Of a stretch of DNA of 64,000 nucleotides, positions 1-64,000 are shown in pieces. Made by a program: the position numbers and the translations under genes. Every line of letters starts with the position of its first letter. Position 1 is the first letter of the stretch. This stretch comes from a virus. The stretch is taken from UHGV virus genome UHGV-1366976, one strand, 5' to 3'. The notes beneath the pieces are model-generated. The model was not told the origin of the DNA. It saw only the letters and a list, made by a program, of their open reading frames with translations, and made no database searches.

Positions 1-2
1 AA

Positions 3-3000
3 ATGCAAAATCTTAAAACAGAATCTGAAGAAACTACTAAAGAAAAATCTTCTCCAAAATCTAAAGAGAAAGTCTCAGAACAAACTACTAAGACTAGTGA
101 AGAAAAAACTGAAGAGAAAGTTAATAAGAAAAAACCTAAATCTTCAGAATCTCCTGAACAAGATGTAGATTCTAAAGCATCTAATGATGAAGGTTTAGAT
201 TATAGTGATACAGAATCTGGAAATATATCAGAAACAACTGAATTTGACATAGATGATTCTATTACTGCTACAATGAATGAAGAATTATTTGGTCCTATTC
301 AACAAGATTCAAATGATACTATTACTGATAAAAGTAGGAGTAAAGATGAAGTAGTTAATGATATAGTAGAATCTATTAATAGTGCTTCTAATCTAAATGA
401 TTATTTAGCTACTAGAGAAGAAGCTAAAAAATCTGCAGAAACAAGTGCTTTATCTAAAGAAGCTTTTAATAAAATATATGAATCTGAGGATGATCTTTTA
501 AGAGATTTTAATTTAGATAATCCTACAGAATCACAAGCTAATGCTCTTGCTGCTAGATTCTTTGATATTACAGAAGAACCAGTTGCAGCAGAACTTATTA
601 AAGAAGCTTTAATGAATAAAACTCTTATAAATGAACAACTATTAGGAGAAGAAGAGTTTATAGCTTATAATGAAGTTTTAGATTATATAAAAGGATTACA
701 AGAATCTAAACAATATGGAGATGTTACTCCTTCACAAGATATTCCTGATAATATTCCAGTACAAGAAGATAATAGTCAACAATCTGATAATGTAGAAACT
801 GAATATAATCAGAATGATCCTTTAAGATTAGTATCTTTTAAATATAGTTATGATAAATATACAGATTCTCAAGGTAATCAAAGAATAAAAACTATTCCTC
901 AGAATAGAATGGATTCTATAAAATACAATTCTTATATTAGTTTTGATGAAACTATTAAACCTGAAGTGGCTAATGTAGGATCTAAAGTTTTCTTTGGTAT
1001 TCCTGAAGAATTTCTTCAATATCAACATAGTGTAGATGATGCTGATATTTTAATATATGATGAAAATAATAATGGTATTAGTTGGTTAAGAAGAGAGAAA
1101 AAAGCTAGAGAATGGAAAGCTACAGATCAAGAAATACATATACTTAAACAACAAAGAGCATTGTTATATAATAAAGCTGTTAGCTATCAAGGAGAACCTG
1201 TATTAATTAATGGTAAAAGAGTTATTCCTTGTAATGTATCTTCTTTTATAACTAGTAAATCTTATGGTATAATTACACATGATGGAGATAATTATTATTC
1301 AATTAAAGAAGCTTTACAAGTAGATAATGTTGAAGATATTAAGTTAGGTATAGTTGTAGGAAAAGAAACTAATGGATATACTTTTAATATTCCTGGTGTT
1401 GATATGAATAATTTTCATACACCACCTGCTGATAACTTTAGAACAGGTCATTTATTTGCTATGGTACAAAGTGCTAATGGAGATTATTTTCCATTAAGAC
1501 TTTACACTCAAAAATATAATACTTTACAACAAGGTTCAGCTTTACATAATTATTATAGAACTAATATTAATAATGCTTTTAAAAAGATATTAGATTCAGA
1601 TCCTGAAGTTTCTAGTAAAGGATCTTATGAACTATCTAAATATGTTGTTATTAGATTAGTAAAAAATAATAGTGCAGATCTTCCTTTTATGGTTCAAAAA
1701 TATAATGGATCTGAATATGAAGATGTTGAAGCTGTTTCTAGAGAAGAAGCTATTAATAGAGTAAAAGAATCTTTAATCAACATTCCTTATAATCTTTTAA
1801 ATAAATCTGGAAATAAAATAATGAATGAATTATTAAATTCAGATGCATTACAAATGAATATATTTCCAGGTGAACCATTTCATTCTCCAACATTTGGATA
1901 TGATAGAAATTTAGTAGATCTTAATCCAGTAAAAGAAACTATATCTGAAGTTAAAGAACCTACTAAAGAAACTAAAATAGAAGAACCTAAACCAAAAGAA
2001 AAAATTACAGATCCTGTAGAACAATCTTTTGAACAAACTTTAACTGTAGATGCAATAAAAGAATTACCTAATTCTCCTAAAAAAAGAGGTCCCTTATCTG
2101 GTCCTAATAATAAATTAGCTAATAAGTTAAAAGGTAAAAACTTTATTAAACCTGACTTATCTAGAAAAGCTGAATGGGGAAAAGATGATGACAAATACAG
2201 ATTAATGTCTGAACCTTTAAACTATGAAAAAGCTGATTTAAACAAAGAATTATCTTGGTTAAAAGAAAATTTACCTCAATTAACAGACAATGAATTAGTT
2301 GAGATTCACAGAGGTCTAATTAATGTAGGTAATTTATATGCTTGGGGAAGATTTAAAGATGGAATTATAGAACTATCAGATATAGCTGCTAGTGGAACTA
2401 CATACCATGAAGCTTTTCATGCTGTATTTAATATGTTTTTAACAGAATCAGAAACTAATAAATTATTAGAGAAAGCCAGAAAAGAACTTGGTTTAACTGG
2501 TAAATCTGATGTAGCTGTAGAAGAAACTCTAGCAGATAAATTTAGAGATTATGTAGAAACAGATCAAATTACTAATAAATCTATCTTAGATAGAATTAGT
2601 GATTTCTTTAAAAATATATATTACTTAATTAAAAATAAATTACATCTTAATCCTTCTATAGAACAAGTATTTTATGATATTAATAGAGGAAGATATTCTA
2701 AGAAAAAATTTGAAAAGAATAGGCCTTTAGTAGAGAGAAACTGGTTATCTAATATCACTCCTTCTGTTTATAAGAGAAGAGTAGATATGCTAGTAGATAC
2801 TTTTGAAGATATTATAGATAATTTAGCTCAAGAATCTCCTGAATTAAGTAGAGTTGATGTTATTAAACAATATTCTTTAGAAGATTATATTCTAACCATA
2901 CATGATCAATTATATGCTTCTGCACATGGAAATAATGCTGTTTATACAGATCCTACTCAAATAGATGCTATTGATTTAATTACAGATGAACTTGTTCAAT

Positions 3001-6000
3001 TTGATGCTGATGGAAATCCTCAATTTGGTCAATTAGCATTAGATATGTTAAAAGAAATATCTGCATTAGAAGGTATTACTTTTAAAGCTCAACAAATTGT
3101 TGATATGGATATGAATCAACAAGATGAGAACACTGAGTTCATGAATAATGAAGAAGTTGTTAAACAAGAAGGATGGCAAATAGATCAAATGTTAATATCT
3201 CCAGTAACTAAATTAAGACAAAGCACTAGGAATATTATTAGAAGAATTCCTAAAATGACTTCTGATGGTACTTTGGTATCTCCTGATGATTTAGGATATC
3301 AACCTTATATGAGTGGTACAGAAGTTTTTGCCACTATGTTAAATAAACTATCTACAATGAATAAACCTAGTGATTTAATGAAGACTTTAGAATCTTTAAG
3401 TCAAAGTTTTCCTTGGGTAGATTCTATTATAGATATTTTAAAATCAGATCCTAAATTACAAGTAGATTTCTACAACTCATTTAGAAATGATTCTGTAGAA
3501 TATATGATTATTAGCTCTCAAAGTGATGGTACTATGAGAGTATTTGGAGGTAATAGTGTCAATAAAGCAGGAGAATTATTAAGGATATGGAGTTCTAATT
3601 ATTCTTTAGCTAGTCATAATAAAGAAGAGCTTGTAAAGTCTTTAAAGGAAAATTCAGATAAAATATATAAAATATATCAAGAAGTATCAGGTAATCCATT
3701 TAGACTTCATAAAGTTAGACTTTGGAAAAAGAATTGGAAATCTGGTAAATTTAATAATCCACAAATCAATGCATGGGCTAGAGAAGTTTCTGGTATGTTG
3801 AATACTATAGGAATAGATAGTAAACCATCAGAACTAGTAAAAGTTTTTCAATCTAATATGAGATTAAATGATGATAATTCTAACTTTCAGCCAATGCAAG
3901 ATTTCTTATTGAATTCATTTAGAGTGTTGAGAGCTTTTCATGATACCATAAATAAAGATGATTATGATATAAGAAGAAATACTTATTATGATCTTGAATT
4001 ATTACCTGTTAATGTTAGAATAAAAGCATTAAGTAAAGCTTTATCTAATGTTAGACCATCATTATATGAATCTTCTTTAAGAGAAGATGGAAAGACATAT
4101 TCTACAAATATTACTCCATCTTTTATAGGTAAATTGTTTAAAAGACTTACAGATGTAGAAGATAAAAGTGCATTTGAACCTTTTAAGAAAAGTTTCTTTT
4201 ATACTAGTAATGAAGGTAAATTTACACATCCTTGGCTAAAAGAACTTTATAATATAAAAACTAAAGATCTTGCTAGTGAGATTCAAGTGTCTATGTTTCT
4301 AGAAAAAGATAAAACTAGATATTCTGAATTAAGTAAACCTGATTTCTTAGGATCTAAAATTAATCTATGGTATAATAATGGAGCTAGAGATTATGGTTAC
4401 TTTATGTTGCCTATTCCATCAGATGCTTCTTCTATGCCAGTAATTAGATTTCCTAAATCTTATGATTTAAGTCATTCTTTAGATGGTTTAGTGGAATTAG
4501 CTAAAGCTGAAATTAGAAGAATTGAAGTAGTTAAAGAAAGATCTAAAAAAATAAAAAATGGAGAGATCTATGAAATCAAGAATTTTGATAAAAGAGGATC
4601 TAAATTTTTAATGTTTCCTTTCTTAAATAAATATAATATTGATGAACTTAAAACTTCTGAAGCAACTTTAAGAAAATATATTGAAGAAGCCATGGAAGAA
4701 GGATTTGAGAAATTTAAATCTAATCCTGATTTAGATGGCACTAAATATGATAAGAGAATAACTGAAAGTAAATTAAAAGAATTCTATTATAATGATACTT
4801 TAGCTCAATATAGTATTATGACTATGACATCTGGAGATTTAGCCTATTATAAAAATGATGTGGACTTCTTTAAAAGAAATAAACAAAATATGTCTCCAGG
4901 TCAATATGGTGATTGGGAAACTTTAGGAATACCAGAAAAATTTAAAGCTATTAGAATGAAAGATAATGAGATTCCTTCATTAGTAGCTGATGCTTATTAT
5001 GAAAATCTTAAATTAAATGGTGTATCAACAACAGAAGCTATGATTATTGCTTCTAAATTTGGTTATTCTAATTATACAGACTCAGAAGGAAATAAGAAAG
5101 TAAAATTACCTAATGGTCAAATTATTGATAGTGGTTTAAATAATGCTACAGATGGACAAACATTTATCACATTAGATAGATATAGAAATATTGCTAGAAT
5201 GAATTCTAAATGGGATGATGCTAAAGAATCATCTTATCAAAGACTAAAAAATGGTACTTATAATGTAGAAGATATTTTAACATTCTCTTTACAACCTATT
5301 AAACCATATATGTTTGCTCCTCATATTACAGATTCTGGAGTAGATATAAATGGTAAAAACACTTCTTTATATCAACCACTACAAAATAAAAACTCTGAAG
5401 CAGTATTAATTCCTCAAATGGTGCAAAATAGTCCTTTATTAAGTGCTCTAGTTAAAGGAATGGAAGATAATGGTATAGATGCTGTTTATTTTGAATCTGC
5501 TGTAAAAGAAGGTATTGAACTAAATACTTCTCAAGAACTTAAAGATAAACTTAGAAAACAAGGTAAACCAATTCTTCCAGATGCTGTATTACATTTTAAT
5601 GGTGATCCCAGAGAATTATCTGAAACTAATGTTAAATATTATTATTTAAGTAATGATGATTACATGTATCAGATGGATACACCAGAACACTTTAGAGATA
5701 CACTACAGCTATTTGGATCTCAAATTAGAAAACATATTATTGCTAACTTAGATGAAGATGCTGAATTTTATATTGAAGATATGAAATTTACTGGCAAGAA
5801 TATTGCTTCTTTATTTGATGATATTTTAGCATGGAATTATGATAAAAATTATAAAAAAGTTATAGATAAAATTGGTACTATAGATGGATTAGCTAGAGAA
5901 CTTCAAGGTGGAGTAATGCAAAGAAAATTTGCTGAAAATACTACAGAAGCTGTACAACTTATGAATTATAAAGGAGAAAAAGTATTTAAACTTCCTTTAT

Positions 6001-8870
6001 ATTTCCCTCTTCAATCTAATAGAATATTTCAAATGATATCTTCTATTTTTAGAAATAATATTATTAGAAATAAAGTTAGTGGAGGAGCTTTATATCAAGT
6101 ATCTTCTTATGGTTTTGATAATTCTTTAAAAGTACATATGAAAGATGGACATATAGAATATGTTGATTGTATTATGCCTTATACTTATAGTAATCAACTA
6201 GCTCAATTAGCAGATGAAAATGGCATGATAGATCCATCTAAAGTGGAAGATAAAGAATTATTAAAAGTAATATGTTATAGAATTCCTACTGAAGATAAAT
6301 ATTCAGCTGTTCCATTAAGAATTAAAGGATTTAGTTCTCCTGCAGAAGGAGGTATTATTAAATTGCCTTCTGATATTATTACTATTACTGGATCTGATTT
6401 TGATGTAGATAAGATGTATTTTCTATCTTATGCTGCCAAATATACTCCAGCTAGATATAATCTATCTAAGATAAGAACTTGGATGGCAAATAATGGATTA
6501 TTATCAGACACTTTCTCATCAGGTAATTATCAAGAAGAGATGAATTATCTCAGTGATTTATTAGAAAAATATGATTCTGGAGAAAAACTAAGCACTGAAG
6601 AAACAGAAGCAATGATTGAGGTTTCTAAATTCTTAAAAGAACATCAAGATCTTATAATTCAAAAATCTAAATTAGAAAAAATAAAATATAATTATAAACA
6701 ATTTCCTGAAAAACAATCTGTAGAAGCATCTAATAATGCTTTAATAGATATTATGTATAGTATTCTTACTTCTAGAGATGCATTTAAAACAATGGTGAGT
6801 GGAGCTAACACTTCTATGTTTGCTGATGTTATAAGCACTTTAGAGAAATTAGAAAAGAAAAAATCAGAAGGAGATAGATTATTTGATCCTAGTTTTTTAA
6901 CAGACACTTATTATGAATATATGGCAGGAAAAGCATTAACTGGTGTATTTGCAGCTAATAGTGCTAATCATTCTATGTTACAATTTTATAATGTTAATCT
7001 TAATAAAAAAAATGCTATTACATTAGATGGAAAAACTGTAACAAAAATAAGTCCTGTCAAAACATTAGATGGAACTAACAATGTTACTAATATATTAGGA
7101 TCTTTCTTAGCTACAGTAGTAGATAATGCTAAAACATTAACTGCTTCTAAAGTAAATTTAAATATGTTTACTGCTAGTACTTATACATTATTATTAAGAA
7201 TGGGTTTTGATCCTAAAACAGTAATGTATTTTATGTCTCAACCTTCTTTAAGATTATTATCTGATAAGGTAATGGCTAAAGGAGATATGTTTAATTATAG
7301 AGATAGCATAGAAGAAGTTATTAAAGTATTTTCTAAACATACTAATGAACAATCTAGATTAGATCTTAAAAAGAATGGTTTCACTCAATTTAAACAATCA
7401 GATCTTATTGAAGCTATAAAGAATTTTAATAAGAGTGGTGGAGATATTGATTTGTATGAAAATGCAAAGCAAATTCTTATTCTAGAAGCTTTTAGAGATC
7501 TTATAGAACCAGCAAATGTTTTGAGATCTATTAATTCAGCAATGAGATCAGAAACTTATGGAGCAGCTCCTAATCCAGGAGATACAATAGCTAATTTGGC
7601 TAAAGCTAAAAAACTTAGTAGAAAATCTATTATCTCAGGTTTAGGAGATATTCTAACTTATGTTTCTAGAGGAGAAGAATATGAAAAATTAATGCATGAT
7701 CCAAATATAAAAAAATCTTTAATTTCTGCTAATACTAATGGTGTGGTAGAATATGATAATTTTATATCTAAATATACTCCATTTAACACTAATATTTTTA
7801 CATCTTATAGGTCTTTGTTGTCAGAAGCTATTCATGATGACTTAACTGGAAGTGAAATAGATGAGTTAAATACTATAATGCTTAATCATTTAACAGAATC
7901 TTTAGATTTCTTTAGATTTACAAAAGAGCAAAAAAATGCTTGGATATATAAATTTCCTAGAAAATTTTTAGAAATTATAAATAAAGATAATTATCTTAAA
8001 AATGTAAATGAATTCACTAGAAGATTAACTGTTCAAAATGAATTTCAATCAACATTAAATGGTAGACAATCTATTTCTATAATTAAATTTAGTGGCTCTA
8101 GATTTGATAATGAAGTAGCTAAAGATGAAGCTATTAGAGCTTTTGAATATTTATGGAGAACTCCTAAATATACTAAATTAGCTGAAGATTTATTGAAATA
8201 TAATTTTGTTATTAGTGGATGGGGTGTCACACCTAATAGTTTTAATCATGTAGTTCCAATTTCTATGATTAACAATATTCCAGGATTTAATGAATTATTT
8301 AGAGAAACTATTTTTGATGATAATATTAGGGTTAATATAGATAACTTAATTGATTCTTATATAGTAAATAACTTTAGAAACAATAGAATAGTTCCTGAAA
8401 TTAGTAAAGGAGATAATTATAAATTTACTGATAAAGATCATTCAGGATTAACATTAAGCCATTCTAGTTCTATTAATATAAAAGAAGGTTCCTATATTAA
8501 AATTCCTTATAGGTATATTAAATTCAATAATAATAGAAAAATAGAATTATACAAGTTAATAGGAGCCACTAAAGAAACAGCTGAATATCAAAGAGTAGGT
8601 AGTTATGGTACATCAACTATTTTTGAATTTATTGAGGGAGAATCTAGTTTTACTTCTAATAATTTATCTGAAAAACTAATGAAATCTTCAGAGTTGAATG
8701 CTAATTTAAAAAGACATGAAACTCAAGCAGAAATAGATTTAATAAAAGCTATGATAGAAGGAGAAACTGATACCCAAAATAATGAAGAATTAGATAATGA
8801 ATTATCTGATAAACTAGCTTCAGTAGCTAAAGAAGCAGAACAAATAAAGAATCATTGTAAAGGTAAATAA
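3..8870 (+). CDS. Giant virion protein, putative virion-packaged RNA polymerase (two-barrel RNAP-like). N-terminus may lie upstream of the window.
   Basis: 2955-aa ORF. Motif GSDFDVDKMYF at aa 2132-2136 (nt 6396-6410) resembles the beta-prime catalytic loop NADFDGDQM (D-F-D-x-D-x-M). Low-complexity K/E/S-rich N-terminus. HEAFH (HExxH) at aa 802. Size and position typical of crAss-like virion RNAP/cargo proteins. Confidence 0.45.
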   Translation: MQNLKTESEETTKEKSSPKSKEKVSEQTTKTSEEKTEEKVNKKKPKSSESPEQDVDSKASNDEGLDYSDTESGNISETTEFDIDDSITATMNEELFGPIQQDSNDTITDKSRSKDEVVNDIVESINSASNLNDYLATREEAKKSAETSALSKEAFNKIYESEDDLLRDFNLDNPTESQANALAARFFDITEEPVAAELIKEALMNKTLINEQLLGEEEFIAYNEVLDYIKGLQESKQYGDVTPSQDIPDNIPVQEDNSQQSDNVETEYNQNDPLRLVSFKYSYDKYTDSQGNQRIKTIPQNRMDSIKYNSYISFDETIKPEVANVGSKVFFGIPEEFLQYQHSVDDADILIYDENNNGISWLRREKKAREWKATDQEIHILKQQRALLYNKAVSYQGEPVLINGKRVIPCNVSSFITSKSYGIITHDGDNYYSIKEALQVDNVEDIKLGIVVGKETNGYTFNIPGVDMNNFHTPPADNFRTGHLFAMVQSANGDYFPLRLYTQKYNTLQQGSALHNYYRTNINNAFKKILDSDPEVSSKGSYELSKYVVIRLVKNNSADLPFMVQKYNGSEYEDVEAVSREEAINRVKESLINIPYNLLNKSGNKIMNELLNSDALQMNIFPGEPFHSPTFGYDRNLVDLNPVKETISEVKEPTKETKIEEPKPKEKITDPVEQSFEQTLTVDAIKELPNSPKKRGPLSGPNNKLANKLKGKNFIKPDLSRKAEWGKDDDKYRLMSEPLNYEKADLNKELSWLKENLPQLTDNELVEIHRGLINVGNLYAWGRFKDGIIELSDIAASGTTYHEAFHAVFNMFLTESETNKLLEKARKELGLTGKSDVAVEETLADKFRDYVETDQITNKSILDRISDFFKNIYYLIKNKLHLNPSIEQVFYDINRGRYSKKKFEKNRPLVERNWLSNITPSVYKRRVDMLVDTFEDIIDNLAQESPELSRVDVIKQYSLEDYILTIHDQLYASAHGNNAVYTDPTQIDAIDLITDELVQFDADGNPQFGQLALDMLKEISALEGITFKAQQIVDMDMNQQDENTEFMNNEEVVKQEGWQIDQMLISPVTKLRQSTRNIIRRIPKMTSDGTLVSPDDLGYQPYMSGTEVFATMLNKLSTMNKPSDLMKTLESLSQSFPWVDSIIDILKSDPKLQVDFYNSFRNDSVEYMIISSQSDGTMRVFGGNSVNKAGELLRIWSSNYSLASHNKEELVKSLKENSDKIYKIYQEVSGNPFRLHKVRLWKKNWKSGKFNNPQINAWAREVSGMLNTIGIDSKPSELVKVFQSNMRLNDDNSNFQPMQDFLLNSFRVLRAFHDTINKDDYDIRRNTYYDLELLPVNVRIKALSKALSNVRPSLYESSLREDGKTYSTNITPSFIGKLFKRLTDVEDKSAFEPFKKSFFYTSNEGKFTHPWLKELYNIKTKDLASEIQVSMFLEKDKTRYSELSKPDFLGSKINLWYNNGARDYGYFMLPIPSDASSMPVIRFPKSYDLSHSLDGLVELAKAEIRRIEVVKERSKKIKNGEIYEIKNFDKRGSKFLMFPFLNKYNIDELKTSEATLRKYIEEAMEEGFEKFKSNPDLDGTKYDKRITESKLKEFYYNDTLAQYSIMTMTSGDLAYYKNDVDFFKRNKQNMSPGQYGDWETLGIPEKFKAIRMKDNEIPSLVADAYYENLKLNGVSTTEAMIIASKFGYSNYTDSEGNKKVKLPNGQIIDSGLNNATDGQTFITLDRYRNIARMNSKWDDAKESSYQRLKNGTYNVEDILTFSLQPIKPYMFAPHITDSGVDINGKNTSLYQPLQNKNSEAVLIPQMVQNSPLLSALVKGMEDNGIDAVYFESAVKEGIELNTSQELKDKLRKQGKPILPDAVLHFNGDPRELSETNVKYYYLSNDDYMYQMDTPEHFRDTLQLFGSQIRKHIIANLDEDAEFYIEDMKFTGKNIASLFDDILAWNYDKNYKKVIDKIGTIDGLARELQGGVMQRKFAENTTEAVQLMNYKGEKVFKLPLYFPLQSNRIFQMISSIFRNNIIRNKVSGGALYQVSSYGFDNSLKVHMKDGHIEYVDCIMPYTYSNQLAQLADENGMIDPSKVEDKELLKVICYRIPTEDKYSAVPLRIKGFSSPAEGGIIKLPSDIITITGSDFDVDKMYFLSYAAKYTPARYNLSKIRTWMANNGLLSDTFSSGNYQEEMNYLSDLLEKYDSGEKLSTEETEAMIEVSKFLKEHQDLIIQKSKLEKIKYNYKQFPEKQSVEASNNALIDIMYSILTSRDAFKTMVSGANTSMFADVISTLEKLEKKKSEGDRLFDPSFLTDTYYEYMAGKALTGVFAANSANHSMLQFYNVNLNKKNAITLDGKTVTKISPVKTLDGTNNVTNILGSFLATVVDNAKTLTASKVNLNMFTASTYTLLLRMGFDPKTVMYFMSQPSLRLLSDKVMAKGDMFNYRDSIEEVIKVFSKHTNEQSRLDLKKNGFTQFKQSDLIEAIKNFNKSGGDIDLYENAKQILILEAFRDLIEPANVLRSINSAMRSETYGAAPNPGDTIANLAKAKKLSRKSIISGLGDILTYVSRGEEYEKLMHDPNIKKSLISANTNGVVEYDNFISKYTPFNTNIFTSYRSLLSEAIHDDLTGSEIDELNTIMLNHLTESLDFFRFTKEQKNAWIYKFPRKFLEIINKDNYLKNVNEFTRRLTVQNEFQSTLNGRQSISIIKFSGSRFDNEVAKDEAIRAFEYLWRTPKYTKLAEDLLKYNFVISGWGVTPNSFNHVVPISMINNIPGFNELFRETIFDDNIRVNIDNLIDSYIVNNFRNNRIVPEISKGDNYKFTDKDHSGLTLSHSSSINIKEGSYIKIPYRYIKFNNNRKIELYKLIGATKETAEYQRVGSYGTSTIFEFIEGESSFTSNNLSEKLMKSSELNANLKRHETQAEIDLIKAMIEGETDTQNNEELDNELSDKLASVAKEAEQIKNHCKGK

Positions 8871-8872
8871 TA

Positions 8873-8912
8873 ATAATGGGGAGGAGATAATATCAAATCC
8901 CCTATAATTTTT
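8873..8912 (+). terminator. Weak hairpin plus T-run after the giant gene
   Basis: GGGGA(8878-8882)/TCCCC(8898-8902) stem with a 15-nt loop, followed by TATAATTTTTT. Short stem and long loop, so tentative. Confidence 0.2.
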
Positions 8913-8917
8913 TAAAT

Positions 8918-11900
8918 ATGAAGATTTGTCCAAATTTAAATGATCCACAAGTAAAAGAAGAATTTGAAACATTAAAAAGATTATTTGGTGAAAATTCTGC
9001 TTATTATTTATGGAATAAAAATAAAGGAAATTTCTTAGATAGGACAGCAGATGGAGATATAAATACTACTTATATAAGTAATTTTGAGAAGTATAATGAT
9101 AAAGAATATGCTTTAAAAACTGCAGCATTAGAATTGTTAAATAGTGAATCTTATAATAATACAGATATTTCTAAAGCTGAACCTGTTAAGAATACTACAA
9201 CATTAGAACTAGGTAAAGAGGCTTTAATGGATATAGTAGAAGGATATCATATGAATAATAAAGGTCAATTTAAATTAGAAGTTGATCAAGCCATTGATTT
9301 AAATAATACTATTAAAGCTGCAGGATTAAAAGATGTAGATGTAGTATCTGTTGGTATTAAATATCAATTGTATGATAAATCTCTAAATAAATATATTACT
9401 GCAAAAGAAATAAAAAATAATCCTAAATATTCTTTATCTGCTTCTGATATTCAGAATTCTATTAAAAATAGAATCTTAGATGAATTAAAAAAACTTGGGG
9501 TAGAAGTTCAAACTGTTGACTCTTTAAAATCTCAATATGGTTTAGATTATTTAGCTGTTGCAGATATTACTAATAAAGCTATTAAATTTGCTAAAAATGA
9601 AATCTCTTTAGAAGCTTTAGGAGAAGAAGGAGCTCACTTCTTTGTAGAAGCTATGAATGATTCTCCATTTGTTAATAGATTGATGAATCTAATTAAACAA
9701 AATAAAGCTTATAAAAATATATTAGGAGATGAATTTAGTGAGTATAATCTAGCTTATAAAGGAGATGAAGATCTTTTAGCTAAAGAAGCTATAGGAAAGC
9801 TTTTGGGACAATATCTTATTGATGTTAATACTTTATCTTATAAACCAGCTAAAAATCTCTTAGAAAGGCTCTGGAATGCCTTAAAATCAATTTTTAGTTC
9901 TAAAGATAATACATCATTAGAAAAACTCTTAAATAATGAATTAAAAGAGTTTGCTCATGATATTTTGACCAATAAAGCAAAAGGATTAAACAAGACTTCT
10001 CTATTAAAATCTTCTATAGATAAATTATATTCTATTGGCAATAGAGCTAAATCTTTAGAAGATGTTATGAATAAAGTTATTGAAACAGAAGCTTTAAGAC
10101 TTAAGATTTATGAAAATCAATTATCTAGTATTAGTACTAAAGAAGCTCAAAGAAAGTTAGTAGTTGAATTAAATGATGCTTTAGAAAAAGGCACTATTAA
10201 AGAAAGAATAGCTTCTTATATTAGTGGAGCTTCTAAAGTAATGCAACAATTAACAGAACAATTAAATAAAGAGAATGAATTGCTCTCTAGTAATTCTATT
10301 TCAAAGTCTGCCCATATTGCTAGAAGAATGAAATCTTTCTTAGTATCTGTACAGCCTATAGTTACAGATATGCAGAGATACCTAAGAGAAGATAAATCAG
10401 ATCCAGAATTTAATAGTAAAATGCATTCTTTAATTTCAGAATTCTTAGTAGAATCTAATGCTATTAATGATGAACTTCAATTAAAGATGTTTAATATTTT
10501 TGCTAAATGGATAGGAACTCAATTTGATAAATTTGCAGAAGTTGAAAATCCATTTGGAGAAAAATTAACTAGACAACAAGTTATTGACAGTTTAACAAAA
10601 GCTAATAAAGATAATAATTGGTTTAATAGATGGATATCTTCAGCAAGTGATAATCCTGATATAGTTATTAATTTAGTAGCCACAGCATTTAAAAACACAG
10701 AAGGTGAAAAAAGAATGAAAGTTAAAGATGTTCATTATCAATTAATAAATGCTGTAAAAGAATTAAATGATGCAGGAATTAAAGATTTTGATTGGATATT
10801 TGAAAAAATAAATGGAGAATATTCACAAAATTTTAATTCAGAATGGGATTATTCTAGTTATGAAGTAGCTAAATCTAAATTGTGGGAAACTTTAAGAAAA
10901 AAATTCCCTGAAAATCCTATAGAGAGAGAAAAAGTTTTTATAGCTAATCCAGACTTACAAAAAGAATGGGCTAAAATATGGTCTGAGTTTAATAGAAAAT
11001 ATGTAGAAAGAGTAGAAGGATGGGAAAATATCTTGTATAATAAAGAAAAAACTTTATCTAGAGGAGAATTCTTAAGATGGAAATCTAAAAATGTTAATGA
11101 ATATATTGATTCTAAAGGTAATACTATACATACTCCTAATGTATATGGAGAATTAGCACATCCTAAACAAAAGAATAAAGCTTTTGAAGAAATTAAAAAT
11201 AATCCTGCTAAATTAAAATTCTATAATACTATTAATAAGATTATGAAAGAATCTCTTAATCTACTACCTGCTGATATAAAAGGAGTAACTCCTAATATGG
11301 CTCCTAGAATTAGAGCAGATTTTAGAGAAAGAGTTGTTCAAGAAGGATTTATTAAAGCTTTTAAAACTAAAGATGCTTTATCTGCAATTCAAATTAGAGC
11401 TGATGAAGATGAATTTGGGTATAGATATGAAGAAAGACTCCAAGATTTTGAAGGTAATACAGTACAATTCTTACCTATTTATTATACAAGTAAGATAAAA
11501 GATGCTACTTTTTCTACAGATTTAATAGGAAATGTACTTAGATTTTATGATATGTCTATTAATTATAACTTAAAGTCTAAAATGATTGATATTCTAGAAG
11601 TAGGGAAGAATATTTTATCAGAAAGATTGGTTAAAATTGGTAGTAATGGATTAGAATCTAAAGTAACTATTTCTGTTCTCACCAGATTAATTCAAAGAGA
11701 AAGTAAAGTTAAAGCAGAAAATCTTTATAAAGGGTATAAAGATCTTATAGATAAAGGATTATATGGAGAGTACCAGAAAAATGAAGGTTCTTTTAAAATA
11801 CCTTTTATCAAAGGAGAATTTGATATTGCTAAATCTATGAATGCAGTGAGAGATGCTGTACAATATATTATGTTGGGAGGTTCTCCATTTGTAGGTTTTG

Positions 11901-13057
11901 CTAATCAAGTAACTGGAGAGTTAAGTATTCTTAATGAAGCTGCCTCTAAAAGATTTTTTGACTATAAAGACAGAGCATTTGCTGCAAAAGAAGTGATGAA
12001 GTTAATGCCTGAATATCTAGCTGAAGTGGGATCAGTTACTCCAGATTCTAAATTGTTCTATCTCACTTCATTTTTTGATATGTTAGGAGACTATGATCAA
12101 GAATTAAAAGATCTTAATTCTAATGTAAAGAATAAATTACTTAGAGGACTATCTTTCAATTCTTTAATGCTTCCTATACAATTGGGAGATTTTAGTAATA
12201 AAATGAGTGTTGGAATAGCAATGCTTCATAATACTAAAGTATTAAATTCTGAAGGCAAGAAAGTTTCTTTATATGATCAGTTTGAAGTAAAAAATGGAAT
12301 TCCTGGTATTAAAGAAGGAACTAAAAATCTAGATGGAAGTAATTTTACTAAATCTGATTTAGTAGCTTTTATGAACAGATTAGGAAAACTAAACACTCAG
12401 TTGTTTGGTATGACTGATAAAATAGATAGGGCTCCATTACAATCAAGAAGTATTGGTAGAGCTTTTTCTATCTTTAGATCATTCTTAGGTCCTAACCTTA
12501 ATAGAAGATATTCTATAAATAAATTAGATACTTCTTTAGGCATTTATACTGAAGGATATTATAACACTTTATTAAAGTTTGTATGGTATGATTTAAAGGA
12601 TGCTCATTTTAATATTTTAACTGCTTGGGATAAATTAACTAATGGTCAAAAACAAAATATGCATATTGCTATTACAGAATTAGCAACATTAGGAATAATG
12701 ACTATATTGATTGTGACTATTGGAGCATTAGCTGGAAAAGCTGATGAAGATAATGAAAAAAGACTACAAGCACTTAGACTTATGTTAGCTAGAACTAGAA
12801 CAGAATTAGCTGCTTTATCTCCATTAGGTATATTTAGTGAAACCACTAGGATGTTTCAATCTCCTACAGCTATATTAGGATTAGTTGATTCATTAAGTGA
12901 TGTTTTTAGTGGTGCATGGTTTGAAACTTATGAAAAAGGGGATTATAAAGGATGGAATAAAGGCTTTATTAAAACTTTAAGATTAGTTCCAGGTAGTAGA
13001 TTAATATTTGATTTTGTGACTATTGATGAAAAATTAAAATGGTATGGTCTAGACTAG
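8918..13057 (+). CDS. Large virion-associated protein (1379 aa), unknown function, C-terminal hydrophobic helices
   Basis: Long ORF co-directional with and immediately after the giant gene. C-terminal segment ITELATLGIMTILIVTIGALAG is a predicted TM helix. No recognisable catalytic motif. Confidence 0.5.
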   Translation: MKICPNLNDPQVKEEFETLKRLFGENSAYYLWNKNKGNFLDRTADGDINTTYISNFEKYNDKEYALKTAALELLNSESYNNTDISKAEPVKNTTTLELGKEALMDIVEGYHMNNKGQFKLEVDQAIDLNNTIKAAGLKDVDVVSVGIKYQLYDKSLNKYITAKEIKNNPKYSLSASDIQNSIKNRILDELKKLGVEVQTVDSLKSQYGLDYLAVADITNKAIKFAKNEISLEALGEEGAHFFVEAMNDSPFVNRLMNLIKQNKAYKNILGDEFSEYNLAYKGDEDLLAKEAIGKLLGQYLIDVNTLSYKPAKNLLERLWNALKSIFSSKDNTSLEKLLNNELKEFAHDILTNKAKGLNKTSLLKSSIDKLYSIGNRAKSLEDVMNKVIETEALRLKIYENQLSSISTKEAQRKLVVELNDALEKGTIKERIASYISGASKVMQQLTEQLNKENELLSSNSISKSAHIARRMKSFLVSVQPIVTDMQRYLREDKSDPEFNSKMHSLISEFLVESNAINDELQLKMFNIFAKWIGTQFDKFAEVENPFGEKLTRQQVIDSLTKANKDNNWFNRWISSASDNPDIVINLVATAFKNTEGEKRMKVKDVHYQLINAVKELNDAGIKDFDWIFEKINGEYSQNFNSEWDYSSYEVAKSKLWETLRKKFPENPIEREKVFIANPDLQKEWAKIWSEFNRKYVERVEGWENILYNKEKTLSRGEFLRWKSKNVNEYIDSKGNTIHTPNVYGELAHPKQKNKAFEEIKNNPAKLKFYNTINKIMKESLNLLPADIKGVTPNMAPRIRADFRERVVQEGFIKAFKTKDALSAIQIRADEDEFGYRYEERLQDFEGNTVQFLPIYYTSKIKDATFSTDLIGNVLRFYDMSINYNLKSKMIDILEVGKNILSERLVKIGSNGLESKVTISVLTRLIQRESKVKAENLYKGYKDLIDKGLYGEYQKNEGSFKIPFIKGEFDIAKSMNAVRDAVQYIMLGGSPFVGFANQVTGELSILNEAASKRFFDYKDRAFAAKEVMKLMPEYLAEVGSVTPDSKLFYLTSFFDMLGDYDQELKDLNSNVKNKLLRGLSFNSLMLPIQLGDFSNKMSVGIAMLHNTKVLNSEGKKVSLYDQFEVKNGIPGIKEGTKNLDGSNFTKSDLVAFMNRLGKLNTQLFGMTDKIDRAPLQSRSIGRAFSIFRSFLGPNLNRRYSINKLDTSLGIYTEGYYNTLLKFVWYDLKDAHFNILTAWDKLTNGQKQNMHIAITELATLGIMTILIVTIGALAGKADEDNEKRLQALRLMLARTRTELAALSPLGIFSETTRMFQSPTAILGLVDSLSDVFSGAWFETYEKGDYKGWNKGFIKTLRLVPGSRLIFDFVTIDEKLKWYGLD

Positions 13058-13060
13058 ATA

Positions 13061-13115
13061 GATAAAAAAAACTAAGGGGGAAGGTATTACTACTTTCCTC
13101 CTTATATTTTTATTA
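13061..13115. terminator. Bidirectional intrinsic terminator between convergent genes
   Basis: A-run (13061-13070), imperfect GC-rich hairpin AAGGGGGAAGG / CTTTCCTCCTT (13074-13103), then T-rich ATATTTTTATTATTT. Sits exactly between the + gene stop (13057) and the - gene stop (13117). Confidence 0.5.
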
Positions 13116-13116
13116 T

Positions 13117-14016
13117 TTAAAACCTAAGATTAGTTTTAATAGTATCAATTGCATTATTTATAACTATACTTTTCCAATCATAGTAGTACATACTTGAATA
13201 TGGATTATTAAGCAAATCTTCACTACATGGATTAGTTCCACTATATCTGGCTTGAACAATCATATTATTTATCTGTTTTATAAATGGATCTATAGCATTA
13301 GAAAAATAATTTTTTAAAAATTCATTAGGATTTTTTTTTGAAATTTTATCCTCATCTTTTATGTAATCTGATATTTCACAATAAATATCATGACATATAA
13401 ATGCTAAGTCTTTTAATGTTCCATTATTAGAGATCTTAATGTCAAACATATCATCTGATAAATTTACAGCTGAATTCTCAGAATCATGATCATCTTTTAA
13501 AACATTATCTCTTTCAATTTTAATAATATAAAATCCTTTATCTCTTAAAGCTTCATATTCATTTATATATCTACAATCTGGAACTATAACATCTTTTTTA
13601 CAATAATTTTCTATAGTTCTAAATAGAGATTTAATAAAGTAATCTTCTCCAAAAGTTTTTTTAATTTTATCTGCTGTCTGTTGTAATAGTGTTCTTAAAG
13701 GAATACTAGTAGCAGAATCTGAATTCTGAATAGAATTTTTTTCTAAATCAAAATATAAATCATCTTTTGTAGAGCAATATAAGAGATACTTATTTGCTTT
13801 AGGCAAATCATAAATATCTAGTAACAAAGATTTAAGTTTATCTCCAAAAGATATTGTATCAAATCTAAAATGTTCTCTAGATATGCTTAAAATACTATTA
13901 ATAGTTTCTTCTTTAACTTCTTCTGTTATAGATTTACCTCCACTTAAATAAAAATTTAAGAATTTTGCAACTGTATCCTTTCCACTTCCCTTTCTCCCAC
14001 AAAAAGCTATCTTCAT
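13117..14016 (-). CDS. Deoxynucleoside monophosphate kinase (T4 gp1-like P-loop kinase)
   Basis: N-terminus MKIAFCGRKGSGKDTVAKF resembles T4 gp1 MKLIFLSGVKRSGKDTTADF. Downstream blocks VIVPDCRYINEYEALRDKGFYIIKIER and ISNNGTLKDL parallel T4 gp1 YIVPDTRQDHEMDAARAMGATVIHVVR and ITNDGSLEEL. Confidence 0.65.
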   Translation of the reverse strand: MKIAFCGRKGSGKDTVAKFLNFYLSGGKSITEEVKEETINSILSISREHFRFDTISFGDKLKSLLLDIYDLPKANKYLLYCSTKDDLYFDLEKNSIQNSDSATSIPLRTLLQQTADKIKKTFGEDYFIKSLFRTIENYCKKDVIVPDCRYINEYEALRDKGFYIIKIERDNVLKDDHDSENSAVNLSDDMFDIKISNNGTLKDLAFICHDIYCEISDYIKDEDKISKKNPNEFLKNYFSNAIDPFIKQINNMIVQARYSGTNPCSEDLLNNPYSSMYYYDWKSIVINNAIDTIKTNLRF

Positions 14017-14801
14017 AAATTTTGTATTAAATTATACATTTTTAAGGCTAATTCTCTAATTTGAAAATGAGCTGATTTATCTAATCTCAAATCAAAGAAA
14101 TTGTTCCATTTACATATAGGAGCACTCATGATAATATCTGTTTTATGTCCTAAAGTTAAGACAGTTCTAGCAATTTCAGGAGTTTCTCCTCTTTTAATTA
14201 ATAGTTTATAAAGATAAGCACTGATTTTACAAGATAATTTATATATCCATGCATTTTTATCTTGTCCCTGCCAAGTAATAAATGTAATACCTAGTTTTTT
14301 AAGATAATTAATAAATCTAGTACTTTCTATTGTAAAACTATTATATCTATGTCTTAAGAAGCTTCTTTCTTGACCATGGTCAGTAATAATTCTAAAAGTA
14401 ACTATTCTATTAGGATCATTCTTTTCTGGTTCAAAATAAGAAACAGTAGGTTTATCTAAAATAATTCTTTCAAATAAATCTATATCATTCTCTACAATAA
14501 CTCTTAAATTAGTGTAGATATAACACATTCCATCTTTCTTCTTTATTACTGTATATGGATTCTTTAAGAAATATGAGAATCTAGTTCTAACATAACCATA
14601 TGTATATTTTAGATAAATTCCACAATGCTCAAATACAGATGTGTGTCCTCTTCTTACAAGACTAGTAATGAAATTAATTCTTTGTTCTTTAGTAGTTGCT
14701 AAATTAGATTTATAACAATTTTTAGCACACAATTCTACAAATTCAGATGGACTACTTTTTCCTCTTTCTATTAGCTCCACACTTTGATTTATTATCTTCA
14801 T
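14013..14801 (-). CDS. thyX: Flavin-dependent thymidylate synthase ThyX
   Basis: ThyX signature RHRX7S present as RHRYNSFTIES. Length 262 aa. Confidence 0.7.
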   Translation of the reverse strand: MKIINQSVELIERGKSSPSEFVELCAKNCYKSNLATTKEQRINFITSLVRRGHTSVFEHCGIYLKYTYGYVRTRFSYFLKNPYTVIKKKDGMCYIYTNLRVIVENDIDLFERIILDKPTVSYFEPEKNDPNRIVTFRIITDHGQERSFLRHRYNSFTIESTRFINYLKKLGITFITWQGQDKNAWIYKLSCKISAYLYKLLIKRGETPEIARTVLTLGHKTDIIMSAPICKWNNFFDLRLDKSAHFQIRELALKMYNLIQNL

Positions 14802-15018
14802 TCTTTTTCTTTTTAAGAGTTGATATATATTCTAATAAAGCAGGTATCTTAGAATCATCTTCAAAACAATTATATTCATTAGGTAGATCTAAAAAATATT
14901 TTTGATTCATTCTACATAATTGAATAATTATAGCTTGACCCTCTCTAAGATCTGGATTAAATTTTTTTAAATCTTTTGCCTTTTTTAAAAGTGTCAAAGC
15001 AAACTTTCTAGGGTTCAT
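14752..15018 (-). CDS. Small basic hypothetical protein
   Basis: 88-aa ORF in the operon. Overlaps thyX by 50 nt. C-terminal KRKK tail. Confidence 0.35.
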   Translation of the reverse strand: MNPRKFALTLLKKAKDLKKFNPDLREGQAIIIQLCRMNQKYFLDLPNEYNCFEDDSKIPALLEYISTLKKKKNEDNKSKCGANRKRKK

Positions 15019-15532
15019 AGTTTTTCATTTTTGTAATTATTTCTGCTAAAGATATAGGAGTATAATTAATTCTCTCTGCACTTACACAAAAAGTGTTATT
15101 AGTATAATCTTTATATCTATCATCACTATGTACATGTCCATAAATATTAACATATGGAGAATTAGATTCTAAATACATAGGATGATGAGATATAATAAAG
15201 AATTTATCTATAACTATAGGATATTTAGAAACTTCTTTAAATTGAGTTTTCCAAAAAGAATAAGAATGATCTAGATCATGATTTCCTAAAATTAATACTA
15301 TATCTCCATTTAATTGATTTATAATAGCTTCTGTTAACATCTTATTAGCAAAAGAAACATCACCTGCTAAAAATGCTTTATCTTGTTTTTTAACAACTTT
15401 ATTCCAATTACTAATAATAATATCATTCATTTCATAAACATCTTTAAATGGTCTATTTTCATAACCTATTATGTTTTTATGATAGAAATGAGGATCTGCA
15501 AATAAAAATGTTCTTTCATAATCCATCTTCAT
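15008..15532 (-). CDS. Calcineurin-like metallophosphoesterase
   Basis: Motifs GDVSF (GDxxD-like), LILGNHD (GNHD/E) and HVHS-like histidines typical of the MPP superfamily. Confidence 0.6.
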   Translation of the reverse strand: MKMDYERTFLFADPHFYHKNIIGYENRPFKDVYEMNDIIISNWNKVVKKQDKAFLAGDVSFANKMLTEAIINQLNGDIVLILGNHDLDHSYSFWKTQFKEVSKYPIVIDKFFIISHHPMYLESNSPYVNIYGHVHSDDRYKDYTNNTFCVSAERINYTPISLAEIITKMKNYEP

Positions 15533-15950
15533 GTTCTTTTTGAATTTTCTTAATATGTCTTTCTACAAGAGTTTTTATTATTTTTTTGAAAGGTTTTTCC
15601 ACTAAATCAAAATTTATCTTTTGTTCATCTACTGCTTTTATAAAAGCTTTTATTGCTAAGTTTGCTTCAGTATGAAATTCTTCAAAATAAAGTTTTTCTA
15701 TATAAGATCTAAGTGCATTTTTTATTGCTTCTTTAAAAGAAAAATTTTTAATGCAGTTTATATTAATAAACATAGTTTCAGCTTTCTTGAATAAGATTTT
15801 ATTTTTTAAATCTTGTTCCATAACTTCAAGAAAATAATCTGAATGTTCTTCTATATATTCTTCTATTAAAGTTTCTCTTTTAGAATATATATAACACCAA
15901 TAAATATCATAAAGTTTTTCTTTTAATTGATTATAAAGATCTCTATTCAT
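15516..15950 (-). CDS. Hypothetical protein
   Basis: 144-aa ORF in the operon with no recognisable motif. Confidence 0.4.
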   Translation of the reverse strand: MNRDLYNQLKEKLYDIYWCYIYSKRETLIEEYIEEHSDYFLEVMEQDLKNKILFKKAETMFININCIKNFSFKEAIKNALRSYIEKLYFEEFHTEANLAIKAFIKAVDEQKINFDLVEKPFKKIIKTLVERHIKKIQKEHEDGL

Positions 15951-16477
15951 TATTTTCCAGTATGACCAAAACCACCATCACCTCTTTCAGTATCAGATAA
16001 TTCTCCTTCAATAAATTCACATTGTTCAGCTTTTTGAAATTTTACTTGTGCTATTCTATCTAAGTTATTAATAGTAATAAAGTCTCTTTTACTATTATTA
16101 TAAACACTGATGAAAATTTCTCCTCTATAATCACAATCAATAGTTCCTGTAACTACTAAAAGACTTTCTTTGAAAGCTAAACCAGATCTAGGCCTAATAA
16201 CTATTTCATATCCTTCAGGAATTTCCATACAAATACTTGTAGGTATAAGCATTCTATCTCCTGGACATAATACTAGTTTTTCTAAACAAACTTTTTCTTC
16301 TTTTTCATCATAATAATCATAGACTCTTTTATAAGTGTACTCCTTATTAGGAATACACATTATTTCATCTAAAGACTTATATTTAAAAAAAGCTTGAATA
16401 TCAGCACAAGCTGCTCCTATAGTTTTATACACAGGTAAATTTACTTCTGAATGTAGTTTCTTTATTTTAACTTGCAT
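15950..16477 (-). CDS. dut: dUTP pyrophosphatase (trimeric dUTPase)
   Basis: dUTPase motifs IRPRSGLA, GTIDCDYRGE and C-terminal RGDGGFGHTG. Confidence 0.75.
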   Translation of the reverse strand: MQVKIKKLHSEVNLPVYKTIGAACADIQAFFKYKSLDEIMCIPNKEYTYKRVYDYYDEKEEKVCLEKLVLCPGDRMLIPTSICMEIPEGYEIVIRPRSGLAFKESLLVVTGTIDCDYRGEIFISVYNNSKRDFITINNLDRIAQVKFQKAEQCEFIEGELSDTERGDGGFGHTGK

Positions 16478-16478
16478 A

Positions 16479-17018
16479 TTAAATTTTTCTTAGGTAAGAC
16501 ATGATATGCATCACTTTTAATGCTTCATATATAGCATCACTTAATGCATTATGTTCATTATCATTTTCTTCTTGAAAACATGGACAGAAATCTATTAATT
16601 CTTCTATAAATGTTCTAGAATCTCTTTTCTGATTATATTCCCAAGGAATATTTACATTACATAGTTTACAATTATGTTCTAATATTTTAAAGTCTAAATC
16701 ACCTCTAGCCCAAATTCTAAAATCATCATTTTTTGCTATTTGGTTGATAAATTGAGAGAACATTATTAAAGCACTCTGCATAGGTTGACCTTGTTCTTTA
16801 AAAACTTCTCTAGCTTTATCAGATTGTTGCATCCACCATTTAAGAGTATCTACATCTATAGCATATCCTACAACAGATTCTCCTAAATCTACTACTTGAT
16901 AAAATTCTCTTCCTAAAGCTTTATTATCTTCAGGTTTAAATTCAATAGCACCTATACTGACTAAAGGAGCAAATTCACTTTTTCCTAAAGTCTCTATATC
17001 TATCATTATATGTTTCAT
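16479..17018 (-). CDS. DEDDh-family 3'-5' exonuclease
   Basis: Exo I motif IMIDIETLG, central D...D region, and Exo III H-x4-D as HNALSDAIYEAL. Confidence 0.6.
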   Translation of the reverse strand: MKHIMIDIETLGKSEFAPLVSIGAIEFKPEDNKALGREFYQVVDLGESVVGYAIDVDTLKWWMQQSDKAREVFKEQGQPMQSALIMFSQFINQIAKNDDFRIWARGDLDFKILEHNCKLCNVNIPWEYNQKRDSRTFIEELIDFCPCFQEENDNEHNALSDAIYEALKVMHIMSYLRKI

Positions 17019-17165
17019 TTCTTCTTATACATATTAATTATATTAAGAACATCTTCAGTATATAAAGCATCTCCATCTTTATTATAATCCCAAGCTACTC
17101 CTAATATATCATTAATTATATCAGATAAGATAGCATTAAATTCAATATTATTCATTCTAGATTTT

Positions 17166-19193
17166 TTAATGTTGCCATACTGTTGTTATCTCAGGTTCTG
17201 CAATTACAGGAACTACATCTATAAATACTCTACCTGCTTTTTCCATACATTCTTTTAAAGCTTTTGCACATTTATCTGCTATATCTTTGGGAGTTTCTAA
17301 AAGATATTCATCATGGACAAAGTTACTTATTTTAACTTTATCAAATAAATTTTCTTTTAAAATCCAATCAAAAAACCAAACTCCAGCTAGTTTAGACATA
17401 TCTGAAGCACTACCCTGGCAAGGAAAGTTTAATGCTCTTCTTTCTAAATCTCCTCTAAGATTAAAAAATCTTTTACAAGTAGGCTTATAATATGTCAAAA
17501 AATCTTCTGTTTGATGGAATTTATGTTGTTTGTAATTCTCCCACCATTGTTTATCAATAGTTCTAGAAAGTCTTTCATATTCATCAAATATTTGATAATA
17601 TGATCTTCTTCCAGTAACTTTGTTAAAATAGACATATCCATTTTTGACAACAATAGGTTTGATATAGTCAAAATATTCTTTTAATTTAGGAAAAGCTTTC
17701 ATATAGGCATCATAGACTTCATCTCCTTCTTCTTTAGATAATCCTAAATTCTTAGCAATAGTATCACCAACACCACCAAATAAAATTGCAAATTTAGCAC
17801 CTTTAGCTTTACTTCTAAGATCAGGTCTTTCATGTTTTACTTCTTCTTCTGGAATATCTTTTAATTCCTTAGGAAAACATAATTTTGCAGTAAAACTATG
17901 ACCATCTCTTTTTCTAGTAGTATCATTATAAAAATCTATAAGTGCAGGTTCTTTAGATAATTGAGTGTACATTCTATCTTCTTGTTGACTGTAATCACAA
18001 TCTACTAAGATAGTGTTCTCAAATTGATTAGTAAAACATCCTCTAGTTATTTTATCTGAAGGAATATTTTGAAGATTGATACTATTATCATCATCTTTAT
18101 TATCTCCAGAACCACAAGAAGTTCTACCAGTATTCATAATTTGCCAAAATGTAGCATGAATTCTTCCTGTTTTAGGATTAATAGCATCTAAGAAGTTTTG
18201 TCCATATGTAGTTACCAATTTCTGTGCTTTCTTATAATCAATATACATTTGTATAAGAGGAGACACATGAACTTGTTTAACTATATGCTTAGCTTCTATA
18301 GAATCTTTCATTTTTCCTGTTTTCTTATCTCTGACTTTAGTATCTACACCTAGTTCTTTAAAGATAGGAATAATTTGTTTAGAAGAACTCCAATTTAAAC
18401 TACATCTTTTAGCTGCACTAAAAAGATCTAATTGTTTATTAACATATTTATCACCAAATCTTTCAAATACCCATTTGTTCAGAGCAAATTCCATATCTGA
18501 TAGCTTCTTGGAATCATCTTCCATTTTAGCTAGCCATTTTTCTTTATTAAGATAAATACCACAATATTCAATATATGCTAATACCTTAACAAATTTATTG
18601 TCTAATTTAACAGCACCCCATAAACCATCTTCTTTAATTTTAACCATTTGAGAAGTCATTACAGGAATCAGATATTTAACATCATTGGCACCATATTCAA
18701 TAACTTTATCAGTAAGACCTACTCTATTAATAGTTCCTCTAATAGATTTATTTAATAAGACACCACAATATTTAAGAACTAGAACATCTAAAGATTTTCT
18801 AACATAATTTGGTAATTTAACATCATCAAATCCACAATATAATACACCTTCAGCTAAATATGTGTCAAATATATTTTCTAGAATGATATTATGCTTATAG
18901 AAAAATTGAAGATCAAATTTTGCATTTTGTAGTACCCAAACTACATCTTTTCTTAATAATAATGGTTTTAATTTTTCTAATATATTAGGAGAATACTCAA
19001 TCACAAATTGCTGATCAAAATCTCCAAATTGAATAGATAGTAATTCACAAGAATGTGGATCTAGTCCACTAGTTTCAGTATCTAAGGCAATAAATTTATG
19101 ATTTTTAAAATAAGATATAATATCCTGAACTTCTATTTCCTTCCAAACACTACTTCCAACAACTCTTTTCTGCTCAGAACAAAAATGTATCAT
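17166..19193 (-). CDS. Family A DNA polymerase with N-terminal 3'-5' exonuclease domain
   Basis: Exo motif ALDTETSGLD. Pol motif A DYSQQEDR (cf. DYSQIELR), motif B RSKAKGAKFAILFGG, motif C VHDE. Confidence 0.85.
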   Translation of the reverse strand: MIHFCSEQKRVVGSSVWKEIEVQDIISYFKNHKFIALDTETSGLDPHSCELLSIQFGDFDQQFVIEYSPNILEKLKPLLLRKDVVWVLQNAKFDLQFFYKHNIILENIFDTYLAEGVLYCGFDDVKLPNYVRKSLDVLVLKYCGVLLNKSIRGTINRVGLTDKVIEYGANDVKYLIPVMTSQMVKIKEDGLWGAVKLDNKFVKVLAYIEYCGIYLNKEKWLAKMEDDSKKLSDMEFALNKWVFERFGDKYVNKQLDLFSAAKRCSLNWSSSKQIIPIFKELGVDTKVRDKKTGKMKDSIEAKHIVKQVHVSPLIQMYIDYKKAQKLVTTYGQNFLDAINPKTGRIHATFWQIMNTGRTSCGSGDNKDDDNSINLQNIPSDKITRGCFTNQFENTILVDCDYSQQEDRMYTQLSKEPALIDFYNDTTRKRDGHSFTAKLCFPKELKDIPEEEVKHERPDLRSKAKGAKFAILFGGVGDTIAKNLGLSKEEGDEVYDAYMKAFPKLKEYFDYIKPIVVKNGYVYFNKVTGRRSYYQIFDEYERLSRTIDKQWWENYKQHKFHQTEDFLTYYKPTCKRFFNLRGDLERRALNFPCQGSASDMSKLAGVWFFDWILKENLFDKVKISNFVHDEYLLETPKDIADKCAKALKECMEKAGRVFIDVVPVIAEPEITTVWQH

Positions 19194-19444
19194 TATTTTA
19201 TAATATAATAGTTACCAGACAATAATTCTCTCATAGTAGGATTCCAAGTAGTATTACCTGGAATCACTATAATTTCTCCTTCTTTTTGAAATAGAATTTT
19301 ATCTTTTGGCCAATCATAATTACCTATAATTCTATCATCATTAAGCATACATCTAGCAGCATCTATTATATTCATCCTAGGTTTAGGACAAACCACTTCT
19401 ATAAATGACAGTATTTGTTCTCCCTCTTCATTAAATCTCTCCAT
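19193..19444 (-). CDS. Hypothetical protein
   Basis: 83-aa ORF whose start overlaps the polymerase stop. Confidence 0.4.
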   Translation of the reverse strand: MERFNEEGEQILSFIEVVCPKPRMNIIDAARCMLNDDRIIGNYDWPKDKILFQKEGEIIVIPGNTTWNPTMRELLSGNYYIIK

Positions 19445-19473
19445 GTTATACTGTTTTTATTTATTACCATTGA

Positions 19474-20038
19474 TTAACTGCATTTAGAAAATGAACAGGA
19501 TTTGCATAGGAGGCATCCATTATTGAAGACTAATTTATCTCCACACATAGGACAATTTTCTCCACTTTTAGCATTATTATCAACATACTTAGCAATTGTT
19601 CTTGCTAATACTTTATGAAAAGCTGTTAACTCACCTTTACTTTTCTTTAATTGATCAATTAAAAAGTTAAAACCAACATCACTTCTAATAGATATGGATA
19701 GAATTCTAGTAATCATTTCTAGTTGATCATCCATCACATCTACAAAGTTTTCTATAATAACTTTTCCTTCTTGATCTTGTAGTTGATAATATCCTTTTTT
19801 AATTTTAACAATTTTACCAATATCTGGTAATTTAATATCTTCTGGTGTAGGACATACAAATATTTCATATGGTTTACCTTCATAGAAGCCTAATGCACAA
19901 AGATAATTCTTTCCTTGAACCTTCATATTATGAATATGAGAAAGTAGCTCAGAAGGTCTCTTTGGTGCCTTTCTTGAAGGATCTTTAATCTTATTATCTG
20001 TAGATACTAGAACACCACTTCTACTACCATCTCTATAG
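19474..20038 (-). CDS. nrdJ: Class II ribonucleotide reductase NrdJ, exon 2 (C-terminal part with zinc ribbon)
   Basis: The frame is open upstream of the annotated Met and reads ...C|YRDGSRSGVLVSTDNK... Joining after exon 1 ...KGVTV gives the RNR motif KGVTVYRDGSR. The C-terminus CPMCGDKLVFNNGCLLCKSC matches the cysteine-rich zinc finger known at the C-terminus of class II RNRs. Confidence 0.65.
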
Positions 20039-20089
20039 CATTTCTACCTTTACTTTCATAAAGGATTGGACTATACCATAATCCTATTT

Positions 20090-20884
20090 CTAGGATTCCT
20101 CCATTATAGTCTCTGAACATCTTGTAATCCATTTATATTTATAGCATTCTAAAGGACAGTCTCCTATAAATTTTAAAAATTCTATTAAAGCTTTATTACT
20201 TAAATAATATGCTCCTCCATTATTATACTTATAATAGTTACAATTTCCAAATTTTTTAAACTGAGACAAAATAAATTCATTATAATGTTTACAAGAGATT
20301 TGTCCTCTATGAGTCTTAGACTTAGATTGTCTAGAGCTATTTCCATCTCCAATATACCACCATAATAACATTATCTTGTCTAAAATAATATTAGGAAGAA
20401 TTTTTCTATTTTGTTTTTGCTGAATCATTATTTCTTTTGGATAGAATAAATTATATAGTTCTAGAAACTCTCTTCTTGTTTCAGTTTGAAAACTATAGCA
20501 TTCAGAATTTTTTCTATAGAAAATCTTTGAACATTTTATATTATTTTTCTCAAAAATAGAAATTAAATATTCATGTACTTCTTTATGTTTATCTGTATAA
20601 GAAAAGTAGGGGTTTCTTAATTTTTTACTTATTCTAAGACTTCCATCTCCTAAAATTAAACCAATAAGTAAAGATCTAAATTCTGTACTAAATTTAATTT
20701 CTGGTTTCTCAACAAAGCTTTCTTTAACAGATCTTACTTTTATAGAATTTTTAATCAAATGATATCTTAAAGTTCCTAAATTTATATTATACTTTATAGA
20801 AAGTTTACTCATACTTTCTCCATCTAAATACTCTTTAATGATATCATTCCAAAATGAATTAGAATTTTGCTGCTGATTTTCCAT
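20090..20884 (-). CDS. LAGLIDADG homing endonuclease (intron-encoded)
   Basis: Two LAGLIDADG motifs, LLIGLILGDGSL and LLWWYIGDGNSS. Located wholly inside the nrdJ intron. Confidence 0.8.
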   Translation of the reverse strand: MENQQQNSNSFWNDIIKEYLDGESMSKLSIKYNINLGTLRYHLIKNSIKVRSVKESFVEKPEIKFSTEFRSLLIGLILGDGSLRISKKLRNPYFSYTDKHKEVHEYLISIFEKNNIKCSKIFYRKNSECYSFQTETRREFLELYNLFYPKEIMIQQKQNRKILPNIILDKIMLLWWYIGDGNSSRQSKSKTHRGQISCKHYNEFILSQFKKFGNCNYYKYNNGGAYYLSNKALIEFLKFIGDCPLECYKYKWITRCSETIMEES

Positions 20885-20917
20885 TTCTAAAAATTAAAAG
20901 GTTTTACAATAATTATA

Positions 20918-20949
20918 CAAAGATAGTATAAAAATTATAAAATTCCAAA
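20918..20949 (-). promoter_or_regulatory. Bacteroidota-type promoter (-33 TTTG / -7 TATCTTTG) driving the intronic HEG
   Basis: On the - strand, TTTG (20949-20946), 20 nt, then TATCTTTG (20925-20918), 33 nt upstream of the HEG ATG. Same motif and spacing as at 50070 and 50991. Confidence 0.45.
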
Positions 20950-21087
20950 TAATTTTTTCATCTTAACATTTTTCTAACATTCACACTTATCCTCTCAGAT
21001 TATGTTGTAGTAGTTAAGCTTTAGGAGGTTCCAGCAATTTAGAAGGTTATTCAATATACATTACTGTATAAGGCTGCCTATTTGTTA

Positions 21088-23066
21088 ACAGTAACTCCTT
21101 TAAGTCCCATTTTATAAGCATTAAGATAAATTTGTTTTACAACATCTTTACTTACATCTGAGGCTAAATTAATAGTTGTGCTAATTGAACTAGTAGTATA
21201 TTTTTGGATAATAGCTTGAATCTCTAATCTTGTTTGCCAAGGAATATCTGCTGCTTCATTATTATAATAAGGAGAAGATTTAAAGAGAGTATTAGTCATA
21301 CTCTTAGATAGTTCATTAAACTTCTTTCCAGTTGTTATTTCACAGAATTTCTGGAATCCTTTATGAGCAACTGTAAATACTTTAAATTTCTCTTTAGTAT
21401 TAGGATCTATAAAATCATATTTTTCATCAAAAGCATTTACTTTAACTCTTCTATCATACAATGTTTTAAATACTGGTTCTATACCACTAGTAGTTTGAGT
21501 TAGTAATGATCCTGATCCAACTGGAGCAACAGTACTTAATGAAACATTTCTTCTTCCTAGTTCTTTCATTCTGGAAACTAGTTTAGGATAATTATTTATT
21601 AAAAATTCATACCATTGATTACTAGGTTTATCTTCAGGATATTCTAAATTATAATCATAGTCTAAGAAAGTTCCTCTAAGATAAGCTAAATCTATACTAG
21701 CTTCTAATTCAGCTTTAAACTTAGTTTCCATAATAGATTCTACTAGATAATGAGAATCTTTAAATGATAGATTCATTGCAGCAATAGTATCTCCTAAAGC
21801 TGTGAATCCACATCCAATTCTTCTACCTTTTCTAGCTGCATCAAGAACTCTTTTCCAAAGTTCTATTTCACTTTTAGCATCTGAATGATTGATTATATTT
21901 TCAATATTTTTACATTCCAAATCAATAATATCATCCAGAAAGATTACATGTTCATATGCTATTTTTCTAAATAGTTCATAATCAAATGAGGCTTCACTAG
22001 TAAAAGGATTTTTTACAAATGATAAAAGATTAATATGAGATAATCTACATGAATCAGCATCACCTAATGGCTGTTCTCCACATGGATTAGTTGTAACAGC
22101 TTTTAATCTAGGATATACAGAAGCAGGATCATAATTAATAATATTATCCCATAATAGTATTCCAGGCTCAGCTGTTTTCCAAGCACAATCAATAATTAAA
22201 TCTAACAATTCATTTGCTTTTACCTTTTTAAAATAAGATTTTCCTGCATAATATAACTTATTATATTCAAAATCTTTAGAATTCCAATTAATAAATTCTC
22301 CTAATCTTGAATTAATAGGCCATTTTAGTAACCAATCTTCATTTTTTTGAGCAGCTGTTACTAAATTTCTACATAATTTCACAGAAATATTAGCTCCTGT
22401 AACTTTAGTTAAATCTTGTTTTATTGTAACAAATTCAGATATATCTGGATGAATATCTGACATACATAACATTAATGCTCCTCTTCTTCCATTTTGACCT
22501 ATAGTTTTAACATCTGTAGAATATAATTCCATAAAACTAGGAGCTCCTGTACTTGTTTTAGAAGCATTATTTACCATAGCTCCATTAGGTCTTAAATGAT
22601 CAAGATGTGTTCCAACACCACCCCTTCTCATAAATAAATAAGCCATCTCTTTGCCTTTATCCATAATGCTTTCCATTTTGTCTTTTGGTCCTTCAATACC
22701 AAAACAATTAGCTAGAGAAACATTATTAGCTTTACCTAGAGATGCCATAATAGATCCTCCTGGTACAATATATTTAAAATTTTTAAATAATTGAAACCAT
22801 TTATCTCTGATTTGATAATCATTAGACTCACATAGATCTCTTACATAATTTCTACCTAGATCAGAAAGTTTATCTATATTTATTTTTTTATTTACTAATT
22901 CTTTTTGATACTTTCTTTCTATAAGAGCAATATTATAAGCTAACCTCTGATGCATATTATCAGGTGTTTTTTCATCTTCACCTGCATATTTAGATAAAAA
23001 TACTTTAGCTGCTAATTCATCTCCTTCAAAATATTTCACACTACACTCTTCAGCTGTTTTCTTCAT
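21088..23066 (-). CDS. nrdJ: Class II ribonucleotide reductase NrdJ, exon 1
   Basis: Active-site loop TNPCGEQPLG (class II NPCGE signature), large alpha/beta-barrel-sized ORF. The ORF stops abruptly inside the conserved KGVTVYRDGSR motif. Confidence 0.7.
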
Positions 23067-23067
23067 A

Positions 23068-23598
23068 TCAATTAAAATTTAATTTTTTTCTAATATTTTC
23101 ATCAAAAGATAGATCCATATCTCTAAGATAATTAAACTTCTCTTCAGTAAGATCTATTTTAATTTTGTCTAAATCAGAAGGTACTACATAAAAACTTGCT
23201 CTGATTTTATTTTTTTCATTTTCATCTGTAGTCCAGATATATTTTAATTTAAGAAAATCTAAATCCTTTTTAGGTTTATATTCTTTTAAGATAATATTCT
23301 TAGCATCATCAGAGAATTCTTCTATTCTATCTTTATGAAATAGATTAATTTCTCTAATAAATTCTCTAGGCATATCAAAAGAATAAATCACACTATTACC
23401 ATTATCAAGATGTTTCTTAAATAATTCATGGTTAGTTAAATAATCTTCATATTTTAAAAAAGCATTACTAGAATCAAACTTATAATGCAAAAGTAGATAA
23501 GAACCTACATATGTTACTTTAGTTAATAATTCTGGAAATTGTATTTTTACTTTTGTTGCTAATAATGGTAATAATAATTTTCTAGCTGCACTATTCAT
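23068..23598 (-). CDS. Hypothetical protein
   Basis: 176-aa ORF, no motif recognised. Confidence 0.4.
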   Translation of the reverse strand: MNSAARKLLLPLLATKVKIQFPELLTKVTYVGSYLLLHYKFDSSNAFLKYEDYLTNHELFKKHLDNGNSVIYSFDMPREFIREINLFHKDRIEEFSDDAKNIILKEYKPKKDLDFLKLKYIWTTDENEKNKIRASFYVVPSDLDKIKIDLTEEKFNYLRDMDLSFDENIRKKLNFN

Positions 23599-24652
23599 CT
23601 TCCCCTCTTACTTGTTTATCATTTATTATATAACAACCTTCTTTATTTATGAAATCATAACTAACATCAAAAATTTGAGACTCATAATGCCATTCAATTT
23701 CCTTTATTAGTTGTTTAAGTCCTTTTTGTTTATATTCAGATCTTCCTATATAAAAACCATTTTCAAATGCAGAAATTCTATCTTTTTCTACAGTTAATAC
23801 AGTAGGAATTGTTGCTCCTGTTGAAGGCATATAAACAAAAACAAAATCTAAGATTTCATAATCTTGATATTGGTCATCATTTTTTATAATTTCTTCAAGC
23901 ATTTTATAATATAAAGTAGCTTGAATCCAATACCTGAATTTCCAGAATTGATCTACAAATTCATCTGATTTAACACTTCCAGTTTTTAAATCTATTATCT
24001 GGAAAGTTTTATTAACATGATCTACTACTAGTCTATCAAATGCACCTTTAACTTTAGATCCATTATAATCAGTAATAAGATCTACTTGATTAAATCCTTC
24101 TTGTCCTTCTAACAAGTTGAACCATTGCTGAGTTTTTGGAGAAGTTTTAATAGTTTCTACAATTTTCTCTGCAGTTGTCCACATAAATGGAGTTATTAAA
24201 ATAGAATCTTTATTCTGTAAAATAAAATCTAAATAATCTTTATATTTCCATACAGCTGCTGCCTTAGTTGCAGGCTTCCATGTTTTATAAAAATCTTTTT
24301 GTGCAAAGAATTCCAGTATAATCTCATCTGTTAACTGTTCTCCTGTTTTATTGATAAAATCTACACATTTATTAATAATTTCAGAAATACTACCAGAAGG
24401 CAATTCTCCATTATAATTATTAATTTTATATTTGTATAAATTTTGAGGAGATAATAACATATCATCTACTAATTTACCAAATATGATGTAAGATTTACCA
24501 TCAAGATCTTTCTTTGTTATTAAAGAAATAGGACCATCTTTATCATAAGATGCTATCTTAGAATAAGATAATGCCTTAGTTTCTCTAAATTCTTGTTCAC
24601 TACAACTTAATCTGAAATTTTCCATTGATCTACTTTTATCCAAACACCACAA
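23591..24652 (-). CDS. PD-(D/E)XK nuclease, RecB/Cas4-like family
   Basis: Motifs GAFDRLVVD ... QIIDLKTGS (D...ExK core) and C-terminal QATLYYKML (QxxxY, RecB nuclease motif). Confidence 0.55.
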   Translation of the reverse strand: MWCLDKSRSMENFRLSCSEQEFRETKALSYSKIASYDKDGPISLITKKDLDGKSYIIFGKLVDDMLLSPQNLYKYKINNYNGELPSGSISEIINKCVDFINKTGEQLTDEIILEFFAQKDFYKTWKPATKAAAVWKYKDYLDFILQNKDSILITPFMWTTAEKIVETIKTSPKTQQWFNLLEGQEGFNQVDLITDYNGSKVKGAFDRLVVDHVNKTFQIIDLKTGSVKSDEFVDQFWKFRYWIQATLYYKMLEEIIKNDDQYQDYEILDFVFVYMPSTGATIPTVLTVEKDRISAFENGFYIGRSEYKQKGLKQLIKEIEWHYESQIFDVSYDFINKEGCYIINDKQVRGEDE

Positions 24653-25005
24653 TTCTCCTTATCAACAGAATACCATTTTCCTTCAATTTTATAAGGGACA
24701 AAGAAAACTTGATTCATATTATCATCTTCAATCCATCCATTTTTAACTAGTAAATCTGCAATAAATTGGGTTAGATTATGAAAATCACATCTTCTTTTAC
24801 TATCCCTAACAAAATGAAGTCTAATAAACAAAGGTTTGTCTATTTCTCCTACATATTCTCTAAATTCTTTTGACTTTTCAACAAAAATATCCTTTGTAGC
24901 TTTCTCATATTTAAAACAAAGAGGAGACTTAATTAAAAGCCCACTCTTTGTCATCATTCTAGAATTTTTGCTACTAGGAACATTACCTGGTATAAAAATT
25001 TCCAT
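24607..25005 (-). CDS. RusA-like Holliday junction resolvase
   Basis: IPGNVPSSKNSR parallels RusA LPWPPSNNRY. RCDFHNL...GWIEDDNMNQV parallels RusA RRDLDNL...GFWLDDAQVV. Confidence 0.55.
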   Translation of the reverse strand: MEIFIPGNVPSSKNSRMMTKSGLLIKSPLCFKYEKATKDIFVEKSKEFREYVGEIDKPLFIRLHFVRDSKRRCDFHNLTQFIADLLVKNGWIEDDNMNQVFFVPYKIEGKWYSVDKENCGVWIKVDQWKISD

Positions 25006-26409
25006 TTATTTTACTAATTCAATTTGTTTGTAATCATATGAATAAGCAAAATCATCTAGAATTTCAATGAATCCACATCTGTCTCCATAAGAGATTTGAT
25101 GTTGTACTACCATTTTCATTCTATGGGAAATATAAGATAATAAATAGTCTACAATTGTTCTATCCTTAAAACAACTAGAAATAATAGAATTAAGATCTAC
25201 TTTAAGTTTATCACTAGAAGCACTCTTAATAATTTCATCCTGATGATTTAGCAAATACCACACTAGGGAATTACAAATATATACCCAGGGAATTACTTTA
25301 TACTTATTTAATGTTGGAGTATGAATTCTAAATTCAATAGTCTTTGCTCCACCAAAAATAAGATTTACAAGATTTACCCATTTGTATCTAGCATGTACTT
25401 CCCATTTTCTATTACCATCTCTATCATGTGGATGATTTGCTCCAAATCCTTCAAATACAAAACCTGGAGTTTCAGCATACATATCAAACAATTGTTTAAA
25501 TTGTTTTTCTACACTAAGAGTATTATCACAAGCATTTTTAGCTAATTTTTTACAATAATCTTTATCTCCCTTCTTAAAAGAGGAAGATGCTGTCATCATT
25601 GAGGGAAACATGGCTAAAATTTGAGGCTCTAATGCTTTAAAATAATGATATGCTGCAACAACAAGTGTTTTATCTACAGTAGGAACTCCTACATGAACAT
25701 GAAGAGAACATTGATGGTCAATATCACAATAATTTTGCAACATTTCACAAGTCTCATGTAATACACCAATACCTTCTTTGCCTTTAAGAGGAATTGTAGC
25801 ATATTCATTTCCTGTTATTGAACCATCTTTTAAAGGAATTAATCCTAGTCTAGCACATTCTGATTGTGGCACTGAACCAGAACATGTTTCAAATTCTATT
25901 CCAAAAGTTAAATTTGGAAGGTTAAACATACCAATTCTATTGGGAGTGTAATTGTCAGAATGGTATTTTTTAAAATCCTCTAATAAAAATTTAGCTCCAT
26001 AGTTATTTGGGAAATCATACATCCAAGAATATTTTCTATTTCTAATAGGTGTTTTATAGTTATTTCCCATACTAAGTTTCCCATTATACTTATAGATAAG
26101 ATTTTTAGGATTAATATACATATCTGGATCAACTTCCAAGAATCCAACTTCTTTTAAATATTTCTTGTCAAATACAGTAATTACAATTCCAAGAATATTT
26201 ACAGAAGCATTTTTAGCATAATTTCTACTAAAGAAACCATAATAATATTGTTGAGATAAAGGATCAAAATTTACAACTCCATAAATAAGAGAAGAAACAG
26301 AACTTCTCATCTCTTTTTTCTCAAAATCATAATATCTACTTCTACTAGGAGCAGTTTGAGTTAAGAAATAATGAACTCCTTCTTCTACATTAAAATCATT
26401 CTTAAACAT
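25006..26409 (-). CDS. Glutamine-synthetase-like amidoligase (COOH-NH2 ligase), copy 1
   Basis: Amidoligase motifs GIEFETCSG (GxExE), SLHVHVGV (HxH) and TIEFRIHT (ExR), 467 aa. Confidence 0.5.
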   Translation of the reverse strand: MFKNDFNVEEGVHYFLTQTAPSRSRYYDFEKKEMRSSVSSLIYGVVNFDPLSQQYYYGFFSRNYAKNASVNILGIVITVFDKKYLKEVGFLEVDPDMYINPKNLIYKYNGKLSMGNNYKTPIRNRKYSWMYDFPNNYGAKFLLEDFKKYHSDNYTPNRIGMFNLPNLTFGIEFETCSGSVPQSECARLGLIPLKDGSITGNEYATIPLKGKEGIGVLHETCEMLQNYCDIDHQCSLHVHVGVPTVDKTLVVAAYHYFKALEPQILAMFPSMMTASSSFKKGDKDYCKKLAKNACDNTLSVEKQFKQLFDMYAETPGFVFEGFGANHPHDRDGNRKWEVHARYKWVNLVNLIFGGAKTIEFRIHTPTLNKYKVIPWVYICNSLVWYLLNHQDEIIKSASSDKLKVDLNSIISSCFKDRTIVDYLLSYISHRMKMVVQHQISYGDRCGFIEILDDFAYSYDYKQIELVK

Positions 26410-26412
26410 AAA

Positions 26413-28218
26413 TTAATCCAGTGTTTTTAAAGTTTTAGTCAAATCTTCAATAATTTCATTAGCTTCTTTAATCAATTCAGAAAGTCCAGTAATGTCTTGA
26501 CATTCTTGTACAAACATTAAAAATTGTTGTTTACATAATTCTACTTGTGCAAAACTTTCACTTTTAAGAGCTAATAATAAATCCTCATAATTATTCTTTA
26601 CATCTTCTTTAAACTCTTCCCAACCTAAGTCACCAAAATAATATTTAATGCATTCAGAAAGTTGGGTAAAATCTGTTCTTAACCATTCAGGACAGAGAAT
26701 ATTTGTTCTGTCAGATTTAAAATTACTATAGTAGTGAGACATACCTACTCTCTTACCTATATCATTAAAATCTGTTTTAGTAGAAAAAGTTTTATAGAAT
26801 TCACTAATTCCTTTAGTAATTAAATAGCTTCTTAAAGTAAATAAAGGACTAAAATAGCCTGTTGGAAATATATTCCCTTTTACTTTAAAATCATATCTAG
26901 TAAAGGCATTCTCTCCTAAATACAAGAAATTCTCAGCAATAAAAGGTGTAATATAATCCACTTTTCCTGTTAAAGTATAAATTTGTTGAGCCATTTTATA
27001 ACAATGAGGATGGATTAGTATACCATCTATAAAGTACACTTTCCAATCTGAAGTATATTTACTTGTAGTTATATATCCTAAAGGAGAACAATTATACACT
27101 CCATTCAATAACTGTTTCTTTTGATAATATCTACCTCTAGCAAATAGAATATTATCACTATTATAATAGCCTTCAGTAGATTCTTTATCTAGATCACTTT
27201 CAAGTTTGGTTTTAGAAGGAACTATTAAAACTGGAATCTTTTTATCTTCCTTCTTAGTATTAAATTTGTTTCCTTCTTTATACCTTTCAGATTCTCTCTC
27301 CCAATATCTCTGATAAGCAACATCATCTTCATAATCATCACCATAACTTCCATAGTTATAATAATCATAACCATAAGCATTGTGATTATGACCAGAATAA
27401 GTGGATACATAAGGTTTCTTTTGAAGACATTCACTCCTATCATAGACAGTTTTACTTACAAGTTTTCCATTTTCAAATTTATATAAAGTATTAGGTTCTA
27501 CAGGAGCTATTCTTTCTTGATCATCTTTAGAATTATCTATAAATGATAAAGATTCTTCTAAAGAAGAAAAATACCAATAATCCTCATCTATATTATACAA
27601 GAACAAAGGTCTTTCTTCATCTGTAGTTGTTGAAGTACTATAAGCTTTAGATTTTCCTCTAAAAATATATACTACATCAACTCCTCTAGAAATCTTTTCT
27701 CTAATATCATAGATAACTATAGCTGCTGCACCAATATATTCAGTTAGGATTTTAAATCCCTCTTTTTTAATTAGTTTAGCTAGAATTTTAGAATCAGTTT
27801 CACCTTTAACTTCTTTGATACCATATTTTTCAGCTAATTCTTCATGATTCTGGAGTGTACCATTATGAATCATTACAAAATCTTCTGTTAAAACATTTTC
27901 TTGTTTTTTTTGTTCTTCTGTTAAAGACTCATTTAATAATACTATGGGTTGAGCATTAGCTTCTGTATGAGCACCTACAGTAGCTTTTCTACAATGTCCT
28001 AAAATAACATTGTTTTCTTTAAATACAGAATCATTTTTATAAGATAAAACTAAATCTCTATAAAGTTTTTTCTTTTCTACTCCATAAAGAACTCTTCCTA
28101 GTAAATACCTTCCACAAGAATCACCACCTCTAGAATCATTAAAAAGTCCTAATACATTAAACTTATCCCAACTAAATCTTTTATTATCTTTTCCAATATA
28201 ACCAAAAAGTCCACACAT
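26413..28218 (-). CDS. Class II (Ntn) glutamine amidotransferase fused to an unknown C-terminal domain
   Basis: N-terminal MCGLFGY (Cys2 nucleophile), GHCRKATVG, MIHNGTL (HNG) and GETDSK. Tyr/Gly/Asp-rich linker GHNHNAYGYDYYNYGSYGDDYEDD. C-terminal ~300 aa has no recognisable motif. Confidence 0.65.
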   Translation of the reverse strand: MCGLFGYIGKDNKRFSWDKFNVLGLFNDSRGGDSCGRYLLGRVLYGVEKKKLYRDLVLSYKNDSVFKENNVILGHCRKATVGAHTEANAQPIVLLNESLTEEQKKQENVLTEDFVMIHNGTLQNHEELAEKYGIKEVKGETDSKILAKLIKKEGFKILTEYIGAAAIVIYDIREKISRGVDVVYIFRGKSKAYSTSTTTDEERPLFLYNIDEDYWYFSSLEESLSFIDNSKDDQERIAPVEPNTLYKFENGKLVSKTVYDRSECLQKKPYVSTYSGHNHNAYGYDYYNYGSYGDDYEDDVAYQRYWERESERYKEGNKFNTKKEDKKIPVLIVPSKTKLESDLDKESTEGYYNSDNILFARGRYYQKKQLLNGVYNCSPLGYITTSKYTSDWKVYFIDGILIHPHCYKMAQQIYTLTGKVDYITPFIAENFLYLGENAFTRYDFKVKGNIFPTGYFSPLFTLRSYLITKGISEFYKTFSTKTDFNDIGKRVGMSHYYSNFKSDRTNILCPEWLRTDFTQLSECIKYYFGDLGWEEFKEDVKNNYEDLLLALKSESFAQVELCKQQFLMFVQECQDITGLSELIKEANEIIEDLTKTLKTLD

Positions 28219-28235
28219 AATATTATTTTAAATAA

Positions 28236-29054
28236 TTAAACCATAGGAATATTAAATGTCTCTACAAGCTGTTTAGCTACTTCTACATTTCCTCCCATAG
28301 CTGCTAAGACTTCATCTTTTAATACATCTATATCAATAGAATCTTCATCGTCATTTAAATATTTATTTACTTCTTCAATAGCTTTAAGAGTATTATTAAA
28401 AGCCCATCTTAGTAGATTATCATCTTTTAAGAAATATCCACTTAATGTTCTGGCTTCTACTCCATATCTACAATGTCTAAAAGACCCAGCTGATCCATAA
28501 ACTCCTCTTCTCTCATTCTTAGGCTCTATTAATACAGAAGGAACTCCAACAAATAGATCAAAGAATTTTACTATAATAATATTTAATGGAGCTACAGGAT
28601 CTTTATATCCTATATGAATGTGCATACCCACAGTCCTCAATGTTCCTGGAAATTCTGCTGGTTTAGGATTAACTTCTCCATCTTTCCAAGCATTATAATC
28701 TTCAGAACATCCAATTTCTTTTGCTTGAGGATGTTGTAAATACTCTTCTTTTAAATGTCCATCAGGTAGATGCAATAATGTTAGATTAGGATCAATTTTA
28801 TTTAGATACTCTTGAATATATCCCTTCATAAAGTTCATATGCTCTACAAATTCATCCACATTATTAGTAGGAGGAATATTAAATTCTGCTAGAATATTAT
28901 CTGTTTGTAAAGCATATCCTTTATCTCCAATAATATAAGGAGCATCTTTAGTACCAGGAATAAAAGGAATTGCAGAGACAATCTCTGCTTTTTCCTTGTT
29001 ATAAATAAATAATTCTGGATCAGATCCAATTAAGATGTTATCTACTCTTTTCAT
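28236..29054 (-). CDS. Glutamine-synthetase-like amidoligase, copy 2
   Basis: IGSDPELF (ExE-type), VGMHIHIGY (HxH) and YGVEARTLSGY (ExR). Confidence 0.45.
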   Translation of the reverse strand: MKRVDNILIGSDPELFIYNKEKAEIVSAIPFIPGTKDAPYIIGDKGYALQTDNILAEFNIPPTNNVDEFVEHMNFMKGYIQEYLNKIDPNLTLLHLPDGHLKEEYLQHPQAKEIGCSEDYNAWKDGEVNPKPAEFPGTLRTVGMHIHIGYKDPVAPLNIIIVKFFDLFVGVPSVLIEPKNERRGVYGSAGSFRHCRYGVEARTLSGYFLKDDNLLRWAFNNTLKAIEEVNKYLNDDEDSIDIDVLKDEVLAAMGGNVEVAKQLVETFNIPMV

Positions 29055-29056
29055 AG

Positions 29057-29785
29057 TTATTTTCTTATAATATTACCATTTCTTAATAATACAGTTACAA
29101 AATTTCCATTTGCTAATACCTGAGCAACTCTAGCTTGAGATTGAGGGACTTCAAAATATTCTCCAGTATCTGGATTCTTTTTCATGAATTTAATAACTTC
29201 ATATAAAGTTCCTCTTTCCAAGGTCATTGTTCCTGTATTATGAGAAAAATAGACTTTTTCTTCTGCTATTTTTTTGTCTTCTTCAGTTTCAACTTCATCA
29301 ACTTCCCATTCTCTAGAAAAAGTTTCTTCATATTCTTCTCTATCAACATATCTCAGATAAGCTTTAAATTCTTCAATTTCAGCATTATCTATAAAAGATA
29401 GTTGAGTATCTCCAAGAGATAATTCTACTTTTCTTTCTCCTGTATCTATTACAATACTTTTTATAGATAATGGATCTAATACACCATTTACAAATTCAAA
29501 TGTCTGTCTAGTTTTAAGATCTTCCATAATAATAGAAGATATTTCAAACTTTTTCTTATATAAAGGATGTTTAGGATTAGTAATTTCTACTGTACAAATT
29601 TTAAAATTTTCTTTTGGAAGAGCTCCTAATACACCATTTACTCTAACAACATTAGATTCTTCAAAAGGTGCTGGTACTAATCTATTGAAGATATCTGCTT
29701 CTTGAGAATATTTATAGCTACTCAAAGCAGAAACTAACATACCTGCTGACAAAGGAGTAACATCTTTAATAACTTGTAAAATCAT
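29057..29785 (-). CDS. Hypothetical protein within amidoligase cluster
   Basis: 242-aa ORF with an acidic stretch EVDEVETEEDKK. No motif recognised. Confidence 0.4.
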   Translation of the reverse strand: MILQVIKDVTPLSAGMLVSALSSYKYSQEADIFNRLVPAPFEESNVVRVNGVLGALPKENFKICTVEITNPKHPLYKKKFEISSIIMEDLKTRQTFEFVNGVLDPLSIKSIVIDTGERKVELSLGDTQLSFIDNAEIEEFKAYLRYVDREEYEETFSREWEVDEVETEEDKKIAEEKVYFSHNTGTMTLERGTLYEVIKFMKKNPDTGEYFEVPQSQARVAQVLANGNFVTVLLRNGNIIRK

Positions 29786-29786
29786 A

Positions 29787-30356
29787 TTAAATTAATCTTT
29801 TTTTTTGAATAAGTGAATTTTGATTTACTGCATTTGTAATAAGAACTTTTGTTGCTTTTTCATATGTTGTATAACATAAGAATTTTTTAAGATCTGTTCT
29901 CCAAGGAACTTCTACTTCTCTATAAGCACAAACAAAGTCATACAAATAATTAGGATCAGGATTCCAAAGATCTTTTTTTAATCTTTTAGTATCTACAGCC
30001 ACTAAATCTGGATAATCTGATTCTATTTGAGATTGATATGTTAATAAAGATTTATCTATATTAGTAACACTTCTAAATGTACCATTATCCATATAATAAC
30101 CTAAACTTATTGTATCTTCTAGTCCACAATTTTCTTCATTATAAACTTTTAAGTTTAGATATTCTACTTTATGTCCATCATAATATAAAGGAGAACATAA
30201 ATCTTTATCTAAAAACATTTTAGTTCTAGAATTATTTGTATAGACCTGGATAAAATCCAGGCCATTATAAATATCTGAGCTTGTTAAACTGTTAAAGATA
30301 GTAAGATCTGTTCTTCTTATTACTGGATTTTTATAAGAAACAATTCTACTAGCCAT
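29787..30356 (-). CDS. Hypothetical protein within amidoligase cluster
   Basis: 189-aa ORF, no motif recognised. Confidence 0.4.
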   Translation of the reverse strand: MASRIVSYKNPVIRRTDLTIFNSLTSSDIYNGLDFIQVYTNNSRTKMFLDKDLCSPLYYDGHKVEYLNLKVYNEENCGLEDTISLGYYMDNGTFRSVTNIDKSLLTYQSQIESDYPDLVAVDTKRLKKDLWNPDPNYLYDFVCAYREVEVPWRTDLKKFLCYTTYEKATKVLITNAVNQNSLIQKKRLI

Positions 30357-31350
30357 TCTGTCTAAAATTAATTTCTTTCCAAGAAAATGATTTAGATTTC
30401 ATATATTCTAGAGAAGACCAGTGTTCTCTCTTATTATCTTCACCTTCTTCTAATTCATAAGCTGCAATCCAATCAAAATATTTAGAATATTTAGCTGCTG
30501 CATATTCAGAATTAGATAGTTCAGGAGCAGTATTTACTTCTAATACATATGGAGAACCATCTTCTGTCACTACAACATCAACAGCTCCAAAATCTAGACC
30601 TAAAGCATTAAGAGCTCCTACACAAGCTCTAGCTAATCTAAGATCATTCTTAGTAGGTTCAGCACCTTCTCTAAGATTTCCAAATTTTCCATAATCATCC
30701 CATCCAATAACTGTCCATGCTTCTGCATTTTGAGCATGATTCCATACTATTTGATTAGGATCTTCTGGTCTAGGTTTCTCTAGCAAAGCAAGAATTTTAC
30801 TATGAGCTACATGAGCTCTAAATTCTTTAACTTTAGGAACAAAATTACTGTAATAGTGATCTTTCTTGTGAACATTATAGTGAGCTAAAAATTCTTCCCA
30901 TGTATTAAAGGTATAAAAGTTTTTACCTTGATGATGAAGTAAAGGTCTTCCAATAATAGGAAATACAACTTTAGATCTATCTGTTTGAGGAGTAATATTT
31001 AATGGACAAGGAATCTCATTCTCAGCAAATAGTTTTCTAGCTAGACTCTTTACTGAAGCATTCTTTACTGCAGAAGAATTATTATAAACAACATTTGCCA
31101 AATCATCTACTTGAATTCTATTTCCCCATTTAATCAAATAAGATTTATCTAATAAAGAATCTATATTCTTAGTTTTAGTCATGGTAATATTACCATTCTC
31201 ATCTTTAGAATATACTTCAAAGATATATCCTTTAGATTTTTTTAATTCTTTTCTAATAACTAGATAAGCATTTGGATTTTTCACTTCTGCAAATACTTTT
31301 TTCATTGAAGGTCTCCCACCTAATCCACACAAAATTACTACTTTTTCCAT
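30349..31350 (-). CDS. ATP-grasp ligase (RimK/glutathione-synthetase-like)
   Basis: FPIIGRPLLHHQGKNF (substrate/ATP loop), GAVDVVVTEDGSPYVLEVNTAPELS (ATP-grasp LEVNxxP motif). Confidence 0.6.
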   Translation of the reverse strand: MEKVVILCGLGGRPSMKKVFAEVKNPNAYLVIRKELKKSKGYIFEVYSKDENGNITMTKTKNIDSLLDKSYLIKWGNRIQVDDLANVVYNNSSAVKNASVKSLARKLFAENEIPCPLNITPQTDRSKVVFPIIGRPLLHHQGKNFYTFNTWEEFLAHYNVHKKDHYYSNFVPKVKEFRAHVAHSKILALLEKPRPEDPNQIVWNHAQNAEAWTVIGWDDYGKFGNLREGAEPTKNDLRLARACVGALNALGLDFGAVDVVVTEDGSPYVLEVNTAPELSNSEYAAAKYSKYFDWIAAYELEEGEDNKREHWSSLEYMKSKSFSWKEINFRQNG

Positions 31351-31352
31351 AT

Positions 31353-32006
31353 TTATTTATTTAATAAGTTATTGTCAATAAGTTGAATTAATCTTTTATG
31401 AAATTCTCCAATTTTCATCATTTCAGGATGCCCTTGGATTCCTAAACATTTTACAGGATTATTATATTTATCCTTAAAAAATAATACTACTTCAGGCTCT
31501 ACTGGAGGGATTTGTGAATATTGTTCATCTTCTCCATTAATATACTTGGTAGATCTTCTTTCAGTGCTCCATGCTTCAATACTATAATTTTCTTTTGGTA
31601 ATTCAAAAGGATATACCATTTGATGATGTAAAGAAGTAGTAACACATTGAAATCCATCTTTAAAAGTAATATTATGAGAGCATCCTGCATGATTAGATAC
31701 ATCTTGAATAACTCTACCACCACATAGACCACAAATTAATTGTAGTCCTCTACATATTCCTATCATTGGAATATTTAATTCTACTGCTTTTTTAAAGACT
31801 TCAATTTCAACTTTATCTCTATGTTCATTTCCCCAATATGTTCTAGAAATTTTTTCTCCATATATTGAAGGACTAATATCTGCTCCACCAGTAAACATTA
31901 TTAAATCAGCTTCTAGAATATCTCTAGTGATAACAGCTTCTTTATAGAAATCTAGTAACCAGTAAGCATATCCTACTCCATAATCTCCAGCTATATAAAT
32001 ATTCAT
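31353..32006 (-). CDS. Class I glutamine amidotransferase-like / peptidase C26 (gamma-glutamyl hydrolase-like)
   Basis: Catalytic-Cys motif GICRGLQL and His/Glu motif IQGHPEMM. FTGGADISP glycine-rich turn. Confidence 0.6.
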   Translation of the reverse strand: MNIYIAGDYGVGYAYWLLDFYKEAVITRDILEADLIMFTGGADISPSIYGEKISRTYWGNEHRDKVEIEVFKKAVELNIPMIGICRGLQLICGLCGGRVIQDVSNHAGCSHNITFKDGFQCVTTSLHHQMVYPFELPKENYSIEAWSTERRSTKYINGEDEQYSQIPPVEPEVVLFFKDKYNNPVKCLGIQGHPEMMKIGEFHKRLIQLIDNNLLNK

Positions 32007-32830
32007 TTTTTAAGTATGTTTAGTTTTAAAAATTTTTCTAATAAATCATTTTCTTCTTTTATATGTACAATTTTTAATATCACAGAAGACAATTCTACAT
32101 CTTTAATTGTAGAAAAACAATTAAACATACTAGAAGGCACAGATTTACTTCTTATTTTTTCTAGAAATTTTTTAACATTTGGAAGTTCACAATTATTAGG
32201 CCAAGCACTATGACCTTGTCCTGTAAGTCTTCTTTTAGCTGCTTCTAGATATAAAAGTTCATAAAAAGTAAAATGTTTAAAGAGAAAAGGTTTAGTTTTT
32301 TCATATGATAACACACTATTTAGAATAGGATTAAATGTGTTTTCATAACTTATTCTTACTAATGGTCCAAAATGCTTAAAAAATAACTGTCTTGCTTCAG
32401 AAGGTAGTTCTATAGGCTTACTAATATCAAAAGTGGCTTGATATCCATCTAATGTATTTTTTGGATACATTTCATCATATTTTTCTAAAGATCTGTCTAT
32501 TTTTCCTAATCTACCTGGAGAATCTGCAACAGCACATAGATAATCATAATTAGTATGATAATCTTCAAACTTTACTAATGGACATTCCATAATTTTACCT
32601 ATATAATCAAGATATTTTTCAATTTCTTTCTTAGGAGTAAAAGTATTATTGGTAAGACACAATTTAGATCCATCTGTAAAAATTCCTACTTTAACAAATT
32701 GATATTTTTCTCCTTCTGTTTGCAATTTAGCATTAAGAGAAGAATTAAATGCTCCCCAACAAGGACTTGCAGTATAATGATAATTAGTTCCTTTGTTAGA
32801 AACTCCAATAAGAGATGTAAATAAACTCAT
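32003..32830 (-). CDS. Hypothetical protein within amidoligase cluster
   Basis: 275-aa ORF, no motif recognised. Confidence 0.4.
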   Translation of the reverse strand: MSLFTSLIGVSNKGTNYHYTASPCWGAFNSSLNAKLQTEGEKYQFVKVGIFTDGSKLCLTNNTFTPKKEIEKYLDYIGKIMECPLVKFEDYHTNYDYLCAVADSPGRLGKIDRSLEKYDEMYPKNTLDGYQATFDISKPIELPSEARQLFFKHFGPLVRISYENTFNPILNSVLSYEKTKPFLFKHFTFYELLYLEAAKRRLTGQGHSAWPNNCELPNVKKFLEKIRSKSVPSSMFNCFSTIKDVELSSVILKIVHIKEENDLLEKFLKLNILKK

Positions 32831-33225
32831 GATTCTTTATTTGTTGTTAATTTTTTATGTTTAAATTCTGTCCAATCTCCACTTTCTACAACTTCCTCTT
32901 CATTTGTAATTTTTAGAGGAGATAAATAATAAACTAGATAGTCTTCATCTTCAATTTTAATATATTTTTTAGAATAAAAATCAGGATATCCTTCTAAGAT
33001 ATCTAAATTTCTTGCTGTTTTGTCATCTACTTTATATAATTCAAATACTACTAGATTATTTTCTTTTGTGGGTATTAGTGCAGGAAATCTATCTGACATA
33101 GAAATCATTTTAAAAGGAACTTCTACACTAACAGTTTTAATAAAGTCTGAATGAGACATTAAATAATGATTATACAGACCTTTTCTTAAAGAGCCATATA
33201 CAGCTACTTTATACTTGTTTTCCAT
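32827..33225 (-). CDS. Gamma-glutamyl cyclotransferase (AIG2/GGCT-like)
   Basis: N-terminal VAVYGSLRKG (YGSL+xG GGCT motif) and catalytic-Glu region ILEGYPDFY. 132 aa, typical size. Confidence 0.6.
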   Translation of the reverse strand: MENKYKVAVYGSLRKGLYNHYLMSHSDFIKTVSVEVPFKMISMSDRFPALIPTKENNLVVFELYKVDDKTARNLDILEGYPDFYSKKYIKIEDEDYLVYYLSPLKITNEEEVVESGDWTEFKHKKLTTNKES

Positions 33226-34186
33226 TTTCTATAAGTTCTTTAATTAATTCTTTAGTAACAGTTTTTCCAAAGTCTCTATGAAAATCTGAGATATCTTTAG
33301 ATTCAAAACCATCAGGTATTTCTACTTGAATTAAGTTATGAGTCTTTGCAATCTCAGTTGCATACATTCTTCCCCAATTATGAGATTTGTTAAAGTCATT
33401 ATCATACCATATAAAAACATTTTTAAATCTTTTCTTTAGATCATTGATTTTTTCTTTAGAAGGATTTCCAGTTTCACTTTGCATGTTAACAGAAGGATAA
33501 CTACTATTAGACATGATACACATAGAATCTTTTCTACTCTTGGTAATAATTACAACATCTCCAGAAATAGGAAGATGATTATACAAATCCCAAATACTGA
33601 AAGGAATATTAGAAGTCCATTTAGCACTTTTACTATAAGGTCTGTATATTTTATAATAAAATTTTGAATAATATTCTGTATATGCATAACAATAGTCTTT
33701 TGTGCTAAATAATTGGTTGTATTCTCCATCAATTAAATAATAATGTGAAATTGGATAAACCCCAAACTCTGTTAATCTTTTATGATCTACTCCATAAGTT
33801 TCCCAATATTCAATATCCTCTAAGTTAAGATCTCTAATTCTTATTTTAATTTCATATTCTTTCTCTTTTGGTGTGTAATTAAATCTATGACAAGCTATGT
33901 TAGATTCACATTTTACATCTGTTTTAGAAATTAATTCTGAAGCATCTGCTAATGTAGGCAATTGTAAAAAAGATTGAATTAATGAAACTATATCTCCATA
34001 TTCTCCACTAGCAAAATCTTTATAATAAATTTTACCATCAGGATTATAATAGATATAAAATGAAGGATGATTATCTTCCCTTAGAGGACTGTTGATTAAT
34101 TGGTTTACTGGTAATTCTCCTAAGAAATAAAATAATAACTTTAACTCATCTTTATTTCCTGTTGTTAGAGGTTTACCAATTAACAT
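33209..34186 (-). CDS. DnaG-like DNA primase with degenerate zinc-binding domain and TOPRIM domain
   Basis: SPLREDNHPSF...YKDFASGEYGDIV parallels the DnaG zinc ribbon CPFHxEKTPSF...YHCFGCGAGGD but with the Cys ligands replaced. TOPRIM-like VVIITKSRKDS ... FIWYDNDFNK. Confidence 0.5.
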   Translation of the reverse strand: MLIGKPLTTGNKDELKLLFYFLGELPVNQLINSPLREDNHPSFYIYYNPDGKIYYKDFASGEYGDIVSLIQSFLQLPTLADASELISKTDVKCESNIACHRFNYTPKEKEYEIKIRIRDLNLEDIEYWETYGVDHKRLTEFGVYPISHYYLIDGEYNQLFSTKDYCYAYTEYYSKFYYKIYRPYSKSAKWTSNIPFSIWDLYNHLPISGDVVIITKSRKDSMCIMSNSSYPSVNMQSETGNPSKEKINDLKKRFKNVFIWYDNDFNKSHNWGRMYATEIAKTHNLIQVEIPDGFESKDISDFHRDFGKTVTKELIKELIENGKQV

Positions 34187-34193
34187 ATCTTAA

Positions 34194-35033
34194 TTAAAAT
34201 GGAAGGTCATCATCATAAGGATCTTCTGATTTCTTTTCTTCTACTTCTTGTGGTTTAGCTGGTTCTGTTGTTTCAACTCTATATTCTTTTAATTCAAATG
34301 GATTCTCTCCATAGAAAGCATTAGATATATCTGAAATATCAGAAGCTAATTTACTATAGTCTGTAATCCAATTTCTCAAAGTAGATCTATTATAGACAGT
34401 TTGAAACATTTTACCATCTTTACCTTCTCTTACTCCACACAACACTTTAAAAGTTTGTTCTTTACCTTCAGCTAATTTTACTAGTTGATGTAGTTCTTTA
34501 AAGTTTCCTTTAAATAAAGCTGGCACATCTTCTATTTGACAATAAGCTTGAGTGAGATCTTTTTCTACTTTTCCAGGTTGTGGTAAATTAAACCAATTAG
34601 AAATAGTTTCTACAACACTAGCTTCTCCTCTATAAGCTAATCTTAGTCCTTCTGGTCTAAACCAAGGATATGCAGAAGTGTCTTTAGCTTTTAATTCTGC
34701 AGGTGTAATCCATGTAGAATGTCCAAAGATATTTAATACTTGTACTTTTCCTGAAGTTTTACTTGTCCAAGAAGATTTTACAATAGTTTGTTGAAGTCTA
34801 ACAACTCTTTCTCTAGCTACTGCATCTTTTATTTTAAGCCAGAATACAATATCTACAGTATCTTTTTCTCCATCTGGAAATTGCTGAGTTCTAACATAAA
34901 TAGGAGGTTCTACTTCTTTGCCAATAATTTTTTGTAATGTTTTCTGATCTGGGTTGATTGCTATTACTTCCACAGTTGCTACCCCCACTAAAGGAAAAAA
35001 TCCTCTACTTTCTTTTCTTTCTCCAATCAACAT
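34194..35033 (-). CDS. ssb: Single-stranded DNA-binding protein
   Basis: C-terminus DPYDDDLPF is the canonical SSB acidic tail (E. coli DDDIPF). N-terminal OB-like region. Confidence 0.55.
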   Translation of the reverse strand: MLIGERKESRGFFPLVGVATVEVIAINPDQKTLQKIIGKEVEPPIYVRTQQFPDGEKDTVDIVFWLKIKDAVARERVVRLQQTIVKSSWTSKTSGKVQVLNIFGHSTWITPAELKAKDTSAYPWFRPEGLRLAYRGEASVVETISNWFNLPQPGKVEKDLTQAYCQIEDVPALFKGNFKELHQLVKLAEGKEQTFKVLCGVREGKDGKMFQTVYNRSTLRNWITDYSKLASDISDISNAFYGENPFELKEYRVETTEPAKPQEVEEKKSEDPYDDDLPF

Positions 35034-35035
35034 AA

Positions 35036-35389
35036 TTATTTATTTTTATCAATTAATAATTTAATACAAGTTTTAAAGCTTTGAAGATAATTTCTATATA
35101 TAATTAATTCTTCTTCAGGCAAGTTATAACATTTATCTTGTTCTACTGTACAAAATTTTCTAGAATATTTATATAAGTCACCTTTTATAGTTGCATAGTT
35201 GAATTTCCAATCTTTAAAAGAATGTTCTTTACATTTTTCTATATCATATATCTTATAAAGATAAAGCACTCTTACAGTTAAAGGCAATGCTCTTTCTACA
35301 TTAGCAACATATACATTTCCATTATTGTCTACTAAATGCAAAGTATCATTTACATCAAAATTTAAATTAGAAGTTCCTCTTGCTTTCAT
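35036..35389 (-). CDS. Hypothetical protein
   Basis: 117-aa ORF. Confidence 0.4.
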   Translation of the reverse strand: MKARGTSNLNFDVNDTLHLVDNNGNVYVANVERALPLTVRVLYLYKIYDIEKCKEHSFKDWKFNYATIKGDLYKYSRKFCTVEQDKCYNLPEEELIIYRNYLQSFKTCIKLLIDKNK

Positions 35390-35392
35390 AAT

Positions 35393-36211
35393 CTATTTCT
35401 TCAAACTAGGATATACTCTATCCCAATAAGTTCTAACCTCTCCATTTTCATCTGACTCAGAAATAGTTATTGTTTGACCACTAAGATAAGGACATCTACT
35501 GCCTTCAGCACCAGAAAAAGATAGATTTAGTTTATTACCATCTCTAAAAGCATAAGCTATAGCATCAACTTTAGATGCATAAATATCTTTTACTTTACCT
35601 GTTAAAGCAATTTCTCTAGTATATACTTCTTCTGATAAATTTTGAGCAACATATTTATCCTTAACATGACAACAAAATATAGTTTTAGGACTTAGCCTAC
35701 AGATATTATCATATAATCTCATCATTACATCTCTAGAATGCATATATCCATATCCTTGAGGTAAAGCTGTTACTTTCTCAAATCTAGGATCTGATGGAGA
35801 TAATTTAGTTTTCTTATCTTTCTCATCTCTATTATATGATTTACCTTGAGGTTTATCCATATATTCTAAAGTTCCAATAATCTCAGACCATTCATCTAGT
35901 CTAGTAGTTGTATCTATAATTAGTGTCTCATATGGAGGAGTATATATTCCTTTTTCTTTATCATATCCTTCTTTCCATATAGCTCTAAGAATTTCCATGA
36001 ATTGTTCATATTGTTTTTCTAAAGGTAAATGTGTATCTACTTTAATTTTAACAGCATCAACAAAATCACTTCCATCCTCAGTATCAATAATAAGACTATT
36101 AGGCAACTGAGAAAAAATTGTTGTTTTTCCAGCTTTTGGTAAACTATAAAATAAAAGCCTTCTTGGTTCAATAACTGTTTTAGTGATAATCTTTTTTGGT
36201 AATTCTATCAT
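35393..36211 (-). CDS. Sak4-like RecA-fold ATPase (AAA_24 family)
   Basis: Walker A LPKAGKTT and the IIDTEDGSD motif typical of phage Sak4/AAA_24 recombination ATPases. Confidence 0.5.
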   Translation of the reverse strand: MIELPKKIITKTVIEPRRLLFYSLPKAGKTTIFSQLPNSLIIDTEDGSDFVDAVKIKVDTHLPLEKQYEQFMEILRAIWKEGYDKEKGIYTPPYETLIIDTTTRLDEWSEIIGTLEYMDKPQGKSYNRDEKDKKTKLSPSDPRFEKVTALPQGYGYMHSRDVMMRLYDNICRLSPKTIFCCHVKDKYVAQNLSEEVYTREIALTGKVKDIYASKVDAIAYAFRDGNKLNLSFSGAEGSRCPYLSGQTITISESDENGEVRTYWDRVYPSLKK

Positions 36212-37338
36212 AATCCTTTTTCTAATTTATAATTTCTCATTTTCTCTAAGCCTATATAATCATCTTTTTTAGGCAATTCTTTTATTCTACCAGTTTTTCC
36301 TTCTAATAGAACAGAAATATTACTATCTCCTTCAATATTTCTAGAAGCAACTATATGTACACTTCTATAACTATTTCCCCAATCTTTTAAGGAATATCCA
36401 AGATGAGAATCTAAATTTGGATAGACATTAGGATTTAATAAACCAATTACAAGATTAGCATCTTCTGATAAATTACCAGTACCTTTAAAATCAGCTCTTG
36501 TGGGAGCTAAATTATCTTTGGATACTTTTAATCTATCAATATTTTCAAGCTCTCTATTAAACTGTGATAAGACTATTATAGTCATTCCAAATAGATTTCT
36601 AAGAAAAACAAAACCTTCAGATAATTTATCTATATTCTCTTTTTCTGATAATCCAGGATTTCTTTTACATAATGCTACATGATCAACAATACATATAATC
36701 TTTTTCTTAGGATCATTAGGAATATATCCTACAATCCTTTGTTTAGTGATCTTATTATTGAATTCATCTCTTTCCACTATATTCTCTCTTAACACTTTAC
36801 CATTTCTTTCAGCCACTTCAAACATCATATTAAATATACTGCTTGGAGTTTCTTTATCTTGATAAAATGTAATTAATTTAGGAGAATCTTTCTTAGGAAT
36901 ACCATTTTCATCTAAATCTCCAAATAATCTCACAATATCTGTATCATAGATTTCATTTACTAGTTTTAGATGTTCTGGTGTTAATTTATCTTTACATCTT
37001 CCTAAGATATAGTTAGAATCACAATAAATTCCATATTTAATATCCATGAAGTATGCTACCCATTTAGCAATTTTTTCTACCAAATCAATCTCCATTGAAA
37101 AATAGTGATATTCAACAGGTTCATTCTTTGGTAAAATATCATTAATATATGGTTGTAAGATAAAACAATTATCTAGAAATGCTGTTTTACCTGATTTAGG
37201 TCCACCACCTATTACATAATAATATTTCTTTTGAACTCCATGAATATAAGCATTTAATCTAGGTAAACCTATATTTAAACCTTGATTTAAGCCTTTTAAT
37301 CCATCTTCTACAGCTCTTTTAAAAATATTATCTGTCAT
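36208..37338 (-). CDS. DnaB-like replicative helicase (RecA-fold ATPase)
   Basis: Walker A GGGPKSGKTAF, Walker B-like ICIVDHVAL, arginine-finger region. Follows the primase and Sak4 in the replication block. Confidence 0.6.
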   Translation of the reverse strand: MTDNIFKRAVEDGLKGLNQGLNIGLPRLNAYIHGVQKKYYYVIGGGPKSGKTAFLDNCFILQPYINDILPKNEPVEYHYFSMEIDLVEKIAKWVAYFMDIKYGIYCDSNYILGRCKDKLTPEHLKLVNEIYDTDIVRLFGDLDENGIPKKDSPKLITFYQDKETPSSIFNMMFEVAERNGKVLRENIVERDEFNNKITKQRIVGYIPNDPKKKIICIVDHVALCKRNPGLSEKENIDKLSEGFVFLRNLFGMTIIVLSQFNRELENIDRLKVSKDNLAPTRADFKGTGNLSEDANLVIGLLNPNVYPNLDSHLGYSLKDWGNSYRSVHIVASRNIEGDSNISVLLEGKTGRIKELPKKDDYIGLEKMRNYKLEKGL

Positions 37339-37886
37339 ATACTAATTTCTCTAATTCTATGTTCAACAACATTACCTTCTTTAATTGCCTCAATCTCTTC
37401 AGCTAATCTAGATATTTCATTTTTTTCAATAAAATATACTAATAGCTGCATATATTGCATATCTCCATATCTAAAAGAATCTACATAGTGTTTAGTAGCA
37501 TTTAATATCTCCTCTTTTGTATATTGAGGATATTTGGACATAAATCTTTTTAACTTAACTACTATATTAGCTAATGTTCCTCTCCATCTATAAATAGTTC
37601 CAGGTTTTGCTCCTTTAGGAAACATTTCAATCATTTCTTTAGCAAGAGAAATAATTTCATCTGATTTAATAGGACTATTTCTAGTAGAGACTAATTTCTG
37701 TCCTTTAGTTCTTAATACTATTTTACTATCAAGTATCTTTATGAATAAGTTCTCTTGTAGCTTTAGTAAATCATCAAAACTTTTTTCCACACATTCAGGA
37801 ATTAAGTTAGATTCTACTGTAGCTAATAACATAAATTGATTGACTGTTACTCCTGCTTCTACCAACCTCTCCAGTCTCAATTCCAT
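37335..37886 (-). CDS. Hypothetical protein (possible helicase loader/accessory)
   Basis: 183-aa ORF whose start overlaps the helicase stop. Confidence 0.4.
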   Translation of the reverse strand: MELRLERLVEAGVTVNQFMLLATVESNLIPECVEKSFDDLLKLQENLFIKILDSKIVLRTKGQKLVSTRNSPIKSDEIISLAKEMIEMFPKGAKPGTIYRWRGTLANIVVKLKRFMSKYPQYTKEEILNATKHYVDSFRYGDMQYMQLLVYFIEKNEISRLAEEIEAIKEGNVVEHRIREISI

Positions 37887-37887
37887 A

Positions 37888-38142
37888 TTAGTCCTCCTTC
37901 TCTAATTCTTTCAAGATCTTATTAGCAATAGCAATTCTCCTTTCATATTTCCTTCTAATAATCTCACTTACTAGAAAAATAGTTGTCTTTGGAGGAAGTT
38001 TTAGATTAATCAATTCAGTCAGACCCCATACTTTGTCTTCTAATGTTTTTACTTGTAATAACTCAGCAATTTTCTTTGCATTTTCTTTACCTAATCTTAC
38101 TACTACTCTTACATTAAAAATGTCTTTTCCATAACCCTTCAT
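37888..38142 (-). CDS. Hypothetical small protein
   Basis: 84-aa ORF. Confidence 0.4.
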   Translation of the reverse strand: MKGYGKDIFNVRVVVRLGKENAKKIAELLQVKTLEDKVWGLTELINLKLPPKTTIFLVSEIIRRKYERRIAIANKILKELEKED

Positions 38143-38220
38143 ATCTTCTTCACATTTTAAGATTGTTTATTTTTAAGTTTTTCTCTCCATAAATATGCAC
38201 TTTTAATGTTAAATAAATTA

Positions 38221-38535
38221 TTATTTTTCTATCAAAGCTAGAGATAATTGTAATGCTTTTGCTTCTGCTTTATCCATATGCTCTGTTAAAGAATTAGCTT
38301 CTTTTACAGTTCTTTCTATTTTAGCATCACATAGAGTATCTCTAATCTTTTTTAAATGATCCTCATTGTAGTCAGAAATAAATATTTTACTATTAGGAGT
38401 TCCATATATTATAGCTAACCTATAGTTTGTTCCAGTATCTACTATATCTTCTATATAATAAATAAGTTGAGTGTTTAACACTTCAGTTTTAATCCTACCA
38501 ATTTTAACTGGCTTACTTTCTATCTTTATTAGCAT
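38221..38535 (-). CDS. Hypothetical protein
   Basis: 104-aa ORF. Confidence 0.4.
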   Translation of the reverse strand: MLIKIESKPVKIGRIKTEVLNTQLIYYIEDIVDTGTNYRLAIIYGTPNSKIFISDYNEDHLKKIRDTLCDAKIERTVKEANSLTEHMDKAEAKALQLSLALIEK

Positions 38536-38685
38536 CTTCTTTAGGTATTTCTTTTAAATAATAATTAATAGCTTTTAAAGCATTATCTGGAAGCTGTTTT
38601 GCTTCATCACTGTTCTTTATATATTCTAGTACAGTACCTATTCCAAATATCTCATATAAAGTATTAGTACTTGGAGTAATAAGAA

Positions 38686-38898
38686 CTAATATAAGAAAGC
38701 ATATATTAGAAATAAATGCATTTTTGAGCCATTTTTAGCAGATTTCTTTTCAAAACCTTCATATTCTGGATTTGTATAACTCCACAACATTCCTAATATT
38801 GAAATACTGGCTATTGAAGATATAATCAACAATAGAATGAAAATAAATTTAATATTATCTGCACTTTCTATTAAATAAAGTAACCAGTAACTATTCAT
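38686..38898 (-). CDS. Small membrane protein
   Basis: 70 aa, two hydrophobic helices (FIFILLLIISSIASISILGML). Confidence 0.35.
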   Translation of the reverse strand: MNSYWLLYLIESADNIKFIFILLLIISSIASISILGMLWSYTNPEYEGFEKKSAKNGSKMHLFLIYAFLY

Positions 38899-39103
38899 CT
38901 TCTGAACATTTAATAATTTTTAAATTTTCTTTATTTACTAGTTGCCACCAACAAACTAAGCCACCTGGATCATCATTCTTAGACAGCAACTTAATAATTA
39001 TACTTTCAGCTTCTTCTAGAGAATCTGCTTCCCCAATTAAATCTTTCATTCCTCCTTTAGGATAAACATTGGCACTAAAAAAGATTAAAATCTTATTCTT
39101 CAT
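38891..39103 (-). CDS. Hypothetical small protein
   Basis: 70-aa ORF. Confidence 0.35.
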   Translation of the reverse strand: MKNKILIFFSANVYPKGGMKDLIGEADSLEEAESIIIKLLSKNDDPGGLVCWWQLVNKENLKIIKCSEDE

Positions 39104-39731
39104 AATAGTTTTTCTTTAAATAAAAATTAAATACTAACTTGTACCCATAGACTTTATCTATATTTTTTATAATAGTAAATAAGAATGTATATCTTTTAAA
39201 GATAAAAAGTTTATTATCCATAGTAGAAACTATATGAAATTTAGGTTTACAAATAGAAAGACAAGAAAAAGGAATTGCTAGTATAAAATCTTTTTTGTCA
39301 TAAATAGAATTTGTATTTCTTATTGTTACTTTAGTTTTATGTTTTATTAGATCTCTTATCCTAGATGCTGAATAACAATCTCTAATAAATAAAAGCTCAT
39401 AATGATAAGGTATTCTCCAAACAGTAGTTTCTATATTAGAGAAATCATATGTATCCTTATCATACTTCCAGAATTTATCATGAATTTCTTGTAATTCATA
39501 TGTAAAATTTTTCTTTAAAGAAGCTTGATAAGTGATATACATTATACTTGTAATAAGTGTATCTAAAATAAACATTCTATGTTGAAGTTTTTCAGCATAT
39601 ATAGAATTCTTTGTTAATTTCTTCAAAGTTCCTAAATATTCTATCTCCAATATCCAATGATAAGCTAACATTCTTAGAATTCTCCAACATCTTAACTTCT
39701 TTAAGATAAAAAATATTATTTTCTTTGTCAC
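39093..39731 (-). CDS. Hypothetical protein (start uncertain)
   Basis: 212-aa ORF overlapping the next ORF by 140 nt. The internal Met (MFILD, ~39575) would remove the overlap. Confidence 0.3.
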   Translation of the reverse strand: MTKKIIFFILKKLRCWRILRMLAYHWILEIEYLGTLKKLTKNSIYAEKLQHRMFILDTLITSIMYITYQASLKKNFTYELQEIHDKFWKYDKDTYDFSNIETTVWRIPYHYELLFIRDCYSASRIRDLIKHKTKVTIRNTNSIYDKKDFILAIPFSCLSICKPKFHIVSTMDNKLFIFKRYTFLFTIIKNIDKVYGYKLVFNFYLKKNYYEE

Positions 39732-40083
39732 ATATATAAGTATTTATGGTGAATAAAGTTATTTCTTCTTGGAAAGTACAATTTCTAATAGTACAGTTAT
39801 GATAAACTTCTTTCTTAGAATCTTCTATTGCCTCTTCTAATGTAAATAATTTTCCTCTCCAATATAATTCTCTTTTTCTTATTACAAATACTCCAACATA
39901 TTTAGAAGATTTACATCTACATTGTTTTCTTAAATTTGAATAATATGTATTGATTTCTTTACCAAGATAACTTCCCCAACCAATACCATAATCAAGTGAA
40001 AACAAATATTCTTGAATTTCTATTTCCTTATCTATATTAAAAATTATGTAATAAGAATGATTTCTTTCAATTTTAATATTCAT
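39592..40083 (-). CDS. Hypothetical protein
   Basis: 163-aa ORF with Cys-containing stretch NCTIRNCTFQ. Confidence 0.35.
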   Translation of the reverse strand: MNIKIERNHSYYIIFNIDKEIEIQEYLFSLDYGIGWGSYLGKEINTYYSNLRKQCRCKSSKYVGVFVIRKRELYWRGKLFTLEEAIEDSKKEVYHNCTIRNCTFQEEITLFTINTYICDKENNIFYLKEVKMLENSKNVSLSLDIGDRIFRNFEEINKEFYIC

Positions 40084-40279
40084 AAGGAATGATATGTATC
40101 TGATTTCCTATTTCTGCCACTTGATACATCTCTAAATAATTAGAATGTTCCCAATAATCTAGAGCTTCTTCTATAGAGTTAAAATGTCTAACTTCATCCC
40201 AGTTAGTAGAATAAATATTAGATTGAGGAGTTTTAAAGAATCTAAAATCTCCATTGTTAAATCCTAAAGGCCTTTTCAT
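40073..40279 (-). CDS. Hypothetical small protein
   Basis: 68-aa ORF. Confidence 0.35.
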   Translation of the reverse strand: MKRPLGFNNGDFRFFKTPQSNIYSTNWDEVRHFNSIEEALDYWEHSNYLEMYQVAEIGNQIHIIPYEY

Positions 40280-40280
40280 A

Positions 40281-40643
40281 TTAAATAACTACAGTGTTAG
40301 ATTTACTTCTAATAATTAAAATATTTTTTGGACTAAGTCCTAATAATTCACATATTTCTTCTTTAGTGATTATTTTTTGTTCTCTTTCAATAAGTATTCT
40401 CTTTAAATAATCTTCTCTTTTAGCAATACACCAACTATAATTTCCATATTTAGTCCATTCAAAAGATCCAGGGACAGATCCATTAAATTTAATGTCATTA
40501 GAAATGACATAAATTTTACCATCTTCCATGAATAAAATACCATGAGATACAGTTAAACCACCTTCTGTATAAGTTATATAAGCTTTATCTTGTCCAACTT
40601 CTTTTATATAATCAGACAATTTCTTTAATAAGGATTCTATCAT
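40281..40643 (-). CDS. Hypothetical protein
   Basis: 120-aa ORF. Confidence 0.4.
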   Translation of the reverse strand: MIESLLKKLSDYIKEVGQDKAYITYTEGGLTVSHGILFMEDGKIYVISNDIKFNGSVPGSFEWTKYGNYSWCIAKREDYLKRILIEREQKIITKEEICELLGLSPKNILIIRSKSNTVVI

Positions 40644-40757
40644 TTTTTCTTTGTGTTATAAGATCTTCTAAATTTCTTTACTTTGTAATTATTAATCTTC
40701 TCTTTAGATTGATAATTTTCAAAATAATCATTCTTCTTTCTAGCCATAATATCTATT

Positions 40758-41003
40758 TTAGTTATTATATCTTTTCTTTAGTTCTTTCCAATCTTTTATA
40801 AAATCTGAAATTACCTTAGGAAGAGATACTACTAAGAATACTAATACTGCAACTATAAAAGCTAGAATTTCATATCCTTCTGTGATCTTTCCTTGAAAAT
40901 ATATTGCTGAAAATAATAAAGATCCTAGAATAATAGAAAAAATAACATTAACTATTACTTCTATGATAAATTCTTGTAAATAAATCTTTTTTATTGGATG
41001 CAT
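40758..41003 (-). CDS. Small membrane protein
   Basis: 81 aa, two TM helices. Confidence 0.4.
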   Translation of the reverse strand: MHPIKKIYLQEFIIEVIVNVIFSIILGSLLFSAIYFQGKITEGYEILAFIVAVLVFLVVSLPKVISDFIKDWKELKKRYNN

Positions 41004-41006
41004 AAT

Positions 41007-41378
41007 TTAAATATTTATTATTCTTTTAGATATAGGTTTAAATAAATTTAAAATGTTTTCTCCATTTGTATAACCCATACTCCCTAAACAAGCATCTGTA
41101 CTAACTTGTATTAAAGTGTCATTAGGTAAATTTAAAATTTCTTTAAGTTCTTCTGCTGTAATAGAAAACACTTTTTCATTTTCAAGAAAAGCTACATAAC
41201 TAGCAACTCTCCATCCAGGAAGTTCTATAAAAGAATCGTAACCATGAGGAAATTTTTTAGTTGTGCTTCTAGTAAAGCGATATACTATCTCTTTTTTATC
41301 TAATTCTTTTATCCAGTTAAAATAAAATATAAATCTATTATCTTTTAAATATAGATGTCCAACTATTTTAGTTAACAT
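41007..41378 (-). CDS. Hypothetical protein
   Basis: 123-aa ORF. Confidence 0.4.
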   Translation of the reverse strand: MLTKIVGHLYLKDNRFIFYFNWIKELDKKEIVYRFTRSTTKKFPHGYDSFIELPGWRVASYVAFLENEKVFSITAEELKEILNLPNDTLIQVSTDACLGSMGYTNGENILNLFKPISKRIINI

Positions 41379-41460
41379 TGATGGATCTTTTTCTTAGTCT
41401 ATGTTGTATACATCTACTAAATCTCTAACATATACACAACATTTCTTTCCTAAAATATCT

Positions 41461-42078
41461 TCAACTTTCATGTTTTATCTCAGAATAAAATTCAATAATT
41501 TCTTCATTAATAGGGATAATACCATAATTACTAGATCTTATATGATTACATATAAGTACATTTGCTAATTTTAAAGCATTTTCTATCCAGGTATCTCCCA
41601 CACATTCTATTTCAATCACTTCTTTTCCTAAAAATTTCATTCTTTTAAAAGCTTTTAAAGGCAAATTTATTTTAGGATTATCTTTGTTATATATAATATA
41701 TGTTTTTTCATCTATATTACTTAAAAAGTCTGCAAGATCTAGTACAGCTTGAGATTCTTTAGTAATAAATACACTAATATTATTTTCTCTAGCTTTTTGA
41801 AGAAATTCCTTTATTAAGTTTATTTCTTGTCCTTGTTTTATATCAGGAAATACAGAATAATAACCTCTCCATCTGTTACCTAAAAAGTCTTTATCTGTAA
41901 GCCAATTTAAGAATGTATCTGTTAATATAATTTTACTTCTACAAGGATCATTCCAGATTAATTTATACAAGTCAGCTCCTGATACTTTATCATCAGGCAG
42001 AAACAATCTGCCACCTGTTGCATCATAAGATAATGTTATAAGTTTATTCTTTTTATTTTTAAAGGTTATCTCCATCAC
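41461..42078 (-). CDS. Hypothetical protein
   Basis: 205-aa ORF. Confidence 0.4.
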   Translation of the reverse strand: MMEITFKNKKNKLITLSYDATGGRLFLPDDKVSGADLYKLIWNDPCRSKIILTDTFLNWLTDKDFLGNRWRGYYSVFPDIKQGQEINLIKEFLQKARENNISVFITKESQAVLDLADFLSNIDEKTYIIYNKDNPKINLPLKAFKRMKFLGKEVIEIECVGDTWIENALKLANVLICNHIRSSNYGIIPINEEIIEFYSEIKHES

Positions 42079-42099
42079 TATATCCTCCTACACAGTAAG

Positions 42100-42609
42100 T
42101 TAAATTTTTAATTTAATTTCAAAATCTGCTAGTTTTCTAAGATCACTTGTAGGAACTTTAACTATTATATCTCTAGACCCATTTCTTCTATAAGGAATAT
42201 AAAAGTCATAAGGAGTATCATATACTAGTTCTTTACCTTTAATTTTAGATTCTATATAAGGAGGTAATTTCTTTGTTTGTACATATATAGCTGTTTCTTC
42301 TGTTGCAAATATTACAAAGTCTTCTTTGCCATATATCCATCCAGGATTACCTCTTACATTTAAAACTTCAATCCAATGTATAGTTCCATCTAAAGGACCT
42401 GTTGATCTTCTAGCTCTTTTTAATGCTTTGATGTCATAACTAATCCAAGGACTATCAGAATCTTTTCTCCACCAAAAGTCTATATGATTAAACATATCTT
42501 CTTTTATTGAAGCTTTTTTAACTTCTCCTTTAAAATAGTCTTGATGGATTTTCATCATAACATCTTCCCATTCTTTACCATATTTCCATGCTTGTTGCCT
42601 TGTTACCAT
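42100..42609 (-). CDS. Hypothetical protein (weak PD-(D/E)XK-like D...YDIK pattern)
   Basis: 169-aa ORF containing HIDFWW ... ISYDIKALK. Confidence 0.35.
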   Translation of the reverse strand: MVTRQQAWKYGKEWEDVMMKIHQDYFKGEVKKASIKEDMFNHIDFWWRKDSDSPWISYDIKALKRARRSTGPLDGTIHWIEVLNVRGNPGWIYGKEDFVIFATEETAIYVQTKKLPPYIESKIKGKELVYDTPYDFYIPYRRNGSRDIIVKVPTSDLRKLADFEIKLKI

Positions 42610-42670
42610 TTCTACCCTTCATATCTCCACTCAATAAGGTAACTAAAATAAGATTATGTGGCATTAAACA

Positions 42671-42952
42671 TTAGTTTTCTAAATATTCTTCTATTATAGC
42701 TTTTTCAAGAATTACTTTTAAAACTTTTATTTTCATGGTTTTGTTTGTATCCCAATCAAAATCTTCTTCTAAAACTCTTAAAACTTCACTTTCAAGATAA
42801 TAAGAATAGTCACTTCCTATTATAGAAAAGCTACTGCCATCCCAATGTATGGGAGTTATAAATTTTATTTTATTAGGCCTTTCACATATACAAGTGAAAG
42901 TTTGCTCTTTTAGATTATCAAAATCTAATTTTTTAAATTCTTCATATGTCAT
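42671..42952 (-). CDS. Hypothetical small protein
   Basis: 93-aa ORF. Confidence 0.35.
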   Translation of the reverse strand: MTYEEFKKLDFDNLKEQTFTCICERPNKIKFITPIHWDGSSFSIIGSDYSYYLESEVLRVLEEDFDWDTNKTMKIKVLKVILEKAIIEEYLEN

Positions 42953-43221
42953 ACTAATTCTTCTTCAAATTCTTCTATAATAGTATTTAGTAAATAAACA
43001 GTTTTAGGAATAAAACCATATTCATAGTCTAAAAATTTTAGTGCATCTTCTTTATCAAAACTTCTATTTATTCCTGGCAATAACAGATAGTTGTTATAAG
43101 TTTTTTCAACAACTAAATAAGGTCCTATTCCAGCAGCACAGACATTTCCTTTAAGAAGAAATAAAATACTTTCTTTATCTTTACTAGGAAAGTCTTTATT
43201 TAAGAATTCTTCTATAGTCAT
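42949..43221 (-). CDS. Hypothetical small protein
   Basis: 90-aa ORF. Confidence 0.35.
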   Translation of the reverse strand: MTIEEFLNKDFPSKDKESILFLLKGNVCAAGIGPYLVVEKTYNNYLLLPGINRSFDKEDALKFLDYEYGFIPKTVYLLNTIIEEFEEELV

Positions 43222-43225
43222 ACAA

Positions 43226-43447
43226 CTAACTTTCTTTTATTTCAAATAATATATCATACATTCTATCAAAATTACTACTATTAACCCAACATTTAGAGCT
43301 ATCATTTATCCAATAAATTTGAGCAGTAATAGATTTTGAAAATAATGTAGTGACTTTTTTTAAAACAATAATTTCTAATTGTTCTCTAGTAGTTTTTCTT
43401 TCTACTATATAATGTTTATCTTCTAATAAATCTTTTAATCCAAACAT
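43226..43447 (-). CDS. Hypothetical small protein
   Basis: 73-aa ORF. Confidence 0.35.
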   Translation of the reverse strand: MFGLKDLLEDKHYIVERKTTREQLEIIVLKKVTTLFSKSITAQIYWINDSSKCWVNSSNFDRMYDILFEIKES

Positions 43448-44070
43448 ATTTTTACATCAATAATAGGCTCTTCTGTTGAAATATTATTCTCTTCAAAAAC
43501 TTCACTAAAGTTAATAGGAGTGACACTTTTTAAAGATTTTACAAATTTAGAATTAAATATTCCTTCATACATATATTTACAATATTTATTTCTCTCATAT
43601 AAAAAATAATTTTGTATTATTCTTTCTTTATAAGAATCTGGTAGAGTCATAGATATTAAATGCTCTCCTTCCTTTAAAGATTCTAAAATTGAAGTTCCTA
43701 ATGATAATCTATTGAAAGCTTTAAGATCAATTTTACTATCTAAAATCTTAATATATTTTGTACTTACATATAATGTAAGTCTCTTTATTGGCTTTTGAGA
43801 GCTAAGATTTTTATAATAATAAAATTTTTCATAGAAATCTTTTCTTTTTGAGACAATATAAAAATCCAAGATTTTTGCTATACAAGCACAAATACTTCCT
43901 ATATGTTGTTTATTGATATCTTCTGGAAATAACTTTGGAGGAGCTGCTTTTAACTTTAATTTTTTATATGTTGCAAAAGGTTCTTCTGTAATTAATGATA
44001 GAAATTGTCTGTGAAAAACTAAATCTTTTAAATGTTTTTTGTTCACTAAATAAAATTCAATATATTTCAT
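43435..44070 (-). CDS. Hypothetical protein
   Basis: 211-aa ORF. Confidence 0.4.
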   Translation of the reverse strand: MKYIEFYLVNKKHLKDLVFHRQFLSLITEEPFATYKKLKLKAAPPKLFPEDINKQHIGSICACIAKILDFYIVSKRKDFYEKFYYYKNLSSQKPIKRLTLYVSTKYIKILDSKIDLKAFNRLSLGTSILESLKEGEHLISMTLPDSYKERIIQNYFLYERNKYCKYMYEGIFNSKFVKSLKSVTPINFSEVFEENNISTEEPIIDVKICLD

Positions 44071-44579
44071 AATAGTCTAATTACATTGATATCCATTTCT
44101 TCTAAAATAGCTTTTAAATTAATAGTTTGAATTTTATCAGAATATTTTTTCATAATTTTAGATTTGTTTGTACATAAATAATAGCCATCAAAAGTTTCAA
44201 GAAAATAATTTTTTATATCTGAAAGTTCTAATTCTTTTTTAAAGAGAAACCAAGATTTAGAATCTTCTAGTTTAATTTCATTAATTTTATTCTCAATTAA
44301 GATATTATTTTCTGGTTTATATGGAAGAATATTTCTTAAAGGTATAGTTGCAGAATTAACAGGTACTACTAAAAGTAAATGATTCTTAGATATTGAATAA
44401 CAATAGGATGCAGAATAAATATCATTTTTAAAGATTAAATAAGAGAATTTTTCTTTTTTAGAAGAAAATGAAATGGCTGATTTTACAAAAATATCTTCAA
44501 ATCTAGTTTTAAAACTAGTACCAGATATTCTTTTGGGTCTTAAAAATTCTTTTATATTTAAAACATATAATGCAAACAT
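44067..44579 (-). CDS. Hypothetical protein
   Basis: 170-aa ORF. Confidence 0.4.
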   Translation of the reverse strand: MFALYVLNIKEFLRPKRISGTSFKTRFEDIFVKSAISFSSKKEKFSYLIFKNDIYSASYCYSISKNHLLLVVPVNSATIPLRNILPYKPENNILIENKINEIKLEDSKSWFLFKKELELSDIKNYFLETFDGYYLCTNKSKIMKKYSDKIQTINLKAILEEMDINVIRLL

Positions 44580-44580
44580 T

Positions 44581-45165
44581 TTATGAGATTATAATGATTA
44601 AAGGATCTACTTCTTTTTCTTCAAGAATTTCTTCTATTCTACTATGTACATATTTAGTTATGTTTTCATAAGATGAAAGAAAATCTCTTTTAATTTTTTC
44701 TGAAAGATTCCTATCAAAATGGATTTGTCTATATTGAGCTAAATCATATTCATCTAGATAATGAAGATTATATCTACAACTATCTTCAACTCTAAAAACA
44801 GTAATTCTTCCTTTTTTATCTTGAATATAACTATTTAAATTAGATTTTAGAACTTCATATTCTTTTATATAAAGAACTTCATTTTTTGAAATCTTTGGAA
44901 GAGAATCAAAAATATTAAAAGATGGTCTATCACCAAAGCCTAGATATTTTCTAGAGAAAGATATTAAAGGTTTTGAATGTAAAATATATCTTTCCTGAAG
45001 TTCATCATATATTCGCATATAAAAATAATCTGTATCTTTTTCAAATAAATTACCCTTCCAAATCATAAATGAATAGAGAGAAAAATATATCCAATCATTA
45101 GCTCCTATTTTTCTCTCTCTATGATATAGTTTTAATAGTTTGTTCTTATTAAATAATATTAACAT
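44581..45165 (-). CDS. Hypothetical protein
   Basis: 194-aa ORF. Confidence 0.4.
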   Translation of the reverse strand: MLILFNKNKLLKLYHRERKIGANDWIYFSLYSFMIWKGNLFEKDTDYFYMRIYDELQERYILHSKPLISFSRKYLGFGDRPSFNIFDSLPKISKNEVLYIKEYEVLKSNLNSYIQDKKGRITVFRVEDSCRYNLHYLDEYDLAQYRQIHFDRNLSEKIKRDFLSSYENITKYVHSRIEEILEEKEVDPLIIIIS

Positions 45166-45487
45166 ACTATTTATTTTTAAGTCTTCTTTTTATTTCTTCT
45201 GTAGAAACTTCTACAAAACCATAATCTCCTTTCTTATCTTCAATAATAGGAGCTTCTTTCCATCCTAAACAATAATTAAAACCTGGTTTTGGATTACTAA
45301 AATCCATCATTTTTAAATAAGCTTCTTTTTTCATAATAAATAATTTTAAAGTTTCTTTTTCTTTAGTTCTCTATGTGTGTAAATTATCAAATACCTATGA
45401 CATATATTAAAAGAAGTAATAATAGAAAAATAATACCTATTATACCTCCAGTAGATGGTTTAGCTGGATCAGGTCCAATATCTGGCC

Positions 45488-45799
45488 TCATATGAGGTTC
45501 AATATAACTATTGTCAATACTATAATCCACAGTGTATTTATTGTGCTCCATAAATGTAAAGTTTTAAACTTGTTTTCAATTATACCAAGTACTCTTATTA
45601 TAGCTTTTTCTTTTTTTGTTCTTAGATATTTACCATTTTTGCAAATAGTAACAATTTTTATTATTTCTGGCTCTATACATTCTAAATCTATACAACCTGG
45701 AACAACACTTTTAAACATTTTACAATTTCCAAATATAGGAGACCAAAATACTTGATCTTTAGATATGAATGGTAATATTTTAAGTAAATCTAGTTCCAT
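45488..45799 (-). CDS. Cys-rich protein with C-terminal membrane anchor
   Basis: 103 aa. C-terminal LWIIVLTIVILNLI TM helix and several Cys. Confidence 0.35.
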   Translation of the reverse strand: MELDLLKILPFISKDQVFWSPIFGNCKMFKSVVPGCIDLECIEPEIIKIVTICKNGKYLRTKKEKAIIRVLGIIENKFKTLHLWSTINTLWIIVLTIVILNLI

Positions 45800-45801
45800 A
45801 G

Positions 45802-46071
45802 TTAGTGATAATTATAAGGTTCTTTATTCATATTATCTAATATTAAATACCATTTATCTTTAATCTTAGCTACTGAAAAAGCTTTTTTAGGATTAGGTTT
45901 ATCTGGTAATTTACATTTAGATAATATAGATTTTAAAATAAGTTTTTGTTTTGTAGATGTTTTGGTAAAAGTGGGATATAACTTTATAAAAGTAAATTCC
46001 CACTTTGTTATCTTTCTAGATTCATATAGTCTATATAATTCATATAGAGTAGGTAATCTATTGGTTGACAT
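45802..46071 (-). CDS. Hypothetical small basic protein
   Basis: 89-aa ORF. Confidence 0.35.
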   Translation of the reverse strand: MSTNRLPTLYELYRLYESRKITKWEFTFIKLYPTFTKTSTKQKLILKSILSKCKLPDKPNPKKAFSVAKIKDKWYLILDNMNKEPYNYH

Positions 46072-46315
46072 ATTCTGTTTCTAGAATTAATTTGTCTATT
46101 ACTGTATAATAAGAATAGTCAATATCTATTTTATCCCCAACAAATTTTCCTAAGTTTTCATCACCTTTTCCTTTTTTAAATAATATGTTTATTCCAGGAG
46201 AAGGACACCATAGAATTCTTCCTATTCCAAAATCATTTACACAACTTAATCTATTTTTAACAATAAAATATGGATGTTTAGTAACTTTTGGATTTTGTTC
46301 TATTGTTGTTTTCAT
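46058..46315 (-). CDS. Small protein, paralog of 46312-46560
   Basis: Shared pattern with its neighbour: P(Y/F)F(I/V)(V/Q)K...L(S/N)..ND.G.GRIL.C.S......L...G.G(D)...G....I......II(D)...(L/F)(E/T)TEY. Confidence 0.4.
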   Translation of the reverse strand: MKTTIEQNPKVTKHPYFIVKNRLSCVNDFGIGRILWCPSPGINILFKKGKGDENLGKFVGDKIDIDYSYYTVIDKLILETEYVNQ

Positions 46316-46560
46316 GATTTAATATATTCTGTTGTGAATGTTATTTCATCTATGATTGAATAAATATTTGGATAAAGCATTAGTTCTTCTCCAATTTTAT
46401 AATTATCACCTTCCCCATTTTGAATTAAAACAGATTTCTGTTCAGAAAGACATAGTAAAATTCTACCTTTTCCAGTGTCATTGAGACTGTTTAATGAGGT
46501 TTTTTGTACAAAAAATGGATATTTTGCTTTAAAGAATTTCTTTTTTATTGAGGTTATCAT
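46312..46560 (-). CDS. Small protein, paralog of 46058-46315
   Basis: Tandem duplicate of the preceding ORF. Confidence 0.4.
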   Translation of the reverse strand: MITSIKKKFFKAKYPFFVQKTSLNSLNDTGKGRILLCLSEQKSVLIQNGEGDNYKIGEELMLYPNIYSIIDEITFTTEYIKS

Positions 46561-46624
46561 ATTGATCAGAATTTAAAATTGTGTAGATGTTGAAGATAAA
46601 TTGAAATATTATTCCCTAGATGTT

Positions 46625-46670
46625 TAGGAAAAACAAGAAAAAATGGAATAGCCATATTTCAGACTATTCC
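46625..46670 (-). terminator. Intrinsic terminator after gene 46681-47322
   Basis: GGAATAG(46645-46651)/CTATTCC(46664-46670) stem with a 12-nt loop. On the - strand it is followed by ATTTTTTCTTGTTTTT. Starts 11 nt after the stop codon. Confidence 0.45.
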
Positions 46671-46680
46671 TTGGTTAAAA

Positions 46681-47322
46681 TTAAGCATTGTCTTGCTCAA
46701 TATCTTCTTCATGTATTTCTTGTGCTACAAAGTCATCTTCATCTACCATTTCTGTGGTCTCAACTAAGAGATCTTCATAGTTAGGATCATTCTCATTCAT
46801 ACAGAAATATAAGTTTCTGTAAATAGGTAATCCTTGATGTAAATGAATCTTTGCAGGTGTTCCCTTTTCTTCATTTGCAGGTGTCATTTTAGGTTGTTGA
46901 ACTTTATCTTCAGTTTTCCAAAATGGTTCACCTACTTGCTCCCTCACTGAGATTCTACAATTAGGCCATATAGTTGTAAGATTTGTACCAATCTTGAGAT
47001 CAAACATTTCCATGATCTCTTTGTCAATGGTCATTCTGATGATTCTGTTTTGCTTAAATAAAGCTGCTCCTCTACTGATGATAGCTTTACTTTCAATTCT
47101 GATTCTTACAAATTCAGGATTGTTACTTTCACCAAAATCTAAACCATTTTCTTCATCAAAGGGTACTATGATAACCCCAGCTTTCTTCTTTGACATAATT
47201 TTTAAATTTAAATAGGTTAATAATATATAAAGAGATAATAAGTTTTTAAGGAAAATGTGGTATTTTAAACTTAAAATTAAGAACTTATACCACAAAGTTT
47301 TTTGAGATTGAGTGAGACTCAA
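46681..47322 (-). CDS. Hypothetical protein with acidic C-terminal tail (likely true start at internal Met ~47196)
   Basis: N-terminal 42 residues are hydrophobic junk-like. MSKKKAGVIIVP is a plausible start. C-terminus DEDDFVAQEIHEEDIEQDNA. Confidence 0.4.
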   Translation of the reverse strand: MSLTQSQKTLWYKFLILSLKYHIFLKNLLSLYILLTYLNLKIMSKKKAGVIIVPFDEENGLDFGESNNPEFVRIRIESKAIISRGAALFKQNRIIRMTIDKEIMEMFDLKIGTNLTTIWPNCRISVREQVGEPFWKTEDKVQQPKMTPANEEKGTPAKIHLHQGLPIYRNLYFCMNENDPNYEDLLVETTEMVDEDDFVAQEIHEEDIEQDNA

Positions 47323-47395
47323 TACATCCTTTTAGGATTTCTTGAATAAACCAATATAAAAATGACAAAAACAGAGAATAAGGTTTTAGCTATCT

Positions 47396-47782
47396 TTATT
47401 CTAAGATTGAATAGGTGAGGAGTTTGGAGGATTGAGAGAGACAAAGATGCTCAATATGTAATCTAACTCTCTCTTTCTCAGGTAAATTACCCCAATGTTT
47501 AGCTTTATATCCTTGTAAAGGAGATTCTAAAGCATTAACAATAAAACTATAAGGTAAAACAGTATGTTTAATAGCTTTACCATAAACAGGTTCTTCATAT
47601 ACTACTTCACTAGTAATATATTGTTTTTTACCATGTTTATCAAGAACAGGTTTAATCTCACCAGTTTTCTTATCTCTAAAAGATTTAATTAGAGAAACAG
47701 TTTTAGTTTTAATATCCTTCCTTAGAAGAACACTCCCTTCTAATTCCATAGTCAGGGAGATTTGAGAATTTTCTTTAATCAT
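47396..47782 (-). CDS. Hypothetical protein
   Basis: 128-aa ORF. Confidence 0.4.
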   Translation of the reverse strand: MIKENSQISLTMELEGSVLLRKDIKTKTVSLIKSFRDKKTGEIKPVLDKHGKKQYITSEVVYEEPVYGKAIKHTVLPYSFIVNALESPLQGYKAKHWGNLPEKERVRLHIEHLCLSQSSKLLTYSILE

Positions 47783-47864
47783 AAACTAATATATTAATGA
47801 TCCAAATCATGATCACCAAATATTGATAGAAGATGTCTGTATTTTATTTAAATATAATATTATA

Positions 47865-47876
47865 ACAGGTACCTGT
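47865..47876. repeat. Perfect 12-bp palindrome ACAGGTACCTGT
   Basis: Self-complementary. A half-site-like copy AGACCTGTACC lies ~35 bp downstream. Confidence 0.5.
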
Positions 47877-48039
47877 CTAATTCTATATATAATATAAAAT
47901 TAGACCTGTACCTTTTAATATAAAATAAGCTCCTGAAACATTTATGTTGAAGGAGCCAAAAATTATCAATAATCTCAAAATAATATTCTCAAATAAAATT
48001 TATCATCAATAGCAATCAACAAAAAATTAAACATAAATA

Positions 48040-48200
48040 TTCTATTTCATATATGTAGTGTACTTTATATGTAATGATTTAATATATGTCTAATTCTTTA
48101 TATAATACCATTCTTTATATGTCTTTACAAGCTATATAAAACAACCTTTATATGTGCTTACTGTATCATATAAAACAACTTTCACATGTGTTTGTAAAAA
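48040..48200. repeat. Iteron-like array of YTTTATATGT / ACATATAAAR motifs (downstream flank of gene 48319-48897)
   Basis: At least 5 direct copies of CTTTATATGT-like motif plus 2-3 inverted copies (CTATATAAAACAAC, CATATAAAACAAC) within 160 bp. Confidence 0.5.
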
Positions 48201-48318
48201 CATATATTAAAAATAAATTTAAAAGTTAGTCCCAGATGTTTTTATAATATTATTATATAAACAATAAAATAAATTATCTGGGACCAAACTAGGACCAAAA
48301 TTATATAACTAAACAGAA

Positions 48319-48897
48319 TTAAGCCTTGTTTAATTTATAATAACCAATTACTTTAACTGCATTCTTATCTACCATAGTAGTATGAATCCAGCTAAATTTA
48401 AACACACTATAACCTAATGAAGCTAGTAATTTAATTGCTCCTTCTTCATCTAATGTAGTATTAGATTTAGTTTGTTCTTTAGTAAAGCTAGCTTTATCAA
48501 CAACTGTTTTACTAGAACTATTTCTACCAAAATATCTTCTAGTAATACCATTTGGTTTAGCTGCATAGTTTTTTTCTGTATAAGGATCATTACCTCTACC
48601 AGCTAACATTTTACCAAATTCTTCTGCTATTTTATCATAGTTAGAAGATATATTTTCAACACAATAATATCTTCCAAATACTGGACCTCTAACAGTAGAA
48701 ATTTTTCTAATAACACCAGCTCTTCTAAGAACAGAGAACCAATTATGAGCATATTTTACTTGTTTTGCTTTAATAGCTCCAGTAAATTGTTTGGATGTGA
48801 AGTTAAATCTAGAAAATTTCTCTTCATCAGAAAATAATAGCTTTATTCTTTCTATGCTATCATTCAATGATTGTGTATAAGCTCTGTTTAGTTTCAT
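48319..48897 (-). CDS. Hypothetical basic protein flanked on both sides by iteron arrays (candidate DNA-binding/origin-associated protein)
   Basis: 192-aa ORF, no recognisable motif. Its genomic context is the only functional clue. Confidence 0.4.
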   Translation of the reverse strand: MKLNRAYTQSLNDSIERIKLLFSDEEKFSRFNFTSKQFTGAIKAKQVKYAHNWFSVLRRAGVIRKISTVRGPVFGRYYCVENISSNYDKIAEEFGKMLAGRGNDPYTEKNYAAKPNGITRRYFGRNSSSKTVVDKASFTKEQTKSNTTLDEEGAIKLLASLGYSVFKFSWIHTTMVDKNAVKVIGYYKLNKA

Positions 48898-48954
48898 GAT
48901 AAATAAAATTTAAAGTTAATAAATATAATTAAGTCACCAATGTTTGAATGATGA

Positions 48955-49010
48955 TGTCTGTTTTTTATTATTATATTATATATATTATATATATTATATA
49001 TTATATATTG
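48955..49010. repeat. AT tandem repeat (TATATATTA-like units x5-6)
   Basis: ttattatattatatatattatatatattatatattatatattgtac. Confidence 0.5.
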
Positions 49011-49029
49011 TACTTCTAATATACTATTC

Positions 49030-49260
49030 CCTAGTTTTATATGAAATATTCTTTATATGTTTTATTAGCACATATCTTTTATCATTTTATATCTTCTTTC
49101 ATTACATATAAAATATTGTTTTATATAGTTTGCTGTTACATATAAAAGTACAAGACATATAAGATTTTCTTAATATGTTCTTTACACTACATATAAGTGT
49201 TGTTACATATAAAATATTCTACATATATTATTTTTGTTGCACTTAGAAGTTATATTATAT
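49030..49260. repeat. Iteron-like array, mostly TTACATATAAAA orientation (upstream flank of gene 48319-48897)
   Basis: CATTACATATAAAATATT, GTTACATATAAAAGTAC, CTACATATAAGTG, GTTACATATAAAATATTC, plus one CTTTATATGT copy. Confidence 0.5.
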
Positions 49261-49331
49261 ATAAACTATCTGCAACATATTTAATATTTATTTTATTTGT
49301 TGGGTATTTATTAAAAATAATGTCAAAATTT

Positions 49332-49358
49332 TTTGCACCAAAACAAGTTTGGTGCAAA
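49332..49358. repeat. Perfect 11-bp-stem hairpin/palindrome TTTGCACCAAA-acaag-TTTGGTGCAAA
   Basis: Read directly. Lies 8 nt downstream (on the - strand) of a 34-aa acidic ORF. Confidence 0.5.
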
Positions 49359-49365
49359 GTTTGAT

Positions 49366-49470
49366 TTAATATACCCAACAATCTTCAGTAGTATCAGATA
49401 AAGCAAAACTACATCCTACTTCATCAAAGTATTGATCTTCTTCTTGTTCAATTATTTCTAATTCTTCCAT
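49366..49470 (-). CDS. Small acidic peptide ORF (34 aa), unlisted
   Basis: MEELEIIEQEEDQYFDEVGCSFALSDTTEDCWVY. Could be a non-coding artefact. Confidence 0.2.
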   Translation of the reverse strand: MEELEIIEQEEDQYFDEVGCSFALSDTTEDCWVY

Positions 49471-49729
49471 AATGATAACAGATATTTATTGTTAATAACA
49501 TAAGTAAAATCCACATGATAAATAATAGCCAATGAATGACAACATTGTTGTTTATATACTCTATAGCTATCATATAAGCTAGTGATTCAACTAAAACAAG
49601 TACAATTCCTTTCTTCATAGTATTATATTTGTGTCCAATGATTAGAATAAGATTTTTGTTTTTTATTTCAAGATAAATCTTATGAAGACTTAATCCCCAT
49701 TGTCTCCATAAGAATATCTTAATTTATTA

Positions 49730-49894
49730 TTAGTGCTCTAATTCATATCCTCTGAGCACCATTAATGATAGTTTTACTGTGCTCTGTAACATTTCAATTT
49801 CACCATTCTTGATGTCTATCACTCTGTTCAATCTCTCAATTTCTAACTGTTGTTCTTTAATGATTTGATCTTTACTTTTTTGAATTGTTTCCAT
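49730..49894 (-). CDS. Small coiled-coil ORF (54 aa), unlisted
   Basis: METIQKSKDQIIKEQQLEIERLNRVIDIKNGEIEMLQST... Heptad-like pattern. First ORF of the - strand block if real. Confidence 0.25.
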   Translation of the reverse strand: METIQKSKDQIIKEQQLEIERLNRVIDIKNGEIEMLQSTVKLSLMVLRGYELEH

Positions 49895-50069
49895 AACTTA
49901 CTAGGTTTTAAATTGTTAAACATATTTCCCTAGCAAATTTTCTTCTTCTATTTTGATGGGGGGATACCAGCAATCTCCAATAAATCTATGGGGATGTTTG
50001 TTATTGTAGTACTCTCTCATACACCCATCTCATTTTTTAAATCTCATAAATTTTAAATTTTCATCCAAA

Positions 50070-50101
50070 TTTGCAAAATCAAAAATATTATATTATCTTT
50101 G
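50070..50101 (+). promoter_or_regulatory. Bacteroidota-type promoter TTTG-N20-TATCTTTG
   Basis: TTTG 50070-50073, 20-nt spacer, TATCTTTG 50094-50101. The ATG of a 55-aa ORF follows at 50117. Confidence 0.5.
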
Positions 50102-50116
50102 TAAGAAATTTTAAAT

Positions 50117-50284
50117 ATGAAAGCAAGAGAAGTAAAACAAATCACATTTAAAGGTAAGAAATATCTAGCTGTTTTAATAGATAGTTACTACTATGAGGTA
50201 GACAATAACAGTTATTTAACCTATAAAAAGATATGCTATAGTAAAGAAGAAATAGTAATAACAGATAATGGAGAATTAAATTAA
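50117..50284 (+). CDS. Small ORF (55 aa), unlisted; first gene of the + strand block
   Basis: MKAREVKQITFKGKKYLAVLIDSYYYEVDNNSYLTYKKICYSKEEIVITDNGELN. Ends 1 nt before the next ATG and sits downstream of the promoter motif. Confidence 0.4.
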   Translation: MKAREVKQITFKGKKYLAVLIDSYYYEVDNNSYLTYKKICYSKEEIVITDNGELN

Positions 50285-50285
50285 T

Positions 50286-50975
50286 ATGAAGTCAGATATT
50301 ATTTATAAAATAGGCACAGCAGAATTTAGAAAAAGATATATAGATCCTGCTATTAAAAGTGGTAAAATCACTTATGATTATAAATTAAGATATGGAACAC
50401 AAGCTTTTAGAGAAGAATGTATGAAATATAGTAATATTGCAGACAAATTTGATTTTAGCACATGTACTTTTGAAGATTATACAGAAACTGGTAATAAAGT
50501 AATTTTAGAGAAAAAAATTGATAAAAACTCAATAACTATCAACTACAATAGACCATTTACTGAAAAACATGTTATAGAACCAGACTATATAGACTATGGG
50601 TTACTTCTCAATATATATTTTGATAATCCAGAAGAAAAATTAATAAGATTTAAAACAAATATAAACTCTAAAGGTTTTGAAATATATTCTTATCCAGAAT
50701 ATTTTAACACTTATTGGTATACTGAAATGTATTTAGTTGAAAATGGTAATGAAGATTATCCAGAAGAATTATTTCTTAAAGAAATTAACATTTCAGGTAG
50801 TGCAGATTTTAATGAAACTTTTTATTTTGAAACTTCTTTAAAGCAATTTAGAATTGAATGTTTGATATATGCTAGTGGAAGTCTTAATGATTCACTTGAT
50901 AACATTAAAGATGCTATAATAGATCTTGATACAGTTGGACCTGGAGAAGCAATAATTACTATAGAAAACCAATAA
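50286..50975 (+). CDS. Hypothetical protein
   Basis: 229-aa ORF. Confidence 0.45.
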   Translation: MKSDIIYKIGTAEFRKRYIDPAIKSGKITYDYKLRYGTQAFREECMKYSNIADKFDFSTCTFEDYTETGNKVILEKKIDKNSITINYNRPFTEKHVIEPDYIDYGLLLNIYFDNPEEKLIRFKTNINSKGFEIYSYPEYFNTYWYTEMYLVENGNEDYPEELFLKEINISGSADFNETFYFETSLKQFRIECLIYASGSLNDSLDNIKDAIIDLDTVGPGEAIITIENQ

Positions 50976-50990
50976 ATTTTTATAAATTTA

Positions 50991-51022
50991 TTTGGAATAG
51001 TCTAAAAATAATATTATCTTTG
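50991..51022 (+). promoter_or_regulatory. Bacteroidota-type promoter TTTG-N20-TATCTTTG
   Basis: TTTG 50991-50994, 20-nt spacer, TATCTTTG 51015-51022. The flanking sequence AATATTATCTTTGTA is shared with the 50.1 kb copy. Confidence 0.5.
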
Positions 51023-51051
51023 TATCATTGTTAAATTAAAAAGAAAAAGAT

Positions 51052-51207
51052 ATGATACAAACACTTTATATTGAGTTTGTTTTAAACAAACATAATAATA
51101 CAGCTTTAGAAAGAGCTATTAGAAAAGCAGCTGCTAAAGAATATCAAAAGATGTTCAAAGGAATTAGAGTTAGTTATATGGAAAGATTATTTAATAGAGT
51201 ATCTTAA
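51052..51207 (+). CDS. Small ORF (51 aa), unlisted
   Basis: MIQTLYIEFVLNKHNNTALERAIRKAAAKEYQKMFKGIRVSYMERLFNRVS. Lies between the promoter and the next gene. Confidence 0.35.
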   Translation: MIQTLYIEFVLNKHNNTALERAIRKAAAKEYQKMFKGIRVSYMERLFNRVS

Positions 51208-51209
51208 TT

Positions 51210-51461
51210 ATGGAAGCAAATAATTGGTGTAAAGAGACTGAGCCTGTTTTCTATTGTACCAAGTGTTTAAGCTTACATATTAAAAAAAATTCATATATAA
51301 GAAATGGAATTAAAAATGAAGGAAGTATATGTTGTAAATGTAGTTCTTTTAATATTAAGACTATTCCATTTAATAAATGGGTTCAGTTAGCAGAAGATAA
51401 AGGTATTAAAGTAGAGAGGCCAGCTAAATGGGCATATAAATTAAATTTAAATATAAAATAA
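51210..51461 (+). CDS. Zinc-ribbon protein
   Basis: CxxC...CxxC pairs CTKCLS ... CCKCSS. Confidence 0.4.
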   Translation: MEANNWCKETEPVFYCTKCLSLHIKKNSYIRNGIKNEGSICCKCSSFNIKTIPFNKWVQLAEDKGIKVERPAKWAYKLNLNIK

Positions 51462-51467
51462 AATAAC

Positions 51468-51788
51468 ATGGAGAAGAAGATTAAAATGCAAGTAGTAGAT
51501 AAAGAAGAAAATAAAAAATTAGAATCTCAAGAAACATGTAAGGCCAATACATGTAAAGATGAAGGTCCAGTGCCATTGATGGAAGATGAAAATCCTGTTG
51601 CACATATCACTAAACTATATGAAGAAAATAAATTTCTAAAGCAACAGCTTCATAATATCTCTAGACTAGAGATTATCTTAGAGGTTTTAAAGATTGGTAA
51701 TTGGGATGAACAGTTTGAAAGCATACTAAGGAATGAAGTAAAAAAAGCTTTTGGGTTACATGATAAGGAAAATAACAATCAAGAGTGA
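51468..51788 (+). CDS. Hypothetical protein
   Basis: 106-aa ORF. Confidence 0.4.
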   Translation: MEKKIKMQVVDKEENKKLESQETCKANTCKDEGPVPLMEDENPVAHITKLYEENKFLKQQLHNISRLEIILEVLKIGNWDEQFESILRNEVKKAFGLHDKENNNQE

Positions 51789-52110
51789 TGAAGAAAATTT
51801 TCTTAGAAACTATCTAAAAGTTATCAGACCTATTAGTAAATTAACAGAAGGTGAAGAAAGAGTTTTAATTGTTTTAGAGAAATTGTGTAGAATAGAAAAA
51901 ACAAGGAACTTATTTAAAATTGTTAAACTCAATAAACCAATAATATGTGAGCAGCTAGGGATTACACAAAGATCTCTAGCTACTCTTTTATCTTGTCTTA
52001 GAAAGAAACAAGCTATAATTGATGGGGAATTAAATCCTAGTATAGTTTTATTTGATGATTTTTATAAATATGAAGATTTGACACTAAAACTAGAATTTAA
52101 ACATGAATAA
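51751..52110 (+). CDS. Putative helix-turn-helix DNA-binding protein
   Basis: Segment ICEQLGITQRSLATLLSCLRKKQAI has an HTH-like pattern. Confidence 0.35.
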   Translation: MGYMIRKITIKSDEENFLRNYLKVIRPISKLTEGEERVLIVLEKLCRIEKTRNLFKIVKLNKPIICEQLGITQRSLATLLSCLRKKQAIIDGELNPSIVLFDDFYKYEDLTLKLEFKHE

Positions 52111-52354
52111 TATATATAGAGAGGCTTCTAAGAAATTTAATATTACACAAGCTCAAGCAGAAAATATCTATTTAAGTGTTTTTAAGTTTATTAAAAGCAC
52201 TATAAAAGATTTAGACTATAATAATATAGAAGATCAAAAACATTCTTTTATATTGCCTCATTTAGGTAAAATAAGGGTAAATGTAGAGAGAGTAAAAAAA
52301 TTCACAGAATTATATAAAGAAAGAACAAATGGAGAAGATTGTACCTATTCATAA
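52103..52354 (+). CDS. HU/IHF-like DNA-binding protein
   Basis: N-terminus MNNIYREASKKFNITQAQAENIYLSVFKFIKSTIKD parallels the HU/IHF N-terminal helices (..LTKAQAKAAVDAFFDTI..). 83 aa. Confidence 0.4.
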   Translation: MNNIYREASKKFNITQAQAENIYLSVFKFIKSTIKDLDYNNIEDQKHSFILPHLGKIRVNVERVKKFTELYKERTNGEDCTYS

Positions 52355-52703
52355 TGCTATTATAACCACAGCAAATAGATATACTAAAGAAGATATTGAT
52401 AAAACAGAATCTGGATTGATTCTACTAGATAAACAAGAAGGAGTTATTAAACTTAGACAAACTATTTTAGCTGTAGGAGGTACAGCTAGTAGAGAATTAA
52501 AAGTAGGGGATGTAGTTGAAATTAATCCTAAAAATTATATTAGGAGAGAACAGAGGAAGAAAGCTTTTCAACCTGATCTTTCTAAAGAAGAATATGGTTG
52601 GGAATATTTTTTAGATCTACCTATTGAAAAATCAGAAGATCAAGAGATTCTTTTTCTATATGATTCAGATGTTAGATATAAAGTGATAACAGAGGAAGCT
52701 TAA
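52329..52703 (+). CDS. Hypothetical protein
   Basis: 124-aa ORF. Confidence 0.4.
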   Translation: MEKIVPIHNAIITTANRYTKEDIDKTESGLILLDKQEGVIKLRQTILAVGGTASRELKVGDVVEINPKNYIRREQRKKAFQPDLSKEEYGWEYFLDLPIEKSEDQEILFLYDSDVRYKVITEEA

Positions 52704-52719
52704 AGCTTCCTCTTTTTTT
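52692..52719 (+). terminator. Rho-independent terminator
   Basis: Perfect 9-bp stem GAGGAAGCT(52692-52700)/AGCTTCCTC(52704-52712) with a TAA loop (the stop codon), followed by a T7 run (52713-52719). Confidence 0.65.
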
Positions 52720-52726
52720 GTTTATT

Positions 52727-53302
52727 ATGAAATTATTTAAACTAGAAAATTGGAAAGTGGAAATAGCTCCAGAAGCATTAACTATAGTAGATTTTAAGGA
52801 GCTAGTTAAGAGAGATAAATCTAGAACAAAAGAGAATGCTATAAATGAATTGTCATTTATTTTTTTCTTTTGTGATAGTAGATCAGATTATCTTTATATA
52901 GATGATCCTACAGAAAGAATGGAAGCCATTAAAACAGATTTAAATTTACCTAAAAAATGGAAGCCAGATGAACTTGTAACTAAAGCTATGAACACTTATC
53001 TTAAATTGAGTGTGACTATTTTTTCTACAGCATTAGATGATGTTAGGGTCGCTATTAGAAAGATTACTCAGAATTTAAGAGAAGCTGATTATAAGAATAT
53101 GGATGCTAATGAAATTAATAAATCTACAAGTTCTATTAAACAAGTAGGACCTTTATTAAAAGAGTTTAAAGAACTAGAAAGAGAAGTATTAGCTGAAATT
53201 GAAGAGGACTCTATTACATCTAAAGATAGAACTATTCTAGACAGTGGGTTTAAAGCATTTAATGATATAGAAACTTTAAAAGGAATACAAGATGGTAACT
53301 AA
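52727..53302 (+). CDS. Hypothetical protein immediately upstream of terminase (candidate small terminase subunit by position)
   Basis: The six-frame track starts at a TTG (52718) inside the terminator T-run. The first ATG (52727, MKLFKLENWK...) is the more plausible start. Position upstream of TerL is the only functional evidence. Confidence 0.35.
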   Translation: MKLFKLENWKVEIAPEALTIVDFKELVKRDKSRTKENAINELSFIFFFCDSRSDYLYIDDPTERMEAIKTDLNLPKKWKPDELVTKAMNTYLKLSVTIFSTALDDVRVAIRKITQNLREADYKNMDANEINKSTSSIKQVGPLLKEFKELEREVLAEIEEDSITSKDRTILDSGFKAFNDIETLKGIQDGN

Positions 53303-56300
53303 TGCTGTAAATACAGAATTAACTCCTGAGTTTCTAGAAACATTAGCTAAAGAAGAGAGAACAGAACTATTAGACTATTTAAATAATTATCCATTTATAA
53401 GATGGATGATATCTCCAGATAGACCTTATGCTAAAGATCTAGAAAGAGATTCAGAAGGTAAAATTATAGTTAATGTGGTTAAACCTCACATATTAGAAAA
53501 TATGGATTATTTTAGAAAACCTGCATTAGCTTTTAAAAAACATGGTAAATATACTAATTTAAGACCTAATGGTAATCCAAATAGTCCATATATGAAATGG
53601 TTAAGAAAAGAAGTTCTTAAATGTTGGTATGGATGTAAGAGACCATCTGATGGTGAATGGATTACTGGTTATCATTATTTTTATTTAAATTATTCTCCAA
53701 TAGAAAGAGCTACAGCTAATATTAAAGATACTAATGCTGTAAATAGGGTTGTTGATTTTCCTGATATCTATGATGGAGATTATATATTTTTTCATTATAT
53801 AAATCAAGCTAGATATGGAGGAATGTATAATGAATATAAAGGAGGTCAACATTCAGCTTTAATAGCAGCTAGAGGAAAAGGAAAAATGCTTCCTAACTCT
53901 ACTATTGTATATACTCCAAATGGATATAAAGTGTGGAAGGATATACACCCAGGAGATTATTTATATGGAGATAATGGTAAGCCAACAAAAGTCTTGGAAG
54001 AATTTAATCATAAATCAAAGCCAATATATAAATTAACTTTAAAAGATGGAAGGACAGCATATGCTGGTTTAGAACATCTTTGGACTATAAAGTATGGAAA
54101 TAAGTTAATAACAGTAGATACACAGTGGATTATAGAAAATGGTTTTGGTAAAAGAACAATTAAAGGAAAATGTCATAAACCTATTGAATGTAAAGCTTTT
54201 TTGCCTATAAATAAAGCAATAGAAATTCCTTATAAAGAAGTTTCTATAGATCCTTATCTATTAGGTTTAATTTTGGGGGATGGATGTTTAGGATATGCTA
54301 ATAGTAAAGGAGTATTATTTTCTTCTACAGTTAAAGATCAGAAAACTTATGAGAAATTATTAAATACTAAAATTAGAGAATATAAAAACAGTAATTGTTT
54401 TATAGAAAGTGCAAATATTAAAAATAAATTGATTGAATTAGGTTTATATAAAACAAAATCTGATAATAAATTTATTCCAGATATCTATAAATATAATTCT
54501 AAAGAAGTTAGATTAGAAATCTTAAAAGGATTAATGGATACTGATGGTTCTGCTTTTAGTAGTGGTATAGAATATATCTCTAAATCTAAACAATTAGCAG
54601 AAGATGTACTTTGGATTGGAAGATCTTTAGGAATAAGAGGAACACTTAATTCTAAGTTTGTAAAATATAAAGATGAAATTAAAGAATATTTTAGGGTTAG
54701 ATTTATAACTACTGAAACTATCTTTAAACTTCCTAGAAAAATAGAAAAAATAAAACAAAGAAATTCTAATTATTTAAAGAATCAAGAAAACTATGTAGCA
54801 ATTACTTCTATAGAATATTCTTATAATGAAGATGCTAAATGTGTAATAGTGGACAATGATTCTCATTTATTTTTAATGAATGACTTTATTGTTACTCATA
54901 ATTCATTTAAAGTAGCATCTATGGCTACTAGAAATTTTATCTTAGGAGAAAATAAAGAAGTTTGTGAAAAAGTAAAATCTGTTGTTGTAGCTAGTAATAC
55001 AGAATATTTAAGAAAAGATGGTACTTTAAATAAGATATTAGCTATGACAGATTTCTTGGCTTTAAACACACAATATCCATCTAGTAGATTAAAATCTTCT
55101 AATCAAGAAATGCATTGGATTATGGGATTTAAAGATACTAGAAATAAAGATGTAGCTTTAGGAACTAGAAATGAAATTATAGGATTATCACTAAATAATG
55201 ATTCTGATAAAGCCAGAGGTAAAAGATCTCATTTAATGATATGGGAAGAATTTGGTATGTTTCCTGGTTTTATAGATGCATGGAACACTAGTAGACCTAA
55301 TGTAGAAGAAGGTGGATATTCTTTTGGACAAGCAATTGCTTTAGGAACAGGAGGCTGTGTTTGTGCAGGTTCTAAAATATATACTAGCTCTGGAGATATA
55401 AAAAATATTGAAGATCTTAAAAAAGAAGATGGAATTATAGGATATGATACAAAATTAAAAAAATATTCTAAAGAAACTGTTTCTTATATACAACCTTTAC
55501 AAAAAAAGGAATGTGTAGAGATAACTACTTCTTTTAATAAAAAATTAAGATGTAGTATAGATCATCCTATTTTTGTTAAAAATAAGTTTATAGAAGCTGG
55601 AAATCTAAAAATTGGAGACAGAATTAAAATAGTTGAAGAAATTCCATTATTTGGAACATACAGTCCTAAATATCCAAGAGTTATAGGTTGGGTAATAGGA
55701 GATGGTTCTTATGGGAATAATCAATCTACTAGACTGTCTAATTGTGAGCCTGAAATTCTAGATTTTATAAAAAATAATTTTGAATATAACATTCAAAGAG
55801 AGTACATTACAAAATTAGGAAAAACATTTCAAGAAATTGCAATTAAAGGATTTAATAAATATCTAAGAGAAGAAGGAATTTATGGTCAAACTAAATTAAA
55901 TAAAACTTTTCCAAATAAGATTGGTCAATATTCAAAAGAAGCTTTGTCTGAACTTATTGGAGGTTTTTTTGATACAGATGGATATGTAAATTTAAGAAAA
56001 GCAGACAATAAAGATTTGGCAGAAATATCAATTTCTTCTGCTTCTAAAGAATTACTATCTTTTTTAGGGTTATTGCTTATAAAATTTGGAATACATGGTA
56101 GAATTAGGGAAAGACTGCCTAGAAAAAATAATCCTAAAGACAAACATTCTTGGTTTGAATATACTATATCTGACAGTATTAGTTTATTAAATTTTTGTCA
56201 CAATATAAAACTTTATCCTAAAATAAAACAGGAAAGATTAAATAAAATTAAAGAATTATTTTCCACAAAAAAACCTACTTCTAAAAGAGAAGAAAAAATC

Positions 56301-57623
56301 ATTGATATAAAAAATATAGGTTTACAAACTATTTATAATTTAACTGCAGATAATACTCATACTTATATAGCTAATGGTATAGTAACTCATAATACTGAAG
56401 GATCAGATTTTAGTGGTGCTTTAGAAATGATTTATAATCCCTTAGGATATAATGTTTATGGAGTTCCCAATATGTTTGATAAAGGAACATCTGGAGGTTC
56501 TAAATCTATTCTCTTTATAGGAGAATATATGAATAGAAAAGGATGTTATGATAAAAATGGAAATTCAGATGTTATTAAAGCTGTTTTAGAAGAAGTCAAA
56601 GAAAGAGTATTTATCAAATATAATTCTACAGATCCTTCTACTATTGCACAAAGAATAGCTGAACATCCTATGTCTATTCAAGAAGCTGTAATGAGAAGAG
56701 ATGGTACATTATTTCCTGTAGCTGATTTAACAGACCATCTTAATTATATAGAATCAAATAAAATAGAATGGCATAGAGGTCATTTAGTTGGAGAACTATA
56801 TCAAGATCCTGAAGGAAATATTTCTTTTAGACCAACAGATGATGATCCTATTAGAGATTTTCCCTTAAAAGATAATAGACATAAAGGAGCATTAGAAATA
56901 TATGAATTGCCTAAAGAAGTTAATGGAAAGGTGCCTAGTTATAGGTATGTTGGTGGTATTGACCCTATTGATGATGATCATAGTACAACTGTATCTCTTC
57001 CCAGTATATTTATCCTTGACATGTTCACTGATAGGATTGTAGCTGAATATACAGGTAGACCTGATTTTGCAGATGATTTTTATGAAATATGTAGAAGATT
57101 AGCTATTTTCTATAATGCTTCATTAAATTATGAGAATGATAAAAAAGGTTTATTTACATATTTTTCAAATCATCATTGCACTCATTTACTATGTGATACT
57201 CCAGATATTTTAAGAGATGTAGAATTGGTAAAATCTTCTATGTATGGTAATAAATCTAAAGGTACTAATTCAGGAAAACAAGTAAATGCTTATGCTAGAA
57301 GACTTATTAGAGATTGGCTATTAATGCCTGTAAAACAAACTAAAGTTGAATTAGATGAACATGGTGATGAGGTAGAGAAAATTACCACTGTTAAAAATCT
57401 ACAAAGATTAAGAGGAATAGCTTTAATAAAAGAACTTATAATGTGGAATCCTGATATAAATGCAGATAGAGTTTCTGCTTTAGGTATGTTGATGATTATT
57501 AGAGAGAATAATATGAAATATCTTCCAGGAGAAGGAACATCTATTGGTAAAAAAACTAGAAAGAATTATCTAGGTAATGATCCTTTCTTTACTAGTAATT
57601 TTGCTAATAATTCTTTTTGGTAA
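53292..57623 (+). CDS. terL: Terminase large subunit precursor containing two inteins
   Basis: Extein motifs: P-loop ARGKGK(S), Walker B HLMIWEEFG, nuclease-domain VGGIDPIDDDHS. Two in-frame LAGLIDADG-containing insertions end in HN|S and HN|T. Confidence 0.75.
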   Translation: MVTNAVNTELTPEFLETLAKEERTELLDYLNNYPFIRWMISPDRPYAKDLERDSEGKIIVNVVKPHILENMDYFRKPALAFKKHGKYTNLRPNGNPNSPYMKWLRKEVLKCWYGCKRPSDGEWITGYHYFYLNYSPIERATANIKDTNAVNRVVDFPDIYDGDYIFFHYINQARYGGMYNEYKGGQHSALIAARGKGKMLPNSTIVYTPNGYKVWKDIHPGDYLYGDNGKPTKVLEEFNHKSKPIYKLTLKDGRTAYAGLEHLWTIKYGNKLITVDTQWIIENGFGKRTIKGKCHKPIECKAFLPINKAIEIPYKEVSIDPYLLGLILGDGCLGYANSKGVLFSSTVKDQKTYEKLLNTKIREYKNSNCFIESANIKNKLIELGLYKTKSDNKFIPDIYKYNSKEVRLEILKGLMDTDGSAFSSGIEYISKSKQLAEDVLWIGRSLGIRGTLNSKFVKYKDEIKEYFRVRFITTETIFKLPRKIEKIKQRNSNYLKNQENYVAITSIEYSYNEDAKCVIVDNDSHLFLMNDFIVTHNSFKVASMATRNFILGENKEVCEKVKSVVVASNTEYLRKDGTLNKILAMTDFLALNTQYPSSRLKSSNQEMHWIMGFKDTRNKDVALGTRNEIIGLSLNNDSDKARGKRSHLMIWEEFGMFPGFIDAWNTSRPNVEEGGYSFGQAIALGTGGCVCAGSKIYTSSGDIKNIEDLKKEDGIIGYDTKLKKYSKETVSYIQPLQKKECVEITTSFNKKLRCSIDHPIFVKNKFIEAGNLKIGDRIKIVEEIPLFGTYSPKYPRVIGWVIGDGSYGNNQSTRLSNCEPEILDFIKNNFEYNIQREYITKLGKTFQEIAIKGFNKYLREEGIYGQTKLNKTFPNKIGQYSKEALSELIGGFFDTDGYVNLRKADNKDLAEISISSASKELLSFLGLLLIKFGIHGRIRERLPRKNNPKDKHSWFEYTISDSISLLNFCHNIKLYPKIKQERLNKIKELFSTKKPTSKREEKIIDIKNIGLQTIYNLTADNTHTYIANGIVTHNTEGSDFSGALEMIYNPLGYNVYGVPNMFDKGTSGGSKSILFIGEYMNRKGCYDKNGNSDVIKAVLEEVKERVFIKYNSTDPSTIAQRIAEHPMSIQEAVMRRDGTLFPVADLTDHLNYIESNKIEWHRGHLVGELYQDPEGNISFRPTDDDPIRDFPLKDNRHKGALEIYELPKEVNGKVPSYRYVGGIDPIDDDHSTTVSLPSIFILDMFTDRIVAEYTGRPDFADDFYEICRRLAIFYNASLNYENDKKGLFTYFSNHHCTHLLCDTPDILRDVELVKSSMYGNKSKGTNSGKQVNAYARRLIRDWLLMPVKQTKVELDEHGDEVEKITTVKNLQRLRGIALIKELIMWNPDINADRVSALGMLMIIRENNMKYLPGEGTSIGKKTRKNYLGNDPFFTSNFANNSFW
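53898..54902 (+). mobile_element. Intein 1 in TerL (LAGLIDADG homing-endonuclease intein; N-terminal boundary +/- 4 codons)
   Basis: Inserted in the P-loop (ARGKGKMLPN|S...). Block B-like GLEHLW. LAGLIDADG motifs LLGLILGDGCLG and ILKGLMDTDGSA. C-terminal IVTHN|SFKV (His-Asn + Ser). Confidence 0.6.
55356..56393 (+). mobile_element. Intein 2 in TerL (346 aa, LAGLIDADG homing-endonuclease intein)
   Basis: N-terminal block A CVCAGSKI (C-V-x-x-G-S-x-I), block B SIDHP. LAGLIDADG motifs VIGWVIGDGSYG and LIGGFFDTDGYV. C-terminal IVTHN|TEGS. Confidence 0.7.
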
Positions 57624-57668
57624 TTTAGCTATAAAAAATTCAATTTTTTCAAATAAAATCATATAACT

Positions 57669-57691
57669 TTTGTTAAAGAGTTATATCTTTG
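57669..57691 (+). promoter_or_regulatory. Possible promoter upstream of portal gene (TATCTTTG -7 box; atypical -33 spacing)
   Basis: TATCTTTG at 57684-57691, 25 nt before the portal ATG. The nearest TTTG is only 11 nt upstream, not the 20 nt seen at the other copies. Confidence 0.3.
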
Positions 57692-57715
57692 CAAAATATT
57701 AGAAATAAATAAAAT

Positions 57716-60151
57716 ATGGAATTAACTATTAGTGGATTTCCTAACCAGAAATTACCTTTTTCTAAGAAAGGTAAAGAATGGAGGAAAAGAGTTGTTGATT
57801 GGGCTGATAAAAGATCCTACTTCTTTGACTCTGTTGTTAGAAAAGCTTTTATTAATAAAAAAATCAATTATGATTTAATTAATGGAAAGCTTCATCTAGA
57901 TGATTTAAAGTTAATTCTAAATCCTGACAATATCAAAGCCTCTTATATTCCTAGTAATATTCAACACTATCCTATTATGAATAGTAAATTGAATGTATTA
58001 GCTGGAGAAGAAAAAGAAAGAAGATATGAATTCAAAGTAATAATTACTAATCCTGATGCTATTTCAGAACTTGAAATTAAAAAAAGACAAGAGCTTTCAG
58101 AAGCTTTATCTTCCCTCCTAGAAGAAGCATCACAAGATGAATCTATCTTGGATAAAGAATTAAAATCTCTTTCAGATTCTTTTAGATATGATTGGTCAGA
58201 TATAAGAGAGATAAGAGCAAATCAATTATTAAATCATTATTATAAAGAATTAAAACTAGATGTTAAGTTTAATGATGGTTTTATGGATGCAATGATTGTT
58301 GGTGAAGAATTATACCAATGTGATATTGTATCAGGAGAACCTATAGTAGAAAGACTTAATCCTAGAAAAGTTCATGTATTTAAAAATGGATATTCTAATA
58401 AAATAGAAGATGCAGATTTAATAATTTTAGATGACTTTTGGGCTCCTGGAAAAATATTAGATTATTATTATGATGATCTTTCTGATAATGATGTTAAAAA
58501 GTTAGAAGAATATTCTCCTTTTGCTGATTCATCTGAAGGATTAAATCTATATGATGATACTAAACTATTTGTTCCAAGATTCTCTTATTATGATGATAAT
58601 AATATTGATTTAGATTTTGCTTTTCAATCTGGAACAACTACACCTTCTTCTAACTATTATGATAATTTAGGTAATATTAGAGTATTAAGAATATTCTGGA
58701 AAAGTAAAAGGCTTGTTTTAAAAGTTAAGAAATATGACTTAGAAACAGGAGAGCCTTACTATGATTATTATCCTGAAGATTATAAAGTAAATGAAGCTCT
58801 TGGTGAAGAAGCTGAAAAACAATGGATTAATGAAGCATGGGAAGGAACTAAAATAGGTAGAGATATTTATATTAATATCAGACCTAGAAAGATCCAATAC
58901 AATAGAATGTCTAATCCATCCAGATGCCATTTTGGTATTATTGGTTCTGTCTATAATCTTAATGAATCTAGAGTCTATTCATTAGTAGATATGATGAAAC
59001 CATTTCAATACATGTATGATGCAGTACATGATAGATTAAATAAAGCTATTGCTAGAAACATGGGTAAGATTGTTAAATTAGATCTAGCTCTTATTCCTGA
59101 TGATTGGGAGATAGACAAATGGATGCATTTTGCTTATGTTAATGGTATTGCTGTAGTAGACTCTTTTAAAGAAGGTAATGTAGGTGCTGCTACTGGTAAA
59201 TTAGCAGGCTCTCTTAATAATAATAGTTCTGGAGTTATGAATGCTGAAACAGGTAATTATATACAACAGCATATAGCTTTATTAGAATTTATTAAACAAG
59301 AGATGTCTAAGATAGTAGGTATTACAGATCAAAGAGAAGGAGCAGTTCAAGCTTCAGAAACTGTTGGTGGTGTACAAACATCTGTTAGACAAAGTACTTA
59401 TATTACAGAAAGACTATTCTTAATTCATGATGATGTTAAGACAAGAGTACTAGAAGCTTTATTAGAAACTGCTAAAATAGCAATGAGAGGTTCTAGTAAA
59501 AAATATAATTTTATTTTAGATGACTTTTCTAGAGAACTTGTAACTATTAATGGAGATGAGTTTGCTGAGTGTGATTATGGTTTAGTAGTTGATAATTCTA
59601 TGAATACTTTAGAATTAACACAGAAATTAGATACATTAGCACAAGCAGCTTTACAAAATCAAGCTTTATCTTTCTCATCTATTATTAAGATTTATAATAG
59701 TAAATCTTTAGCTCAAGTACAAAGAACTATTGAAATAGATGAAGCAGATATTCAAGAAAGACAACAACAGCAACAACAAGCTGAACAAGAATTAGCTCAA
59801 TCTCAATTAGAACAACAAGCTCAAATAGAACAGGCTAAATTAAATCTTGAAAAATATAAAATTGATCAAGATAATCAAACTAAAATTCAAGTGGCTACTA
59901 TATCAGCTTTAGGATATTCTGAAGATAAAGATGTTAATGATAATAATATTCCTGATGTAGTAGAAATGAATAAATTAGCATTAGAAGAGATGAATGCTAT
60001 GGAAACTAACTCTTTAAAAAGAGAAGAACTTAGAATTAAAGAGAAGGAAGTTGAAATTAAAGCTCAGACTGAAAAATACAAAGCAGATAAGAGCTTAGAA
60101 GTTGCTAGAGAAAATAAAAATAAATATGATACTAAAACCAAGAAGACATGA
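57716..60151 (+). CDS. Portal protein (by synteny and size)
   Basis: 811-aa ORF directly after TerL. Gln-rich coiled-coil C-terminus (QERQQQQQQAEQELAQSQLEQQAQIEQ). No motif-level proof possible by eye. Confidence 0.5.
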   Translation: MELTISGFPNQKLPFSKKGKEWRKRVVDWADKRSYFFDSVVRKAFINKKINYDLINGKLHLDDLKLILNPDNIKASYIPSNIQHYPIMNSKLNVLAGEEKERRYEFKVIITNPDAISELEIKKRQELSEALSSLLEEASQDESILDKELKSLSDSFRYDWSDIREIRANQLLNHYYKELKLDVKFNDGFMDAMIVGEELYQCDIVSGEPIVERLNPRKVHVFKNGYSNKIEDADLIILDDFWAPGKILDYYYDDLSDNDVKKLEEYSPFADSSEGLNLYDDTKLFVPRFSYYDDNNIDLDFAFQSGTTTPSSNYYDNLGNIRVLRIFWKSKRLVLKVKKYDLETGEPYYDYYPEDYKVNEALGEEAEKQWINEAWEGTKIGRDIYINIRPRKIQYNRMSNPSRCHFGIIGSVYNLNESRVYSLVDMMKPFQYMYDAVHDRLNKAIARNMGKIVKLDLALIPDDWEIDKWMHFAYVNGIAVVDSFKEGNVGAATGKLAGSLNNNSSGVMNAETGNYIQQHIALLEFIKQEMSKIVGITDQREGAVQASETVGGVQTSVRQSTYITERLFLIHDDVKTRVLEALLETAKIAMRGSSKKYNFILDDFSRELVTINGDEFAECDYGLVVDNSMNTLELTQKLDTLAQAALQNQALSFSSIIKIYNSKSLAQVQRTIEIDEADIQERQQQQQQAEQELAQSQLEQQAQIEQAKLNLEKYKIDQDNQTKIQVATISALGYSEDKDVNDNNIPDVVEMNKLALEEMNAMETNSLKREELRIKEKEVEIKAQTEKYKADKSLEVARENKNKYDTKTKKT

Positions 60152-60483
60152 ATGAAGGAATTATAATGGCTGTAGTAACTCTAGTAACCAACACAATAAC
60201 TTATTTTGTGACCAACAAATACAAAAGAAAAAAAGAATCTTTTGAAATTATTAAAGAGTCTAGTGATTACTATTTAAATACAAATAACACTCTTCTAAAA
60301 GAAATAGAAGAAAGATCTAAACAAGTTATTGAATTAAATGGTAGAATAATTGTCTTAGAAAGAGAGAATAGATCTTTACAAATACAATTAGAAGAAACTA
60401 AAAAGATTTGTGAAGATAATGCTAAAACTATTAATGAATTAAAATCATTAGTAGAATCATTAAAACATTTGAACAAACTATAA
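60148..60483 (+). CDS. Small protein with N-terminal TM helix and coiled-coil
   Basis: AVVTLVTNTITYFV hydrophobic segment, then a heptad-rich region. Confidence 0.4.
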   Translation: MNEGIIMAVVTLVTNTITYFVTNKYKRKKESFEIIKESSDYYLNTNNTLLKEIEERSKQVIELNGRIIVLERENRSLQIQLEETKKICEDNAKTINELKSLVESLKHLNKL

Positions 60484-60503
60484 AATATTAAAGGAGAAGA
60501 AGA

Positions 60504-61628
60504 ATGAATGATGTAGATATTTTAGGTCTTAATGATTTTATGGAAATTCTTCCAGATGAAATTGAAGAGACTGAAGAGAATAAAGAAGAAATTGAAACTT
60601 CAGAAGAAGAAATTGAAGATGAAAATAAAAATAATACTAGTGAGGATGATAATCCAGGGGGAGTAGCTAGTGAGGATCAAGAAACAGAGGAGGAAGAAGA
60701 ACAAACTGTTGAGGAAACAACTTCTTCTCCAAATCTCTACAATACCCTAGCAAATGCTCTCAAACAGGAATCTGTCCTCCCTGATCTTGATCTAGAGAAT
60801 AAAGAATTAAAAAGTTGGGATGATTTCAAAGATGTATTTAAAGAATACATTGAAAAAGAAGTTGAATCCAAACTAGATGAAACTGATAAGTTTATCAAGA
60901 AAGCTATTGAGAATGGAGCAGATACAAAAGAAATTTTGCAATATAAGAATAGCTTAGATTACTTAGAAAGTTTAACAGAAGATCAATTAAAAGAGGAAGG
61001 ACAAGATGGTGAAGCATTAAGAGCTAATATTATTTATCAAGATTATCTTAATAGAGGAATATCTGAAGAAAAAGCTAAAGCTAAAGTTAAAAAGATATTT
61101 GATAGAGGAGATGATATTGATGAAGTATTTGATGCTCTAGAATCTAATAAAGAATTTTTTAATTCTAAGATAGAAGAAATTAATGCAGAAGCTGAAGAGA
61201 AAGCTAAAAAATTAAAGAAAGAACAAGAAGATTTTTATAATGACTTATATGATTCTATTTCTAAAGATAGAGAACCTATTAAAGGAATTAAAATCACAGA
61301 AGAAACATCTAAGAAAATCTTAAACACTCTCAAAAAACCTATTGCTAAAGATGATAATGGAAGACCATTAAATGCTGTTCAAAAATATGCAAAAGAAAAT
61401 CCAAAAGATTTTCAAAAAGTTATAGGAACTCTATTTGTATTAACAGATGGTTTTAAAAGCTTTGATAAGATTATGAAAGCAACTAAAAAAGTGGCTAAAA
61501 GAAAAGCTGTTGATGATTTAGAAAGAGTACTTGTTTCTCAACCTATTGGCTTATCAGACAATCCTCTACCTTTTAATTCAAAATCTTCTGGTATCTATGG
61601 AAGAGATTGGGATATTGTCCTTGATTAA
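60504..61628 (+). CDS. Acidic coiled-coil protein, putative scaffolding protein
   Basis: Extremely acidic N-terminal 100 aa (EIEETEENKEEIETSEEEIEDE...). Helical K/E-rich body. Sits between the portal and the capsid-like gene. Confidence 0.35.
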   Translation: MNDVDILGLNDFMEILPDEIEETEENKEEIETSEEEIEDENKNNTSEDDNPGGVASEDQETEEEEEQTVEETTSSPNLYNTLANALKQESVLPDLDLENKELKSWDDFKDVFKEYIEKEVESKLDETDKFIKKAIENGADTKEILQYKNSLDYLESLTEDQLKEEGQDGEALRANIIYQDYLNRGISEEKAKAKVKKIFDRGDDIDEVFDALESNKEFFNSKIEEINAEAEEKAKKLKKEQEDFYNDLYDSISKDREPIKGIKITEETSKKILNTLKKPIAKDDNGRPLNAVQKYAKENPKDFQKVIGTLFVLTDGFKSFDKIMKATKKVAKRKAVDDLERVLVSQPIGLSDNPLPFNSKSSGIYGRDWDIVLD

Positions 61629-61654
61629 ATATTATAATAATTAATTGAATAAAA

Positions 61655-62245
61655 ATGATTGGAAAGTATGTAATGAGAGAAGCCAAGACCTTGAATGGTT
61701 TGGTTTCAGATAATGCTTTGGCTTCTATTTTTCAGAGTGCCCCTCAAAAAGCTTCAAATCTTATGATCAAATTACTCTATGCAAATAGAGGTATGTCTCT
61801 TGAAAGAAATTTGATGAGATTCCCTGTTAAATATTTTGAAACAGATGATGATTATACTTGGGAACTTATTGGTTCTTCTAGGAGAAATATTGCTTTGGTT
61901 GAAGCTAGATATAATGGTACTGTTGTTGAAGCTGATGACTTTAATGTAGGTATTGGTGGATCTACTATCGAACTAGTATTCCCTGAAAACTATTTCTTTG
62001 ATGGTTACATTATTGTGGGTGAAAAGAATGAGGAATATCCTTTTAGAATTCTTGAAGAGCCTAGAGTAGAAGGTACATATTATGTTTATAAAGTAGAACT
62101 TACAGGTAAGAATAAACAGAATGGTTGTCCTGGTGAAGAGCTAGTTGGAGGTAAAAGATTCTCTGATGAATATGCTCCTGTAGAAAGAGAGATGAGTAGA
62201 AAAGTTGGTGATAGACTAAAAATATTTTATGTCACCCTATTCCAG
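61655..62245 (+). CDS. Putative major capsid protein, exon 1 (true 3' end of exon 1 lies at or before 62245)
   Basis: Position after TerL-portal-scaffold. The ORF terminates and is followed by a HEG and a structured region, after which a long ORF in another frame resumes. Confidence 0.45.
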
Positions 62246-63379
62246 TAATGGATAGTTAAAAAATGGGCAAATTAGGTGGAACTACCTATTAAGGTACAAT
62301 ACCTAGCTAATGCATTCCTAACTAGAATGCACAGTGTAGAGAGTAGGAAATGAGGATAAAATAATTATCTAATGAAAGGATATATTTATAAAATTACCAA
62401 TAAGGTAAATGGGAAGTCCTATATTGGACAAACTAGATATACTGTAGAATTTAGATGGAAACAACATCAATTTAAAAAAGATAATTGTCATTTTCATAAT
62501 GCAATTAAAAAATATGGTACAGATAATTTTACAGTAGAAATATTAGAAGAATGTGAATTTAAAGACTTAGATAGTAGAGAAATGTTTTATATTGCTAAAT
62601 ATGATACATTTAACAATGGATATAATTCTACTATAGGAGGAGATGGTAGAAGAAAGATAATTTCTGATAATCAATATGATGAAATAAAAGAGCTTTATTT
62701 ATCAGGATTTAGTGGATATAAAATTTCTAAATTATATGATGTAGATAAAGCTACTATTTTAAAGATTTTACATTCTATGAATGTTAAGATAAGAAATAAT
62801 AATCTTAACATAAATCATCAAGAATTTTTAGAACTTAAAAGGGATTATGAAATTGGATATTCTTTAAGAGAATTATCTAAAAGATATGATTGTAGTCCAA
62901 CAGGTTTGAAAGAATTCTTAGAAAAAAGAGGTGTTGATCTTAGAATTAGATATTCTATTCTGAAAGACCAAGAAGCACAAAATAATTTAATAAATGATTA
63001 TTTAGATGGAAAATTAAAATTGTCTGAAATAGAATCTAAATATCATTGTAGTTATGCAACTCTTTTAAAAATCCTTTCATTGCATGGTATAAATAAAGGA
63101 AAGAAACATTTTAAAATGACTTCAGAAGAATGTTTAAATGCTATTAAAATGTTTAATGATGGAAAATCTGTTAAAGAGATTTCTAAACATTTTGAAGTAG
63201 ATAAAGGAACTATATATTCTTTATTTAAAAGATACCATGTTAATTATTTGACAGTATAATTTTCCCAAGAGTGTCCACTTCCTAATAGGTAATGCTAAGG
63301 AAGAAAATGTACTCCAAGTTGCCTCTAAAAGAGGTTTCTCAGATAAAGAGCTGAGAAAGTAAAAACTAGGTAAGATATG
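62246..63379 (+). mobile_element. Group I intron (approximate limits) carrying a GIY-YIG homing endonuclease
   Basis: A non-coding 123-nt 5' segment, the HEG, and a 110-130-nt 3' segment with no ORF lie between the two capsid ORF halves. The downstream frame is open only from 63370. The architecture mirrors the T4 td/I-TevI intron. Confidence 0.55.
62372..63259 (+). CDS. GIY-YIG homing endonuclease (I-TevI-like) with C-terminal HTH/NUMOD-like repeats
   Basis: N-terminus MKGYIYKITNKVNGKSYIGQTRYTVEFRWKQHQF parallels I-TevI GIYQIKNTLNNKVYVGSAKDFEKRWKRHF. Four repeats of a ~20-aa helix-turn-helix unit (KISKLYDVDKATILKIL, LRELSKRYDCSPTGLKEFL, KLSEIESKYHCSYATLLKIL, VKEISKHFEVDKGTIYSLF). Confidence 0.8.
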   Translation: MKGYIYKITNKVNGKSYIGQTRYTVEFRWKQHQFKKDNCHFHNAIKKYGTDNFTVEILEECEFKDLDSREMFYIAKYDTFNNGYNSTIGGDGRRKIISDNQYDEIKELYLSGFSGYKISKLYDVDKATILKILHSMNVKIRNNNLNINHQEFLELKRDYEIGYSLRELSKRYDCSPTGLKEFLEKRGVDLRIRYSILKDQEAQNNLINDYLDGKLKLSEIESKYHCSYATLLKILSLHGINKGKKHFKMTSEECLNAIKMFNDGKSVKEISKHFEVDKGTIYSLFKRYHVNYLTV

Positions 63380-64000
63380 CAACTCCATTCTCTATGAGAA
63401 ATGAATTCTCTACTATTAGAATTTCTACTAAAGTAGCTGGGAATAAGATGAATAGAAAACTTGAAACTGGTATTCCTGTAATGACTAAGGAAGGTAAACT
63501 TCAAGTTAATAAAATGTGGATTCATCAAGTAGACTGGACATTAGAGGAACAATTTGCTAAAGATAAATCTCATGTATTGATGTATGGAGTCTCTAATAGA
63601 GATGAACATGGTGAATACTATGACTTTGGTAAATCTGGTAATGTTATCAAGATGGGTGCAGGTATTAGGGAACAAATGAGTTATGGTAATGTTGTTTACT
63701 ATAATAAATTTGATCTTAAACTATTAGAGAAAGCTCTAGTAGATCTGTCTGTATCTAAACTTGATATGAAAGATAGGAAATTTATTTTAAGAACTGGTGA
63801 ATATGGAGCAATTCAATTCAATAAAGCTGTTCTAGATGTAGTATCTGGATGGTCAGCATTCTCATATTTGAGAGGTTCTGATCAACCTGGAATTATTTCT
63901 AAGGCTAATTCTAATTTGCATCAGACTGCTTTGACTGCTGGATTCCAGTTTGTTGGTTATAGAGCTCCTAATAATGTTGAAGTGTTCTTGGAGGTTGATC
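63370..64000 (+). CDS. Putative major capsid protein, exon 2 (partial; continues beyond window; start +/- 25 nt)
   Basis: Frame open from 63370 to the window end with no stop (..VRYATPFSMRNEFSTIRISTKVAGNKMNRKLETGIPVMTKEG...). Not reported in the ORF track because it is unterminated. Confidence 0.45.

Follow-up and report, generated by a model that had tools for sequence, protein, structure and literature searches.

A probable mobile group I intron with a LAGLIDADG endonuclease gene in the nrdJ of a crAss-like phage

The window analysed here, a stretch of 64,000 nucleotides of viral DNA (UHGV-1366976), carries on its minus strand a ribonucleotide reductase (RNR) gene that appears to be broken in two. 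A 662-aa ORF (23066..21078) ends ...GLKGVTVNK at a TAG (21080..21078), and the rest of the reductase lies beyond an endonuclease ORF, in the frame of a 150-aa ORF (19926..19474). The question is whether this is one gene interrupted by an intron, two separate genes, or a pseudogene. The original prediction was that a class II RNR gene, nrdJ, is split by a group I intron within the motif KGVTV/YRDGSR (a slash marks the insertion point), and that the intron encodes a LAGLIDADG endonuclease with its own promoter. Our conclusion is that the nrdJ of this crAss-like phage is very probably interrupted by a mobile group I intron with a LAGLIDADG endonuclease inside, accompanied by predicted splicing, a putative internal promoter, and a presumed endonuclease activity and target. 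The features are listed in Table 1.

Table 1. Features of the nrdJ locus, in window coordinates and in the order of transcription
Feature	Position	Strand	Remarks
nrdJ exon 1	23066..21088	minus	codons 1-659 and first two bases of codon 660
Group I intron	21087..20039	minus	1,049 nt; boundaries set by intron-less alleles
Internal guide sequence (IGS) AUAG-GCAG	21081..21074	minus	covariation with exon bases
P2 hairpin UAUACA-GUAA-UGUAUA	21070..21055	minus	compensatory changes in all 6 pairs, 7 same-site introns
P4-P5-P5a-P5b domain and P3 5' strand	21046..20871	minus	12-intron alignment
P3 5' strand	21046..21042	minus	
P4	21036..21031 / 20876..20871	minus	
P5	21026..21024 / 20882..20880	minus	
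P5a	21018..21013 / 20967..20962	minus	
P5b	21005..20983	minus	followed by ~75-nt AT-rich expansion
Promoter-like TTTG-N20-TATCTTTG	20949..20918	minus	in P5 expansion, 33 nt upstream of endonuclease ATG at 20884
LAGLIDADG homing endonuclease ORF	20884..20090	minus	264 aa
P6/P6a stem closing endonuclease loop	20870..20117	minus	paired in 7/7 same-site introns except 88-108
3' catalytic core	20116..20047	minus	Rfam alignment of segment
J6/7	20116..20112	minus	
P7	20111..20106 / 20074..20069	minus	invariant, hence uninformative for covariation
P3'	20102..20098	minus	
P8	20096..20081	minus	GAAA loop
P9	20064..20047	minus	GAAA loop
nrdJ exon 2	20038..19474	minus	last base of codon 660, 187 codons and stop

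The interrupted gene and its junction

With 21088 joined to 20038, the exons form a 2,544-nt ORF of 847 aa, the length anticipated, complete with the expected C-terminal Cys-rich zinc ribbon (CxxC...CxxCxxC). This finger reads CPMCGDKLVFNNGCLLCKSCSFSKC, and we take its function to be that reported for the C-terminal finger of NrdJ (Loderer et al. 2017). The spliced product matches the NCBIfam equivalog TIGR02504 (NrdJ_Z) over residues 18-669, in one stretch spanning the junction, with 412.2 bits against a cut-off of 399.95; models for class I RNR score far lower. Its best PDB match is the T. maritima NrdJ (6e-44, compared with only 1e-19 for class I), and this alignment is unbroken across the junction, through ...GITVYRDGS. 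A crAss-like phage NrdJ aligns in a single tblastn HSP covering the junction, and the match to PRK08665 spans residues 29-847. The class II identity is thus upheld, and the alignment to NrdJ is continuous through the interrupted motif. Exon 1 also matches the Pfam model Ribonuc_red_lgC (3.8e-80). Exon 2 contains YRDGSRSGVL..., a TSCPD-like region, for which the Pfam match is weak, and the zinc ribbon. No GenBank phage matched the locus in a megablast search. The catalytic cysteine loop TTNPCGEQ is at residues 325-332 of the spliced product. The nrdJ gene family has its other hot spot at this catalytic NPCGE site.

The insertion point lies between the second and third bases of the Val codon of ...GVTV/YRDGSR.... 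Exon 1 ends ...ACU GU, the last base of the intron is G, and exon 2 starts C UAU AGA; the intron itself starts UAACAAAUAGGCAG and finishes ...GUAGAAAUG, with its terminal G at 20039. It had been proposed that a single junction satisfies both the protein motif and the U/G rules for group I splice sites, and intron-less alleles match that junction base for base. Such alleles, in closely related phage contigs (95-98% nucleotide identity), read ACTGT/CTATAGAG, which is exactly the predicted ligated junction; in L006, L007, L009 and L010 the reading is ...ACTGT/CTATAGRGATGG. A shift of one base at either boundary no longer reproduces the intron-less sequence. The ligated mRNA would read GGAGTTACTGT/CTATAGAGATGG at the junction, containing ACUGU/CUAUAG.

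The reading frames around the insert are also as originally described: exon 1 meets its stop two codons past GVTV, and the frame upstream of the 150-aa ORF reads YRDGSRSGVL... from 20037. One statement proved too strong, namely that the insertion is in the most conserved RNR motif. KGVTVYRDGSR is conserved, yet it varies among relatives, which have GVTTYVDGSR (L011), GVTCYRQGSR (L012) and GTTIYRESSR (L014), all translated from DNA, the L012 form having been read directly as well.

It is conceivable that nrdJ is split without any RNA splicing, a free-standing endonuclease having made two genes whose polypeptides assemble. Split RNR genes that lack an intron are documented: in Aeromonas phage Aeh1, nrdA-a and nrdA-b are split by mobE and the split RNR is functional (PMC3653736). 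Moreover, one contig (L029) has a free-standing homolog of the endonuclease just downstream of an intact nrdJ. However, we regard this explanation as extremely improbable here, since the 37 conserved codons YRDGSR...HN of exon 2 have no start codon. In the exon 2 frame there is a TAG three codons 5' of the Y, and no ATG, GTG or TTG start precedes 19926. It also fits badly with a complete covarying group I core, with a guide sequence that covaries with exon bases, and with an endonuclease ORF that overlaps ribozyme helices at both ends, as described below.

The ribozyme and its relatives

Comparison bears out the proposal of a group I intron: Rfam matches the 3' core of the insert, verified phage introns are homologous to its 5' half, and there is covariation from P1 to P10. 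In a local scan of 1.5 kb, Rfam RF00028 matched 20196..20047 with 29.2 bits (E=4e-5), on the 3' core alone and below the gathering score of 50 bits, aligning UCAGAGACUAU...GGUAUAGUCC, P8 and P9. Over the whole window there was no group I match in Rfam, either at gathering or at E<=0.1. The shortfall is because of the 720-nt ORF insertion, and is a limit of the model rather than absence of an intron. Among the tested loci of this family, gathering is reached (62-90 bits) by those with no ORF or a short one, and loci that hold a large endonuclease insert are missed, so that the intron load of gut phages is probably under-counted. The 5' half of the Rfam alignment, which falls within the end of the endonuclease ORF, was rejected as spurious, the true P2-P5 being upstream of the ORF. 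Homology of the 5' half of the intron extends to 55 phage records (E<=1e-6), among them introns with Rfam scores of 81-90 bits; individual scores are 81 (ME3), 86.7 (KLEP7) and 62 (Salmonella GE_vB_MG).

The clearest link between the intron and its exons is the guide sequence. P1 is formed by GCAG (21077..21074) with exon 1 CUGU (21091..21088), placing a U.G pair at the splice site, and P10 by AUAG (21081..21078) with exon 2 CUAU. P1 is short, at 4 bp, and P10 has just 2-3 bp in L028, L031 and L032. Across seven introns at the same site, exon position -3 in P1 covaries with the IGS (UA, GC, CG), as does exon position +1 in P10 (GC/UA). The splice-site U.G is present in 7/7, and the terminal G is an invariant column of the seven-intron alignment (G191 of the first sequence). 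This covariation between exon and IGS points to continuing selection for splicing. A different P1, using ACAGUAA (the complement of exon UUACUGU), was rejected: it would put U-A at the splice site, and is really the 5' arm and loop of P2.

In the P4-P5 domain, 94.5% of cells are paired over 12 introns, compared with 34-36% in a control with slid partners, and 14 pairs show double changes; 26/26 pairs form in the query intron. CUUAAC/GUUAAG had been considered as P4, and the comparative alignment makes it P5a; the real P4' (UCAGCA) falls within the first codons of the endonuclease ORF. P6 is formed by GCA (20870..20868) and UGU (20119..20117), and P6a by UUCUAAUUC (20864..20856) and GGAUUACAA (20130..20122), with one compensatory pair and swaps of U.G and C-G at the tip among the seven introns. 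Compensatory changes are also found in P3, P8 and P9. Overall, the seven same-site introns are 97.2% paired, compared with 32-47% when slid, the structure being drawn partly from the query sequence, which favours it in this control; there are 20 compensatory pairs, P1 and P10 included. A regex scan of the window for the core motifs of the family found no second intron.

A second alternative is that the intron is a decayed relic that does not splice, leaving nrdJ a pseudogene. The Rfam score under gathering could be read in this way, as could the lack of helices P7.1/P7.2, which several relatives have, and splicing is itself a prediction. We nevertheless consider a relic very improbable. All core helices are intact in the query copy, the exon bases covary with the IGS, and both exons, like the intron itself, stay open and conserved in the three contigs that share the 100% identical intron. 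Furthermore, the lysin-gene intron of a Staphylococcus phage (phiSA_BS1, L018) also appears by eye to have the short P7-P3'-P8 arrangement, with no P7.1/P7.2.

We return to the interpretation of a functional intron. The pre-mRNA is predicted from its structure to fold into a canonical P1-P10 ribozyme, in which free guanosine would attack after the U of the P1 U.G pair; the 3' splice site would be set by the terminal G of the intron while P10 aligns exon 2. From the spliced mRNA an 847-aa adenosylcobalamin-dependent ribonucleotide reductase would then be made. The gene should be annotated as one intron-containing NrdJ of this length, and not as a truncated RNR and an orphan 150-aa ORF.

The endonuclease, its expression and homing

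The ORF inside the intron is a LAGLIDADG endonuclease by its match to PF03161 (45.7 bits, 8.9e-12, cut-off 25) and to phrog_11023 (5.8e-15), in agreement with the original prediction. LILGDGSL and WYIGDGNS in the translation mark it as a double-motif enzyme. The PDB match to the intron-encoded endonuclease 6x1j is weak.

The ATG is within the P5' strand. From there the ORF traverses P4', P6 and P6a, its body lies in loop L6a, and its 3' part traverses P6a', P6', J6/7, P7 and P3' to reach the stop TAG (20092..20090) in P8. The endonuclease frame thus appears to be fused to the ribozyme at both ends, starting at the conserved P5' AUGG and stopping in P8. The last ~9 codons and the stop are J6/7-P7-P3'-P8. 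The P5' AUGG also serves as the start of an ORF, unrelated to this one, in a Salmonella phage intron.

Homologs of the enzyme with 45-84% identity (P0002, P0010, P0012, P0016, P0021 and P0042) are carried by six other contigs at the same nrdJ site, the insertion point being confirmed from DNA, so that this site is occupied in seven contigs. These seven introns and their enzymes offer a small natural series of putative homing endonucleases that could be mined, with a presumed target of ~20 bp. A further homolog, P0009 (54% identity to the query), is the free-standing one in L029, where it directly follows the uninterrupted nrdJ. At its N- and C-terminus it lacks those residues which, in copies inside introns, ribozyme helices encode.

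The perfect TTTG-N20-TATCTTTG that had been described on the strand of the endonuclease is present. It agrees with the Bacteroidota sigma-A consensus (-33 TTTG / -7 TAnnTTTG, spacing ~19-21 nt). The exact pattern, which was defined from the intron instance itself, has 3 matches in the window compared with 0.03 expected; besides the one in the intron, two lie in intergenic sequence, 15 and 29 nt before an ORF. Of seven related introns, six retain TAnnTTTG at a distance of 31-41 nt upstream of the endonuclease ATG, in surroundings that are otherwise unalignable. A scan of the window for sigma-70 sites was uninformative (41 compared with 36 expected). Because it recurs and is conserved, the motif is a plausible candidate for an internal promoter.

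A less likely reading is that the match to TTTG/TATCTTTG is incidental and that either the nrdJ pre-mRNA or the excised intron serves as the message for the endonuclease, the intron otherwise being as described. For the loose motif TTTG-N18-21-TAnnTTTG the window shows no enrichment (5 compared with 2.7 expected), L030 is without an exact TAnnTTTG, the spacer in L025 is 15 nt, and the -33 TTTG overlaps AUUUGGAAU, which is conserved also in introns of non-Bacteroidota phages. These points have to be set against the two intergenic recurrences and the retention of TAnnTTTG described above, and against the pairing of the AUG within P5 of the folded pre-mRNA. We favour transcription of the endonuclease, probably from a Bacteroidota-type promoter (TTTG-N20-TAnnTTTG) in the variable P5 expansion. 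A transcript from this promoter would be without P1-P5, and hence could not fold as a ribozyme. A more comprehensive proposal, which we put forward tentatively, is that the endonuclease is welded onto the ribozyme, that splicing and endonuclease expression are exclusive and use separate RNAs, and that a free-standing gene was captured.

The distribution of the intron suggests homing, as predicted. L005 and L008 have the intron at 1049/1049 identity, between flanks that diverge by 2-4%, and it is missing, precisely, from phages that are 95-98% identical. The enzyme would be expected to cut the intron-less nrdJ of co-infecting relatives at GGAGTAACTGT/CTATAGAGATGG, and the cut allele would then acquire the intron, along with exon sequence close to it, through repair from the intron-containing allele.

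Comparison with known systems

The current understanding of group I introns is unchanged by the nrdJ intron, which has parallels in several known systems. In the td and nrdB introns of T4 (I-TevI, I-TevIII) the endonuclease ORF is likewise looped out of P6a, and the T4 intron ORFs reportedly have promoters of their own within the introns, their expression not depending on the host gene (Gott et al. 1988 Genes Dev). However, the T4 enzymes are GIY-YIG and HNH, and the T4 introns have P7.1/P7.2, where the query goes directly from P7 to P3'. The targets in T4 are nrdB, nrdD and td (for the RNR context see PMC3653736), rather than a class II nrdJ, and the query is a phage of Bacteroidota type with the TTTG/TAnnTTTG motif.

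The closest introns by sequence are those of Staphylococcus Twort-like/Kayvirus, Listeria LPJP1, Acinetobacter ME3 and Aeromonas/Pseudaeromonas phages, and of other crAss-like phages (ctcc615, Rudgehvirus). They have 71-83% nucleotide identity over P2-P5b and share the P4-P5-P5a-P5b architecture, covariation included. They differ in being in other host genes (tail tube region, lysin, rpoB, helicase), and in having GIY-YIG, HNH or no endonuclease, located elsewhere in the intron.

RNR genes are a known refuge for mobile elements, as in bnrdE/bnrdF of Bacillus SPbeta and nrdE/nrdF of the B. cereus group (I-BanI, I-BthII), where introns and inteins occupy conserved motifs of the same gene and are polymorphic for presence among close strains (PMC2248736, PMC3653736). 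The parallel in nrdJ is an intein at NPC-GE and an intron at V-YRDGS, both of which are found in the L024 gene. The Bacillus elements are in class Ib genes of Firmicutes and their prophages, whereas the query is a class II nrdJ of a crAss-like phage, with another endonuclease family.

For crAss-like phages, whose load of introns and inteins is high, the passages of Yutin et al. 2021 considered here describe core genes (MCP, PolB, primase, ATP_43b, TerL and the RNAP block) that harbour inteins and LAGLIDADG-encoding group I introns, and the crAss-like introns in those passages include none in nrdJ at the query site (PMC7886860). The gene nrdJ, with hot spots at NPC/GE and V/YRDGS, joins the core genes of crAss-like phages that are colonised by introns and inteins. 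Split nrdJ genes of crAss-like phages in GenBank (cr108_1, PhiCrAssBcn14-18) are given as two CDSs with no intron annotated, and are split elsewhere in the gene. Deposited genomes of this kind, for example cr108_1, need an equal correction of annotation.

Finally, the free-standing homolog beside the intact nrdJ of L029 resembles the cyanophage psbA intron and F-CphI, where a free-standing endonuclease is found together with an intron. In the intron-invasion model of Bonocora & Shub, a free-standing endonuclease gene is said to be captured by an intron. The arrangement in L029 fits such a capture, and may reflect either a capture or an escape. If the proposal of a welded endonuclease is true, it would, together with the L029 homolog, document how an intron without an ORF captured a free-standing endonuclease gene.

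The nrdJ reading frames and their junction

The original prediction held that nrdJ is split by a group I intron with its own LAGLIDADG endonuclease gene, and its coordinates, junction and sequence details all proved correct. After a TAG, the frame of the C-terminal ORF gives KCYRDGSRSGVL..., with no start codon before 19926. Fusion of 21088 to 20038 produces a 2,544-nt ORF of 847 residues, the length expected, reading ...MGLKGVTV/YRDGSRSGVL... (here and below a slash marks the junction or insertion point). The spliced protein passes TIGR02504, the NCBIfam equivalog for adenosylcobalamin-dependent RNR (412.2 bits, cut-off 399.95), in a single stretch (residues 18-669) that runs across the junction residue 660/661, and PRK08665 covers residues 29-847. 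Aligned to NrdJ, as had been suggested, it is continuous with the T. maritima enzyme (1xje) through ...RGITVYRDGS, and a 221-aa query across the junction finds one unbroken tblastn HSP in 52 phage records, nearly all of them crAss-like genomes.

The strongest evidence for the junction is given by the intron-less alleles of near-identical phages. In four of four IMG/VR contigs (L006, L009 and L010, with 95-98% DNA identity to the window, and L007, with 75%) nrdJ reads ...GGAGTAACTGT/CTATAGRGATGG..., which is the ligated sequence of the single junction predicted. No other placement of the boundaries matches the intron-less sequence, and therefore the insert is exactly 21087..20039, or 1,049 nt.

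The last ~190 nt of nrdJ (19474-19666, the zinc-ribbon region) are ~80-81% identical to the contigs L005, L006, L008 and L009 and 93% to L010, and elsewhere in the gene identity is 95-100%. This cysteine-rich tail is best read as a local mosaic or recombination tract.

Features of the interrupted nrdJ locus (paired strands are separated by "and")
Feature	Coordinates	Strand	Remarks
RNR barrel ORF, 662 aa	23066..21078	minus	Ribonuc_red_lgC 3.8e-80; ends ...GLKGVTVNK*
IGS AUAG/GCAG	21081..21074	minus	
P2	21070..21055	minus	
P3	21046..21042 and 20102..20098	minus	
P4	21036..21031 and 20876..20871	minus	
P5, P5a, P5b		minus	then ~75-nt AT-rich expansion
Endonuclease ORF, 264 aa	20884..20090	minus	LAGLIDADG_2 8.9e-12
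P6/P6a	20870..20856 and 20130..20117	minus	closes ~720-nt loop with endonuclease body
P7	20111..20106 and 20074..20069	minus	
P8	20096..20081	minus	
P9	20064..20047	minus	
C-terminal ORF, 150 aa	19926..19474	minus	frame open back to 20043

The ribozyme

Rfam scans of the whole window contained no group I match. A local scan, of the kind suggested for 20039-21087, did recover the 3' core, at a sub-threshold score (RF00028 at 20196..20047, 29.2 bits, E=4e-5), and the alignment is convincing for J6/7-P7 (UCAGAGACUAU), P3', P8, J8/7-P7' (GGUAUAGUCC) and P9. The 5' half of the model was wrongly placed within the last part of the endonuclease ORF; the true 5' half is upstream of the ORF. Here 21077..20936 matches 55 phage records (71-83% identity, E down to 2e-14), the related introns including the ORF-less ones of Acinetobacter ME3 and Pseudaeromonas KLEP7 (81 and 86.7 bits in Rfam) and a Salmonella phage intron (62 bits). 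Among the family introns scanned, only those without a large ORF insert reach the Rfam gathering score and those with one are missed, so the low score here reflects the model rather than the intron.

In a 12-intron alignment, 94.5% of the cells of P4, P5, P5a and P5b are paired, as against 34-36% with slid partners; 14 of the pairs show compensatory changes, and the window intron forms 26/26 pairs of the model. The seven introns at the same nrdJ site (that of the window and those of loci L024, L025, L028, L030, L031 and L032) were aligned after removal of the P5 domain and endonuclease loop, and a hand-drawn P1-P10 structure was counted. In this, 97.2% of cells pair, compared to 32-47% in slid controls, a comparison that is inflated because the structure was partly drawn from the window sequence, which does not affect the compensatory counts. 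There are 20 compensatory pairs, in P1, P2 (6/6 pairs), P3, P6, P8, P9 and P10. P7 is invariant, as is the column of the terminal G, and all seven have U.G at the splice site. The homology of the 5' half to Rfam-scored introns and the compensatory changes in P1-P10 thus bear out the assignment of the insert to group I.

In P1, the exon base at -3, in the wobble position of a Thr codon, is U, C or G and covaries with guide A, G or C; in P10, the first base of exon 2 (+1) is C or A and covaries with partner G or U. It is difficult to account for a guide sequence that co-evolves with silent exon positions if the RNA does not splice. That nrdJ is split into two pieces without splicing is extremely improbable, and that the intron is dead is highly improbable, because exon 2 lacks a start codon and the ribozyme has an intact core and a guide sequence that covaries with exon bases.

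The endonuclease and its expression

The intron ORF encodes, as predicted, a LAGLIDADG endonuclease, of the single-chain, two-motif kind (LILGDGSL, WYIGDGNS); in its N-terminal region the stretch SMSKLSIKYNINLGTLRYHLIK looks by eye like a helix-turn-helix. The ORF begins (ATG, 20884) at the AUGG that is conserved in the P5' strand; J5/4-P4'-P6 supplies codons 2-6 (ENQQQ) and J6/7-P7-P3' the last codons (SETIMEES), with the stop in P8. The same P5' AUG begins a different, apparently frameshifted ORF (MDNQQ...) in the intron of Salmonella phage GE_vB_MG (L003, 1667-1921). The sequences suggest that this AUGG may have been taken as a start repeatedly by different intron ORFs.

Metagenomes contain 52 clusters of endonuclease homologs. 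Those of L024, L025, L028, L030, L031 and L032 (P0002, P0010, P0042, P0016, P0021 and P0012 respectively; 45-84% identity) have an RNR barrel ORF on one side and a C-terminal ORF on the other, and in the DNA of these loci the insert interrupts nrdJ at the same point. A free-standing homolog (locus L029, 1501-2298; 54% identical) is found 15 nt past the stop of an uninterrupted nrdJ, which reads GTAACTGT/ATATAGAGATGG at the insertion site. There is no ribozyme core around this homolog, and it lacks exactly those N- and C-terminal pieces that ribozyme helices encode in the intronic copies.

The motif of the promoter proposed for the endonuclease, TTTG-N20-TATCTTTG, is indeed present at 20949..20918 (minus). 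For the loose Bacteroidota consensus the window shows no enrichment (5 matches, 2.7 expected); the exact motif has 3 copies (0.03 expected). The other two, at 50070-50101 and 50991-51022 (plus), are in intergenic gaps, with plus-strand ORFs (50117, 51052) starting 15 and 29 nt past them, and are likely to be phage promoters of Bacteroidota type; a strand-switch region lies nearby. TAnnTTTG is found 31-41 nt upstream of the endonuclease ATG in six of the seven same-site introns, even though the P5 expansion is barely alignable. Judged on motif recurrence and conservation, an active internal promoter is reasonably probable. Its transcript would be missing P1-P5 and could not fold as a ribozyme. 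In the pre-mRNA the endonuclease AUG is paired within P5. Production from the pre-mRNA or the excised intron, rather than from its own promoter, is a live alternative. The T4 intron ORFs are expressed independently, in a manner resembling that proposed here for the internal-promoter transcript.

Mobility, related insertions and known systems

The window, L005 and L008 share an identical intron (1049/1049) and the same 179 exon bases upstream of it; more distant exon segments differ by 2-4%. The intron is precisely absent from closely related phages, and diverged copies are found at the same site in divergent phages. In this small sample, the pattern is that expected of homing with co-conversion.

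Relatives carry other insertions. An in-frame nrdJ intein with a LAGLIDADG domain is found at the catalytic-cysteine motif of L009 (4988-5938; TNP[C VTGDTK...LSGLIDSDGT...GVITAQ]CGEQ), its last residue appearing to be Gln and not the usual Asn; L010, L011, L024 and L030 also have an intein at this motif, L024 together with the V/YRDGS intron in one gene. In L012 (4985-5807; also L013, L014) an out-of-frame insert of ~820 nt with a 211-aa LAGLIDADG-like ORF lies at or beside NPC/GE, the intein site of L009-L011, and it looks as if a putative intron and an intein coincide there. L012, a crAss-like contig, also has an ORF-less group I intron (10251-10503, Rfam 85.8 bits) a few kb downstream of nrdJ. 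In L011, DNA polymerase A has a ~900-nt insert (9672-10568) at the conserved ...NFVHD/E... motif. The insert holds a LAGLIDADG ORF of 233 aa, and Rfam matches a group I 3' core in it weakly (27 bits); it is apparently present in L005/L008 too, and the window polA (17166..19193) is uninterrupted at the equivalent point, ~17309. The cr108_1 record (L033, GenBank MT774385, 1486-5094) gives nrdJ as two CDSs named "vitamin B12-dependent ribonucleotide reductase", separated by one for a hypothetical protein of 308 aa; here an intron, at a site other than that of the window, has probably escaped annotation. Similar two-piece matches occur in PhiCrAssBcn14-18 and DAC16/DAC23/SJC03.

The window phage is crAss-like; its best NrdJ matches are Crassvirales (cr108_1 of Steigviridae, 46.5%; crAss001 relatives) and Bacteroides phages. 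The matches listed for the site-spanning query are all single and uninterrupted, so among them no deposited GenBank phage record has an intron at this site. Core genes of crAss-like phages are already known to harbour group I introns, LAGLIDADG ORFs and inteins (PMC7886860), and phage RNR genes are a classic refuge for introns and inteins (PMC3653736, PMC2248736). We regard the nrdJ intron as a textbook case, clean and well supported by comparison, unsurprising to the specialist, useful for annotation and a caution on Rfam sensitivity. The introns of ME3 and of the Kayvirus tail region have P7.1/P7.2 between P7 and P3', which the window intron lacks, whereas in Staphylococcus phage phiSA_BS1 (L018) the intron of the lysin gene has, by eye, the same compact P7-P3' form as that of the window.

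Follow-up and report, generated by a model that had tools for sequence, protein, structure and literature searches.

The window, which is the whole 64,000-nucleotide stretch of virus genome UHGV-1366976 that was analysed, carries nine tightly packed ORFs on its minus strand between positions 25006 and 33225, flanked by a primase and a RusA-like gene. From the primase side these are:

33209..34186, minus strand: context, DNA primase, directly upstream (homology to cr108_1 and phi14:2 primases)
32827..33225, minus strand: GGCT, AIG2/GGACT-like, 132 aa, cassette gene 1
32003..32830, minus strand: p8, 275 aa, family-less, clade-restricted
31353..32006, minus strand: class-I amidotransferase-fold protein, Peptidase_C26/PuuD type, 217 aa (Pfam, PHROGs)
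30349..31350, minus strand: ATP-grasp amide/peptide ligase, RimK/R2K-like, 333 aa (phrog_2599, motifs)
29787..30356, minus strand: p5, 189 aa, family-less, clade-restricted
29057..29785, minus strand: p4, 242 aa, family-less, clade-restricted
28236..29054, minus strand: COOH-NH2 ligase, phiEco32-type, GCS/GS-like carboxylate-amine ligase, 272 aa (Pfam, PHROGs)
26413..28218, minus strand: Ntn (class II) glutamine amidotransferase, 601 aa (Pfam, PHROGs)
25006..26409, minus strand: Amidoligase_2 family GS-like ligase, 467 aa, the cassette's final gene
24607..25005, minus strand: context, RusA-like resolvase, directly downstream (weak Pfam match, synteny)

Junctions between the ORFs range from 8- and 4-nt overlaps through gaps of 0-3 nt, with a single gap of 17 nt; the GGCT gene shares 17 nt with the primase stop, and the Amidoligase_2 gene abuts the RusA-like gene. 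Because the spacing is this tight, the cassette genes are taken to be co-expressed, and the layout indicates co-transcription with the replication genes. The title of the sequence-only reading counted eight genes, which the ORF listing does not support, whereas the nine co-directional ORFs that it placed at 25006-33225 are all present. Its placement of the block between RusA and primase likewise holds: the primase ORF, which had no match in a Pfam search, is 37% identical to the annotated cr108_1 primase and also matched the phi14:2 primase, while the RusA-like ORF lies just under the Pfam RusA cut-off (20.2 bits against 22.8, E 9e-4) and corresponds by synteny to the gene annotated as RusA-like in phi14:2.

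Ten related IMG/VR genomes of ~100 kb conserve all nine genes in synteny, and dN/dS values of 0.11-0.33 between the window and genome L012 show purifying selection on every one of them, which argues that the three family-less ORFs are real genes. Six enzyme calls are backed by profiles (Pfam, PHROGs, NCBIfam), and the catalytic motifs of the enzymes are kept in homologues from eight phage lineages. Gene families, intact catalytic motifs, synteny and purifying selection are thus directly observed, and the enzyme calls first made from motifs were all confirmed, the profile searches having matched the expected families instead of unrelated folds with chance motifs. The low GC content (26-29%) alone speaks for the ORFs or motifs being chance features of AT-rich sequence; this reading, of negligible probability, is refuted by significant profile matches in six ORFs, nine-gene synteny across ten related genomes and dN/dS far under 1 in all nine genes. 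No transmembrane segments or signal peptides were found in the nine products, all of which look soluble and cytoplasmic.

Three of the enzymes are ligases. The Amidoligase_2 protein (Pfam Amidoligase_2 8.5e-9; phrog_2443 1.5e-19) is extended at its N-terminus by ~165 aa specific to the clade and has the motifs GIEFE, HVHVG and EFR, which are conserved in homologues. Its gene adjoins that of the Ntn amidotransferase in seven of ten cases (window, phi14:2, cr108_1, L013, Lbo-JY46, L019 and DL54). The COOH-NH2 ligase matches Pfam COOH-NH2_lig PF14395 (5e-9) and, over its full length, phrog_3815 (9.7e-62), with conserved DPE, HxHxG and ExR motifs and 316 phage records matched by tblastn. In sibling genomes, a homing-endonuclease insert sits in this gene exactly before the HIHIG motif. 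The ATP-grasp protein matches phrog_2599 (ATP-grasp) at 2.3e-23 and reaches no Pfam or NCBIfam family cut-off, the matches to Pfam R2K_3, R2K_2 and RimK and to NCBIfam rimK_fam and MptN being local and below it; its LEVNTAP (ExN) and GAVD motifs are conserved across all lineages compared.

The Ntn amidotransferase (Pfam GATase_6 2.4e-13; phrog_4736 3e-14) consists of an N-terminal glutaminase domain of ~260 aa with conserved N-terminal Cys, R, NG and D motifs, a Tyr/Asp-rich linker and a family-less C-terminal region of ~270 aa. For residues ~345-500, alignable homologues are confined to crAss-like phages and cyanophages; residues 300-601, searched exhaustively with phmmer, returned only the protein's own cluster, and a profile search gave the C-terminal region no PDB relative and no recognisable acceptor-domain fold. 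The C26 protein (Pfam Peptidase_C26 2e-18, GATase 1e-10; phrog_7218 2e-29) conserves its Cys (GICRG) and His-x-Glu (GHPE) motifs. Among solved structures and curated families it comes closest to gamma-glutamyl-amide hydrolases, PuuD and gamma-glutamyl-CDP-amidate hydrolase among them (PDB 3fij 4e-10, PuuD 6vtv 1e-3; NCBIfam, below cut-off, gamma-glutamyl-CDP-amidate hydrolase 6.5e-9, PuuD 1e-5), and it is predicted to be a gamma-glutamyl-amide hydrolase or glutaminase. The GGCT matches the full Pfam GGACT profile (1.1e-17) and phrog_2520 (1.5e-23), and the homologues in phi14:2, CW02, DL54 and HP1 retain its YGSL and LEGYP motifs.

The latter two enzymes raise the alternative of small-molecule or auxiliary metabolism, in which a soluble gamma-glutamyl compound (a glutathione-like peptide or gamma-glutamyl-polyamine) or nitrogen is handled in support of replication. 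PuuD-type gamma-glutamyl-amine hydrolases are the nearest relatives of the C26 protein, GGACT-type cyclotransferases use gamma-glutamyl amines, and there is a weak Pfam match to GCS2; GCS2-type ligases and ATP-grasp enzymes serve gamma-Glu-Cys and glutathione synthesis. A PRPP synthetase gene adjoins the cluster of cyanophage Lbo-JY46, and some authors label such genes as nitrogen-metabolism auxiliary metabolic genes (PMC10945688, PMC10580990), claims which are, however, not biochemical. We nevertheless consider this explanation unlikely: neither a Gln-synt_C domain of the PuuA/GlnA type nor a match at GshB level came out of the Pfam and NCBIfam searches, recycling needs fewer than three ligases and two amidotransferase-type enzymes, and the gene set is essentially phage-restricted, a search of bacteria and archaea (185,579 species, one genome each) having given 2 loci only, both on short MAG contigs.

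Homologues of p4, p5 and p8 occur only in sibling IMG/VR genomes, that is, in the phage's own clade, and none of the three could be matched to a family or solved structure (Pfam, PHROGs, NCBIfam, PDB) or usably to a fold. The ORF p4 has a dN/dS of 0.15 and an acidic central stretch, and compared with the unknown ORFs in cassettes of other lineages its hhalign probability is <2%; p8 evolves fastest within the block. All three probably serve as accessory or targeting factors specific to the lineage; the sequence-only reading proposed that they may be a substrate or carrier, or the missing transferase. They could also be the substrates or adaptors of a protein-tagging system, in which the ATP-grasp and GS-like ligases would put Glu/Gln or peptide tails on a host or phage protein, with the C26 enzyme and GGCT as erasers. 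Characterised RimK-family enzymes glutamylate ribosomal protein S6, and the phage ATP-grasp, besides its local RimK and R2K matches, falls in a PHROG annotated as S6 modification. Phage R2K ATP-grasps have been proposed as host-protein modifiers (PMC4431377), and fast-evolving lineage-specific ORFs are found in the cassette of every lineage, as expected of host-contacting factors. However, every RimK and R2K match is under curated cut-offs, and the acidic C-terminus typical of RimK/LysX acceptors is absent from p4, p5 and p8. GGCT and PuuD-type enzymes, moreover, act on small gamma-glutamyl amines and not on protein tails, and we give tagging a low probability.

Judged from its genes, the cassette is a further instance of an enzyme operon that many phage annotations already contain. 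The sequence-only reading could name no such system; this was mistaken, as the six families and their slot in the replication region are known from phiEco32, LUZ24, RIO-1/HP1 and CW02 phages, and the cluster is also carried by the crAss-like phages phi14:2 and cr108_1. Cultured Cellulophaga phage phi14:2 (g037-g041) has a five-gene core in the order and position of the window (primase, GGCT, ATP-grasp, COOH-NH2 ligase, GATase II, amidoligase, UDG, RusA), to which the window adds the C26 enzyme and p8, p5 and p4. Uncultured cr108_1 has a close version with no detectable GGCT and with two unknown ORFs, of 335 and 300 aa, that differ from those of the window. Cassette proteins of the window are 29-43% identical to those of both phages, in which the slot is the same (primase, cassette, (UDG), RusA, PD-(D/E)XK exonuclease); unlike them, the window has no UDG between cassette and RusA.

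The operons of phiEco32, LUZ24, RIO-1 and CW02 likewise combine COOH-NH2_lig, Amidoligase_2, Ntn amidotransferase, RimK-like ATP-grasp and GGCT, with a class-I/C26 amidotransferase in several lineages, as co-directional genes of the early/replication region interspersed with lineage-specific unknown ORFs. The families cluster beside a primase or primase-helicase in CW02, DL54/LUZ24-like phages and UFV-P2 (for the latter, PMC3890496). Lbo-JY46 has a similar cluster, and in phiEco32-like NJ01 the genome stretch examined holds the ligase, amidotransferase and ATP-grasp genes but neither primase nor GGCT. The window differs from the podovirus operons in gene order, and from the known operons in the longer, clade-specific C-terminal region of its amidotransferase, in three accessory ORFs with no detectable relatives in other lineages, and in belonging to a divergent crAss-like virus whose DNA polymerase is <40% identical to that of any database phage.

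This recurrent position inside a replication/nucleotide-metabolism module, beside the primase in several unrelated phage families, together with the uracil-DNA glycosylase gene following the cassette in phi14:2 and cr108_1, could point to DNA hypermodification, in which an amino-acid-like or polyamine-like group on a phage base would evade restriction. Glutamyl- and putrescinyl-thymine chemistry are models for this. Amidoligase and amidotransferase domains do co-occur with thymidine-hypermodification genes on some viral contigs, but the published pathways attach the amino acid by aGPT-Pplase and not by ATP-dependent ligases (PMC8989533). Thymine hypermodification, which had been suggested from the sequence, found no partner genes: 5-hmdU DNA kinase, aGPT-Pplase, ThyA-like hydroxymethylase and TET/JBP oxygenase were unmatched in a scan of 28 neighbouring ORFs, which, like the window, stops short of the final ~36 kb of the ~100-kb genome. 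The presence of ThyX thymidylate synthase, dUTPase and dNMP kinase agrees with ordinary thymidine, and we regard hypermodification as quite improbable.

Discussion of the operon goes back to Iyer et al. 2009 and Hardies et al. 2013, both cited in the literature that names it (PMC4819975, PMC5498523, PMC6256558), where it is read as making gamma-glutamyl amides or unusual peptide bonds; PMC5498523 calls it a "peptidoglycan modification cassette". In phage HP1 the cassette genes are expressed immediately on infection (PMC7082346). Biochemical characterisation of any operon enzyme was not found in the papers searched; substrate, product and even direction of flux are drawn from family chemistry.

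The best explanation, which we hold with moderate confidence, is that the cassette forms an early cytoplasmic pathway of ATP-dependent amide ligation, glutamine-dependent amidation and gamma-glutamyl removal; the sequence-only reading, which saw a toolkit to ligate, amidate, cyclise and hydrolyse, was right in general, as in its domain assignments. We infer the enzyme pairing, step order and target. The COOH-NH2 ligase, Amidoligase_2 and RimK-like ATP-grasp would use ATP to form amide or isopeptide linkages on an acceptor derived from the host. The Ntn amidotransferase, probably partnered with Amidoligase_2, the adjoining gene in most lineages, would supply glutamine-derived ammonia, so that one activated carboxylate would become a carboxamide. 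Gamma-glutamyl groups may be removed or recycled by the PuuD-like C26 enzyme through hydrolysis and by GGCT through release of 5-oxoproline, and the pathway as a whole would leave either an amide decoration of the Glu/Gln type or an amine freed from a gamma-glutamyl intermediate.

Known pathways parallel parts of this scheme. In the glutamine-dependent amidation of peptidoglycan stem peptides, MurT/GatD and the AsnB/LtsA-type amidation of mDAP likewise combine a glutamine amidotransferase with an ATP-dependent ligase and convert a cytoplasmic carboxylate into a carboxamide, but their ligases have Mur-ligase or asparagine-synthetase domains whereas those of the window are GS/GCS-like; as no sequence relationship was found, the likeness is one of analogy only. 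The Puu/Pau pathway, which gamma-glutamylates polyamines (PuuA ligase, PuuD C26 hydrolase), and butirosin biosynthesis, with its gamma-glutamyl protecting group (BtrJ ATP-grasp, BtrG GGCT), share ATP-dependent gamma-glutamyl ligation followed by C26 or GGCT removal, a likeness resting on family-level chemistry, while the window lacks a PuuA-type Gln-synt_C domain, a carrier protein and downstream oxidoreductases.

The published guess for the acceptor, which we rank first but regard as a tentative possibility, is a cytoplasmic peptidoglycan stem-peptide precursor altered early in infection. A contig with four of the genes was binned with Anaeroplasmataceae, a wall-less family. Partial related gene sets are also reported in viruses assigned to archaea (PMC11706807; bioRxiv 10.1101/2025.02.15.638363). 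These host assignments, if right, argue against a peptidoglycan-specific target. The phage restriction of the gene set fits a role in conflict or takeover better than borrowed host metabolism, and an altered peptidoglycan precursor would change the envelope or exclude other phages.

The cassette comprises nine consecutive minus-strand ORFs between a primase gene (33209-34186) and a RusA-like gene (24607-25005). Their coordinates are exactly those of the sequence-only reading, while the gene count in its title, eight, has to be corrected to nine. From the primase towards the RusA-like gene the ORFs are as follows.

32827-33225, minus strand: gamma-glutamyl cyclotransferase (GGCT)
32003-32830, minus strand: p8, 275 aa, without assigned family
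31353-32006, minus strand: C26 protein
30349-31350, minus strand: ATP-grasp protein
29787-30356, minus strand: p5, 189 aa, without assigned family
29057-29785, minus strand: p4, 242 aa, without assigned family
28236-29054, minus strand: COOH-NH2 ligase
26413-28218, minus strand: Ntn amidotransferase, 601 aa
25006-26409, minus strand: Amidoligase_2 protein

The junctions range from overlaps of 8 and 4 nt down to gaps of 0-3 nt, with a single gap of 17 nt; the first cassette gene and the upstream primase gene share 17 nt at the primase stop, and the final cassette gene abuts the RusA-like gene. The cassette sits within a long leftward gene run (about 48.9 kb to 13.1 kb), a replication and nucleotide-metabolism module with a DnaB-like helicase, an AAA_24 ATPase, the primase, a PD-(D/E)XK nuclease, ribonucleotide reductase, a family-A DNA polymerase, dUTPase, ThyX and a dNMP kinase. 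The GC content of the region is 25-29% throughout, and a promoter and terminator scan returned 119 sites against 125 expected.

Several features of the surroundings deserve mention in their own right. Coding strand and GC skew flip together near 13 kb and 50 kb, at the limits of the outer parts of the window (1-13057 and about 50000-64000), and two very large plus-strand ORFs of 2955 and 1379 aa take up positions 3-13057. Upstream of the primase, 34194-35033 (minus strand) encodes a 279-aa protein without Pfam match that ends in DPYDDDLPF, an acidic tail as is typical for single-stranded-DNA-binding proteins. The ribonucleotide reductase gene (19474-23066, minus strand) appears split into a 662-aa barrel ORF (21078-23066) and a TSCPD-domain ORF (19474-19926), between which lie a LAGLIDADG ORF (20090-20884) and a sub-threshold match to the group I intron family RF00028 (20047-20196; 29 bits, E 5e-5).

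Profile searches bear out all six enzyme assignments previously made from short motifs, including both amidoligases, whose motifs might have belonged to an unrelated fold: the Amidoligase_2 protein matches its Pfam family (PF12224) at 8.5e-9 and 36.1 bits (cut-off 22) and phrog_2443 at 1.5e-19, and the COOH-NH2 ligase matches Pfam COOH-NH2_lig (PF14395) at 5e-9 and 36.2 bits (cut-off 25) and phrog_3815 over its full length at 9.7e-62. The Ntn amidotransferase, which starts with MCG, matches GATase_6 (2.4e-13, 50.7 bits, cut-off 27), and the AIG2-like GGCT matches GGACT (1.1e-17, 65.1 bits, cut-off 22.8) and is homologous to the GGCTs of phages CW02, DL54, HP1 and phi14:2. The C26 protein matches Peptidase_C26 (2e-18, 67.4 bits, cut-off 20.5) and GATase (1e-10), and in the PDB 3fij and PuuD 6vtv. 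It falls short of the NCBIfam equivalog thresholds for PuuD and Cj1417-type enzymes, and among solved and curated proteins it is closest to PuuD-type and gamma-glutamyl-CDP-amidate hydrolases. The ATP-grasp protein matches phrog_2599 (2.3e-23) and is homologous to the ATP-grasp genes of CW02, DL54, NJ01 and phi14:2. It stays below every curated Pfam and NCBIfam threshold, with 36 bits against 143.4 for rimK_fam (TIGR00768) and, for the profiles of the R2K ATP-grasp clade (PF14243, PF18299), 22.4 against 26.3 for R2K_3 and 20.6 against 26.2 for R2K_2. Because no curated threshold is reached, it should be described as RimK/R2K-like, presumably working like those enzymes, rather than as a family member. 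The PHROGs labels of the cassette families are amidoligase, aminotransferase, COOH.NH2 ligase, ribosomal-protein-S6-type ATP-grasp, glutamine amidotransferase and gamma-glutamyl cyclotransferase.

The catalytic motifs are kept in homologues from eight phage lineages. Conserved positions are the N-terminal Cys, R, NG and D in the Ntn domain, the Cys (GICRG) and His-x-Glu (GHPE) of a Cys-His-Glu triad in the C26 domain, ExN in the ATP-grasp protein, YGSL and LEGYP in GGCT, and E, HxHxG and ExR in both GS-like ligases (GIEFE, HVHVG and EFR in Amidoligase_2). Chance ORFs or motifs are excluded. In none of the nine proteins is a transmembrane segment or signal peptide predicted, nor does any significantly match the PADLOC models of anti-phage defence.

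A near-identity DNA search with the block found no match among 50,697 phage records, and relatives were therefore sought at the protein level. The COOH-NH2 ligase then matched 316 phage records by tblastn, with the crAss-like phage cr108_1 on top; most of these records belong to phages infecting Pseudomonas, Escherichia, Vibrio, Aeromonas, Proteus and Salmonella, and crAss-like phages are also included. Separately from these, the ligase was found in the cyanophage Lbo-JY46. The ORFs behind the annotated genes of other lineages were paired with the window proteins by iterated profile search.

Gene content of related phage operons (sequences of genes in the order of transcription)
Salinivibrio phage CW02: class-I amidotransferase, Ntn amidotransferase, COOH.NH2 ligase, amidoligase, ATP-grasp, GGCT, primase/helicase
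Pseudomonas phage DL54 (LUZ24-like): two unknowns, COOH.NH2 ligase, unknown, amidoligase, Ntn amidotransferase, ATP-grasp, GGCT, primase/helicase
phiEco32-like phage NJ01: the same ligases, amidotransferase and ATP-grasp
crAss-like phage cr108_1: primase, ATP-grasp, two unknowns, class-I amidotransferase, COOH-NH2 ligase, Ntn amidotransferase, amidoligase, UDG
Cellulophaga phage phi14:2 (cultured, crAss-like): primase, GGCT, ATP-grasp, COOH.NH2 ligase, Ntn amidotransferase, amidoligase, UDG, RusA, exonuclease
Leptolyngbya phage Lbo-JY46 (L018, 2201-10688) and a distant crAss-like IMG/VR contig (L013, 2605-19163): expanded operon with three C26 paralogues each

All five families of the operon of phiEco32, LUZ24 and RIO-1 type (COOH-NH2 ligase, Amidoligase_2, Ntn amidotransferase, ATP-grasp and GGCT) are present in the window, and in both the genes form a co-directional early or replication cluster adjoining a primase or primase-helicase. 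With phi14:2 the window shares order and position, and differs in what is added to the set, namely p8 and the C26 enzyme after GGCT, and p5 and p4 after ATP-grasp. The gene table of phage UFV-P2 likewise gives a DL54-like layout (PMC3890496). The sequence-only reading had found no system it could name for this composition; the operon has in fact been named and annotated in phiEco32, LUZ24, RIO-1 and CW02 phages, in phi14:2 and in cr108_1. A seven-gene "peptidoglycan modification cassette" is listed for RIO-1, phiEco32, 7-11, PA11, tf, MR299-2, LUZ24, PaP3 and CW02 (PMC5498523), and a seven-ORF version is known from Sinorhizobium phage PhiM6 (PMC6256558).

The expanded operons show peculiarities of their own. 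A second Ntn-like protein (start MCLIIYK) is encoded on the distant crAss-like contig, where a scan of the cluster for further informative domains found none, and a PRPP synthetase gene lies directly upstream of the operon in Lbo-JY46. A scan of bacterial genomes for non-phage settings yielded only two MAG contigs, both phage-fragment-like. One of them, the 15-kb contig CAVAQB010000099.1 (L019), has C26, COOH-NH2 ligase, Ntn amidotransferase and amidoligase genes at 6221-10208, ordered as in cr108_1, and is probably a phage fragment; it is binned in a MAG of the Anaeroplasmataceae, a wall-less family.

Within its own clade the cassette is stable. The COOH-NH2 ligase recovered eleven loci from IMG/VR, ten of them in sibling genomes (six of about 100 kb, four on contigs of 61-75 kb), and in nine of these ten siblings the full set of nine genes, together with the two flanks, is arranged as in the window, at protein identities of 47-99%. 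In the tenth (L003) the contig ends within the block, and only the last five cassette genes are present. In the most distant subclade the enzymes are best conserved (71-83% identity), and p4, p5, p8, GGCT and the long amidotransferase diverge faster (47-63%). Comparison of the window with sibling L012 gives dN/dS values of 0.11-0.17 for the five larger enzymes, 0.15 for p4, 0.19 for p5, 0.27 for GGCT and 0.33 for p8, and we conclude from this range (0.11-0.33) that all nine genes are coding and under purifying selection. The DNA polymerase of the clade is at most 39% identical to that of any phage in the database.

Compared with the siblings L004-L006 (about 6224-7052), p8 (32003-32830) is just 84% identical while the flanking genes there reach 95-99%, and its dS is 0.34 against 0.03-0.19; p5 and the COOH-NH2 ligase behave similarly, to a lesser degree. 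These differences point to local recombination or to diversification among the accessory genes. In siblings L010, L011 and L012 the COOH-NH2 ligase gene is interrupted exactly before the catalytic MHIHIG motif by an 1147-bp insert (L010, 10430-11576) encoding a 294-aa LAGLIDADG homing endonuclease (Pfam LAGLIDADG_3, 1.4e-14). The corresponding site lies between codons 143 and 144 of 28236-29054 in the window, where the allele is uninterrupted. At the same site the distant crAss-like contig L013 (10424-10714) has a gap of about 290 nt without any ORF, whose fold is more stable than that of shuffled sequence (z = -3.4). Rfam recognised no group I intron in either type of insert.

The proteins p4, p5 and p8 have no match in Pfam, PHROGs, NCBIfam, PADLOC or the PDB, and for p8 and p5 a search of 5.8 billion proteins returned seven homologue clusters each, all from this clade. 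Alignment by hhalign of all three with the unknown cassette ORFs of cr108_1, L013, HP1, CW02, DL54 and NJ01 gave probabilities below 2%, with shallow profiles and hence low power. The AlphaFold2 models are poor (pLDDT 64 for p8 and 55 for p5, with an N-terminal beta domain alone modelled), and the sole suggestive structural match of p8 is an uncharacterised 386-aa protein of another crAss-like virus (BFVD, E 1.6e-3, TM 0.38). Interspersed, fast-evolving and lineage-specific ORFs recur in the operon of every lineage examined, and the ones in the other lineages are likewise placed in lineage-specific PHROGs. A conserved protein of about 190-205 aa without Pfam match, phrog_4877, is common to LUZ24-like and phiEco32-like cassettes (L016, 6776-7345; L002, 6799-7416), its gene located between COOH-NH2 ligase and amidoligase; the 189-aa p5 has no detectable similarity to it. 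The C-terminal part of the amidotransferase (about 270 aa), where an acceptor domain is expected, has relatives limited to the crAss-like and cyanophage versions: a word-indexed search returned one fragment only, an exhaustive phmmer search of 1.84 billion representatives its own cluster only, and a seven-sequence profile found nothing in the PDB. Substrate, adaptor and unrelated passenger are all conceivable roles for these proteins.

As judged from the conserved residues, the catalytic machinery for ligation, glutamine hydrolysis and cleavage of gamma-glutamyl amides is intact. The COOH-NH2 ligase, Amidoligase_2 and ATP-grasp proteins would carry out three ATP-dependent carboxylate-amine ligations, the Ntn amidotransferase would hydrolyse glutamine, and the C26 enzyme and GGCT would cleave gamma-glutamyl amides. 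Since the genes for the Ntn amidotransferase and Amidoligase_2 adjoin each other in seven of ten lineages (the window, phi14:2, cr108_1, L013, Lbo-JY46, L019 and DL54), their association suggests that a carboxylate activated by ATP is amidated at the expense of glutamine. The C26 gene adjoins that of the COOH-NH2 ligase in four lineages (cr108_1, L013, Lbo-JY46 and L019), and the enzyme might serve as a second source of ammonia or as a hydrolase. Together with GGCT it may strip gamma-glutamyl groups, resulting in product editing or in unmasking of an amine. Every step is predicted to be cytoplasmic and early in infection; in Pseudoalteromonas phage HP1 the operon genes are transcribed immediately upon infection (PMC7082346).

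The published proposal of a peptidoglycan precursor as target, which goes back to Iyer et al. 2009 and Hardies et al. 2013 (PMC5498523, PMC6256558, PMC4819975), is in keeping with both the conserved set of enzymes and the diderm nature of the hosts. Partial related gene sets have been reported from viruses assigned to archaea (PMC11706807; bioRxiv 10.1101/2025.02.15.638363), and these, along with the four-gene contig binned in the Anaeroplasmataceae, speak against a role confined to murein, provided that the hosts are correctly assigned. Elsewhere subsets of the genes are labelled as auxiliary nitrogen-metabolism genes (PMC10580990, PMC10945688, PMC11706807). All labels given to the operon since 2009 in the literature searched (peptidoglycan modification, superinfection exclusion, nitrogen metabolism) are predictions, and full-text searching found no experimental determination of its substrate or product. 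The cluster is thus annotated and discussed for crAss-like phages, though without the established role that would have made it a known housekeeping system.

Two further uses of the ligating and cleaving enzymes, the tagging of proteins and a soluble gamma-glutamyl metabolism, both appear unlikely to us. Hypermodification of thymine in phage DNA, suggested earlier for this cluster, draws on the occurrence of amidoligase and amidotransferase domains beside thymidine-hypermodification genes in some viral contigs (PMC8989533). Its defining partners, 5-hmdU DNA kinase and aGPT-Pplase, are however absent by Pfam from the nine cassette proteins and the 28 neighbouring ORFs within the window, beyond which about 36 kb of the genome extend, and ThyX (PF02511, 1.4e-27) is the only thymidylate synthase found, with no ThyA-like dUMP hydroxymethylase or TET/JBP oxygenase; we consider DNA hypermodification by the cassette enzymes quite improbable. 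It is also conceivable, at a very low probability, that the C26 enzyme, the novel C-terminal domain of the amidotransferase and the three clade-specific proteins redirect the chemistry of the five-enzyme core to a new target; phage DNA or a replication protein could, for instance, receive a peptide-like or amine decoration. Such a role would account for the position of the operon beside the primase in several phage families that are unrelated to each other.

The feature is real and its earlier domain dissection correct; the cassette is an addition, from a divergent crAss-like clade, to a widespread and already-named phage operon. Its presence here is unsurprising. Hundreds of sequenced lytic phages carry the operon (the signature ligase alone occurs in the 316 records), and the finding by itself leaves existing knowledge unchanged. 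Throughout one entire clade within the crAss-like phages the operon is stably maintained, under selection, in the replication module, and the cultured relative phi14:2 bears a minimal five-gene version. The five-gene core and the nine-gene version form a clean comparative set with phi14:2 as a tractable experimental system, and this contrast between core and extended operon, in combination with a cultured carrier, offers a practical route into the 15-year-old question of the role of the operon.

Follow-up and report, generated by a model that had tools for sequence, protein, structure and literature searches.

Class 3 inteins, by the criteria of Tori et al. 2010, present a first residue other than Cys, Ser or Thr, a WCT triplet and a Ser or Thr at position +1. 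Their prototype is the DnaB intein of mycobacteriophage Bethlehem, and solved representatives are M. smegmatis DnaBi1 (6bs8) and M. chimaera DnaB1 (6rix and 6riy). Class 3 inteins inserted in the P-loop of the large terminase (TerL) have already been published (Tori 2010; Kelley 2016). The TerL inteins of Kelley et al. 2016 belong to class 1 and class 3 and carry LAGLIDADG endonucleases; both their splicing and their cleavage of intein-free alleles were demonstrated. A crAss-like TerL with two inteins has likewise been described (Yutin et al. 2021). We analysed a 64,000-nucleotide stretch of the virus genome UHGV-1366976, hereafter the window, and confirmed that its TerL gene holds two in-frame LAGLIDADG inteins.

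The TerL gene and its precursor

The TerL precursor is encoded by an open reading frame at positions 53292..57623 of the + strand (coordinates including the stop codon; all features of the gene given below are on this strand), corresponding to 1443 aa and 165.5 kDa. A frame of 1443 codons in a genome of 26.8% GC, together with its matches to intein-free alleles and to other TerLs, is far beyond chance. The portal gene (57716..60151, + strand) adjoins it downstream. Three extein segments were delimited. Segment 1 (53292..53885, aa 1-198) ends with the Walker A residues IAARGKGK (53862-53885; ARGKGK at residues 193-198), segment 2 (54903..55355, aa 538-688) contains the Walker B motif MIWEEFG (55236-55256; residues 649-655) and ends with ALGTGG (residues 683-688), and segment 3 (56394..57620, aa 1035-1443) contains the nuclease motif GIDPIDDD (56955-56978; residues 1222-1229). 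The 1443-aa frame and all the motifs cited in a preliminary description of this DNA were found.

In silico deletion of both inteins gave a protein of 758 aa and 86.7 kDa. This spliced protein aligned with the phrog_6681 TerL profile in one stretch (E 6.7e-99, residues 85-740), whereas the precursor aligned in three. In the same way, it aligned over residues 3-752 with the TerL of IAS virus in a single alignment (50% identity), and in one piece with the TerL of cr108_1. A PDB sequence search with the spliced TerL gave no significant match. The TerL and portal proteins are closest (50-55%) to those of Steigviridae, and the genetic code is standard. The AARGKGK-S, MIWEEFG and GIDPIDDD motifs, a full-length profile match and an adjoining portal gene identify the gene as a large terminase, from a crAss-like phage (Crassvirales, Steigviridae-like).

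Boundaries of the two inteins

The frame is interrupted by two inserts of 339 and 346 aa, at the two sites where inteins of about 340 aa had been proposed. The terminase of about 760 aa expected upon their removal agrees with the 758 aa obtained here, which is close to natural intein-free alleles: 32 intein-free TerLs of 758 aa, found on metagenomic phage contigs of about 100 kb, differ from the in silico spliced product at only 1-2 of 758 positions. Because the intein-free alleles match the spliced product within 1-2 residues, the intein boundaries are fixed by sequence. At the DNA level, intein 1 (53886..54902) is an exact insertion of 1017 nt, with flanks of 30+30 nt identical to a conspecific contig whose P-loop site is empty, and intein 2 (55356..56393) is an exact insertion of 1038 nt at a site (site c) whose empty DNA is near-identical to the flanks. 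The flanks of both inteins are contiguous in intein-free homologues.

A Hint fold with blocks A, B, F and G was recovered for both inserts by PDB sequence matches to intein splicing domains and by AlphaFold models, whose matches include mini-inteins, and for intein 2 also by Pfam. Both end with His-Asn followed by a nucleophile at +1 (THN^S538 and THN^T1035, where ^ marks the junction), and all catalytic residues are intact in both. The LAGLIDADG pairs, GLEHLW, SIDHP, CVCAGSKI and the terminal His-Asn with Ser or Thr that had been reported are all present, at the residues given below.

Intein 1 at the P-loop

Intein 1 (aa 199-537, 339 aa, 39.1 kDa) splits the Walker A motif (GKGK^S) between the invariant Lys and Ser, and exhibits a class 3 signature with an embedded LAGLIDADG endonuclease. 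Its first residue, which had been left ambiguous between Ser203 and a position nearer Met199, is settled as Met199, directly after the Walker A Lys and aligned to residue 1 of solved inteins. Block B (54075..54083, within GLEHLW, residues 259-264) provides His262-Leu-Trp264, that is the B:10 His and the B:12 Trp of the WCT triplet. Cys517 at F:4 (54840..54842) is predicted to act as the catalytic nucleophile of the class 3 route; its counterpart in 6bs8, the class 3 DnaB intein of M. smegmatis, is the Cys of RCVEVDN. Block G (54894..54905; residues 535-538) comprises Thr535 (G:5), His536 and Asn537, followed at +1 by Ser538, the Walker A Ser. The residue at B:7 is Gly, not Ser or Thr. The two LAGLIDADG motifs are YLLGLILGDG (54255..54284; LGLILGDG at residues 324-331), the Asp of which is invariant across the family, and EILKGLMDTDG (54516..54548; LKGLMDTDG at residues 411-419).

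The best PDB sequence matches of intein 1 are the class 3 DnaB inteins 6bs8, 6rix and 6riy, together with the WCT-engineered gp41-1 (6riz). Its AlphaFold model (pLDDT 92.7) matches TliVMA (3e-18), PI-SceI and PI-PfuI, and the predicted splicing domain matches 6bs8 (TM 0.82 over target). Judged by these residues, the missing N-terminal nucleophile is not an anomaly and fits the class 3 signature.

The family of intein 1 comprises 117 relatives, mostly in P-loop NTPases (PhoH, TerL, SNF2, UvrD-like and DnaB), with an insertion context of G(78)-K(73)^. The B:10 His and the B:12 Trp are each conserved in 96 of 103 relatives, the F:4 Cys in 85 of 97, the G:5 Thr in 82 of 83 and the terminal His-Asn in 83/83; the +1 residue is Thr (60), Ser (19) or Cys (4). 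Residue 1 is Ala in 41 relatives, followed by Gln (11), Ser (9), Glu (7), Gly (7), Met (4) and Cys (2). Met is therefore a minority state (4/91) and the closest sister alleles have Ala; a reduced splicing efficiency arising from Met1 is conceivable. The Met1 intein was found in 88 distinct TerL sequences, and relatives include endonuclease-decayed variants of 239 aa at this site (site a).

Intein 2 at the GTGG^T motif

Intein 2 (aa 689-1034, 346 aa, 39.7 kDa) is inserted at GTGG^TEGS. This motif, about 33 residues after Walker B, is probably the ATPase coupling motif, as indicated by its spacing and conservation. The intein starts with Cys689 (CVCAGSKI, residues 689-696), presents Ser755-Ile-Asp-His758 in block B (55554..55565; SIDHP, residues 755-759), and ends in block G (56385..56396; residues 1032-1035) with Thr-His1033-Asn1034 and Thr1035 at +1. 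Its embedded LAGLIDADG endonuclease contains VIGWVIGDGS (55680..55709; VIGDGS at residues 801-806) and ELIGGFFDTDG (55950..55982; GGFFDTDG at residues 890-897). Pfam matches were obtained to Intein_splicing (5e-18) and, in two stretches, to LAGLIDADG_3 (6.8e-24), and the AlphaFold model (pLDDT 95.5) matches TliVMA (2e-17) and PI-PfuI. From its signature residues, intein 2 is assigned as a canonical class 1 intein.

The Asp that is usual, though not obligatory, at block F:4 of class 1 inteins is replaced by Asn1016. As this Asn is kept in 149/152 relatives, it reads as a family-specific variant and not as a sign of decay. At E<=1e-30, the family has 221 cluster representatives. In the 148 best relatives, the first residue is always Cys (148/148), the B:7 Ser and the B:10 His are conserved, the intein ends with Thr-His-Asn in 127/136 and a Thr follows at +1 in 123/140. 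Five of the 8 host proteins sampled match the phrog_6681 TerL.

Endonuclease domains, selection and site occupancy

The catalytic Asp is present in both LAGLIDADG motifs of each intein (GLILGDG and GLMDTDG in intein 1, WVIGDGS and FFDTDG in intein 2) and is invariant in both family alignments. The predicted endonuclease folds match I-DmoI, I-OnuI and the endonuclease domain of PI-SceI. The comparison of the window with one 85%-identical relative, in which dS is near saturation (0.7-1.1) and the ratios are accordingly rough, gave a dN/dS of 0.38 for intein 1 (0.48 in the endonuclease region and 0.17 in the C-terminal splicing region), 0.16 for intein 2 and 0.04-0.12 for the exteins. Both splicing domains are under purifying selection, and the rather high ratio of the intein 1 endonuclease (0.48) leaves room for a partial decay of homing activity.

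Among near-identical phages, TerL holds 0, 1, 2, 3 or 4 inteins distributed over five sites, with ten occupancy states among TerLs having at least 97% identical exteins. The a+c allele of the window was found on several contigs of about 100 kb from independent sources. Three sites are empty in the window: site b (55224..55229, R645^S646, GKR^SHLMIWEEFG), where P0079 and P0033 have a Pro1 intein of 340 aa; site c' (55344..55349, G685^T686), which precedes intein 2 by three residues and is filled in P0080 and Dulem virus 41; and site d (57252..57257, K1321^S1322, YGNK^SKGT), which many near-identical phages have filled with a 326-aa intein of class 3 signature. The view that double-intein terminases are uncommon is thus only partly right for this lineage, with its 0-4 inteins over five sites and a two-intein crAss-like TerL already published. 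This occupancy pattern points to ongoing homing. Moreover, a site-c-empty allele differs from the window at 20 extein nucleotides, 14 of which fall between -222 and +48 nt relative to intein 2. Such a co-conversion-like cluster would give indirect support to homing, as would the dN/dS below 1 of the endonuclease regions.

In crAss-like TerLs, inteins of class 3 signature are found at three sites: the P-loop (GKGK^S), GNK^SKG in the C-terminal half, and GKR^S just upstream of Walker B. They all group in one clade in a neighbour-joining tree (bootstrap 86/100), in which those outside the P-loop are nested among the P-loop ones. This nesting suggests ectopic transposition to P-loop-like junctions. 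That the TerL of this crAss-like species is a live arena of intein homing, within which the class 3 lineage has spread, is a tentative proposal to which we give a little less than even odds; if true, it would offer a natural system in which to measure how inteins are gained and lost, and how their endonucleases decay, in the viruses of the human gut.

The genome had also been called heavily parasitised, which was not borne out in the window. Apart from the inteins, tblastn searches with intein queries and Pfam searches of 29 other ORFs found a single mobile-element gene, a free-standing LAGLIDADG_2 ORF (20090..20884), and none of the Rfam intron models reached threshold over the whole window.

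Proposed model for splicing and homing

We consider, with a probability of roughly 0.88, that a crAss-like TerL precursor undergoes class 3 and class 1 intein splicing and that its inteins are maintained by endonuclease-driven homing. We infer splicing, the thioester branch and endonuclease cleavage from the sequence, the predicted folds and genome abundance. The 165.5-kDa precursor would be translated and would then excise both inteins post-translationally, yielding an active TerL of 86.7 kDa. In intein 1, Cys517, activated by His262, Trp264 and Thr535, would attack the K198-M199 bond to give a thioester branch, from which the N-extein would be handed to the hydroxyl of Ser538; the cyclisation of Asn537 would free the intein, and an O-to-N shift would restore GKGK-S. 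Intein 2 would follow the class 1 route, with an N-S acyl shift at Cys689, transesterification to Thr1035 and cyclisation of Asn1034. At co-infection, the LAGLIDADG endonuclease of each intein would cut intein-free TerL alleles and repair would copy the intein in, which would explain near-identical phages differing only in their occupied TerL sites.

In DAC15 and DAC17, two lytic phages that have been cultured, the same P-loop site holds a related intein (38% identical, Ala1/W/C/T); therefore this intein must presumably splice in Bacteroides. A weaker possibility, drawn by analogy, is that a Cys-dependent class 3 intein in the P-loop may make DNA packaging redox-sensitive. The class 3 intein of mycobacterial DnaB is reportedly sensitive to redox conditions.

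Alternative explanations

The nucleophilic residue nearest to the first junction is Ser203, and a minority of intein 1 relatives start with Ser (9) or Cys (2), so that a class 1 intein starting at Ser203 and leaving MLPN in the mature P-loop could be envisaged. We give this start hardly any credence and ruled it out: intein-free alleles of the same species have AARGKGK^SFKVAS, lacking MLPN and with identical DNA flanks, the GK[ST] motif of Walker A would be disrupted if MLPN stayed in place, and Met199 matches residue 1 of solved inteins, a register also held by the sister alleles AISYS, AIPYS and AHPYS. Alternatively, Ser538 might attack the K198-M199 bond directly, as in a class 2-like route in which the W, C and T of intein 1 are only structural; class 2 (KlbA) inteins also have no N-terminal nucleophile (Tori 2010). 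This route is unlikely. Class 2 inteins have no WCT triplet and use Cys at +1, and in the MP-Be DnaB intein the F:4 Cys is absolutely required (Tori 2010), while in intein 1 all three residues are present, they are near-invariant in its family, and the nearest solved relatives are class 3.

It is very unlikely, in our view, that one or both inserts no longer splice, being decayed inteins or plain domain insertions in a TerL that is dead or tolerates them. Met1 is an unusual first residue, the splicing of the TerL inserts is deduced, and endonuclease-decayed 239-aa variants of site a do occur in relatives; nevertheless, the catalytic residues are intact in both inteins and both splicing domains are under purifying selection. 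The inserts, moreover, interrupt Walker A and another conserved motif of the ATPase, so that normal ATP binding would be impossible before splicing, and the recurrence of the a+c allele on independent contigs, the 88 TerLs with the Met1 intein and the homologous intein of cultured DAC15 all stand against decay. Finally, group I introns with LAGLIDADG ORFs are numerous in crAss-like phages (Yutin et al. 2021), and the inserts might have been group I or II introns with in-frame endonuclease ORFs, removed from the RNA. The chance of this is close to nil, given a reading frame unbroken through both inserts, Hint N- and C-terminal blocks with a predicted Hint-plus-LAGLIDADG fold in both, Rfam intron models that stay below threshold throughout the window, and insert ends that coincide exactly with Cys/Met...His-Asn^Ser/Thr. 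Splicing of both inserts at the protein level, by the class 3 and class 1 routes, remains the reading that we retain.

Comparison with known systems

The double-intein TerL leaves unchanged the current knowledge of how inteins and terminases work. It adds a well-delimited intein of class 3 signature, with Met1 and an intact endonuclease, from a very abundant group of gut phages, far from the actinobacterial systems in which class 3 inteins were characterised. The natural alleles of one gene with 0, 1, 2, 3 and 4 inteins are ready substrates and controls for work on splicing and homing. Public labels of the window protein are 'hypothetical protein', 'intein/homing endonuclease' and 'LAGLIDADG family homing endonuclease', and RefSeq labels the DAC15 homologue 'DarB-like antirestriction'. 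The protein should be named TerL with two inteins, and its spliced 758-aa sequence should be used in TerL phylogenies of Crassvirales.

Intein 1 resembles the class 3 DnaB inteins in its non-nucleophilic residue 1, its B:12 Trp, F:4 Cys, G:5 Thr, His-Asn and Ser at +1, and in its insertion after the GK of the P-loop of a helicase-like ATPase; over the splicing domain, class 3 inteins are its best PDB matches both in sequence and in predicted fold. It starts with Met, whereas the Bethlehem DnaB prototype starts with Pro and Ala is commonest among intein 1 relatives. It has Gly at B:7. It keeps a full LAGLIDADG endonuclease, whereas the mycobacterial DnaB inteins are mini-inteins without such an endonuclease. 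Its host is a Crassvirales TerL, where class 3 chemistry is predicted, while the class 3 DnaB inteins are from actinobacteriophages and actinobacteria. The "classic" P-loop intein TerL1-a of mycobacteriophages (Kelley et al. 2016, mBio) lies, like intein 1, between the Walker A Lys and Ser/Thr. The TerLs of that study come from other terminase families (terminase_1 and terminase_6-like), with all their inteins in the ATPase domain, in contrast with the crAss lineage, which has site d in the C-terminal half (empty in the window) and up to four inteins per TerL.

Both window inteins match PI-SceI, PI-PfuI and TliVMA over the Hint and endonuclease domains of their predicted models (E 1e-13 to 1e-18), but with only 12-20% identity; the hosts of these inteins are V-ATPase and RNR, and intein 1 differs from them in splicing class. 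Closer relatives of intein 1 at the P-loop (38-43% identical, Ala1/W/C/T) are found in DAC15, DAC17 and the uncultured phage cr111_1, that of cr111_1 being inserted two residues upstream (RGK^SKS), and in Dulem virus 41 the position of the intein 2 relative is shifted upstream by three residues (G^TGG, site c'). Unlike the window TerL, none of these four has two inteins. The same layout is found in the TerL of the Delta-group cMAG OBYQ01000140, which also comprises three in-frame exteins and two Hint-endonuclease inteins (Yutin et al. 2021, Nat Commun). The likeness lies in this extein/intein layout, OBYQ01000140 being a TAG-recoded member of the Delta group while the window uses the standard code and its TerL and portal are closest to Steigviridae. 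The double-intein TerL illustrates cleanly a phenomenon that was already known.

TerL gene and genome context

We located in a single unbroken ORF of 1443 codons (53292..57623, + strand), read in the standard code without in-frame stops, all the motifs that the preliminary description had named for the large terminase (TerL). In the precursor, Walker A (AARGKGK) occupies residues 192-198, Walker B (MIWEEFG) residues 649-655 and the nuclease motif GIDPIDDD residues 1222-1229. Insert 1 contains GLEHLW (259-264) and the LAGLIDADG-type motifs LGLILGDG (324-331) and LKGLMDTDG (411-419), and ends with THN followed by S (535-538). Insert 2 starts where ALGTGG is followed by CVCAGSKI (683-696), contains SIDHP (755-759), VIGDGS (801-806) and GGFFDTDG (890-897), and ends with THN followed by T (1032-1035). 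Pfam identified LAGLIDADG_3 in two stretches of the precursor (6.8e-24), and the proposed check against intein models was positive, Intein_splicing matching residues 703-1034 (5.3e-18). In PHROGs, the precursor matched phrog_6681, the crAss-type TerL family, through three stretches lying apart from one another.

TerL is followed by a portal gene (57716..60151), and both products share 50-55% identity with their counterparts in Steigviridae crAss-like phages (IAS virus, DAC15, cr108_1, crAss001). The identical 1443-aa protein is present in NCBI, JGI and ENA on contigs of up to 99,391 bp, labelled 'hypothetical protein'. As a near-identity DNA search of the phage collection gave a sole match of 60 nt, to cr10_1, the genome is absent from that collection, and the context was taken from protein-level searches and metagenome contigs. 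Scans of the whole 64-kb window for tRNA genes and for Rfam families at the gathering threshold were both negative; with these results and the standard code of TerL, the window differs from the recoded, intron-rich Delta/Zeta crAss-like groups. Its GC content is 26.8%, typical Bacteroides phages lying far above this value, and a 98% identical TerL of 1769 aa (P0004) is listed by NCBI under 'uncultured Fusobacterium sp.'. This crAss-like lineage may thus infect a host other than Bacteroides; alternatively, the label of P0004 may have arisen as an artefact of binning.

Both inserts are inteins with exact boundaries

Removal of M199-N537 (intein 1) and C689-N1034 (intein 2) yielded a 758-aa protein, in agreement with the terminase of about 760 aa expected from excision. 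Residues 3-752 of this spliced TerL align unbroken to the intein-free TerL of IAS virus, and phrog_6681 is matched in one stretch (85-740, E 6.7e-99). Pfam gave only a sub-threshold match to Terminase_6N (E 0.004), so that PHROGs were required for the TerL call. A search with the spliced sequence returned 32 distinct natural TerLs of 758 aa on 95-100-kb contigs, with 1-2 differences each. At the DNA level, the conspecific contig L006, whose P-loop site is empty, reads GCTTTAATAGCAGCTAGAGGAAAAGGAAAA directly followed by TCATTTAAAGTAGCATCTATGGCTACTAGA, the same as the window flanks of intein 1, which is therefore an exact 1017-nt insertion (53886-54902). By comparison with L007, a contig with an empty second site, the insertion that forms intein 2 measures exactly 1038 nt (55356-56393), with two synonymous changes in the two codons adjoining the junction.

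The start of intein 1 had been left between Ser203 and Met199. The DNA and protein of intein-free alleles place it at Met199, right behind the Walker A lysine, and the Ser203 start was rejected; the serine of Walker A is Ser538, at position +1. Within 53874..53888, the ATG of Met199 sits right after the purine-rich P-loop codons GGAAAAGGAAAA, where translation of an intein-first product might conceivably begin; sister alleles carry GCx (Ala) in place of the ATG.

Two other readings of the inserts were considered, as introns and as segments that do not splice, and both were rejected. The Rfam scan of the whole window contained no recognisable intron RNA. A related intein (38% identical, Ala1/W/C/T) is carried at the same P-loop site by DAC15 and DAC17, lytic phages of Bacteroides that are in culture, which implies that the lineage of this intein splices in vivo. 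That both inserts are inteins with these boundaries has, in our estimate, a probability of about 0.97; the initial observation is confirmed and its interpretation supported, with refinements.

Intein 1 carries a class 3 signature

Class 1 splicing opens with an N-S or N-O acyl shift, of which methionine is incapable. The best solved-structure matches of intein 1 by sequence are the class 3 DnaB inteins 6bs8 (M. smegmatis) and 6rix/6riy (M. chimaera), together with 6riz, which is gp41-1 with an engineered class 3 WCT motif (Beyer et al. 2020). In these alignments Met199 stands opposite intein residue 1, and Cys517 in AKCVIVDNDSHLFL opposite the catalytic Cys of RCVEVDNPEHLYL. Class 3 inteins are defined by a non-nucleophilic residue 1, Trp B:12, Cys F:4 and Thr G:5, with Ser/Thr at +1, and mostly reside in P-loops of helicase-like ATPases, phage terminases among them (Tori et al. 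2010). Intein 1 has every one of these sequence features, with M1, H262 (B:10), W264 (B:12), C517 (F:4), T535 (G:5), H536-N537 and S538.

A database search gave 117 relatives, in many cases hosted by PhoH-like, terminase, SNF2, UvrD-like and DnaB-like proteins; only proteins shorter than about 600 aa were returned, and full-length multi-intein TerLs are under-sampled in the residue counts and in the tree. In the profile alignment of these relatives, positions -2 and -1 are G (78) and K (73), and residue 1 is A (41), Q (11), S (9), E (7), G (7), M (4), L (3), V (3), F (3), C (2) or P (1). His B:10 and Trp B:12 are each found in 96/103, Cys F:4 in 85/97, Thr G:5 in 82/83 and the C-terminal His-Asn in 83/83, followed at +1 by T (60), S (19) or C (4). 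The AlphaFold model of intein 1, built from 42 family sequences (pLDDT 92.7, pTM 0.91), matches the bifunctional LAGLIDADG inteins TliVMA (3e-18), PI-SceI (2e-16) and PI-PfuI (4e-13), and its splicing domain superposes on 6bs8 with a TM of 0.82 over the target. Intein 1 is very likely to use class 3 chemistry.

Intein 2 belongs to class 1

The second insert is of class 1, with Cys689 at position 1, S-I-D-H in block B, IYNLTADNTHTYIANG in block F and IVTHN in block G, followed by Thr1035. An exhaustive search gave 3825 cluster representatives at E<=1e-3, of which 221 reach E<=1e-30. In the 148 best relatives, Cys1 never varies (148/148), Ser stands at B:7 and His at B:10, 127/136 end in Thr-His-Asn and 123/140 have Thr at +1; position F:4 of the family is Asn in 149/152, versus the usual Asp. 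Of eight host proteins sampled, five match the phrog_6681 TerL, and the insertion contexts are mostly G^TGG or, as in the window, GTGG^TEG. The AlphaFold model (pLDDT 95.5) matches TliVMA (2e-17), PI-PfuI (8e-17) and PI-SceI.

The G-T-[GA]-G motif at this site is kept in every crAss-like TerL aligned, about 33 residues past the Walker B glutamates. A sequence search of the PDB with the spliced TerL gave no significant match, so that GTGG^T could not be mapped on a solved terminase, and we infer from analogy with T4 gp17 that GTGG is probably the ATPase coupling motif.

Five insertion sites and their occupancy

Mapping the listed TerL homologues onto the spliced sequence revealed five insertion sites in this lineage. 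Site a (GKGK^S, the P-loop), occupied in the window by intein 1, holds a 339-aa intein or a 239-aa variant lacking LAGLIDADG motifs. Site b (GKR^SHLMIWEEFG; 340 aa; Pro1, Phe B:12, Cys F:4, Thr G:5) and site c' (G^TGG; 362 aa; Cys1) are empty in the window, and site c (GTGG^TEGS; 346 aa; Cys1) holds intein 2. Site d (YGNK^SKGT; 326 aa; Ala1/W/C/T), empty in the window at 57252..57257, lies about 95 residues past GIDPIDDD, within the C-terminal half of the protein, and is occupied in the related TerLs P0001, P0034 and L008 and in many near-identical phages.

Among the listed matches with exteins at least 97% identical, ten occupancy states were found, counted as distinct sequences: none (32), a (51), d (10), c (1), a+c as in the window (8), a+d (45), b+c (1), c+d (1), a+c+d (10) and a(mini)+d (1). 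Relatives at 85-93% identity carry up to four inteins. Two of them have 85-89% extein identity: P0033 (2005 aa), with all four (a-mini, b, c, d), and P0080 (1701 aa), with tandem class 1 inteins at c' and c and only TGG between them. The 239-aa variant at site a (P0033, P0080, P0081, P0309) has lost both LAGLIDADG motifs and retains the H-x-W, KCVVVD and THN blocks; it appears to reflect endonuclease decay towards a mini-intein.

Possible homing and intragenic spread

Between the window and an allele with an empty site c, 14 of the 20 extein nucleotide differences fall within -222 to +48 nt of intein 2 (binomial test about 2e-9, for an interval picked post hoc), a clustering that looks like co-conversion during homing. 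In a neighbour-joining tree, the crAss-like TerL inteins with a class 3 signature (sites a, b and d, DAC15 and cr111_1) form one clade (bootstrap 86/100) that leaves out 58 relatives from other P-loop proteins. Within the same tree, sites d and b each pair with a different P-loop intein (87 and 71, respectively). This grouping suggests an intragenic spread of these inteins to junctions similar to the P-loop, on modest evidence, given the neighbour-joining method and the under-sampling of long multi-intein proteins.

Proposed splicing, endonucleases and selection

With Walker A as well as the GTGG motif interrupted, the 165.5-kDa precursor cannot be a working ATPase. Splicing of the two inteins, each independent of the other, would release the 86.7-kDa TerL and free inteins of 39.1 and 39.7 kDa, through single-spliced intermediates of 126 kDa. 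For intein 1, the class 3 route would begin with the attack of Cys517 on the K198-M199 bond, after which the N-extein would be moved to the Ser538 hydroxyl; cyclisation of Asn537 and an O-to-N shift would then finish ligation. For intein 2, the class 1 route through Cys689 and Thr1035 is proposed.

The LAGLIDADG motifs of both inteins retain the two catalytic Asp, which are invariant in the family alignments. Relative to L008, an 85%-identical relative, dN/dS is 0.38 for the whole of intein 1 (0.30 in the N-terminal splicing region, 0.48 in the endonuclease region, 0.17 in the C-terminal splicing region), 0.16 for intein 2 and 0.04-0.12 for the exteins, ratios that are rough because dS is near saturation. 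In the comparison with L006, the rows for intein 1 and the middle extein were dropped, MAFFT having paired intein 1 with the paralogous site-b intein.

Other genes in the window

The genome had been called heavily parasitised. The window does not support this, only one further mobile-element gene having been found in it, a free-standing LAGLIDADG_2 endonuclease ORF (20090..20884, - strand, 264 aa, Pfam 8.9e-12) between the genes for a family A DNA polymerase (17166..19193) and a ribonucleotide reductase (21078..23066). This ORF lacks Hint blocks, and its surroundings showed no Rfam intron. A tblastn search of the window with all five intein types gave no further inteins and only a weak LAGLIDADG match (20387-20668).

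A gene run at about 25006..32006 (- strand) encodes amidoligase_2, GATase_6/7 glutamine amidotransferase and phiEco32-like COOH-NH2 ligase domains, together with weak ATP-grasp R2K and Peptidase_C26/GATase domains, and looks like a putative peptide- or amide-ligation cassette. Two very large ORFs, 3..8870 (+, 2955 aa) and 8918..13057 (+, 1379 aa), the latter with no Pfam match, presumably encode giant crAss-type virion or RNA-polymerase proteins; tblastn found no intein-like segment in either.

Comparison with known inteins

In the TerLs of mycobacteriophages, seven sites hold inteins of class 1 and class 3, among them the 'classic' Lys^Thr P-loop site; representatives spliced and two cut intein-free DNA experimentally (Kelley et al. 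2016). All TerL inteins of mycobacteriophages lie in the ATPase domain, whereas site d lies in the C-terminal half of the protein. According to Yutin et al. 2021, TerL of the crAss-like Delta group is typically intein-bearing and one TerL has two Hint-endonuclease inteins, a finding restated in later reviews.

The TerL of Bacteroides phage DAC15 (L002; NC_055832.1 9429..12761, 1110 aa), labelled 'DarB-like antirestriction' in RefSeq, has a P-loop intein with a class 3 signature (GAGK^AHPYSEY...VTHN^SFS). The P-loop intein in the TerL of the uncultured phage cr111_1 (L003) apparently lies two residues upstream of the window site (RGK^SKS versus GKGK^S); the spliced P-loop would carry Ser for the second Gly, like Dulem virus 41 (RGASKS).

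Class 3 inteins in P-loops, phage terminases included, and a crAss-like TerL with two inteins were thus known before. The present analysis adds the assignment of a Met1 intein to class 3, the multi-site polymorphism, and exact boundaries that natural alleles free of inteins bear out.
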